Shown here piece after piece: positions 1 through 49,543 of a DNA stretch of 49,543 bases. Location: positions 1-49,543 of the forward strand of contig JAQGDQ010001288.1 in the NCBI GenBank assembly GCA_030141605.1, written 5' to 3'. The notes under the pieces are model-generated. The model was not told where the DNA came from, searched no databases, and worked only from the letters and a program-made list of their open reading frames with translations. Origin of the DNA: Tubiluchus corallicola. Taxonomy: Eukaryota; Animalia; Priapulida. Within the stretch, counting starts at the first letter, position 1, and every line of letters starts with the position of its first letter. A program made the position numbers and the translations under genes.

Positions 1-146
1 TAATGTCTAATGTAATCTTGTAGTAAAACTTGTCAGCTTGTGTAGTTATAGTCTATTCTTACTGTAAATGTTACTAATGTCTAATATGATCTTGTAGTAA
101 AACTTGTCAGCTTGTGTAGTTATAGTCTATTCTTACTGTAAATGTT
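1..146. repeat. 74-bp tandem repeat, 2 copies visible
   Basis: taatgtctaat...actgtaaatgtt at 1 and 75. Confidence 0.8.
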
Positions 147-179
147 CTTGTAAAGTCTGTTGTGGTGAAAATCCTAAAT

Positions 180-662
180 CAGGGGTGTGCAAATTATCTG
201 ACTAGCCGGGCCACATTAAACTTTCCCGCAATTCCTGCGGGCCACAGACAGTTAGATCAAGGAGCCAAGTACAGAAAGACCTAATAACGATTTTTTTTGC
301 ATCCGACCTGCGTACATCATTACTACTACACTCAAGAAACTATTTTAGAAGTTATTAAAATTTATATTACAAACCATATATTTCTACTTTCAGGACAGAT
401 AGTGGTAATTTCAGTACAATGCATATTAGTAATATGTATCACACGGTCTGTGTAGTACAGTGTTATTAAGCTACAACCGTCTTGTAAGGGTTAATGGCAT
501 ACGATCTAGTAGAAAAAACTACCCGCACTACCTTTGCGATCGTTGCACGGACTTCAGCTGGATACACTCAATTAATCGCCCGGGCCGCACTTTCATTAGG
601 TTGACAAATCTCTTCGCGCGCCGCACAAATTCTCTCGGCGGACCGCAATTTGCACAGCCCTG
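180..662. mobile_element. hAT-type MITE, family B
   Basis: TIR caggggtgtgcaaatt/aatttgcacagccctg; exact 8-bp TSD tcctaaat; second partial copy about 26798-27187. Confidence 0.9.
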
Positions 663-1256
663 TCCTAAATCATGTTGTTCAAACGGTCTCATCCAATCCT
701 ATAATAAATCATGTTTAAACTAAACTAAGGTCTGAAGCTTATTCAGAGCATTCGTAGCGCCCTCTTCCCTAACTAAGTAGAACTATAAATTAGTATAATC
801 TTATTGCATACAGTGCTTGTATCAGCAACGCTGTAGGAAACTTGCAAATTTAAGCTCCTGTCATGACCGTTTGACACTGCGATTTGACAGAAGGTCGTTT
901 GAAACAAGTAATACTGCGTAAAGTTTGAAAAAATAAAATTAGAGCATTCATAACACACTCTTGCAAATTAAGCAACGGTTACAAAACTTTAAAAAGTCAA
1001 TAAGATCAACAAAACGTTTCTTTGTGAGCCAGAAACGTTCTTTGGTGGAAGCTGAAAAGGTGAGCCAATGACGTTTTACCCCAATGGTGAGAACATCTTA
1101 AAGTTTTCAAAATTTTCTTTGCCGGTTACCTAGGTTTTTCAACCAGGTAAACATAATACAAGTTAACATAACTTTGCAGAAAAGTTTTTATGTCCCGCAA
1201 AATTTCTTGTTCTTCTCCTGTTTCAAATCAAAACCCAACATCTCAAAACACAACGA

Positions 1257-1258
<2 letters not shown>

Positions 1259-1324
<66 letters not shown>

Positions 1325-1457
1325 TTCTCTCTTTCTTCTTTCTCTCTCTCTCACCCTCACTCTTTCTTTCCTCCCTTCCCCCTCTCTCTTTTTCTCTCTC
1401 TGTCTCTTTCCCCCTCCCTCCCTCCATCTCGCTCTCTCTCCTCTCTCTCTCTCTCGT

Positions 1458-1497
<40 letters not shown>

Positions 1498-1523
1498 CAT
1501 CTCTCTCTCTCTCACTCTCTCTT

Positions 1524-1560
<37 letters not shown>

Positions 1561-1570
1561 CCCTTTCTCT
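1259..1570. repeat. (CT)n microsatellite
   Basis: Direct inspection. Confidence 0.95.
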
Positions 1571-1786
1571 TGTGTCTGTTAATGATTCAAACATCATGAG
1601 AAATTTTACGTTTGGTAACATCAAACTAGATAATAATGTTTTACGTACGTGTGATAATGAAAAAGATTTATATCAGTTTGTCACTTACTTCCTACAATTG
1701 ATCCTGAACCGATGGCTGTAGCGTTTCATGTAATTAACATTCTAGGACTTTATTTTGAATAGCCTAAACATCGCTGTTTTTTTCAG

Positions 1787-1844
1787 GTTTTAACTTTCCA
1801 AATGGAAACAACAAAGACACAGCCTGCAGAAATAACCATGGGCG
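1787..1844 (+). CDS. PKD1-like exon 1 (window numbering): VLTFQMETTKTQPAEITMG
   Basis: ttttttcag acceptor, gtaggt donor; ends in phase 1, matching the WSC exon; no recognisable motif. Confidence 0.5.
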
Positions 1845-2534
1845 GTAGGTCAATAATTTGTTTATTCATTGCTGTCATAAATCATTCAATTATATATATG
1901 GTAGGGTATAACGTACAGCGATAAAAACTATTGTTATTAACTACGATAAAACAAGTTAATGTTGTTAATAGTCTATGCCGTCATAATATTCATTATAATA
2001 TTAATTATGCCAAGCATGTAAAGTTTTGTTCAGTTAAGATGTCGTTCACACTACTGAATCTGTGGTTATTCGCTCAGTCTGATATAATGCATGAATCCAT
2101 CAAATTCTCGGTAGAGTGTACGTTTTTCGACACAAAGCATGACATGCTTGGTATAATTCATATATATACAGAGAAAGAGAGATAGTTAGAGAAAGAGTTT
2201 ATTCATTTCCACACTGCATCTTACAATAGTATCACTAAAATACAGATAGTTACCCAGTAAAGTAAATATATAGTCCAGATTATACAAATAAAGAGCCTTT
2301 AGTAGCTAACATATAGGTGTACACGTGCAAATTACAATACAAATAGTATATTATACAATATAATTTTGATGCATTTCGAGGTGCGGCTTACTCTGTTCCA
2401 TAGGACTGCTCCCATCCAGCTAATGAAATTATTGCCATATTTGTTCTACAACGTCTTGGTGTATATTTATTATGTCTGCTATTGTATCCAGTCAGAAACT
2501 AACACTGCAGTTCATGATCATGCTTATCACGGTA

Positions 2535-3317
2535 AAATACATCATTTTGTGTATCATTTTGAATCATTATGAACTGATCACTTTGAACATTTTAGTTTAA
2601 TGAATGACAATCTTATAAATTCGACAGAACGTGGTTAAAACATTTGTCAGCCATGCGAATGTGACAAAAAGGCGCCGTTGCCAATGTTAGTAAATTCACT
2701 GAGCCTCGCGTAGCTTTGAAAGTTTAACGAAATTTGAGTATTCGAGGTAATTATTACTTAATCTAGGCCTTGATTTAAAAAAGCTATTGTCGTTTTTTTA
2801 TATTTTAGAGCATTCTTTAATCTGAACTAATATCTACACAATCTTCCGGTTTTCCTTTAATAATATAAATTAAAGCTAGAGCGCATTATCCTATTGGCTA
2901 GTATAAGCTGTAGCCAAGGGCCCCTAAGGCTTGGGGGGGGGGCTCAAGCTTTGATAACATTCCTATAAAAAAATCAGTTTTTTCGCTATGGTTGTGTTGA
3001 AATGCCTACTAATTTGGTTTGGTAATAGTCAGTAAAACAGATATTCTACCACAATCAATGACTGCCATATTCCAACAAAATATTGTAGTGTTTTATACGT
3101 CATTTTTATTAAAAAAATAAAGAAGGCCATTTTACAAATTTGCATTTAATTCTGTAGTTCTAGACCTTACTAAACACAAACATTAAATAAACCTAATTTG
3201 GTAATTTTACTAATTTATACCACGTTCTGTCGAATTTATAAGATTGTCATTCATTAAACTAAAATGTTCAAAGTGATGAGTTCATAATGATTCAAAATAA
3301 CACAAAATCATGTATTT
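2535..3317. mobile_element. Element with about 100-bp terminal inverted repeats
   Basis: 2535-2635 is a near-perfect reverse complement of 3219-3317. Confidence 0.75.
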
Positions 3318-3893
3318 ACTTACATCGTATGTCTCCATAAAGCAAATCTAGTATTTACCAATATGTCTGACAAATTATGCCACTATCATACTGTGAAAAA
3401 CTACTTTTAAAGAAGCCTGTTAACGTCTACCAACTAACTCACATGCCCATGTAGAAACAGGTCTGCTCAGGTGAGTGACCGTGGTCACGTGACCAACGAG
3501 ATACTTGGCGAATTTCCCCACAGCTATTCTAGTTTATTCAAGCAATTTTCAATAGTTATACCTCAAGCTACGTAAATGTAACTAAAATATATTACGTGTA
3601 AAAATATTCAAGACGATCTGGCCAGTAAAACCGTGCCTATCTTCTCGAGACATAAACCACCATTTTTGCATTTTAGTGATTTTCGACTGATTATTTTAGA
3701 AAATTGTCGTGTCCAGGCACTTGCATTTTTACGAAATTACTCGGCGCAAGTTAAAATCCATGGGAGGAGCTGTAACATGCAAAAAAATTCCTCCATTAGC
3801 TGTTTCTCCGAAGTTCTTTCTCGAGAAATTATTAAATGCGTCTATATACAAAAGACTATCATAAGACAATCAAGTTCCTACAAAATCAACAGA

Positions 3894-3927
<34 letters not shown>

Positions 3928-4313
3928 TCATTATCGAATTTTATGTGTGTACTTTGTTTAAATGAACTTCACTTAAATATGAATTTCGTTAAACATTGGC
4001 ATTTCATTTTAATTGCTACTACACAGGACTATTTTGGCTACACTGTTAAAAATATTGACCTTGACTTCTATGGAGTAGCATTTCAAGTAAGTTTAAAATG
4101 TTTGATTCCTTTCCTTGTGAAAATGAGAAGTCAGATCAAAAACTATTGCTTTTTCCACGTTGCTTCTCCTAAATGACTTGACTTTCTATTATCTGAAATA
4201 ACTTGTTCTTAGGTGGTATGCAATTCAATTCAATTTTATTTTCTATACCTTTCACTAACTCGCTTCAGATGATTCGACTTAGACTATGTATGAGACTCTC
4301 TACGTTTTTACAG

Positions 4314-4435
4314 ATGTTGGATGTGTCAACGACAAACTGTTTGCAGGAAGAGAGGCTGCGTTTTCAGTCTCTCCACTTTTTTACCAACGAGAAGACGTCA
4401 CTCCACGTCATTGTTCTAACATTTGTGGATATATG
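4314..4435 (+). CDS. PKD1-like exon 2, N-half of WSC domain
   Basis: tttttacag/gtaaga; DVGCVND...VTPRHCSNICGYM fits WSC GC..D and T...C...C. Confidence 0.85.
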
Positions 4436-5195
4436 GTAAGAATCTTAGGTGAAAAGTTGGTAACACTGAGTGTTTTGTCCAGTTTTTCTGTCTGCATGTT
4501 GTAACTCATAGCCTAACCTCAATAAAAAATGATGAAAACTTTGGTACAGGTTGATTTCCTTTATTACTGTGCTCAAAAAAAGAAGTGAAGACGGTGTAGG
4601 GGGGGGGGGATTCAACATAAATTACAGTCTGAAATAATTAAAGTAAAAATCAACATTTAGAACTTAATAATTCACTTAGGTTTACACAACACAACAAAAA
4701 TGAAATTTAAAGCACTAACCTCAGTTTAGGTAAATCAAAAAACCACAAAATATAATTTGAAGCAAACATGCTTTAACAAACTACATTATGAAATCTGAAC
4801 TTTACCAGCAGACTATGAAACCTGAACTACTACTGCCCAACATACAATAGCCAGGACTCCTGTTACACCTCATTAACTCTAGTTGAAACCCAGTAAATGG
4901 TATGTAAATAATTAGTACAGTAAACAGCTTAAGAAATTGGTAAATAATTTTTACAGGCAAACAACCAAAAGATGGCAGCACCTCCCTAAGATACTACCAC
5001 TTTCTGCTAAGTCTAAGTCTAAAAAAAACCTTAATTATAGTACAATTGCAAAACAAAATGCATGAACATATACATGTATTACACAGCTTTCTCATACTCG
5101 TTTAGCTGAAAGTCATTGCGTAGGCAGAACTGATGGAGGCATGTTTAGGTGCACATAATTATCTATTAGGATTGCTTACACTCCTTGCACATGTT

Positions 5196-5492
5196 TGTTG
5201 TGGAGATCGCTACCATCTATTAGAATTAAATAGAACATTGTAGAATGTTCCGTTAGAATAATCGTCTTACCTTGTAGAATGTTCTGGAAAGAAACTTCTT
5301 GGGCACGCTATATAAGGCGAAGCTGGCCGCTGAGACAGACACACACTGATTCACACGGACGCCACTTACACATTCTCTTGTATACTTGTATTTTCAGATA
5401 CACTTAAACGTTTTCCAGATTTTCACGTTTACTGTTAACATTTCGCGTTCCTTCATACTTTTGTGTTGTAGAATTCTCGCTTAATAAACTAA
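5196..5492 (+). mobile_element. LTR (family 1), 3'-truncated
   Basis: TGTTGTGG start, TATATAA, AATAAA; homologous to 6120-6307 and 44050-44152. Confidence 0.75.
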
Positions 5493-6119
5493 TTTAATGT
5501 TGTAAGCACTTGCACCTTGCACGACCAATGCTGACTTGTTGTCATTGGCATAATATAATCAATAATTATAATTGTTACATCCATGCTTATTGCTGTGGTA
5601 ATTTCATGTATAAATGACATAAATTCCAAGATTTTCATTTTTACCAACTTTTCAGTTTTTTATCAGCAATTTCTGTATAATTGTGCCACCATTTTTGTTT
5701 GAGTGACAGTTTTTGCTCATTGACAGTTGTAGTAGCCAAGACCTTCAAAACCAGTCTTTAAAATTTTTATGTTATCCCTTCTCGTCCTCGTTGTCGTCAC
5801 CATCATCATTAGCTGACGTTGCTGTGGTTTTTTATCACTGTTATTATTTTCTTTTTTTTGTTAATACTTGCAATAGTTTTTGCCAATGTTGATGTGGTAA
5901 TTCTTTTTACTTTTTAACACAGCTTTCCACTCTACTGACTAACTTATTACTGCATTCCAGCAGTGTGAAAGGGCAGCTACTTAACGTTACAGTAGAAGCA
6001 AAACTCGCAATGCCCATAGCAGATCAAGAGCATGAAAGGATAATCCATGCATTAGAGCGATATTTCCACGAAACTAACGACATTCAAAAAAGTAAATTCG
6101 CAGTCATTAAAAGCAAATT

Positions 6120-6307
6120 CGTTGTGTTTTGTTTCTCTCGGAAGGCTCATAGATAAAACCAGAAAACACTTCATCAAATTACACTAGTTTATCAAGCGAG
6201 AATTCTACAACACAAAAGTATGAAGGAACGCGAAATGTTTACAGTAAATGCGAAATGTTCTACAATGTTCTATGTAATTCTAACAGATGCCAGCGATCTC
6301 CACAACA
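6120..6307 (-). mobile_element. Solo LTR (family 1) with internal deletion
   Basis: TGTTGTG...CACAACG termini, 5-bp TSD aaatt. Confidence 0.8.
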
Positions 6308-8487
6308 AAATTACAATCTACTGAACATGCGCCGAGGTGACATGACAAAGTAACTAAATGATAGTTCCAAAAAAGATCAAAGAAATGATTCGAAAATTGA
6401 TGCTCTAGAAAAAGAAATTAAAGCATTTACTGAAAAATAGTGCTGTTTCTGCTGCTGATATTGATGCAGCACAAATTGCACTGAATTTGACGAAGTGTGT
6501 TACCGAGGTTGTGGATCGGTAATATAGAAGAAACAATCTAATATTGCTTGGCCTCAGAACTAATAATCTCATGAGAGCTCAACATTTTTATCAGGTTATC
6601 TCGTTCAATTAACAGAGCTAAACATGCAGTAAGTCAATCCAAAGGTGCTATTCAATGTTATGTAAATCGGCTGTAACAGCAAAACATTGAACGTCTACAT
6701 GAGAAAGCTTTTTGTAAACACTGATGAAGACCTGTATCTGAAATATATGTGTGTATGTAAATACGTTTCACTAACGTTTTTCTTACGTGTTGTGCTAGCG
6801 CGACAGAAAAAATTGTTAAAACGTAGTATGTATATTAAAAATTATAACCCTGAAGGGTTTTTTGCACATCAAGACTATCCACATGTAAAGGCTGACTGTG
6901 TACAACTGCTTAAGAAGCGGATAGCTGATAGGTAACTAAAGTTTTATTGGGAACAGCAGGATCACAAACTGTTCTCATTATTAATGCTTACTGAGTCTGA
7001 CAGTCTCAGTAACACGGATTCGATACTTTCAGGTGGTTATAAATCCACCTATGCCAATGTAAATGACTGGGGAAGTGTAGCAGATAAAACTGCATGAGAC
7101 AGTTTTCAATTTACCATGGTTACCCTTATTGTCATTTAAGTCGCCAGAAAAGGAAAATAAAATGGGACCGAAGAAAAATCATCCGACTAACTTTGGGAAT
7201 GATCGAAGATAGCGCGCATTGAAATTCAAGATAACTTGAAAAGTTGTCAAATTGCGTGTGGTAAAGCTGCGTGTTCAAAACTTGGCATTGATTTGTGATG
7301 AATGATTAATGTTTTCTTGCTGTTGCAAGTTTTTTTGCAGGTTAGCTGCGCTAATAACTTTTTTGCCTTATATACTATCGTTTGGTGTGTGGCTAAGGTA
7401 TTCATAACGTTAAATGCACAAGCAACACAACCCTCAGAGAAGGACTTTTGGGCGCTATTACACTTTCGCACCGCCTAGCTTTTCCTGGCCTATTGGTTGT
7501 TTTCACGCCTGCAACAGGCGTAATATACACCATATTCCCATAATATTATTGCTTCTTACGCTTTATAAGTCCAGATTAAAATCATGCATTACTTACCCAC
7601 CGCCGCCATTAAAAGCTGCACGTGAATAACCGTGTTTACACCACTGATGCGCAATCGCTCTCGCGCAGTGACGTTTTGACCCTTAACCTGTATTTTTAGT
7701 TTCTTCGCATAATTTATGATTATTAGGGTTGCAGCTACGGGAGTTTGTATCATATCGCGGGTGGGCCTGGAACGGAACAGTTATTTATCATTAATTTTAT
7801 TTATTACTGTAGTATTATTACTATTAGATTATAAAAAAAGTAAAGGTTTTTTCTTTATTTCGTAAATGTGGTGAAGATGAAAGTGTGTCACGTGCCTTTT
7901 AAGCTAGGCCGTGATAATGCTTAAACTAGTACGAAATTTGTCACGTGACTACACACACAAACAAAATGGCGATACGCCCTGTATAGGCGTAGAACTGTGA
8001 ATACAGCGTAATTATTGGTAATTATACCTAAATATATTATTAAATTACAATTAGATTAGCGGAAACATTCACTGATGACTTAAGAATAATAGAATGATGA
8101 CTTACGAGCCTAATTTACAATTTAATACAGTATGATGTAATAATTTTGATGTCACTGTGTGCTTAATGTCATTATATTGTACTGAATGTGATAATAATAA
8201 TAATATTTTCAACTAAATATATGTTGATGTTTTAATGATATAATCATAATGTAACACAGTTTGGGGCATTATCACATGCCCTGTTGAAAACAGAAGCCAC
8301 GATCACTGATGGTATTTTTATTTGGAACAAATGGACACCTCATTAGTCCAACAGGAAAATGTTGCAGAATAATCGTCCGATCTTCCTGTGCTGTCATTAA
8401 AAATGCGCAAGTCTCTAATAAGAGTTTCAGAAATGATATCAGACTTTCACAGCTAAGAAGGTCCATCATGTTTGGTAAACGTGATAT

Positions 8488-9070
8488 ACGTGTGCTTGCA
8501 TAGCAAAATAAGTTGGCAACTAAGCTTTTCTAGTTGTTCACATATCCTGAATCTCCATTTCATGTGGATCATTTTGATACCAAGTTCATCGCTTTATGTT
8601 ATTTCTAAGCTGAGATAATCCACGTTGAAGTTGAGGTGCAGGCTGTGCACTGAAAAACATAATCTTGAGAAAATCGCTGTTAAAGTCAGCCATTGTTTTT
8701 TTTTGCGTCTCTACAAAACACTTAGCAACCGTGCAAATGTTGGTTGCTACGGACTTTACAAGAACACATTGAATTTATGCTTGCTTCCAGGAGCTGCTAA
8801 CAGAGTTCGAAAATACAAATTTTTCTGCAATTGGAGTACTAATTTCTAGCTAGAAAAATGAGTACGGGGTTATAAAATTAGATTTTTGTATTCTTTGAAC
8901 ATTTTCTTGATGATTTGATGCCAGAATATAAAAGACCAATATATTTAGCATTTGTTTTTATGAAAAATTGACATTTGACCAAATTTTTGATGCATGTCTA
9001 CTTTGGAGCATCATTATAATGTAGTTTTGACTATGCTGACTTATGGGCAACTTTGATTTGCAAGCACCTA
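8488..9070. mobile_element. Non-autonomous TIR element, family F
   Basis: gtgcttgca...tgcaagcac termini; second copy 34450-35110. Confidence 0.75.
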
Positions 9071-9121
9071 TATGGCAAACTTTCCACACAAGCTTTTGAG
9101 TAAAGAGGATCTGTTAAGCTA

Positions 9122-9430
9122 TGTTAAAAGCGTTAGATTATGATAGATAATAATGTTGATGAATGCTGGCATGAAGCCCAGTTAAGGTGTGGTGTCACGT
9201 CAGCAAGTGATTCAGAACCGAAACGTAGGCGTCGAAGCTTGGCGCACGAGATATAAGCCTTGTGATGCGCCCAGTTCAGGAGATTGAGTCTGGGAGCTGA
9301 AGGAGAGGAGGCTAGATCAGGGGGCTTTGCTTTGCTATCTGTTATATTTATTGTGTTTGATGTTCAATAAACGCGTAGTTTTATAATCTGACTCTTCATA
9401 GTTTTGCCTTCCCTAAAACACCAATAATCA
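9122..9430 (+). mobile_element. Solo LTR (family 2), gypsy-like
   Basis: TG...CA, 4-bp TSD gcta, TATAAG and AATAAA. Confidence 0.8.
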
Positions 9431-9572
9431 GCTATACACAACCAATACAATGAATTATTTTACTTTTTGTGACAGGTTTTTTTTTCTTAAAAAATGCTGC
9501 AAAAAGTGACAAATTTGCATTTTTTACAGTTACATTCATTATGCTCAAAAGTTTACTGTGATCTTATTTTAG

Positions 9573-9806
9573 GAACAGCATTTTTATGCACTCACAATAG
9601 GATATGTCTGCCTTTGTCGTGAAACTGCGAGTCTGTCCAACGATGTTGTTGATGTCAATGATGTCTGCAATGTTGCATGTTTGGGTGACACCGGTCAATT
9701 TTGTGGTGGCGACAGCAGCTTCTTTTCCTACGGACTGGCTATTAAGCCTGTTCCCGATTATTCTGTCAAACTGTCTGATGCCGTTGCAACAAATATGTAT
9801 GATACG
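9573..9806 (+). CDS. PKD1-like exon 3, C-half of WSC domain
   Basis: ttttag/gtgagg; EQHFYALTIGYVCLC...CNVACLGDTGQFCGG; phase 0-0. Confidence 0.9.
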
Positions 9807-11102
9807 GTGAGGTTAACACTTGTTGGGTACTTCATTATAGAACTTGGCATAAAAATGCATCTGTTTCCATTTAATTTTCCGGGTAATATTTATCCTTTAT
9901 CGCACACCCGGCCGGGAATTTTATAATTTTTTTGTATGTTCATATGCTTACTTGACACAGTCATATAAAAGCATATTTTTTTATTTTAGAATGTAAAAAG
10001 CAATAATTATGATAATGTGGTTCTTTTGGGGAATGCAAGATACAGCCATGTTTTTCCACGGCTAACTCTCGGCCAGGGTTGAATGATTCTCATTGTATTG
10101 GAGGCTAAAAAGTATAGAATTTTCCACCAAATCGGTGTATTAACGGCTGAGTAGTGTTGCCGCTTATACCATAATTATCAGAACATACTTTCATGATATA
10201 AGAAAGAGACTTTTCACAAAGCTTGAAAAATTTTTTTTGAAAATTTTTTTCTCACTCTTTACTGACACCATTTGAGCTCATGAGGTAAAATAGAAGCAAA
10301 TATTTTTTGGTCAGCCTAATTATGACATTTTTGTCATTCTGTAAAGTACTAATTCGAATTCTGTACTTTCTGTAAAGTAACATTGTTGCGGGTCACATGA
10401 ATGACGTTACATGTTTTGTCAATCCAAACGTACAAGCGTAATGTGCTTACTGATCTCCGGGAAGTTGAGTTTTCATAAATCGTGCAAGTTCTCGTATTTT
10501 TGTGGAAAACGTGTCTTTATAATTTGATAGGACGGTTTGGAAATCTTATTCATCGAGCTTAAGATCTTGTCTCCCATCCATCCATCCGTCCGGCACATAA
10601 ATCCCTTTTATATCAGGGCGAGTAGCAATGTATATTGTACTACTAGGCTAATTTTCTACTCAAAAACGTTAAGGCGCACACATATGCTTGCTCTAATGCT
10701 GCAACAACACAAAACAAATTTGGGTTTATAAATGTTATACCGCCGTTACGCACAGCTAAGTATATATTACTCTTTATCTTTTCAGCCTTAAAGTTATACA
10801 TTCACTATGCTTCCTCTTTTGGCCATTATGTCCTTCAGTAGGCAAACTGCATAAATTTTTCCCTCTCCAAATAACATTCATCTCAAGCATTTTTCATCAG
10901 TTACTCCTTGCCAAGGGACCTTGTTTCTCATCTGTGTGTAAAATTCACAACTTAATATTATGTGTTTTGCAGTTTCAATAGTTTTACTATATTTACAAAG
11001 GCTTTTTTCTATGCAGTAAATCTACTTTCCAAGCATACAAGGGATTTCCCAACACTTCTAATGCACCAACCCTAGCTTTGACAAGCAATTTCGCACCCCA
11101 TG

Positions 11103-11651
11103 GTTTGTTGTTTTGTTGTTGTTGACTTTTTGTAGGCATTGGGAGTAGGGATGAAGTCATGACTTGCGCGTTAATTTGATTTAAGTGAGGGAGAGTTGCG
11201 CAATGTCGTCAGCCTCACTCTCTCGTCCTCGCCCTTCTTTGCCCAGTGGCATGACATAGTCGAGACGACTGGAGATGGGTCCGGATGCAGTGGATGGCCA
11301 TCAGCATCTCCGGTGCCTTGTTGTGCCCTGTTTGCGCTCCACAGCACTTCGCTGCGACTGCCTTCTTGCCCGTTGAACCAGACCGGTTTCTTCCGCGCTT
11401 TCCACCAGCCTCAGTCTTCGTGTATTTGGGATAGGCATATCCTACCCTCAGGCAGAGCCCTTGGGTTCACTCACGTAGTTTGGCTGGTCAGTCAAAACCG
11501 TTGCCCGGGGTGTGGCCACTGCCATACACGAGCAGTATCCGTGGGGGCATACAGGAGTGGGAACCAAATAGGATCCAGGCCATCCCAATAGGGAGTGACT
11601 GCCTTTCACCGTGAGGTACTATCCCTCCTCTTGTACGCTACACCCCAAGGG
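11103..11651 (-). mobile_element. GC-rich non-coding retroposon, RTE-like, with (CAA)n tail
   Basis: Sharp GC island; (CAA)n tail on the minus strand; similar flanks caccccatggttt/caccccaagggttt; RTE 5'UTR resemblance is from memory. Confidence 0.5.
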
Positions 11652-11742
11652 TTTAAATGATATACAACTTTTGCGATCTCTATATCTTTATTTTCCTGGC
11701 TTGACCGCATGCACCATTTACTTTCTATTTTTTTATGGTTAG

Positions 11743-11949
11743 ATTTGCTTTGAGATTGAATGGAGCAAACGTCCGGTCGACGATACCCTCACACTTGTCG
11801 TTGACTTTGGCGACGGTTCGCCAGTTTCTGATCGGGTGGCTATTGAAGTGGCGGAATTGCCTTATTTCTGCAATAAAGTTTATAGTCACCCAGGGACGTA
11901 CGCCGTGACCGTCTATGCTGAGCCAAAGCCAAAGCCGGCAGAGTGGAAG
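11743..11949 (+). CDS. PKD1-like exon 4, PKD domain
   Basis: ttag/gtgaga; VVDFGDGS...YSHPGTYAVTV; phase 0-0. Confidence 0.9.
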
Positions 11950-12188
11950 GTGAGATTAATTTTTTTGCTTTTTGTTTCTTATAGAATGTATAGATGTGAA
12001 AATCGGCTTCGTCTAAAGGTATGCGAATTCATAGTACAATCGGATCACTAGTGATGAGTACAATTGAAATACGGTATGCGTCGTTTAGTTGGTTAAAATA
12101 GGAGTATTACTTATAATGTAAAGAAGGTGATGTTGTTATATTTTGGGGAAAGCTTCCCGGGATGTGGGAACATTTTGTTTTGTGTCTA

Positions 12189-12290
12189 GGTATTCCTAGG
12201 CGGTCACCCATCCAAGCACTGACCAGGCTCTACGTTGCTTAACTTCGGTGATCAGACGAGAACCGGTATTTTCAACGTGATTTGGCCGTA

Positions 12291-12292
<2 letters not shown>
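12189..12292 (-). pseudogene. 5S rRNA-derived copy, 3'-truncated
   Basis: ctacggcc...gatcaccgaagttaagcaacg...cttggatgggtgaccgcct.ggaatacc; lacks the last ~14 nt. Confidence 0.85.
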
Positions 12293-12362
<70 letters not shown>

Positions 12363-12403
12363 CCTTTTTCAAAGTATACATATATATATATATATATATA
12401 TAT
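12292..12403. repeat. (TA)n microsatellites
   Basis: Direct inspection. Confidence 0.95.
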
Positions 12404-12537
12404 AGTTCTTTTTTCAAAGTTAGATTCTGATTACTATCTACATGAAATAATGTCAGACATGAAACAAAGACAATAGTCTATCGTGATCTGCATTAAACTG
12501 ACCGAGTTTTCTAAGGAGTATGCATCTTACATTGCAG

Positions 12538-12727
12538 GATGTTCACCAAAGTTCGATGACTGTGACCGTGGGTTCTCTTCCCGCTTTGTTCACGGCGCGC
12601 TGTCCGACTTTTGCTCCCCAAAACCAACCGTTTTATTGTTCAGTAGAGGTGACCCAAGGGCAACCAGAAGTCGCTCTCTATATGCACTGGAATGAGGATA
12701 GTTCACCAGAATCTGTGCAGGTTACAG
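12538..12727 (+). CDS. PKD1-like exon 5
   Basis: ttgcag/gtgggt; DVHQSSMTVTVG...CSVEVTQGQPEVALYMHWNEDSS; phase 0-1. Confidence 0.85.
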
Positions 12728-12796
12728 GTGGGTTAACTCTTTCATTACTGCACCACTCAAAATAGGCCTTATAAGACCTATGACTTTTTTTTACCA

Positions 12797-13165
12797 TTAC
12801 TGAGTACAGACGTAACTAAATGATTACAAATTAGGCAATGTTCTATTCAGGAGAATCTCGGCTATCCAGTCATGCTGTTCGTTTAAGCTCCTAGGAAAAT
12901 TGAGAAATACTCGCCCCTTTCAGTCGCTCCGACTTATTCTATCGAGTAGCTTAGTCTGGTGCACACTGGTGTTATATGTTAGCGTTACTGAGTACAGACG
13001 TAACTAAATGATTACAAATTAGGCAATGTTCTATTCAGGAGAATCTCGGCTATCCAATCATTCTATTCGTTTAAACATTTCTAATGATTTAGTCAGATAA
13101 AATTAAGAAAAACATGCCCTTTTCAGGCACTCCAACTTAACCTACTGAGTATCTGAGTCTGGTGT
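12797..13165. repeat. 188-bp direct duplication, 2 copies
   Basis: ttactgagtacagacgtaac... at 12797 and 12985. Confidence 0.85.
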
Positions 13166-14055
13166 TAACTTGCGTGGTTGTACACACTATTTTATTGATC
13201 AGCTGCTTGTGGGCCAAGTGCTGTGCACAGATCCAGGAAAAACTAACCGATCAGCCAAAAAGAAATTAAGGTCGTTTCATCTTATAACAGGAATTTCTCC
13301 TTAAAAATAGAGTAGACTTGAAACCAAAGTGTATCGGGGTGTTGTCTCTGGATACTTGACAATTTCTGCGTTAGTTGATTTCACACAAGTGATTCTATAC
13401 ATTGTTGCCGAACAAACATTGCAGTTGCTGAATTTTTTTTCATTATTTTGTCAAAAATCGATTTTAAATTTGTTTGAGGTAAGTAGATGCTTTTCGTACA
13501 TATTTTTGCAGGAAAGCCCATTGCGCAAGGAGTAGAATCCTACAAAAACTACCCAATATAACATAATAACATTGTTTTTTGTCGCGTTTCCACAAAACAC
13601 TTAGCAACCGCACAAATGTTGGTTGCTATGGATTTTGCAAGAACACATTTTGCAAACACCAATTTGGCGAATCTGCTGGTGCCGATAAGTCGGCCACTAA
13701 ATGTAATACAGGAATATAAGGGAACGAACGATATTAGACCGCATTGTTCATTACATTTTTTTGTATTGTTGGGTGCTGTCAAATAAGTGTACTTTAAAAA
13801 TTCTAAACAAGGCTAACTTATTCAATTTAAGACGTTATAAAGTTAATTTTTTGCTAAAAATTGTTGCTTTTTTAGCTTTTGTGCGAGTTTTTGTGAAAGG
13901 TGAACGGTGAGAGAGTTTCAAATTAAACAATTAATTAATAGAGTTTAAGGTGTTAACTTATTGTGCAAATTATCCATTCATAGTCATCCGAATCATCATC
14001 GTCATCATTACCACATCGTATATCATCATCTTCACCATCGTCGTCAACATCTAGT

Positions 14056-14574
14056 CAGAGATGAGGATTTTCCACGGATACGCGGAATTCTGAGTTTTTG
14101 GAAGACCAGTAGTGCCATTATTGTAAATCGCGTAAATTCGTTGAGGAAATTTTTACGGACCCAGTACATTATTTCACAAACTGACCGCGAGTTGACAGGC
14201 CGTCACTTTGTTTACATCACGTACATCAGTGTAACCACATGTATATCTCTATGTATAAAAATATAGAATCAATTGTGCGGAGTTATTTGAGTCAATTGCA
14301 GACAGTTTTTATATACTTTTGCATAGGAGCGGCCAGTACTTAGGCATTTTTGAGACAATTAGGTATCATGTATCCTTGATAGTTGGGTATTTTGAATTAT
14401 GCATGAAACAAGGTAATTGATATTTTAATTCCACTTAGAGGCTCTCTGTGGTCACAAAATTGCAATTTGTTGCTGTCCCCGAGGGGGCTCCCTTGAACCC
14501 CATTGGGGGCCTAGGTGGCCCCAAAACCCCCGGCCTGTTTCAGAGTTTTTTGCAATTTGTCAATCTCATCCCTG
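14056..14574. mobile_element. MITE family A copy 1
   Basis: TIR cag(g/a)gatgag/ctcatccctg; 8-bp TSD catctagt. Confidence 0.9.
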
Positions 14575-14834
14575 CATCTAGTAAAACAAATTGTCTCCTA
14601 ACGTTTCTACCTTCCCAACTTTACCTGAAGGTTTTAGTTGTATGACGTAATGTGTACTGGCTGCTGGCTTCCATCAATTTATTATTCCAGTACCAGAATC
14701 CTATCGCTTTATGATCAGCTTCTGCCAGACACCGCGTTGTGGGGTGTTGTGTCTGTCAATGATGCCCACTAATTTGGAGGTTAATTAATTATTGTCTATA
14801 AATTCTTTCAAGTTTGTACAAATTCGGCAAACCT

Positions 14835-15245
14835 TCAATTATGTGTTACTAGTGTTACTAATGTCAATTATGTGTTACTAAAGTTGCTAATGTCAATTAT
14901 GTGTTACTAAAATCACTAAAGTCAGTTATGTGTTACTAAAGTTACTAATGTCAATTATGTGTTACTAAATTTGCTAATGTCAATTATGTGTTACTAAAGT
15001 TACTAATGTCAATTATGTGTTACTAAATTTGCTAATGTCAATTATGTGTTACTAATGTTACTAATGTCAATTATGTGTTACTAAATTTTCTAATGTCAAT
15101 TATGTGTTACTAAAGTTACTAATGTCAATTAGGTGTTACTAAATTTGCTAATGTCGATTATGCATTACTAAATTTGTTAATGTCAGTTATGCGTTACTAA
15201 TGTTACTAATGTCAATTATGTGTTACTAAAGTTACTGATGTTACT
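14835..15245. repeat. 29-bp minisatellite, about 14 copies
   Basis: tcaattatgtgttactaaagttactaatg. Confidence 0.95.
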
Positions 15246-15258
15246 TTTGCAAATGTAG

Positions 15259-15410
15259 GACCTCAGCTGTTTTTCACTGGTCGACCACTCGTGTATGACT
15301 ACGACGGGACTACAGATGGAATAGTCTTGATGCCAAGGGCGGAATTCAAACACCCTGGAATTGTTCGCGCTCTAGAGTTCGTATCAGAACCAGGAGATTT
15401 TGTGTTTTTG
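15259..15410 (+). CDS. PKD1-like exon 6
   Basis: atgtag/gtaagc; GPQLFFTGRPLVYDYDG...EFKHPGIVRALEFVSEPGDFVFL; phase 1-0. Confidence 0.85.
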
Positions 15411-16073
15411 GTAAGCAGACATTGTTTTTTTTACATTTTCTCTCCCAAAATTTTGTTTCTTTTTTGGTGACATGTTTATGTATCTCGTACTTTAATTTGC
15501 CAACTACGTCTTAAGGAATTATACATGTTTTGCTCCCTTGGGGAAAATTCTGGAAAATCCTTGAAAATGTAGGTTATCCTGGAAAGTCAGGGGAAAAGAT
15601 AATTTGGTAAAAAATCGGCAAAATGATGAACATGGGGCAAAAAGTTAGGGAAATTGGAAAGGGTTGCAGAAATAATCACAGTGAACTGGTATTTTTCCAA
15701 ACATATTTTTCAGCGATTCGTGTTCAAATAAAGTTTTACCATGACAGGATCCCAGTTTCGATTTCTGTTCCAAAAATAATGATTGGTCGACACATTATAT
15801 GTCAGTATATGTATGAATGTCCATGCACAAAAATGGCTGAATATGCATACTAGTAATGCAATTTCTGTTTATCTTGGCCAAGGAAAAGTTACGAAAAGGT
15901 CAAGTAAATTTATTTTAAAATTCTGTGGAAACCCCGTACTCGTGTCACATTTTTATTCGTCAGCTGATAAAAATCAAAGCCATCTTAGCAGAGAATAATT
16001 AGGGCATCTTAGGGCAAGAAAACACTCTTAAATAAAGCATAAAATTTATCCTGAAATTTTGTATCACTTACAT

Positions 16074-16485
16074 CAGGGATGAGAATTTTCCGCGGAAACG
16101 CGGAATTCCGAGTTTTTGGAAGTGCCATTTTTGTAAATCGCGTAAATTCGTTGAGAAAATTTTTACGCACCCAGTACATTATTTCACAAGCTGACCGCTA
16201 GTTGGCAGGCCGTCACTTTGTCACGTCACAATAGAATCAATTGTGCGGAGTTATTTGAGTCAATTGCAGACAGTTTTGATATACTTTTGCATAGGAGCGG
16301 CCAGTACTTAGGCATTTTTGAGACAATTAGGTATCATGTATCCTTGATAGTTGGATATTATGCATGAAACAAGGTAATTGATATTTTAAGTCCACTTAGA
16401 GGCTCTCTATGGTCACAAAATTGCAATTTGTTACTGGCTAATGGCCTGTTTCAGAGTTTTTTGCAATTTGTAATTCTCATCCCTG
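16074..16485. mobile_element. MITE family A copy 2, internally deleted
   Basis: cagggatgag/ctcatccctg; 6-bp flanking repeat ttacat. Confidence 0.9.
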
Positions 16486-17124
16486 TTACATGCCGTCTTA
16501 TTCCTCACAGAGCTTATATTAGCAGTAATGTTGTGTAAAACGTGAATTTAAATTCCCACAGATCGTTAGGCGCAGCTATTTTGATAGTAAGTCGTTTGAA
16601 AAAATTTAGATGACATTGCATAAAGTCTGAAAAATAATTAGAGCATTCGTATGCACTTTCCACTAACTAAGCAAACGTTTAAATTACTTTATATTGTCAA
16701 TATGATCAGTAATGCATTTCTGGTGAATCAGTGGTGCAAACTGGGATGGTGTTTTACCAGGTGGCACGAATATATTAAATTATTAAGAATTTTCTATTAA
16801 TAATAATTTCTAATAATTCTTTCATTCTTGAAAAAAATAGTATGTTTCCTTTCAACGTTTTAAAGAGTAGATTGTTTTGACCTGCAGTTTGAGATTGGGT
16901 CCAGTTTTGTTTTAAACATTTTATAAGTTTTTTCCAAAGCCGGCGACCGTTTGTCGACATCAGCAAAAACACCCGTGAGTGTTTCGTGACTGTTTAGCAA
17001 ATTTTTCGCTCATGTTTGGCGACTGTTGGACGTTGCTGCCGTCGAGAATCCCGTGAAAGCCTGGCTTAAATACTGTATAAGAATTCCCATGTTGCCAATT
17101 ATAATATTGGCTTCTGTGTTGTAG

Positions 17125-17515
17125 GTTTTCTCCCCGGACTGTAACGGTGGCTCGTTCAACTTTGAAAAGCACGACTGTTCTGGCGATTTCGATACAGTGA
17201 ATTGCGACAGTTCAAAACATTATCACCCGGAGTTTGGTTGCCGTGCCGACAACGACCCGCTTCCCGCTGAGCGTTTCCCGAACCCGCCATCGCTCTCCTA
17301 CAAGGTCAAGCACAGACTCGCGGTTACCGCGGCAACGACAAGACAACAGGTGTCCGTGATGAATGACGATAGTGTAGTCGTAGCCGCAGGTGACATTGTC
17401 GGTTTTGAGGCCAACAGCGGAGCACTCATGGCATTGACAGATGCTGGAGAATTTGTGGATTTCAAGTATGAAGGAGGCCTGCCAAGTTTGGGTGTTGATG
17501 CAGTAGTGAAGCCAG
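17125..17515 (+). CDS. PKD1-like exon 7
   Basis: ttgtag/gtacga; VFSPDCNGGSF...VVVAAGDIVGF...; phase 0-1, GC-richer than flanks. Confidence 0.85.
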
Positions 17516-17581
17516 GTACGATTTCTGATTAACTCTTTCATGCTGTAGTGAAGCCAGGTACGATTTCTGATTAACTCTTTC
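17498..17581. repeat. 42-bp tandem duplication spanning the exon 7 donor
   Basis: atgc(a/t)gtagtgaagccaggtacgatttctgattaactctttc x2. Confidence 0.9.
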
Positions 17582-17654
17582 ACACAAAGGTCCTTTCTTA
17601 CCTTCAACCAATGTCCTACTCACATTAACCATTGAATTGTCAATTAAAAATATG

Positions 17655-18301
17655 TAGTCAGATCTTTGTTATACCCCCCACCCCACCCCGTTATAACGGC
17701 AGCCTTGCCATAACGCCAACTTTTGCCTTGTCGCGATTTTCATAACATATTAAATATAGGAAGTAGCTCAACCTCACCTAGCGCCATCTGTCAATATATC
17801 TGCTGTGCCAAAAGTCTGTTTTACACAATAAATTTACCACATTTGTTACGCCAGCCAAGATAAAGCACAATGAATTACTGCTGAAAAACAGCCATAACAT
17901 TGTAGCTATTTGACTCGATGTCAAGTTATATTCGGCAGCTATTTTTAGTCTTAATTACCTAGTAATGTTACGACATTGGGAGCGTGGGTGGGCTGCGTGG
18001 CTGTATATTTCTCTTGTCAGGGAGACAGCAATATTTCACAACATTGCTACTCCACAATGTGTTACCTAAAAGTTACGCAGCAAGCAGCCGTAGAATTACA
18101 CCTGCATTAATTATGTTATTGCAGCAAAAATGTACAGTATAACACATGTGTTGTTGTAGGTAATTTAATATTCTACTATTTGTGACCTATCAAAATTGAC
18201 TAGGAAACAAAATAGAGGAGGTTACACCCTGGAATGGCCTTACCGCCAACACCGCTATAGCGCCGCATTTAGTTATGGCGTTATAACCAGCTTTGACTGT
18301 A
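17655..18301. mobile_element. Degenerate Tc1/mariner-like MITE
   Basis: Imperfect inverted ends with gttataac/ataacgcc motifs, ends gactgta. Confidence 0.4.
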
Positions 18302-19039
18302 GAAATATACAGAAATATGGATCAAGGTAGGGATGCATCTGATCCAATTCTGCCGATTCCGGACTCAGATCCGGGTCTGTACATGCATGTTTTGTTCTGG
18401 CTCTACAATTTGGCGTAAACGATACTTCATTTGTTCATGTTCATGTGGCGACATCACCTGTCCGTTTCCGGGGTCACTGAGTAATTTTAACTGCAAACAT
18501 TAACTGTAACATTAACTGTAAGCAGTGTAAACAATAGTAAACAAATGAACATTTGTGTACTATAATTTTGAACACTTGATCCGTGCTTGGTATAAACCAA
18601 AAAACCGCAAAACTGTGCTTCTAATGGAAGTAAATCTTTAGCTGACATATTGCAGCAATATTTTACATGTTATTTGCTGCACTGAACCACAGCATGAAGA
18701 TTGCCGGTATTGCTTGTGTTACAAGCATGGCGGCATAAAAACAAAGTGACATTTTTGTAACTTTCTGAAGATTTTAATAAAAATTCTTCAAATTCTTTAA
18801 AAAAATTAATCGTAGGAAGCAAATGAAAGTGCGTTAAAATGACTCGTATCAAGTTGGATGAATGTATCCAAAGATGGTAAAAACACCATTCTCAAAAGTA
18901 CAAAGCACAATGTACACCAGTTTCAAAACACCGAAGAGTGATCTAGAGATGTACAGGATCCAGTGCCACATCCTGAGATCCGGTAATTCTAACGGATCCG
19001 GGTCCGAAAAAAATGTTCGTCAGATTTTGCACTGTTTGT

Positions 19040-19530
19040 ATTTGTATTTTTATATATGAAAGTAGAAATAGATAAAAAATCGTATAAAACTTTTTTTTAT
19101 TTTTATATGAAAAATAGAAGTAGCTATACATATAAGAATATAAAAAATCGTATAAAACATTTTTTTATTTTATTTGAAATTACATATACATATAAAACAT
19201 AAAAATCGTATAAAACATTTTTTTATTTTTCATACATAAATACATACATTTCATCATATAAAAATATAAAAATCGTATAAAACATTTTTTTTATTTGAAA
19301 TTACATATACATATAAAAACATAGAAATCGTATAAAACATTTTTATATGAAAAATTGAAACAGATATAAAAACAAAAAAAATCCCAATAAAACATTATCT
19401 TTATATGAAAAATAGAAGTAGATATGCATATAAAAACAAAAAAATTGTATAAAACATTTTTTATATTTATGTGAAAAATAGAAGTAGATATACATATAAA
19501 AATATAAAAATCATATGAAATAGAAATTCA
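19040..19530. repeat. Degenerate AT-rich tandem repeat
   Basis: Recurring aaaaatcgtataaaacatttttt. Confidence 0.8.
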
Positions 19531-19804
19531 GGTTACCCTTCCACGTTTTGGAACTGGTCCACCTTGTGCTCCTTACTTTTGACAATGGCCTATTTACAAT
19601 TTTTGGACACGGTAGTCCAACTTGATACCAGTCATTTTGCTACTTTTTAATTCGGTTTCTATGATAAACAGAAAAGGCCATTTTATGTTTATCATAGTGG
19701 TAACTATTTCAGACTTTTGTCATAGTGTAGAAATATACCTAATGTATAGAATTGAAGACTTTGTTGGCTCCCGTTTCACTCCTGTTTTTTTTGCCGATTT
19801 TCAG

Positions 19805-19968
19805 GAGATTTGACGGCATTGTCCGGGCATGCTCAAGTTCGAGGTGTTGCTGAAGTACCACTGCAAGTTCGCTTTTATCACACTTACGTAAATATTGCGA
19901 CTTTTGCTCCTACATTTATGGACGAACAACCTGTGTACGAAGTTATTGTTCAAAGGGGGATCGAACAG
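19805..19968 (+). CDS. PKD1-like exon 8
   Basis: tttcag/gtaggt; GDLTALSGHAQVRG...RFYHTYVNIATF...VIVQRGIEQ; phase 1-0. Confidence 0.85.
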
Positions 19969-20146
19969 GTAGGTGTCATCGTATTAGAATGTCATTTCTT
20001 TTTCGTTTCGTTTTTTCAAACACAAATTGTTTAGCATTGTGTGGAATTTTCGTGTGCATGTTACAAAATTGTGGTTTTGTTATAAGGTTATTGAGTTTCT
20101 TACAATTTCGTATATCTCAGTTTTATTATTTTTCCTACCTTGTATG

Positions 20147-20538
20147 TCTCAGTTTTATAATCAAGCCTCTTTGGTCTCAGTTTTATAATCATGCCTCTTT
20201 GGTCTCAGTTTTATAATCAAGCCTCTTTGGTCTCAGTTTTGTAATCAAGTCTCTTTGTTCTCAGTTTTGTAATCAAGTCTCTTTGGTCTCAGTTTTATAA
20301 TCAAGCCTCTTTGGTCTCAGTTTTATAATCAAGCCTCTTTGGTCTCAGTTTTATAATCATGCCTCTTTGGTCTCATTTTTATAATCAAGCCTCTTTGGTC
20401 TCAGTTTTATAATCAAGCCTCTTTGGTCTCATTTTTATAATCAAGCCTCTTTGGTCTCAGTTTTATAATCAAGCCTCTTTGGTCTCAGTTTTATAATCAA
20501 GCCTCTTTGGTCTCAGTTTTATAATCAAGCCCCTTTGA
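20147..20538. repeat. 28-bp minisatellite, about 14 copies
   Basis: tctcagttttataatcaagcctctttgg. Confidence 0.95.
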
Positions 20539-21974
20539 GTACATTGCCTGGTACAAGTAACATAATCGGGGCAATGTTCTTATATATGTAGATATGTCTT
20601 TGAACTAATTGGCAAGACGCAAAAAAGGGTTACCTAGTTTCTTGAACTTACTGGTTTAATGAGACGTATTAGCTGTATTATTTAAAAAACAGTAATAGAG
20701 CGAAACTCGTATGCAGTCGCCGACACCATGCTTGTTGTGACGGTTTGTGGGAACAAAACTAATATATTATAACTGGTCTAGGGTAATTTAGCGTCAGTGT
20801 CTCAAATCTAAAGCTCGGGTCACATGTTCTCCGTAAGTGTGAACGACTAAGCAGGAAACACTAAACAGACAGAGCTCGTAATTTACTAACATGTCAAGGT
20901 AAACATTTCTGCTAATTTCATCACCAAACGTTTGGGTACATGTTGGGGCAATTCTCCTATAGGACTCGATTATCTTACTAAATATAATCATTGAGTTATT
21001 AATCGTAAAAGTGTTCTCACAAACTTTGAAATAGAACTATTAAACACCTGGATGTTGTGCAAATCATACAGTATATTATTGAACAAGAACAAAGCAAAGA
21101 ACAATTGTACATACAGGAGAAAATAATACCTACTGGGCCCAGATTTAACAAGTAGCAAGGAGTATACTCATGTTTATACGTAGTTCCCGATGGCCGGCTC
21201 TTCCAGAATACATCAAGGACGGTTCACAGTCCCAAATCCACGAACTTTTACTGGAATAAGGAGGATGCTCCACCATGTAGCCGATCCATGAGTTCTGACA
21301 CGCCACAAGTAGTTTAATCTGGAATCGTAGTCGTATCTCTGCGTCTCCTCTACCGCCGAATAGCATAGCCAGGATGCTGCGGGCTCCACCACTATGTAAA
21401 CACTCCACCAATGCTCTGAAAGTTTCAGAATCCCTGACAGGGTGGGTTGTCAAAGAGCTCCTCTAAGTGAAGAAGTATGACGAGGCAATTACCTCACTCC
21501 TGAGTCGTGCTGGTGCTACGTAAAGGTTGTTGATACAACATTGTGCATTTAACTATTGTCTCTCACAGGACAGCAACTGAATTTTGCCATTAAGGCCAAA
21601 ATAAAACTCATAGACAAAACGTGTCTCAAACAAATGACGAACAGAAGAAAGGTACCAACTATGTCGACCAGGTAAAAACGGCCTGGCTAGACATCCGTTC
21701 AACAGAAAATTCGGTACCTGAATGAAGTGGGCAAAACATTAGCCTAGATAGAATGACCTTGTATATAATGCATAGTATCCAATGGCTTCTATACTGTTCA
21801 AAATCTTATAGGGATGAATGGCCCTGTATATCGGTCAGTTAGCTAGCGGTCATGCATCGCATGGCTGTGACACTTGTGAAGAGGTAAAAGTTTAAAGTGT
21901 TTAATATGCTCTCTGAATTTGATATACGTGGCTCACTGGAAAGTTAATTCATCGTCTTAGTGTTACCTTTTGGT

Positions 21975-22373
21975 TAGGGGTGAACATCGAACGTTTGAGT
22001 TTGAACGCTCGAATTCAATTCGAACAAGTTTTTTTAGTTCGAACTCTTTTCGAATCCGAAACTATAGATTCGAATAATTCAGCACTTGAATCACATTATG
22101 TTCTTTATCATTAAAACGATTGAAACATCATGCAATTAGCATAATTTAGCTGTGATTTCTGCGCACAATTTTACAGAAATTACTAGTCGTTTTATTGCAG
22201 AACAAAATGTAGTGATATGCATGATCTTTGTAAGACTAATTTTCACTAGTGGTTCAAAAATCTTTCAATCTCAATTCAAATTCGAAACACTGAAGTTCTG
22301 TTCGATTTGAATTCGAAAGTCACAAATTCGGTTCGATTCGAATTCGCTTTCTGGTAGAGAATGCTCACGTCTA
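21975..22373. mobile_element. hAT-like MITE family E (ttcgaa-rich)
   Basis: taggggtgaacat/atgctcacgtcta; 7/8 TSD (c/g)ttttggt; partial copy about 25965-26297. Confidence 0.75.
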
Positions 22374-22847
22374 GTTTTGGTTTGAAAGGTAAAAAAGTGT
22401 AATTTAACTTTGGAATAAATGAATGGCAGCAATGAAACCAGCAGTTCAAGGGGTTTTTGTTTGGCTGCAACCGTTGTCTGGCATAGCAAAAGGGTTAAAT
22501 GTAAAAACTGGGCAATGGTCATATTAGGAAATTCATCTATGGCACGACACAATCACCAACTTGGTGGTATTCGTGATTGGGCCATCCACGTTTCTTTGCA
22601 TGACTACTACAGTAGAATAAAATGAACATTACCTAGGTAAATGTAGATAACATATATTTATTAAAGCAGAACTTTTCACGCTTGAGGAAGTCTATATAGC
22701 AGAATTTAGATCTCATTTGAGGCCTCCAAAGTGACCTAAAATACAGGAAAATGCTTAGCAGTAGCTATAGCAGTAGCAATAGCAGTAGTTTAACTTAAAT
22801 GTTTAACTTATAGTGAAAGAAAGTGACATATTTTGTTTGTTTTTCAG

Positions 22848-22953
22848 ATAAGTATAACAACTGGTCCGGAAATGACACTTGAAGGCGATACGATCATTGC
22901 GGCCGCTGGTGAAGATTGGATATTTGAGAACCTTCTCTATGACGAATATGGAG
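22848..22953 (+). CDS. PKD1-like exon 9
   Basis: tttttcag/gtttgt; ISITTGPEMTLEGDTIIAAAGEDWIFENLLYDEYG; phase 0-1. Confidence 0.75.
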
Positions 22954-22985
22954 GTTTGTAAGCGAAACTCGCTGGAACTGTAAAT

Positions 22986-23962
22986 CATGTAAAAACTGTA
23001 GTCTGGTACCAAGTAAAACTGTAGTCTGGTACCATGTAAAAACTGTAGTCTGGTACCATGTGAAAACTGTAGTCTGGTACCATGTAAAAACTGTAGTCTG
23101 GTACCATGTGAAAACTGTAGTCTGGTACCATGTAAAAACTGTAGTCTGGTACCATGTGAAAACTGTAGTCTGGTACCATGTGAAAACTGTAGTCTGGTAC
23201 CATGTGAAAACTGTAGTCTGGTACCATGTGAAAACTGCAGTCTGGTACCATGTGAAAACTGTAGTCCGGTACCATGTAAAAACTGTAGTCTGGTACCATG
23301 TGAAAACTGTAGTCTGGTACCATGTAAAAATTGTAGTCTGGTACCATGTGAAAACTGTAGTCTGGTACCATGTAAAAACTGTAGTCTGGTACCATGTGAA
23401 AACTGTAGTCTGGTACCATGTGAAAACTGTAGTCTGGTACCATGTGAAAACTGTAGTCTGGTACCATGTAAAAACTGTAGTCTGGTACCATGTGAAAACT
23501 GTAGTCTGGTACCATGTAAAAACTGTAGTCTGGTACCATGTGAAAACTGTAGTCTGGTACCATGTAAAAACTGTAGTCTGGTACCATGTGAAAACTGTAG
23601 TCTGGTACCATGTAAAAATTGTAGTCTGGTACCATGTGAAAACTGTAGTCTGGTACCATGTAAAAACTGTAGTCTGGTACCATGTGAAAACTGTAGTCTG
23701 GTACCATGTGAAAACTGTAGTCTGGTACCATGTGAAAACTGTAGTCTGGTACTATGTGAAAACTGTAGTCTGGTACCATGTAAAAACTGTAGTCTGGTAC
23801 CATGTGAAAACTGTAGTCTGGTACCATGCAAAAACTGCAGTCTGGTACCATAACTGTATTCTGGTACTGTGCAAAAACTGTAGTCTGGCACCATGCAAAA
23901 ACTGTAGTCTGGTACCATAACTATATTCTGGTACTGTGAAAAAACTGTAGTCTGGTACCATG
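22986..23962. repeat. 24-bp minisatellite, about 40 copies
   Basis: catgt(g/a)aaaactgtagtctggtac. Confidence 0.97.
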
Positions 23963-24320
23963 TTTTATTTTTATTTTCTAAAATAAAGCAGAGATTGGAT
24001 GCCTCTGATGTTTGTTTACATGTGTTTTATTTGTTTAAACAAAAACTTTCATGGGTGTTTATGTTTGGATATAATGTTTCTAAAACTTTCGGCATCAAGC
24101 CGTCAACCGCCATTATTTTTGCCACTTCTACATGTTGACACACAGCAACTTCTCGCTTAACGTTGCTAATACGTTCCAGCAAATGTGACGCAAACGCACA
24201 CAAATATATTTTCAAAACATTTCTCCAAATATTTCCAAAATCACATTTGTTGGCAAAATTTTCAGTGAAACCTGTGAACCGCCCTCTAGGCATAATAAAA
24301 TTACAATTGTGTAATTTCAG

Positions 24321-24475
24321 GCGATCAAGTAACGTTAACGATTGACTGGGGGCATGATGGCAGGATTTTGGTGACAAACCAGAAGTCTTTTACGCACAAT
24401 TTTCCTCACTCCGGCTTGACCCGCATGTCCATCACCGCTCAAAATGGACTCAGTCAACTGTGCAAGACTTACGAT
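24321..24475 (+). CDS. PKD1-like exon 10, PKD domain core
   Basis: tttcag/gtaaat; GDQVTLTIDWGHDG...THNFPHSG...ITAQNGLS; phase 1-0. Confidence 0.85.
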
Positions 24476-24550
24476 GTAAATTTTTTAGTTTGTTATTCAA
24501 GTAGTTTGCTGGATGATACAGCTGTGCGCCTTATTACTGTATTTGTGGGG

Positions 24551-24760
24551 ACTCTGTGTTCATGTTCAGATGTGCACCATGTTATTGTAAATGTGTTCAC
24601 TCTGTGTTCAAGTTCAGATGTGCGCCATATTATTGTAAATGTGTTCACTCTGTGTTCAAGTTCAGATGTGCACCATATTAGTGTAAATGTGTTCACTCTG
24701 TGTTCAAGTTCAGATGTGCACCATATTACTGTAAATGTGTTCACTCTGTGTTCAAGTTCA
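24551..24760. repeat. 48-bp minisatellite, about 4.5 copies
   Basis: actctgtgttcaagttcagatgtgcaccatatt... Confidence 0.9.
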
Positions 24761-24797
24761 TTGTATATGATGCGTTCATACATAGAGGATTTTCTCA

Positions 24798-25962
24798 CAA
24801 GTTGCCTAATCGTTCACACGTTGCAACTTTACTTGCAGAGAGAACTTGCGCTACAAGTTGTCTAACCGTTCACACGTTGCAACTTTTCTTGCAGAGAGAA
24901 CTTGCACAACAAGTTGCCTAACCGTTCACACGTTGCAACTTTACTTGCAGAAGGAACTTGCACTACAGGTTGCCTAACCATTCACACGTTGCAACTTTAC
25001 TTGCAGAGGGAACTTGCGCAACAAGTTGCCTAACCGTTCACACGTTGCAACTTTACTTGCAGGGGGAACTTGCACTACAGGTTGCCTAACCATTCACACG
25101 TTGCAACTTTACTTGCAGAGGGAACTTGCGCAACAAGTTGCCTAACCGTTCACACGTTGCAACTTTACTTGCAGAGGGAACTTGCACTACAGGTTGCCTA
25201 ACTATTCACACGTTGCAACTTTTCTTGCAGAGAGAACTTGCGCAACAAGTTGCCTAACCGTTCACACGTTGCAACTTTACTTGCAGAGGGAACTTGCACT
25301 ACAGGTTGCCTAACCATTCACACGTTGCAACTTTACTTGCAGAGGGAACTTGCGCAACAAGTTGCCTAACCGTTCACACGTTGCAACTTTACTTGCAGAG
25401 GGAACTTGCGCAACAAGTTGCCTAACCGTTCACACGTTGCAACTTTACTTGCAGAGGGAACTTGCACTACAGGTTGCCTAACCATTCACACGTTGCAACT
25501 TTTCTTGCAGAGAGAACTTGCGCAACAAGTTGCCTAACCGTTCACACCTTGCAACTATTTTTGCAGAGAGAACTTGCGCAACAAGTTGCCTATCTGTTCA
25601 CACGTTGCAACTTTACTTGCAGAGAGAACTTGCGCAACAAGTTGCCTAACCGTTCGCATGTTGCAACTTTAGTTGCAGAGAGAACTTGCGCAGCAAGTTG
25701 CCTAACCGTTCACACATTGCAACTTTACTTGCAGAGAGAACTTGCGCTACAAGTTGCCTATCCGTTCACACGTTGTAACTTTACTTGCAGAGAGAACTTG
25801 TGCACCGTTCACACATTGCAACTTTACTTGCAGAGAGAACTTGCGCAACAAGTTGCCTAACCGTTCACATGTTGCAACTTTACTTGCAGAGAGAACTTGC
25901 GCATCGTTCACACGTTGCAACTTTACTTGCAGAGAGAACTTGCGCATCGTTCACACGTTGCA
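24798..25962. repeat. 56-bp minisatellite, about 21 copies
   Basis: caagttgcctaaccgttcacacgttgcaactttacttgcagagagaacttgcgcaa. Confidence 0.97.
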
Positions 25963-25964
25963 AT

Positions 25965-26297
25965 GTTCGAGATCGGGCGAGAATAGATTCGAATAATTCA
26001 GCATTTTAACCACATACGTTCTTTACTATTAAAACGTCTTAAACATCATGCAATTAGTATAAATTTGCTGTGATTTCCGTGCGATTTTAAAGAATTTATT
26101 AGTCGTTTTTCTGCAAAGCAAGATGAAGCAATATGCATGACTTTGTAAAACTAATTTTTACTGGTGGTTCCAAAATTTTTCAATTTCAATTTGATTTGAA
26201 TTTGAAACACTGAAGTTCGGTTCGATTCGAATTTGAAAGTTACAAATTCGATTCGATTCGAATTCGCTTTCTGGTAGAGAATGCTCACCTCGTCTAA
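25965..26297. mobile_element. MITE family E partial copy
   Basis: Homologous to about 22060-22373. Confidence 0.7.
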
Positions 26298-26419
26298 GCG
26301 TATGAAAAAAATTTATGACTGCACCGTGTGACCATAATTGGTCATAATGTGGCCCTGGGTCATCGTCAGACAATGCTGAGGTGAAAACTGGATGCCGCGA
26401 ATAGAACATGAGCTACTTG

Positions 26420-27187
26420 CAGGGATGAGAATTTTCTGCGGATACGCGGAATTCCGAGTTTTTGGAAGACCAGTAGTTCCATTTTTGTAAATCGCGTAAA
26501 TTCGTTGAGAACATTTTTACGGACCCAGTACATTATTTCACAAGCTGACCGCTAGTTGGTAGGCCGTCACTTTGTTTACAACACGTACATCAGTGTAACA
26601 ACGCGTATATCTCTATGTATAAAAATATAGAATCAATTGTGCGGAGTTATTCGAGTCAATTGCAGACAGTTTTTATATACTTTTGCATAGGAGTGGCCAG
26701 TACTTAGGCGTTTTTGAGATAATTAGGTATCATGTATCCTTGATAGTTGGGTATTTTAAATTATGCACGAAACAAGGTAATTGATATTTTAAGTCCACTA
26801 ATAATGATTTTTTTTGCATCCGACCTGCGTACATCATTACTACTGCACTACTACACTCAAGAAACTATTTTAGAAGTTATTAAAATTTATATTACAAACC
26901 ATATATTTCTACTTTCAGGACAGATAGTGGTAATTTCATTACAATGCATATTAGTAGTGTGTATCACACGGTCTGTGTAGTACAGTGTTATTAAGCTACA
27001 ACTGTCTTGTAAGGGTTAATGGCATCCGATCTAGTAGAAAAAACTACCCGCACTATCTTTGGGATCGTGGCACGGACTTCAGCTGGATACACTCAATTAA
27101 TCGCCCGGTCCGCACTTTCATTAGTTTGACAAATCTCTTCGCGGTCCGCACAAATTCTCTCGGCGGGCCGCAATTTGCACACCCCTG
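26420..27187. mobile_element. Chimeric MITE: family A left part fused to family B right part
   Basis: Family A sequence to about 26799, then sequence matching about 281-662; ends CAGGG...CCCTG; no TSD. Confidence 0.85.
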
Positions 27188-27283
27188 CATCATAGGTCCA
27201 TATTCTTTGTTTTTTTTAATTTGTTTCGTAGTGAATTTCAAATTGAAAAATTTTAAATTGTTTCATTTTATATCGTATTGCAG

Positions 27284-28997
27284 ATCCAAGTGAAGCACAG
27301 ACTTCTTGGCCTAGAGCTGACGGATTTATTCGGAAATAATGGAGAAGATCAGTCGTCAGGAAAGCCGGGGGATTCACTTGGAGATAGTGAAGAAGATCAG
27401 ACAACGTCAAAAAAGGTCGGAATAGCCAAACATGCACCAATAAACATCTTGCTTACGCTGACAAGTGGAACGGATTACAAATGCATGTGGCAGATTGGTA
27501 ACATAGCAAACGAGACAGTCGATTACACCGATCGTGCCACGTCCCAGAACTTTGCCGTCGCTCGTCCAAACATCGTGCTCGAGGAAAACGGAGAGTACAC
27601 CATCGTTGTTACATGTTGGAATGGTTTAAAGGTTGCCGGAACGCTCGATTCCACCGACGTCGTCAGCGTATTGAGCGATTCCATTTCCGTTGTAGTTGCC
27701 GAGGCCATCGGAGACGTCTTTCTCCAACCGGACGGGTTTGTCTTTGGTACGGCCAGACCCGACGTCACGTGCAGGATCAGTCAAGGTACAGTGGAGGAAA
27801 ATAGTTGTGTTATTACGCTAGATGGCACCGTTTTGCCCATAACAAACTTTGATGAGGCAACGCTCACATGGACTGCATCTTTGAAAGAATACAACTTCAT
27901 TTCTGCAGAGGTCAAAAAGTTACAGTGTAACATTACTAGCATGACCGGCGCCGTATCTGGCACATTACCTTTCAGCGTTTCCTATACTTTGGGCGAGCTT
28001 ACTTTGAAATTGACCAATCGGAACGGCACAGAGATTCAGTACGGGCGTGCGGACGTCACTCTTGTGAAACTAACCGTTACAATCTCCAGTGGTTCGGGAC
28101 TTACCGTAACGTGTGATTTGGGAAATGGATTCGTCTGGATTGAACAAATGGAAATGGGATTCGCCGTTAGCGAGTTACGTCCTATACGCTTTGAGCACAC
28201 TTACTTCATTGTGGGCAACATCACAGTCAGGTGCAATGCTACAAACACCCTCCATCAAGTGACGTCCGGCGTGGCATGGATTAAAATTGAGAGTCCCATT
28301 CCGGACAACATTGACTTCAAACTTGGATGGGTCTGCAAGGACGACCCGCCTGCTTGCCCCCTTCCAATCCAGAACCCACAAATAGCTTACACTTATTTTT
28401 CTCTGGTCAACCCGGGACCTCATCCGGATCCCTCGGATCCCATGTGCTTGTTCGACTGCACGTTTGTTAACGGAACTGATTCGCGCTGGGTCCACGACGA
28501 ACCGGTTTCTTGCTACGATAAAGACGAAATGATCTGCCAGTACGACAGACTGGGCAAATCTACCATCTTTATGAAGATCTTCAACATGATAAATACTGTC
28601 TACGTGGAGAAGGTGCTACAGATAATGACGAATATCACGGGCGCCGTTGCCACCTGGAATAAGCCGTACGATGCCTGTGTGGATTCTACTTTCACGATTT
28701 CGCTCACTATAAGCACCGGAGAAGATGTCAGTGCTTACATAGATTTCGACTACGATGCCGAACCACGCTCTGATTCGCTGCCACCCTCTGATTCGCTGTC
28801 AGAGACTAAGCCAGTAGAAGCCGGTGCATCCGTTCCCGTGCAGTTTTCTCATACTTATACCAGCGTTGGTATGTTTCAAATAATGGTAACCGTTTTCAAT
28901 GATGCGGCTACGATCAACATTCCGTACGAAGTTTGGTCTCATCAGCGGGTCATGCAGCAGAATTACATATTGGAAAGCACTGCACCGCAGTTTACTG
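27284..28997 (+). CDS. PKD1-like exon 11, 1714-nt exon with several tandem PKD repeats
   Basis: ttgcag/gtatga inside the 606-aa ORF; GEYTIVVTCWNG, CDLGNG...HTYFIVGNITVRCNATN, IDFD...HTYTSVGMFQIMVTVFN. Confidence 0.95.
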
Positions 28998-29151
28998 GTA
29001 TGACATTATCTTTCACAAGTTTGTTAAAATGTTTTTTTTGCTTTTACAACCGATTTGTGTTTTTAATTTCAAACTTTGTAGTAAAACTATCATTCTGATT
29101 TTAAAAGGGGAGAGAATGCAATTTTGAAGTGTGTCCGAAAAAACTTTCCTA

Positions 29152-29673
29152 CCGGGATGAGAATTTTCCGCGGATACGCGGAATTCCGAGTTTTTGGAAG
29201 ACCAGTAGTGCCATTTTTGTAAATCACATAAATTCGTTGAGAAAATTTTTACGTATCCAATACATTATTTCACAAGCTGACCGCTAGTTGGCAGGCCGTC
29301 ACTTTGTTTACATCACGTACATCAGTGTAATAATGCGTATATCTCTATGTATAAAAATATAGAATCAATTGTGCGGAGTTATTTGAGTCAATTGCAGACA
29401 GTTTTTATATACTTTTGCATAGGAGCAGCCAGTACTTAGGCATTTTTTAGTCAATTAGGTATCATGTATATTTGATAGTTGGGTATTTTAAATTATGTAT
29501 GAAACAAGGTAATTGATATTTTAATTCCACTTAGAGGTTCTCTACGGTCACAAAATTGCAATTTGTTGCTGGCTACAAGGGGGCTTTGCCCCTCAACCCC
29601 ATTAGGGGCCTAGGTGGCCCCAAAAACCCCGGCATGTTTCAGAGTTTTTTGCAATTTGTCATTCTCATCCCTG
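29152..29673. mobile_element. MITE family A copy 4, inside a degenerate family C element
   Basis: ccgggatgag/ctcatccctg; right flank resembles the interior of 41023-41657. Confidence 0.85.
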
Positions 29674-30232
29674 CTTCCCAGTGTGCACCACTGACTCACC
29701 AAAAACACATAAAATAATTTATACTTTTGCTCAGTTAGTGAAATCCACGCTACGAATGGTCTATTTATTTTCTCAAACTTTGTGCAACGTCATCTAAACT
29801 TGTTTCAAACGATCTACCTTCAAAACAGCTGCTCCTAACCGTCATCGCGGGATTTTAAATGTAGAAGTTTTATGCAGGGTTGCTGCCTACACAAGTTCTC
29901 TATTCAATAAGAGAACTTAATGCCAGGCACGTGAGTGATACGACATTTCAAGATGAATTTTTTAGCTTGATGTATGTAAGTAAAGGATTTTCTAGAACTT
30001 AGACTTTCATTGAAGTCGTCATTAAAGTGAAACATGCGTTGTTAAGTGAATAAAAGGTCAAAAAGATCAGTGTCGTAAAACCAAACGTCGCTAAACGGGG
30101 AGCCATTAAGGGATGACTTACTGTACTTCTAATTTACAAATTGTTTTGTGTTAGACAAGTAATTTTTATGTATTTTCATTGCTTTGTCCAATAGCAATAA
30201 AATTAATCTATTTTTTGCTAATTTTTGTGCAG

Positions 30233-30459
30233 GAGTCCCACTGGAATTTAGGCTAATTTATGATGACTCGTCTGGCCTCCCTCCAGCCACCGATCCGCAG
30301 TGCAAAATGTGGTTCAATGACGGAACGATTCCTCCTGAAAATGTAACCATCCCGTGTGATGACCCATGGACGCATTCTTACAATACTTCTTCATTGGAAA
30401 ACAACGTAGCTAATCTGTATGTCAGTAACAAGTGCAATACGGAAAAGTTTACTATTAGG
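30233..30459 (+). CDS. PKD1-like exon 12, degenerate PKD repeat
   Basis: gtgcag/gtgagt; MWFNDG...THSY...LYVSNK; phase 1-0. Confidence 0.9.
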
Positions 30460-30600
30460 GTGAGTTGATTTTTTTTGTCTAGAAGAACTAGTTTCATGCT
30501 GTTTTCTTAATTCCTTCTTTTTCCTTTTTCTTATGACTTTTTCATCTCTCGTTTACTCCCTTTCTTCCTTACTTGCCTCCTGTTTGTCTCTTTTTGTCAC

Positions 30601-30852
30601 TAGCCAGCGTACGCCATTGGCCAGCATACGACATTAGCCAGCATACGACATTAGCCAGCGTACGACATTAGCGTACGACATTAGGTGTACGTCATTAGCC
30701 GGTGTACGTCATTAGCCAGTGTACGGCATTAACCGGTGTACGTCATTAGCTGGTGTACGTCATTAGCCAGTGCACGACATTAACCGGTGTATGACATTAA
30801 CCTGTGTACGTCATTAGCCAGTGTACGTCTTTAACCAGTGTATGTCATTAGC
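30601..30852. repeat. 17-bp minisatellite, about 14 copies
   Basis: tagcc(a/g)g(c/t)gtacg(a/t)cat. Confidence 0.9.
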
Positions 30853-31121
30853 CCATTTTCCTATAATTGTTGAAGAATCACACAAGCAGAAGTTTTTACA
30901 TCCATAAATGTGCACATATTATGTACTCATTTAGACAATCAGCCATTTGTAAGTTTTTGCTATTGAAATAACTGAGATCATCATTACTCGAGTAAGTACT
31001 GAATTCTAAAAATTGTTCGCACTTTCCTTTAATATGTCATGCAATCTTTCAGACGTATTTACATGAAACTGGTTAGTTTAACAATTCATATTAAAAAATT
31101 AAGAAATGATTATTTGCGTTT

Positions 31122-31484
31122 TTAAATAAATGGTAAACGGTATAGCAGCAATAAAGTCAGAGTCACGGTGGAAGATTTGTGACGATATCCCGCACCAGCA
31201 CTCTTTGGTTTTGTGTAGGCGTCAAGGCAGTCGTAGTATATATCCCCGGTTTTTGTATCTTTACAGCATTTTGTGTAGAAATCGGCTTTTTTTCCTTTCT
31301 CCATGGCGCAGTAGTAGCACACTCGTTTGGCCGTCACGCCCTCACTGTTACTGTCTACACACCTGCCCTTTTCGTAGGCCATGAGCCTTGATATGGTTAT
31401 CTTCTTTGTGCACCCGTTTACTGAAGTTAGCAGCACTACTAGGAGGACAGTTACTGCCAGGACGTGCTTCGTGCATGGCGCCAT
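31122..31484 (-). CDS. Nested gene A: 120-aa secreted Cys-rich protein, predicted GPI anchor, unknown family
   Basis: Hydrophobic 24-aa leader ending SVNG, 7 Cys, hydrophobic C-tail; ATG directly preceded by acceptor cttttcttgtccatag; ungapped paralog at 37588-37977. Confidence 0.9.
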   Translation of the reverse strand: MAPCTKHVLAVTVLLVVLLTSVNGCTKKITISRLMAYEKGRCVDSNSEGVTAKRVCYYCAMEKGKKADFYTKCCKDTKTGDIYYDCLDAYTKPKSAGAGYRHKSSTVTLTLLLLYRLPFI

Positions 31485-31601
31485 CTATGGACAAGAAAAG
31501 CGAAATCGTTCTATTAGCGAGCAATTTTTACATACAATTCGTATAACCACGAAGTGAAACCTGAATTGTTGCCAAGTTGTACTAGTGTTATGAACCCACT
31601 G

Positions 31602-32033
31602 CAGGGGCGGAACTAGGGGGGAGGGAGGGGGGCCCCTTGTCAAAATTTGCGCCCCCCCCCTGCAAAATCTGACAAATAATTTTTTTTGCAGTGAAAATTG
31701 CAGTTCGCATGTAATCATTTTCAATATGAATTAGAATTAGGTAAAAAAATGTTTGGTAGCTTCAGTGTTTTATTTTCTTAAAACTTGTGTGTGATAAATT
31801 TCTGTAAATATCAATTTAGTTAGAGGCACACTAATAACGTTAGATTAACTGAGAGTTAATTTTCTCATTATTGCTCTGTCCGCTACGCCGTCCTACACAC
31901 ACGCTAATTATAGGCCTGCATGCAGTATAAAAGGGGTTAAAATTGGCTTAACCATTATTTAACCACTTCGGATACCTCGCCCCACCCCCCAGTAGACCGC
32001 CCCCCCTGCTTGCCACATCTAGTTCCGGCCCTG
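31602..32033. mobile_element. hAT-like MITE in the intron of nested gene A
   Basis: TIR caggggcggaactag/ctagttccggccctg; 7/8 TSD ac(c/t)cactg. Confidence 0.8.
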
Positions 32034-32211
32034 ACTCACTGAACAATAAAATAAGCCTTTTCACAGTTTCAGCGAGTGATGATGATCGTCAAAAGGTCAA
32101 AGGTTAAGTGTACCAGACAACGCATTTGTGTACATTTGACAACGCCTTGTAACCCACGCTGTTGTAATACTAGCAGTTTTAACACAATTTAACAGCTAGC
32201 TAGAACCTTAC

Positions 32212-32340
32212 CTAGTTCATTTTTCTTGTTTCCAAGCAAAATCCTGCTAGTGAATGACTCTACACACAGACTAATGCATAAAGTCCACGCAAAACAACTG
32301 ATGTTACTGAACTGATGTGGCAGGCAGCTTTGCGGTTATA
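32212..32340 (-). promoter_or_regulatory. Putative promoter and non-coding first exon of gene A
   Basis: TATAA (32340-32336) about 27 nt before an initiator-like TCAGTT (32315-32310); exon ends TAG|gtaagg at 32212. Confidence 0.55.
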
Positions 32341-32581
32341 GTTAAGGCACATTGCTGGGCTATACAGCAACTGCGCGTGAGTGCAATGAAACTGTGAGAA
32401 GGCTTGTTTTTAATCTTGTGGGTGATTGAAATGACTTGTTAATAACTTGTTACTGTTGAGAAAGGTGTTTTAATCGGGTCACAGACAAACCTGAACATTT
32501 TAACTTTTTCACTTTTCAAATTTTTTGTCAGATTTGTGTAAACAAAGCCTTAGAAAAGATGCAAACTGTTATAGTAAGTCC

Positions 32582-33135
32582 CAGGGATGAGAATTTTCCG
32601 TGGATATGCGGAATTCCGAGTTTTTGGAAGACCAGTAGTGTCATTTTTGTAAATCGCGTAAATTCGTTGAGAAAATTTTACGGACCCAGCACATTATTTC
32701 AAAAGCTGACCGCTAGGTGGCAGGCCATCACTTTGTTTACATCACATACATCAGTGTAACCACATGTATATCTCTATGTATAAAAATATAGAATCAATTG
32801 TGTGGAGTTATTTTGGTCAATTGCAGACAGTTTTTATATACTTTTGCATAGGAGCGGCCAGTACTTAGGTGTTTTTGAGACAATTAGGTATCATGTATCC
32901 TTGATAGTTGGGTATTTTAAATTATGCATGAAACAAGGTAATTGATATTTTAAGTGCACTTAGAGGTTCTCTACGGTCACAAAATTGCAATTTGTTGCTG
33001 GCTCCAAGGGCGCTTTGCCTCTCAACCCCATTGGGGGCCTAGGTGTCTGTGGTCACAAAATTTCAATTTCAGCACCTATGCCCCAAAACCCCCGGCCTGT
33101 TTCAGAGTTTTTTGCAATTTGTCATTCTCATCCCT
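32582..33135. mobile_element. MITE family A copy 5, inserted in the TIR of the Tigger-like element
   Basis: cagggatgag/ctcatccctg; 6-bp flanking repeat aagtcc. Confidence 0.9.
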
Positions 33136-33376
33136 GAAGTCCTCACTTAATTACTCCCTGATTAACAATATTTCGTTTTAACGACTCTGAACATTTTGCT
33201 CACTAAACAATGCTCGTTTCACTTTAACAACAATTTTTTTACTTTACTTAAAGCCATTTTTCATTTTGACAACAACATTTTTGCCTAATTTGAAGTATTA
33301 AAACAGCACATGTTGTGTTATTCTGTTCAGAAACTTGGTAATAACATAAAGCAGCACAATTATTACTCATGTTTTT

Positions 33377-33566
33377 GCTTCGTTACCGTTGTTGATAGAG
33401 TAGGAAGGCAGGTAAGTGTGGCTTCGTTAGCCCTGTTGGTAGAGTAGGCAGGTAGGCAAGTGCGGCTTCGTTACCGCTGTTGATAGGGTGGCAAAGGCAG
33501 GTAAGTGTGGCTTCGTTATCGTTGTTGATAGAGTAGGAAGGCAGGTAAGTGTGGCTTCGTTACCGT
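33377..33566. repeat. 44-bp minisatellite, about 4 copies
   Basis: gcttcgttaccgttgttgatagagtaggaaggcaggtaagtgtg. Confidence 0.85.
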
Positions 33567-34011
33567 GACTACTAAATGCTAGCCATTTATAACAATGAGA
33601 TCTAGTTTAGTTTTGCATGCCTACAGGCATCTGGGTGCAAACTTTATGTGAAGGAATTTTGGCTGTCACCTATTGCTATAGCAACCAGTATCCAGAAGAA
33701 ATGGTCTCAAAGATGCTGCTAGGGTGTGGCTTTTACTAGGCAGTGTTTAATCATTAACTGCGAGTAGGACTTCAGTGTTAATGAAGAGAAACTGCTAGCT
33801 TGGTATTGGTAATAACATTAACATAATTAACGTAAAAATTAACATAGAAATTAACATAAAAATATGACGAAAACTCACGAAATAATATAATAATAATAAT
33901 AATAATAATCTTTATTTAAAGTCGGCTTTTGGGTCAACAATTAACATGAGCTCAAAGAGCTATTATCGCCGACTCTAAATAACAACCTACAACTACATAA
34001 CAGAGACTATT

Positions 34012-34162
34012 ATTACCCCACTTTTACCCTAAATACCATGCGTCAGGCAGGGCAAAGCAGGTACCATTTTTAAAGTCTTTGGTATTACCCGGCTGCTGGT
34101 TCGAACTCACGACCTCCCAGACGGAAAGCAGACGCATTACCACTAAACTAAACCGTCTGGTC
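34012..34162 (-). mobile_element. tRNA-derived SINE, MetaSINE-like core
   Basis: A box tagtttagtgg, B box gagttcgaacc, then taccaaagactttaaaaatggtacctgct. Confidence 0.7.
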
Positions 34163-34449
34163 AAAACATTTAGTTTATATGGATTAAGCAGCATTGTTTT
34201 TTGGCTCTGGAACGTATCTCAGTTCTTTTACATTACTTTCTATGAATGTTTTGGTTTCATTTAACGACGTTTCGCTTAACATCGCATTTTGCTGGAACGC
34301 ATTAGCATCGTTAAGCGTGGACTTACTGCATTAGGAAAATTGTCATTGATTGGTTTTCCTAATAAAGGTAGAGTGTTAACATTGATGATAAATTCGTTTT
34401 AATTACTATTACTACTACAGTATTTAGTTATGTAATTACGAATAATATC

Positions 34450-35110
34450 TGTGTGTTTGCATAGCAAAAACGTCCATAAGTCGGCAATTAGGCTCTTCTA
34501 GTTATTCACATATCCTGAATTTCCATTTCATGAGGATCATTTTGGTACCAAGCTCATCGCTCTATGTTATTTCTAAGCTGAGATAATCTACGTTGAAGTT
34601 GAGGTGCAGGCTTCACACTGAAAAACATAACCTTGAGAAAATCACTGTTAAAGTCAGCCATTGTTTTTTGTTACGTGTCTACAAAACTCTTAGCAAAAGT
34701 ACAAATGTTGGTTGCTACGGACTTTGCAAGAGCACATTGAAGTTATGTTTAAATCCAGTAGGTGGCTTTTCCTGGCTCAGATCTGGGCTTGGCAACAGCA
34801 AAAACCCGAAGCAAAATGACTGCTTCCATGAGCTACTATTGAAGTTTGAAAATACAAGTTTTTTACAATTGCAGTAGTAGTTTCTTGGCAGAAAAGTGGG
34901 TAAGGAGTAATAAAATAGATTTTTAGTAGTTTTTGGACATTTTCCTGATAATCTGATGCTAGAATATAAAAGTCCAATACATTTAGCATTTGTTTTCAGA
35001 AAAATAAAAAATCGACATTTGACCAAATTTTTGGTGCTTTCTACTTTTTAGCATCATAACGTAGTTTTGACTATGCCGACTTGTGGACGGTTTTGGTTTG
35101 CAAGCACACA
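34450..35110. mobile_element. Family F element copy 2
   Basis: Colinear with 8488-9070. Confidence 0.75.
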
Positions 35111-35576
35111 TTTTATAATTTCATATTTACCTTCATAATGTGTAATTGCATATCTAGTGTGCTATACAGGTACAACGGAGTGTTGGAGCTTCGACGAATA
35201 TCTTAGAGCCAAAATAGTTGTATTTTGAGTTAATAAAATGTCTGCATGTTGTCTTTATCAAAGCTGCTCTGTCACATGAGCCATTTTCTTGCCATGTGCT
35301 CCTTGAAATGCCAGTTTTATCCTTTTCCAGGATGAAAGATGAAAGTGACTTCTACACCTTTATGTCATCTGCTCACACAGTTTCCTGTGGTTGCGCACTT
35401 TTGCCTGGTATTCTCTTGCATTTTTGTAAAGAAAACAGGCCAGCCTGCAATCCTACTTCAGCAACAAGATGTTCTAAATGCACCTTCTAATTGTAGAACA
35501 ATATAACTATTATTGCAGAGTGAACCGAAACAATGGTTAGAGCGTAGAAACAATGAGTTTTATTGTTCCTTTGTGT

Positions 35577-36028
35577 CAGTGGCGGCTGGTACATAGGCAC
35601 TGCGGAACTGCAGCACCCCCTATTTTCACTGGCTATTATCGATAACATTCAATATAGTGAGTCATTTTTTTTCCTTTAATTCTTTGTTCATCTTTGTACA
35701 TTATATAATCCTTATGCTTAATGCCAGTAGCCACTTCCTAGTTTATGAAAAAATTACTAGAATCCTTATATGGAACTGTGCGCTTCACAGTTCCAGTAAT
35801 GTGGTGTTTGGCTGTTATGCACATGCGACCATGTCTGAGATAAGAAGCTGCATGCTAGATAGAGAAAGCACTGTCGCTCACGCAGTGCCGACTCTGTTGT
35901 GCAAGTGTAAGGTAGTGTTTCTTTTTGACTAAATTTTCTTTTTATGTGTTTGTATCATTTCACACAATATTAAAACAATGGCTAAACATTTACAGCACCC
36001 TACTAGTTTTAACTACGAGCTGCCACTG
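35577..36028. mobile_element. hAT-like MITE family D
   Basis: cagtggcggct.gt/acgagctgccactg; related copy about 38095-38635. Confidence 0.7.
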
Positions 36029-36841
36029 TTTTGTATCTGCTTTCCTAGAGCTTCTTAAAGCATTTGGTAATGTTTTTGAGACAGTTGCATTTGTTGTTTT
36101 AGAAAGATATGGTAGATCAGAAGTACTTGAATTAAATTAGATTTTTATTTTTTTTTCTTATGCAGTCATACATACAATGTCACATTACTAACACAGAACA
36201 AGAAAAAGTACTTCCATATATATATATTTAGTGATGCCTGAAAGCACTTAGACAATAAAGATGTACAAACGCATGAGTCAAACTACTAATGAAATTCTGT
36301 TGTCACTGAGCATTCTGACTGATCATTCAAGTATAACAACACTAGGACAAAACAGAATTTTTGTGAAAGTAAAAAAATGAATTTAAACTATGCCGCAGAA
36401 GAAAAACTAAATTATGAAATCTACTGGTATCATCAACGTGAATTAATTATTGAAGTTTTCACTCAAAATGAAATGCACGAGATGCTCTTATATTCACTTA
36501 TTAATTCAAAATTGGATATATTGTATTGAATTTTTTGAATATATGTCTATTGTTACTAATTATCTATATCCACCTCTGTATTGTGTATTGCATTAATTTT
36601 TAATTTGCAAAATAAATGATATATATATACATATATTTGTGCTAAGAACTAACCTTAGTTGTTGAAGAACTGAACAAGTCATTAGTACTATAGTACATAC
36701 ACAATATGCACACACTGCATGCACAATGCACATTCAGACAGTCTGTCATTTTTAACTGTTATAACTATGATAAAATGTTACACTAAAACGAGCATTACAG
36801 CTAACATTTGTACATACATTCCTTTCGATACATGTCAAATG

Positions 36842-37538
36842 CAGCATGTCCTCGCTTAACGATGCTAATGCGTTCCAGCAAAATGCGACGTTAAGCGAAA
36901 CGTCGTTAAACGAAACCAAGACCTCCAGAGCAAATAATGTAAAAGAATTGAGGTACGATCTAGAAGCAGAAATCAATGCTGATTAAATCATACACATCAA
37001 ACGTTGTATGAGTTTTATTCATATTTCTACCGATTAATTTCTTTCTGTTCGCTTGAAACCACCTATCTTTCTTACCAGTATCTAGCTAGACTTGCTAGCG
37101 GTCTCTTGAAGCCTACGCATAGGCAGTTACCAGTTAAACACTGCGTAGTGAAAGCCAAGCCCTGCACGAGGCGACCTTGAGACAATTTCAGGTAATAGTA
37201 ATGGTTGTTTTATAGCAACAAGTTTGAGCCATAATCTTTGGCATAAAGTTTAAACTCATGTGACTGGAGGCGTATAGATCAGCAAATAGATCTGGCCTGA
37301 TTCAAACGGCTAGAATTTAGTACGTCTTCAGTCGGGAAGCAGAAACACTATAATAATTGCACTTCTTAGGTTACTAATGTGTTTTACTAATTAGAATTAC
37401 ACAATATGTACCGTTTTAATGCTTCAAATTAGGTAAAAAAAAGTTGTTGACAATATAAAAATGGTTGCGAGCAAAGCAAAAAATCGTCGTTAAAATGGGA
37501 CGTCGTTAAATGGGGAGTCGTTAAGCGAGGACTTACTA
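36842..37538. mobile_element. Tigger/pogo-like element, inverted relative to 32572-34328
   Basis: TIR gtcctcgcttaacga/tcgttaagcgaggac. Confidence 0.75.
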
Positions 37539-37587
37539 TAATTCATTCAGGCCTTTTATTAGAAAACTGGCTAGCTTACCTAGTCAC

Positions 37588-37977
37588 TTACAAGAAATGA
37601 TTATGTATGTTATTTAAGCAAAGAAATAGTGAACCGAGTAGCAGTAAAGTCATTGTCATAGCAGAAAATTCATGATGATTGCCTATGCCAGCTGCTTTTG
37701 GTTTTGTGTACGTGTCATGGCAGTCATAGTATAGTTCTCCCGTTTTTGTATCTTCACAGCAGTCAGTGTAGAACTCAGCTTCTTTGTCTACCTCCATGGT
37801 GCAGTAGTAGCACACTCGCTTAGCCATCTTGCCATCCTCGTTAGCGTCTATGCATCTACCCCTGTCTTCTGACATAAGGCTTGTCACGGTTATTCTCTTT
37901 GTACACCCATTTACTGATGCTAGCAGCGCCGCCTGGAGGACCAGGATTAAAAATACGTGTTCCACAGATGGTTTCAT
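37588..37977 (-). CDS. Nested gene B: 129-aa paralog of gene A
   Basis: MKPSVEHV...SVNG-CTKR...; 45/70 identical to A in the mature core, all Cys conserved; ATG directly after acceptor ttttctgttgcag. Confidence 0.9.
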   Translation of the reverse strand: MKPSVEHVFLILVLQAALLASVNGCTKRITVTSLMSEDRGRCIDANEDGKMAKRVCYYCTMEVDKEAEFYTDCCEDTKTGELYYDCHDTYTKPKAAGIGNHHEFSAMTMTLLLLGSLFLCLNNIHNHFL

Positions 37978-38094
37978 CTGCAACAGAAAATCATCATCGT
38001 ACTGGCAAACTAGTGGAAAAATTGACTGAAGAAGCTGCTAAGTGATGGTTTGTCTATGACTGGGTTAAAAGAACTTTTGCAGAAGACTGACAGC

Positions 38095-38635
38095 CAATGG
38101 CGGCTCGTGTACAGGTACTGTAGTACTACAGCACCCCCTGTTTTCACTCATTGTTATCGATGATATTCTAAGTTTTTTTTTCTTTTACATCTTTTTTATA
38201 TTTGTGAGGAACCAAAACACGTGACTCTGCTGCTAGGTAGAAAATAATTGTGTCTATCACAGTAACAATTGCCACGGGCTTACCGTGTACCGTCATATTC
38301 CTGGATGTGATAAAGTGTAAACTTAGTGTGCGTGCTTAGAACATGAATTATTTAATAATGGATGTCTTGCATCCCCAAGAAATAAGTTCTGTGACTGTAA
38401 GTGAACTACAACAGCTTAATTTTTCACAGTTGTCTCTCCATGAGAAAGTTGCAGTTAAGAAAAGAGGCCGTTCAACATCTGCACTTCAAATATAACTACA
38501 ACATTAAAATTGCATATGTTTGTTATGTTTTATGTTGTTTGTTATGTTTTATGTTATGTTTTACACAGTATTAAAGCAATGGCTAAAAATTTTCTGAAGC
38601 AGCACCCCCTCCAATTTTAGTTACGAGCTGCCGCA
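38095..38635. mobile_element. MITE family D copy 2
   Basis: tggcggctcgt...cagcacccc...acgagctgcc. Confidence 0.65.
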
Positions 38636-38726
38636 CATAGCTTTTTCTTCCGAAGTGTAATGTAAGATACAGTTTCATATATGTTACGAGATCATACACA
38701 TTTGAATGTCTTTATTCTAATGTCAG

Positions 38727-39005
38727 TCTAATGGTGCATTCAAACTAGTGAGTTTTCTCTCCAAGTAACTCACAAGCGTGTTCAGACTAAAGAGCAAAAC
38801 TTGCTGTGAAATACTCTCTGACAGTAAAACGCTGACACTCAATTCTCATTTCACTGTGAGTAACACCGCAGGGTACCTCGCGGAAGCGTGCTTAATTAAT
38901 ATTGGTGAACTTGCAATAACTTGCCGGCAGTAACTCGCCAAGCAGTTCACACTGGCAAGTTTGCTGTTGGAGAGAAAACTCGCTAGTCTGAACGTGCCAC
39001 TAGAC
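38727..39005. mobile_element. Palindromic PIF/Harbinger-like MITE
   Basis: About 38-bp imperfect TIR containing actag.gagttttctctccaa. Confidence 0.6.
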
Positions 39006-39062
39006 CAAGTTCATTCACTAACATGCTTGACTGTTACATTAAACAAAGTGCTTCCTATATTT

Positions 39063-39819
39063 TTGTCGGGCGCGGACTAACCCACTAGCCGAAGTAGGAC
39101 ACTTCCTGTAAAACGCATGCGCTAAATTTGCTGAAAAGCAGTTTCGTATATGGACAGTCCAAGTAGGACACTAGCGATTTCTGTCGATAATCGAGATTTA
39201 TGCCAAAATAAAACATAAAACTAAATTTGTTTTAGAAAAAGTAACTTTATAATAATGATGAACAGTCCTTGACAATTTACAAATGTATTTTTTACAGTAA
39301 TATCATCATTATTATTAGCTCATTAATATCATCATAATATTAAACTATGTATCTAATGCTTCAAAGAGAGAAACTAAGTAGGGCACATAACTCGCTAACC
39401 CATTTACTTAGTAGAAAACAATTATTTGTCCATGAGGGAGTGAAAAGGATCACCTGTCTGTGAAGCAAGACAAAATAAAAAATGATATGCCTTAAGCAAA
39501 TGTTGCAATCGCCTAAAAAGTGCGCTTATTTCACTTCAAAGAAGATTAATATTGGCAAATATTAATTCTTCTAGCTCAGAATAAAATTCTTTTATTTTAT
39601 CAGATGTATAATAAAATTATTCAACGTGTATTGACGTTTTTAATCATTATTATTACATAAACAAGGACAAACGGATGGTGCCAGTACGCTTAGCGATTCA
39701 ATTCGCTACCTGTCTCTAGTGTCCTACTTGGGCAGCCCATGTACGACGCGTCCTACTTGGGCTAGCCCATGTACGCCAATTGTCCTACTTCGGCTAGTGG
39801 ATTACTCGGTGCCCAACAA
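39063..39819. mobile_element. TIR element with subterminal agtaggaca repeats
   Basis: ccactagccgaagtaggaca / tgtcctacttcggctagtgg. Confidence 0.75.
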
Positions 39820-39944
39820 CTTTGAATACCAGCAGTAAATTGTTTGACGTGGTGATGGATTTGTTAAACCAGTGTTTTTCATCAAATGCTAACTTACTTA
39901 TTTTCACGGGTGAGGTTATTAGTAATTTAGGCTAATTCTTTTTT

Positions 39945-40600
39945 TCTTGCCTCAGTTAAGTGCTGGGATACCTCTTGGTATCCGTATCTCTATCTCTTTA
40001 AACATCTTTAAATTTCGACTAAAAAATCACACGTGTTTTAATAAGCGGCCTACTTACTTTTCAAGTGGTACTCGAAATTCATCTGTACACCATACTAGAA
40101 TGAGAGTTGGTTTTTGCTAACTTAATTACGATTTGTACTTCAGATGGGTCGCTAGTATCACCTAATTGTCAATATGATTCTACTTATGAAACAGTCGGTC
40201 ATTACTTAATTAGCTGCCCTCTTTATCATCAGGCTAGACATGACTCATTTACAAATCTCTGCACTCTTTTGTCAGCTTTTAACATCGATGTTTACAGTGC
40301 TGCATCAAATGAACTTGTACGTTTGTTCCTGCATGGGAACCATACCCTAGATAATTCTCTGAACACTCGAATTTTTGTTTTAGTGCAGTCTGTTATTTCA
40401 AACACCAAGCGCTTTAAATAATATCAACTTTGTTATTCTTGTTACATAGTAATGTTCATATTTATTGCAACATTTTTTATACATTGTGGTCACCATTGTT
40501 CTGCATCTGTCTAGCGTTTCGCTCCAACTATGGGAGAACTTATATCAGTTGTAAAACTATCTGTTTCAAACCTATATGTTACACCTTCAATAATAAATTC
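39945..40600 (+). mobile_element. 5'-truncated LINE (CR1/L2-like) 3' end
   Basis: Decayed ORF2 C-terminus HTRMRVG...C...ETVGHYLISCPLY...R...LHGNHTL...N..IF..VQ..I..TKRF, then AATAAA. Confidence 0.75.
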
Positions 40601-41022
40601 AATACAAAATTCTTCATTATATCCAAAACTTGCTAACACTGGTTGTGTAAAGCGATGTTGTCGTTGAAGTTCTTCACTAAAGGTACACTGTCTAATTTTT
40701 TTTTGCAAATAAGGTTAAATTTAAAGAAAGGGTTAACCCTTCTGGAAAGTTGGACTTAATTCAATGTCACGAAAAACGTTTAAAAAATGTGATAAAAGTG
40801 TGACAGGTGTCACTAAAATCATTTTAAAGTCGCGATCATATCACGCTTGGACGCCCCCATTTTGAATGGGCGTTCTTCCACCAATGACGTAATTCGTCGG
40901 CTGAAGAAAAGCAGTACAGCGACACTTTGTGTCGAAAGTATTCATTTTTAAAAATCTAACATCGTCAGTAGGTAATTTTGCAATATTTTTGCTTGGACAT
41001 TAGATAAGCTGCAGAAGTTTAA

Positions 41023-41657
41023 AGGACAAGAAAAGGGGCACCTAAAGTAGTTTCAGAAAAATTGCCTTAAAAAATTATATTACTTTACAGCAATTTTATA
41101 TCTACACAAAACTCGGTTAAAAGGAATTTTTGTTTGTTTTCATTTTAAATACTGTTCCGATGGCGCCATTACATGATGTCACTTGCGCACAACATAAATC
41201 AGGGGAAGAAAAGGCAATGTTAAATTATGTCTCAAAAAACTTTCCATGCAAATCTATATTACTTAGCATTTCGCTTAGCTGCTGGAAAGACTCATGAAAC
41301 TAGAAATAATAATTTAGAATGTTTTCACCAATTGGTAAAATGTCGCTGACTCACCCTCCAGGGTGCACCACTCACTAATCAAAAATGTATTTTTAATCTT
41401 ATTGACAAAATACAGTAATTTAAAATTTTACTTTCTTAGTGAAGTGTGCGCTACGAATGCTCTGACTATTTCTTCAAACTTTACTGAATGTTATCGAAAC
41501 TTGTTTCAAACGACCTACCATTTACATTTAAATTTACATGTTTTAAGCAGCGTTACGGCCGATGAATGCCTTGCATACGAAAAGGCTGTATGTAAGTGGT
41601 ACAAAATATCGAGACGAATTTTTTAAGCTTTATGTAAGTGGAGGGTTTTCTTGTGTT
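41023..41657. mobile_element. Kolobok-like MITE family C
   Basis: TTAA flanks, aggacaagaaaa/ttttcttgtgtt; further copies at 44593 and 45730. Confidence 0.75.
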
Positions 41658-42349
41658 TTAAGTTTGTTTAAACAGTGCGCTCTTACGGAAGCGCGTACAA
41701 AAAGTCATGGCGCAGTCCACCAGTCACTTCATAACTTTCAAGTGACTGGCGTCTACCACCATCCCTGAAAATTTCTATTCGGCAGTAGTATGAATTAACA
41801 TTATGTTTTATAGATAGCGTTTTGCAAATTTCGTTCTTATATTTTTCTAAGTTTGAGTGATAACAGTAAAATAAACCGAACATGCTAAATGAGTTGTCCT
41901 TTCCTTTAAATTACTGCTTTTGCGAACAAGATTTCCTGCATACCCACTTACTGGCAATGGTGTGTAAAGATTATGAAACAACTTTTTAAGTTAAAGCAAA
42001 TTTATTTGGTCAGCAAGACCAGCAAGACCTAATTTTTGCAGCATGCATTTTACCTTTTGTTGTTTTCTTACCATGTATTTCTCTAGGTAGGATCAGTTTT
42101 ATCCTTTTTCTCCGCCTGGAAATATGTCGGAACAATTTTTTGCCCTCTGTTCGCTCACTTTCAACTGCACTTACACTTGTCTCCGGTTCTTTCTTGCATC
42201 TTTTGAAAGTTAACAGAACAATGTAGGATCTTACACAGGCGGAAAAACATTCCTATTGTGATGGAACGAAATGAAACAATGGTTAGAATACTGAAACAAT
42301 GATTTTTTAATGTAAACTTGTATGCATTTTTCTAGACTTTTTGTAGAAC

Positions 42350-42670
42350 AAATAACCTTTTCACAGTTTTGTTGTGCGCATGCCCAGTTGCTGTAGGTCA
42401 AAGGGTAAAGCAAAGCCGTCTGTCACATCAGTTCATTAACTTCAGTTGTTTTACGTCTACTTTGTTTAATTGTTATACATTAGTCTGTACATAGAGTGAT
42501 TTACTAGCTGGATCTTGCCAGGGAACAAGAAAAAAAGTAGATAAGGTTTTGGTTAGCTGTTACAACTATTAAAATATTACAATAGCATGGACAGCGAGGC
42601 GTTGTCAAGTGCAGACAAATGCGTTGTCTAGTACGCTTAATTTTTGACCTTTTCACAATCATCATCAATT
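42350..42670 (+). pseudogene. Inverted relic of gene A promoter, exon 1 and intron start
   Basis: Colinear with the reverse complement of about 32070-32410; donor GT is AT at 42541, TATA is lost, no coding exon follows. Confidence 0.65.
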
Positions 42671-42892
42671 CCTGGAAAGCCTTACTGATAATGCAAATAT
42701 ATGATACCTGTATGCAGAAGTGTCCACTCTACTGATATGTACAGATGACTATGACTATGACTATGACGGAATTGATGACTATTTTATTACCCGAGAGGGC
42801 AAGTTGTTCAATGTCCTTGCTCTTGCTCAAAGTGTAATTTGCTGTTCAAATGTTTTTTGGAAAATTTAATGATATAACCGTCTCTCTTTAAG

Positions 42893-43043
42893 GTGGACGT
42901 TTACGATGATGCCACGGTCGGAGACATATTGGCCAAGTACACTCCACCGAAGCCGCTGAACGGACCTCCGCAACCTGGCCTGGGACAGGACCACAATGAG
43001 TTTCCGGATAATTTATGCATCGAGCTTTTCATTTCACATACTG
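42893..43043 (+). CDS. PKD1-like exon 13
   Basis: ctctttaag/gtataa; VDVYDDATVGDIL...PGLGQDHNEFP; phase 0-1. Confidence 0.8.
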
Positions 43044-43748
43044 GTATAAAGACCTTACCATTTGACGTATTCACTTTTTTTGCTTTTATATGAGCAGGGA
43101 TGAATAGCCGAGCAGTCACACATGTGTGCCTTGCATCTGAAGTTCAGCAACACCAAGTCCGCCCAGTGACTGGATAGGTGTTTACCTTCAATATTAGCTC
43201 CGGATTGCCATATTGATTCTGTCTGCTTGTCTCGCAGAGGGAGGATGTATTCACATCCGAATGTATACTGAGACACCTCTGTTGATCCAGTGGCTCATCT
43301 TGGAGGTTATTGTTGATAGTGAACTAGGCTGCACACATGGTAAAGACTAATTAATATGTAGTAAGCTTATAACAGATGTCTCCAATATGACAGATTGAAT
43401 GCATCATTTCATTGTGCGTTACAAGAAGGAAATCTTAGGCCTGCTCTGTCATGCTGGGCTGGTAGCTTAGGTGGTAGAGTACAGGGGTTCAAATCCCAAC
43501 TAGTCCACAATTTTTCAATGTCTCCTTTCTCCAACTCATTACCTGCATTTGGGTAATAATTGGTAAAATAAACCGCAATGACTTGTAAAAATTCTGGCAA
43601 TCACTGTCACAATTAATTATTGAAATACATCATTATTTTATCTATCTACTGGGATTTTTTGCTTCATTCGTTACAGAAAACTAAGTCGTTAATCCAAGTG
43701 AATTGAATCAAATGACGTTTTCCCAACGTTTAAAAAGTTATTCGTTAA

Positions 43749-44588
43749 CCCTTTCACTGCATAGTTGCTTTTTAACAGGGCCGCTTTGACTTTGCACGTT
43801 TGACAATAACTTCTTGTGGTGTGTTACTAAAACAGAATCTTGTAAATAAACAAGCAGCCATTTGTTATTAAACACTAATATTCCATATTAGTTTTATTTA
43901 TCCACATGCACACACATCCACGCACACATATATGCACTCATGCACGCACACACGTACACACCCACATAAATAAGCACATACTTATATTTAGAAGCCAATT
44001 TACACAAAAGTCCATATTACTAATCCATAATATGCAATTATTTTATAAGTGTTGTGGAGATCGCTGGCATCTATTAGAATCAAATAGAACATTGTAGAAT
44101 GTTCCATTAGAATAATCGTCTTACCTTGTAGAATGTTCTAGAAAGAAACTTCTGGAATGCACTCATGCATGTGCGCACATGCACACCCACACAAATAAAC
44201 ACATACTTATATTTAGAAACCAGTTTTCAAAAAATTGTAATATTACTATGCCATAATATGCAATTATGTTATAAGAATGCAGAACAAGTGACTAAACACG
44301 TTTCACCAACTGATAACAAACAATTTCCATGGGAGCGTACTATACAGTACCGTATTATGAAATGCACCTGGCTTCAGATGCTGATTGGCTGGTTTGCGTT
44401 ACTCGTTGCAAAGCGACCCCAATCCCACGGCTGTTAGACTTTTCTATAATGATTCTGCATGGTTTTAGCAGTGAAATAAACAGACCTGGGCGACTGTGTT
44501 TAGTGCTGAGCTTGCGTGACAGTCTACCGCCTTCCGTCCCTTGCATGAAAAACAGGCGGGCAATGTGCCGCCTTCCGTAGTGAAAGGG
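43749..44588. mobile_element. piggyBac-like non-autonomous element containing an LTR fragment
   Basis: TTAA|ccctttcact...agtgaaaggg|TTAA. Confidence 0.8.
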
Positions 44589-44592
44589 TTAA

Positions 44593-45265
44593 AGGACAAG
44601 AAAAGGGGCACGTAAAGTACGTTAAATCAGAAAAATCACCTTAAAAAATTATACTACTTTACAACAATTTTATGCACATATCGTATTCGCTTTGAAAGGA
44701 ATTTCCGTTTGTTCTCATTTTAAATCTCCCACAATACTGTTCCGACGGCGCCATTACATGATGTCACTACGACACGTAAATCAGGGGAAGAAACAGAAAT
44801 GTTATATTATGACACAAAAAACGTTCCATGCAAATCTATATTACTTAGCGTTTCACTTACCTGCTGGAAAGACTTATGTAACCAGACTGATAAATTAAAA
44901 TGTTTGTGCCAATTGGTAAAATGTCGCTGACTCACCCTCCAGGGTGCGCCACTCACTAGCCAAAAACGTATTTTAAATCTTATTGACAAGAAACAGTAAT
45001 TTGAAATTTTACTTAATTAGCAACATGTATGCTACGAATGCTCTAATTATTTTTTCACACTTTACAAAATGTTATCAAAACTTGTTTCAAACGACCTACG
45101 ATTAAAATGGCCGCGCCTAACGGACATCGTGGGAGTTTAAATTTACACGTTTTATACAGCGTTACGGCTGATGCAAGCCGTGCATACGATAAGAAGTATG
45201 TAAGTGGTATAAAATTTTAAGATGAATTTTTTAAGGTTTATATAAGTGGAGGGTTTTCGTGTGCT
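44593..45265. mobile_element. Kolobok-like MITE family C copy 2
   Basis: Colinear with 41023-41657, TTAA flanks. Confidence 0.75.
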
Positions 45266-45505
45266 TTAAATTAAGCACAAGATTTGTGACACTTGCACCC
45301 AAGTGATGTGAATTTTCTATCCTGTTTGTAGAAAAGTATCAACAAAAGTTTATTCTAATTTATTTCAACAGCTTCAAGTCTCTATTTTGTTTCCATTTGA
45401 GATGTTGCGTCTGAAAATTTGCTGTTTTTGTGATGCTAATTGATTTTTAAGCATCTTTTGCGACTGGTATTGTTATTTTGGTTATTTTTACCTGGTGTTT
45501 TTCAG

Positions 45506-45642
45506 GCACTGTGAGTTCTTACGAACTAGACTGTACTGACAACAGTGGCGACACCTTTCAGCAAACGTTCGAGGTAGGAGACGAAGCTGTCACGAAACAC
45601 AATGAGGCAACAGATTCAATCTGTGTCTTTTTCGATGGATTG
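45506..45642 (+). CDS. PKD1-like exon 14
   Basis: tttttcag/gtacgt; GTVSSYELDCTD...CVFFDGL; phase 1-0. Confidence 0.8.
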
Positions 45643-45729
45643 GTACGTTACTGAGTCACTTAGTGCATCACATTTTTTTATTAATCCAGTATGGGTTCCA
45701 ACATTGACAATTTTTCCATTCTCTTATAA

Positions 45730-46204
45730 AGGACAAGAAAGGGGCTCCTGAAGTACATTTCAGAAAAATCGCCATAAAAAATTATATTACTTTATAGCAA
45801 TTTTAAGCATATATCGTATTAACGTTGAAAGGATTTTTTGTTTGTTTACATTTTAACTCTCCTGCAATACTGTTCCAACTGCGCCATTACATGACGTCAC
45901 CTACACAAACAGAAATCGTGGAAAAAATCTTAAATTATGTTCCAAAAGACTTTCCATGCAAATCTATATTAATTTGCATTACTCTGATCTAGACTACGGC
46001 CAAATAATGTTGAAAACACCGGTTCTCGCCTGATCACCAAAGTTAAGCAATATAGAGCCTGGTTAGTACTTGGATGGGTGACCGCCTAGGAATACCAGGT
46101 GCTGTAGGCTTTCGGATGGCCACATGATATCTCGACACTAGGCGGAGGAGCTGCACATGCACGGCTAGAGGGCGGAGGCGGTCAAGTGGAGGGGTTTTTG
46201 TGTT
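45730..46204. mobile_element. Family C copy 3, interior replaced by a 5S-derived insert
   Basis: Both termini present, middle missing. Confidence 0.7.
45992..46110 (+). pseudogene. Full-length 5S rRNA-like copy (pseudogene or SINE3 head)
   Basis: 119 nt gactacggcc...gtgctgtaggct with A/C boxes; stem mismatches; only 3 T at the end, then a GC-rich extension to about 46183. Confidence 0.8.
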
Positions 46205-46258
46205 TTAAACATTAGCTGGTAAGCCATTGTACACGTGGATGCTGTTAAATTTTTCTAG

Positions 46259-46412
46259 GTTGGAGAAATTCAATGCCAGCTTACCGTGTCTAATCCGCTG
46301 CAAAACATTGTGATTGATCCAGCCTGGAGCGAGCACGTCCAGCTCATATTCCACGTAAAGCAAGCTGCTGGAAGCTGTCACATTGTCGACGACGGAGCCG
46401 TCGTAAATGACG
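46259..46412 (+). CDS. PKD1-like exon 15
   Basis: ttttctag/gtagga; VGEIQCQLTVSNPL...VDDGAVVND; phase 0-1. Confidence 0.8.
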
Positions 46413-47429
46413 GTAGGAATTCTTATTCTTTATGAAAACAAATGTAAAAATTAGTCCTAGAAATGCAATAACCACAGAGGCTATGCTAGGTGCGAGCACA
46501 TGTCTTTAGGTTGTACTGAAGTATATCGCTAAGCAGCGGCCGACCAGCAAGTGGCACCTGGCATTTGTTAGTATATGTAGTTTGTACTAGAGAGAAAAGA
46601 ATTACGTAATAAATGTGGAAAAGGAAAAGTTAGGTAGGTCAGTAAGAACAGGATAGCGCAAAAAAAAGTTTGGAGAAAGAAGGTCATGGCTGTAGGTTTA
46701 CATATTATAGTTTTAGTTTTTTGAGAGGTGATTATATTCTCATTTTTCTAAGGAGTGTAATTATAATCATAAAATAGTTTGTATTAATGGAGAGAAATTT
46801 TGTATACGTATAGCTATAATATTTTTCAAGGAATATGTTATGATAGGAGTAAGGAAGACAAAAACAATGCAAGTACAGGTTTTTGGAGTCATCAGGAGGA
46901 ACTTGAGAGTCGAGTTTCGGCTGCTTATTATTGGTCACTTCCTTATTATTGTCACTGCCAGCGGACACCGCTGTAGCCATAAAAACCACCACTGTCATTA
47001 TATCGTTATGAACATTCCTAATTTATTTAATAAGCTTTTTAAGGGTAAGACTTTCACAGAAACATGTGACTACAGTTTATCGTCCTTTAATAAGATCGAT
47101 ACTGGAACGCACCAACTCGGCATTAAGTTTCAAATTTCAAGTTTCCACTGTGCTTAATAAGTTCACTCAATGCATATTCACTCAAATATGTGTGCTACAT
47201 CACAACTGAACCACATCAGAACTGAGAGGTACAGGACCTGTGTTTGTACAGTCTTCGTCATCTCCAAGTTGCAGGTGCTAATGCCCATGTCCATCCTGCA
47301 TGTCCATGACACAGGCCAGGGATTACACCATAAGTAACTCAATACTTATTGTTATGGTGGTCCAGAATGTTATTACCCGCATGTTACTTTGATAAACTCG
47401 CGTGATTGATCGAAAAACCAGCGGTAACG

Positions 47430-47508
47430 TTTTGTAAGTCTTTGGTCGGGAGTTGAACCTATGACCTCCTGGGTGGGAAGCCAGCATACTACTATCGTGC
47501 TGTACCAA
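47430..47508 (-). mobile_element. Degenerate tRNA-derived SINE head
   Basis: ggttcaactcc B box followed by accaaagact. Confidence 0.45.
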
Positions 47509-47658
47509 ACCAACTTATCTAAATGTTCAGATGAAGTTTGTCAAAGGTTTCTCCAGTCAATCTGAGAACAAGATAACAGACTTTGCTATTTGTTGTCTAA
47601 ACGTGACCCTCGTGAACCCGGCAGTGGTTAACAACTGATGAACGCTTTTGTGTTACAG

Positions 47659-47835
47659 GTGAACCAAAGTCAATAGGATTCGCGTGTGATGAATACGGTT
47701 CTGGAAGCTGCGCTTGCTATGATTGGGGTGACAGGTACCAGGAGTGCTATGGTTTAAAAGAAGACTGCCTTCAGAATCTTTTTGCTCAGCCAACAGGTGG
47801 ATTGTCAAGTAAACGGAAGAAAAGAGAGACGGCCA
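47659..47835 (+). CDS. PKD1-like exon 16, PKD N-half plus Cys-rich insert ending in KRKKR
   Basis: ttacag/gtacgt; CACYDWGDRYQECYG...SSKRKKRETA; phase 1-1. Confidence 0.8.
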
Positions 47836-47888
47836 GTACGTGTTTTATTTTTTTGAGTTGTTGTGAAATTGTTTTTATTCTGTCGTCT

Positions 47889-48468
47889 AAGTTCAAGTTG
47901 AAGCTAAAGTTGGAGTTCAAGTTTAAGTTTTAGTTCAACTGCAAGTGCAAGTTCATGTTTAGGTTCATGTTCAAGTTTATGTTTATGTCCATGTTCATGT
48001 TCGAGTTCAAGTTCATGTTCAAATTCATCTTCAAGTTTATGTTCAAATTCAAGTTTAAGTTCATGTTCTTAAGTTCAGGTTCATGTTCATGTTCTTTAGT
48101 TCAAGTTCATGTTGATAAGTTCAAGTTTAACTTCATGTTCTTCATTTCAAGTTCATGTTCATGTTCTTCAGTTCAAGTTCAAGTTGATGTTCTTCAGTTC
48201 AAGTTTAAGTGCATGTTCTTAAGTTCAAGTTCAAGTTCATGTTCTTAAGTTCAAGTTTAAGTTCATGTTCTTAAGTTCAAGTTCATGTTTTCCAGTTCAG
48301 ATTCATGTTCTTCAGTTCAAGTTTAAATTCATGTTCTTCAGTTCAAGTTCAAGTTTAAGTTCATGTTCTTCAGTTCAAGTTCAAGTTCATGTTCTTAAGT
48401 TCAAGTTTAAGTTCATGTTCTTCAGTTCAAGTTCAAGTTCATGTTTTTAAGTTCAAGTTTAAGTTCAT
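47889..48468. repeat. Hexamer-based (aagttc/atgttc) satellite
   Basis: Direct inspection. Confidence 0.95.
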
Positions 48469-48677
48469 TACCTTATAATCTCCACTGTCTATAAGGTAAT
48501 ATTCTAGTGGGCTGTACATTGCGCGATAATAAAAGCCGGCAATTTATAAAAACTGACTGTTGCTACAAAACATTAAATCAAAAAGGTTTGAAATTTTATC
48601 AAACAGTTACAAGTAAAACTGAGAAATGTTTAAATTTATGTAAGTTATAAGTTAGAGATTTTCCATTTTTTCCACAG

Positions 48678-48850
48678 TGTTTAATGATCCGGTTTTGCAC
48701 GACACTCCACTCAATGGTACCCTTGATTCAGCGCACATTTATACCGATCCGGGAAAGTACGACGTAAAGCTGTGCCTGTGGAACTCTGTTTCATCCGTGT
48801 GCAAAACTCAAACCGTGGTCACTGGTGTATCTGAGTGCAACCTTCCTCAA
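48678..48850 (+). CDS. PKD1-like exon 17, PKD C-half and start of REJ-like region
   Basis: ccacag/gtgagt; HIYTDPGKYDVKLCLWNSVS...ECNLPQ; phase 1-0. Confidence 0.9.
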
Positions 48851-48974
48851 GTGAGTACCTCCATTAGGGCACGTTCAGACAGTCGCGAGGAGTTTTGTTC
48901 CTGACAACAGACTTGCAAGTGTGAACTGCTTTTGACAAAGTTTTCAAGTTTCAAGCTGTTTGTACTTCTGATAA

Positions 48975-49543
48975 TAGGTCGTCTTAGTAGTTTGAACAGA
49001 TACATAATGGGTCGTCTCAGTGGGTTGAACAGGTACATAATGGGTGGTCTCAGTAGTTTGAACAGATACATAATGGGTCGTCTCAGTGTGTTGAACAGGT
49101 ACATAATGGGTCGTTTCAGTGGGTTGAACAGATACATAATGGGTCATTTCAGTGGGTTGAACAGATACATAATGGGTCGTTTCAGTGGGTTGAACAGATA
49201 CATAATGGGTCGTCTCAGTGGGTTGAACAGATACATAATGGGTCATTTCAGTGGGTTGAACAGATACATAATGGGTCGTTTCAGTGGGTTGAACAGATAC
49301 ATAATGGGTCGTTTCAGTGGGTTGAACAGATACATAATGGGTCGTCTCAGTGGGTTGAACAGATACATAATGGGTCGTCTCAGTAGTTTGAACAGATACA
49401 TAATGGGTCGTCTCAGTGGGTTGAACAGATACATAATGGGTCATCTCAGTAGTTTGAACAGTTACATAATGGGTCGTCTCAGTGGGTTGAACAGATACAT
49501 AATGGGTCGCGTCAGTGGGTTGAACAGATACATAATGGGTCAT
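48975..49543. repeat. 36-bp minisatellite, 15+ copies, runs off the window
   Basis: tgaacagatacataatgggtcgtctcagtgggt-containing unit. Confidence 0.95.

What the first reader, a model, noticed from the sequence alone, without database searches (positions are those of the whole stretch)
31122..37977. Antisense pair of unrecognised secreted 7-Cys, GPI-type protein genes nested in a polycystin-1/REJ-like intron
Seen: two minus-strand ORFs (120 and 129 aa) in the longest intron. Each has a 24-aa leader ending SVNG, a 70-aa core with spacing C-x16-C-x13-C-x2-C-x13-CC-x11-C, a small-residue stretch (SAGAG/AAGIG) and a hydrophobic tail. They are 45/70 identical without gaps while the flanks have diverged, and both have an acceptor AG directly before the ATG. 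Known: REJ/polycystin-1 proteins are cell-surface receptors in sperm and sensory cilia. Inference: an undescribed surface micro-protein family, possibly functionally linked to the host receptor. Nesting alone does not prove a link.
Basis: partly seen in the sequence, partly recalled or inferred. Interest (0 to 1): 0.85.

Follow-up and report, generated by a model that had tools for sequence, protein, structure and literature searches.

The report
Orphan surface-peptide twins inside polycystin intron
Two duplicated small genes with no detectable relatives sit backwards inside one intron of an animal polycystin-1-like gene and likely encode cysteine-rich, lipid-anchored cell-surface proteins, but their position there is probably incidental rather than a sign that they work with the host receptor.

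Summary
Observation confirmed. ORF A (31122-31484) and ORF B (37588-37977), both on the minus strand, have 24-aa leaders, 45/70 identical cores with Cys spacing 16-13-2-13-0-11, hydrophobic tails and AG directly before ATG. They are under purifying selection (dN/dS 0.43, bootstrap 0.25-0.74, p=0.001). They lie in a 12,433-bp intron (30460-42892) of a WSC+PKD-repeat gene whose five exons around it join without a stop; no REJ domain was detected in the window. No relative was found in Pfam, NCBIfam, PDB, three large protein searches or metagenomic and viral contigs. Folding was uninformative (pLDDT 46-53). The scan had not noted this on other DNA. Best reading (0.55): independent, likely GPI-anchored disulfide micro-proteins from a local duplication, nested incidentally. 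New here: the cores differ in charge (+6 vs -4). The Themis features I could test (fibrinogen ligand, first intron) fail, so a functional link gets about 0.1. A tethered CHH/ITP-like peptide (about 0.15) is not excluded. A real orphan family, but small Cys-rich orphans and nested genes are common.

The parts
31122..31484 (-). Gene A, single coding exon, 120 aa: leader 1-24, 7-Cys core 25-94 (net charge +6, pI 9.0), candidate GPI omega site S95-A-G, 15-aa hydrophobic tail
31485..31512 (-). Pyrimidine tract and AG acceptor directly before the ATG of A, alignable with that of B; implies an unlocated upstream exon or leader
31045..31121 (-). 3' region of A still alignable with the tail and 3' region of B; ATTAAA 88 nt past the stop
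37588..37977 (-). Gene B, single coding exon, 129 aa: leader 1-24, 7-Cys core 25-94 (net charge -4, pI 4.9), candidate omega site A95-A-G, longer hydrophobic tail
37978..38003 (-). Pyrimidine tract and AG acceptor directly before the ATG of B
30460..42892 (+). Host intron, GT..AG, phase 0, 12,433 bp, repeat-rich; holds both genes
   Evidence: repeats
27308..28997 (+). Large host exon with PKD domains (true acceptor a few codons upstream of 27308)
   Evidence: Pfam PKD E=1.2e-10; donor GTATGA
30233..30459 (+). Host exon immediately upstream of the intron
42893..43043 (+). Host exon immediately downstream of the intron
9574..9807 (+). Host exon with the second half of a WSC domain (first half likely in an exon near 4314-4436, read by eye)
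   Evidence: Pfam WSC E=7e-6, below the curated cut-off
48678..48850 (+). Last host exon seen in the window, end of a PKD domain
   Evidence: Pfam PKD E=1e-4, just below the cut-off

Best explanation
A and B are two selected, tandem-duplicated genes nested antisense in a host intron, and they likely encode small disulfide-bonded proteins that are cut from a signal peptide, GPI-anchored and displayed on the cell surface as ligands or receptor modulators, independently of the host gene. Shown: open frames, purifying selection, shared acceptor, nesting, no detectable homologue. Inferred steps: (1) a 5' non-coding exon or a leader is spliced to the AG before ATG; (2) signal peptidase cuts at VNG|C, leaving Cys25 as the N-terminus; (3) six cysteines form three disulfides and the seventh is free to link to a partner or to be acylated; (4) the tail is exchanged for GPI near residue 95, leaving a domain of about 8 kDa on the membrane; (5) after duplication the two copies diverged in surface charge (+6 vs -4) and so probably in partner. 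The large, repeat-rich intron is simply where the gene landed or arose and then duplicated.
For: dN/dS 0.43 over 110 gap-free codons, bootstrap 0.25-0.74, Fisher p=0.001; core alone 0.45, 0.22-0.94, p=0.03. Leader hydrophobicity 3.4 and 2.9 (KD, 12-residue window), with V at -3 and G at -1 (the -3/-1 rule is recalled). Tail of A: small S-A-G, 8-residue polar spacer, 15 hydrophobic residues, 25 residues from omega to the end, best 19-residue KD only 0.85, too weak for a transmembrane helix. The tails differ by a 3-nt and a 5-nt indel yet both stay hydrophobic, as expected of a cleaved signal. 8 of 9 charge-changing differences make B more acidic (p=0.04, post hoc). Only 2 contigs of DNA run X1 match part of A at 80% or more, A and B themselves, so this is not a transposon fragment. 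Base rate of unrelated nested genes: PMC4394429 (passages).
Against: No SignalP or GPI predictor was available; the calls rest on hydropathy and recalled rules. In B the candidate omega site lies 34 residues from the end, longer than the usual 17-31 (recalled), and its 19-residue KD of 1.76 is compatible with a membrane span. No upstream exon was located. Partner and function are not tested. With two sequences the selection estimate is wide.
Confidence: 0.55

Rival explanations
1. Themis-like receptor-ligand cassette: the nested proteins are ligands or modulators of the host polycystin-1-like receptor, kept genetically linked to it, for example in gamete recognition.
For: In Ciona, v-Themis genes lie antisense in an intron of the polycystin-1-like s-Themis genes, and the two form recognition pairs (PMC7018956, passages). 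Here too, secreted or surface genes lie antisense in a WSC+PKD gene.
Against: v-Themis is fibrinogen-like, lies in the first intron and is highly polymorphic. A and B have no Pfam hit and lie after about ten candidate exons. Nesting is common and mostly unrelated to the host.
Confidence: 0.1
2. Membrane-tethered derivative of the CHH/ITP (or eclosion hormone) helical neuropeptide fold, acting as a juxtacrine or shed ligand, for example of a receptor guanylyl cyclase.
For: From Cys42 the core reads C-x13-C-x2-C-x13-C-C-x11-C with Arg two residues before the CxxC. The recalled CHH spacing, C-x15-C-x2-C-x12-C-x3-C-x8-C, has the same span from fourth to last Cys (recalled, not from a call). The last segment has helical amphipathy (p about 0.04, 1 of 4 segments, uncorrected). 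Earlier AI notes suggest a priapulid, that is an ecdysozoan, genome (untested). Drosophila ITP signals through a membrane guanylyl cyclase (PMC13311285, passage).
Against: No Pfam hit at E up to 10 and no CHH-family entry among the PDB sequence hits. Seven Cys with a CC doublet instead of six. No intron after the fourth Cys, which nearly all CHH-family genes have (PMC2841656, passage). Three of four segments show no helical periodicity.
Confidence: 0.15
3. One gene with two alternative terminal exons: a single promoter and 5' exon upstream of B splices to either B or A, giving an acidic or a basic isoform.
For: Each ORF starts exactly at an acceptor, and the acceptor region is conserved. No single-copy sequence is shared upstream of both; the upstream matches are short, and the main ones lie in high-depth repeat bins. 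Both have candidate polyA signals.
Against: 6.1 kb separate A from B, room for its own promoter; 5' UTR exons diverge fast, so the lack of shared upstream sequence says little. No transcript data. The proteins made would be the same as in the best reading.
Confidence: 0.12
4. Not GPI-anchored: a plain secreted or single-pass peptide with a structural (Tyr-rich, cross-linkable), antimicrobial or defensive role.
For: The tail of B could span a membrane; the cores have 7 and 6 Tyr in 70 residues; A is cationic.
Against: Both copies keep a small-residue triplet, a polar spacer and a hydrophobic end despite tail indels; the tail of A is too short for a TM helix.
Confidence: 0.08

Closest known systems
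Ciona v-Themis / s-Themis self-sterility gene pairs (PMC7018956, passages read)
   Same: A gene for an extracellular protein nested antisense in an intron of a polycystin-1-like gene.
   Different: v-Themis is fibrinogen-like, in the first intron, one per host gene and hypervariable. Here there are two 8-kDa Cys-rich GPI-type paralogues in a late intron between PKD exons, with no shown polymorphism or link.
Ly6/uPAR (LU, three-finger) GPI-anchored proteins (PMC4839075, passages read)
   Same: Signal peptide, 70-80-residue disulfide domain and GPI tail; tandem paralogues; likely the same way of working (surface modulator or ligand).
   Different: LU has ten Cys, an N-terminal LxCxxC and a C-terminal CCxxxxCN, typically over three exons. 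Here there are seven Cys, the CxxC is central, the end is CC-x11-C, and there is one coding exon.
CHH / ITP neuropeptide superfamily (PMC2841656, PMC13311285, PMC10501145, passages read)
   Same: Core of 60-80 residues right after a signal peptide; central CxxC preceded by Arg; similar overall Cys span (spacing recalled).
   Different: Seven Cys with a CC doublet, no phase-2 intron after the fourth Cys, a hydrophobic anchor tail, and no profile hit.
Polycystin-1 / REJ family (host gene; PMC1934368, passages read)
   Same: WSC followed by several PKD repeats in a large multi-exon gene.
   Different: REJ, GPS, PLAT and TM segments, which define the family, were not detected in the window.

Membership tests
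Ly6/uPAR (LU) | Ten (7-10) Cys with N-terminal LxCxxC and C-terminal CCxxxxCN | tested here: not met
   Spacing 16,13,2,13,0,11; no CCxxxxCN (definition); no Pfam hit
Ly6/uPAR (LU) | Three-finger fold | tested here: inconclusive
   Models at pLDDT 46 and 53
GPI-anchored proteins | N-terminal signal peptide plus small omega triplet, polar spacer and hydrophobic C-terminus | tested here: met
   By hydropathy and recalled geometry: clear for A (S95-A-G, 25 to end), borderline for B (34 to end); no dedicated predictor
GPI-anchored proteins | Actual GPI attachment | not testable with these tools
   Needs PI-PLC release or mass spectrometry
CHH/ITP superfamily | Six conserved Cys in the CHH spacing | tested here: not met
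   Seven Cys, CC doublet; no Pfam hit at E up to 10
CHH/ITP superfamily | Phase-2 intron after the fourth Cys | tested here: not met
   Uninterrupted coding exon; feature, which lists a few exceptions
CHH/ITP superfamily | Helical fold | tested here: inconclusive
   Low-confidence models; helical periodicity in 1 of 4 segments
Themis pair | Antisense nesting in a polycystin-1-like gene | tested here: met
   host family assignment rests on WSC+PKD only
Themis pair | Nested gene is fibrinogen-like and in the first intron | tested here: not met
   No Pfam hit; late intron
Themis pair | Extreme allelic polymorphism linked to host alleles | tested here: inconclusive
   One DNA run, possibly the assembled individual: 1/417 and 4/495 differences
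Themis pair | Egg-coat versus sperm expression and binding | not testable with these tools
   Needs tissue RNA and binding assays
Polycystin-1/REJ (host) | PKD repeats (with WSC) | tested here: met
   Pfam PKD in 4 of 13 ORFs (one above the curated cut-off), WSC in 1
Polycystin-1/REJ (host) | REJ domain, GPS, PLAT, TM segments | not testable with these tools
   None among the ORFs scanned; the gene runs off the window and no genome is held

The most novel reading that the evidence does not exclude
A second, independently evolved Themis-type cassette: a polycystin-1-like receptor that carries its own pair of oppositely charged, GPI-tethered peptide ligands, of a new disulfide family (perhaps a tethered CHH-type fold), antisense in its intron. 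That would give a genetically linked ligand-receptor pair for an invertebrate polycystin-1.
Probability: 0.1. Interest if true: 0.85.

Novelty: new variant of a known kind. Interest (0 to 1): 0.36.

Why it matters
As it stands: a new small disulfide scaffold for a surface protein in a poorly sampled animal, useful as a family seed but of modest general interest, because orphan Cys-rich secreted proteins and nested genes are both common. If the nested proteins prove to bind the host, they would be candidate protein ligands for a polycystin-1-type receptor, whose ligands are a long-standing open question, and a second origin of the Themis arrangement. If they prove to be CHH-fold, they would be a membrane-tethered form of that hormone family.

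Tried and rejected
Homology searches without a hit: Pfam, full proteins and cores; NCBIfam; 5.8-billion set with B, 70-226 aa, 0 of 21 candidates and with the core alignment, 38-123 aa, 0 of 1; 1.84-billion representatives with A, 0 at E up to 0.001; metagenome contigs 0 of 141 and viral contigs 0 of 104 pattern matches confirmed. These collections are poor in animal proteins, so the blank is weaker than it looks. ESM Atlas: no usable hit for A, and one 0.77 hit for the core of B to a 58-aa, mostly arthropod hypothetical cluster, below what shuffled proteins often reach; a lead only. PDB sequence hits were weak (Mdm4 zinc finger E=0.17; actinohivin E=0.015 summed over three short GRCxD-type stretches, best stretch E about 11-12); rejected. 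AlphaFold2: pLDDT 46 (full A) and 53 (core of B), both mostly beta and unreliable. Foldseek: 0 matches at E up to 0.001. VIA-align: best Z 3.9, 0 of 48,161 at Z 5 or more; uninformative. Homodimer prediction of the A core: no verdict, score 0.00. RNA: no RNA holder listed; run X2 (RNA only by guess) had 0 contigs on A and no depth over the large host exon either; no evidence either way. Host homologue search: 0 hits among 7,992 candidates; PDB 0. A candidate plus-strand exon at 39665-39835 was not needed for the host frame and did not pass my acceptor scan. Cone-snail DREP families (1-2 disulfides, PMC10501145, parts 2-3 of 7 read) and two-finger toxins (12 Cys, bioRxiv 2025.07.03.662903, passages) do not match the Cys pattern. 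Two literature searches for such a family or arrangement returned 0 papers; they are phrase searches of open-access text only. The tail dN/dS included a few out-of-register codons and was replaced.
Full report
Observation. The two minus-strand ORFs are present as described: A at 31122-31484 (120 aa) and B at 37588-37977 (129 aa). Both have a 24-residue leader ending SVNG, seven mature cysteines spaced 16, 13, 2, 13, 0, 11, and 45 of 70 identical core residues without gaps; both ATGs follow a pyrimidine tract and AG. tblastn finds no third copy in the window. DNA similarity extends 26-28 nt upstream of ATG and about 75 nt past the stop of A, and the tails differ by a 3-nt and a 5-nt indel, which explains the two lengths.

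They are real, selected genes. Over the 110 gap-free codons, identity by codon position is 80/89/65, dN is 0.29, dS 0.68 and dN/dS 0.43 (bootstrap 0.25-0.74; Fisher p=0.001). The core alone gives 0.45 (0.22-0.94). They are the only 2 of 22 ORFs of 80-200 aa in the window that pass a leader + cysteine + tail filter, against 0 of 198 in shuffles (filter set after the fact). In a public DNA run of what appears to be the same species, just two contigs match part of A at 80% or more: A and B. Neighbouring intron segments have thousand-fold higher depth. So this is a low-copy local duplication, not a mobile element. More distant paralogues would have been missed, and the 5' part of A was not covered by a contig.

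The host. Plus-strand exons at 27308-28997, 30233-30459, 42893-43043, 45506-45642 and 46259-46412 join through GT-AG introns into 786 codons with no stop. The pair therefore lies in a phase-0 intron of 12,433 bp. Pfam finds PKD in 4 of 13 host-candidate ORFs (one above the curated cut-off) and WSC in one. This fits a polycystin-1-like ectodomain, but the REJ domain that defines the family (PMC1934368, passages) was not detected in the window; the last exon seen ends in a C-x-x-P motif that, from memory, resembles a REJ start. No homologue of the large exon was found.

What the proteins are. No relative was found in Pfam or NCBIfam, PDB sequences (only weak, rejected hits), the 5.8-billion set, 1.84 billion representatives or metagenomic and viral contigs. 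These resources under-sample animal phyla, so 'orphan' means orphan in these sets. By hydropathy the leader is a standard signal peptide with V and G at -3 and -1. A has a textbook GPI signal (S95-A-G, 8 polar residues, 15 hydrophobic residues, too weak for a TM helix); B is borderline, with 34 residues after the candidate omega site. There are no N-glycosylation sequons. That suggests different partners or a complementary pair.

Mechanism. Most likely (0.55) each gene is transcribed from the minus strand, spliced to an upstream non-coding exon or leader, and gives a domain of about 8 kDa with three disulfides and one spare cysteine, GPI-anchored at the cell surface. There it would act like Ly6-type proteins do, as a ligand or receptor modulator. 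It is not an LU-domain protein: the defining ten-Cys pattern and CCxxxxCN end (PMC4839075, passages) are absent. Nesting is probably incidental: about 10% of Drosophila and 1% of human genes are nested, two-thirds antisense, most unrelated to the host (PMC4394429, passages).

Rivals. (a) Themis-type link (0.1). But v-Themis is fibrinogen-like, in the first intron and hypervariable, whereas A and B are not fibrinogen-like, lie in a late intron, and differ from the one run available at 1/417 and 4/495 bases (weak, as that run may be the assembled individual). (b) Tethered CHH/ITP-like peptide (0.15). The Arg-x-CxxC and the overall span recall CHH (spacing from memory), and earlier AI notes point to a priapulid genome (untested). 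Against it are seven cysteines with a CC doublet, no intron after the fourth cysteine (PMC2841656, passage), no profile hit, and helical periodicity in only 1 of 4 segments. (c) One gene with two alternative last exons (0.12), which cannot be told apart without transcripts. (d) Non-GPI secreted or single-pass peptide (0.08).

Novelty and verdict. The scan's index has no look-alike of A in other windows, and two phrase searches of open-access papers found nothing on such a family or arrangement. The sequence family is new to the resources searched. The kind of thing, a small disulfide-rich GPI-type surface protein in a nested gene, is known. Interest 0.36; 0.85 if the link were shown (probability about 0.1).

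Noticed in passing
window 47659-47835 (+): A Cys-rich host exon between PKD-type exons ends in a basic run (S-K-R-K-K-R) that looks like a furin site, so the host ectodomain may be cleaved and shed. No Pfam hit; the exon's donor was not fixed.
   Followed up: partly
window 45992-46110 (+) and 12177-12293 (-): Two full-length 5S rRNA matches (94 and 73 bits) inside host introns: dispersed 5S copies or 5S-derived repeats.
   Followed up: partly
window 22900-23950: Long 24-bp tandem repeat in a host intron, open in several frames on both strands; the Pfam hits on it are repeat artefacts.
   Followed up: partly
window 14056-14578, 16074-16485, 26420-26799, 29154-29677, 32582-33136: At least five copies of a roughly 500-bp interspersed repeat, 81-94% alike, with very high depth in run X1; likely a non-autonomous transposon.
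   Followed up: no
window 37587-37592 (-): The stop codon of B overlaps a consensus donor (GTAAGT) that A lacks, so B may have a spliced 3' variant.
   Followed up: no
window 49010-49500: 33-bp tandem repeat whose minus strand reads as a Thr-rich repeat peptide; probably non-coding.
   Followed up: no
window 5893-6156 (+): An 87-aa open stretch with a plausible acceptor inside the intron that splits the WSC domain; role unknown.
   Followed up: no
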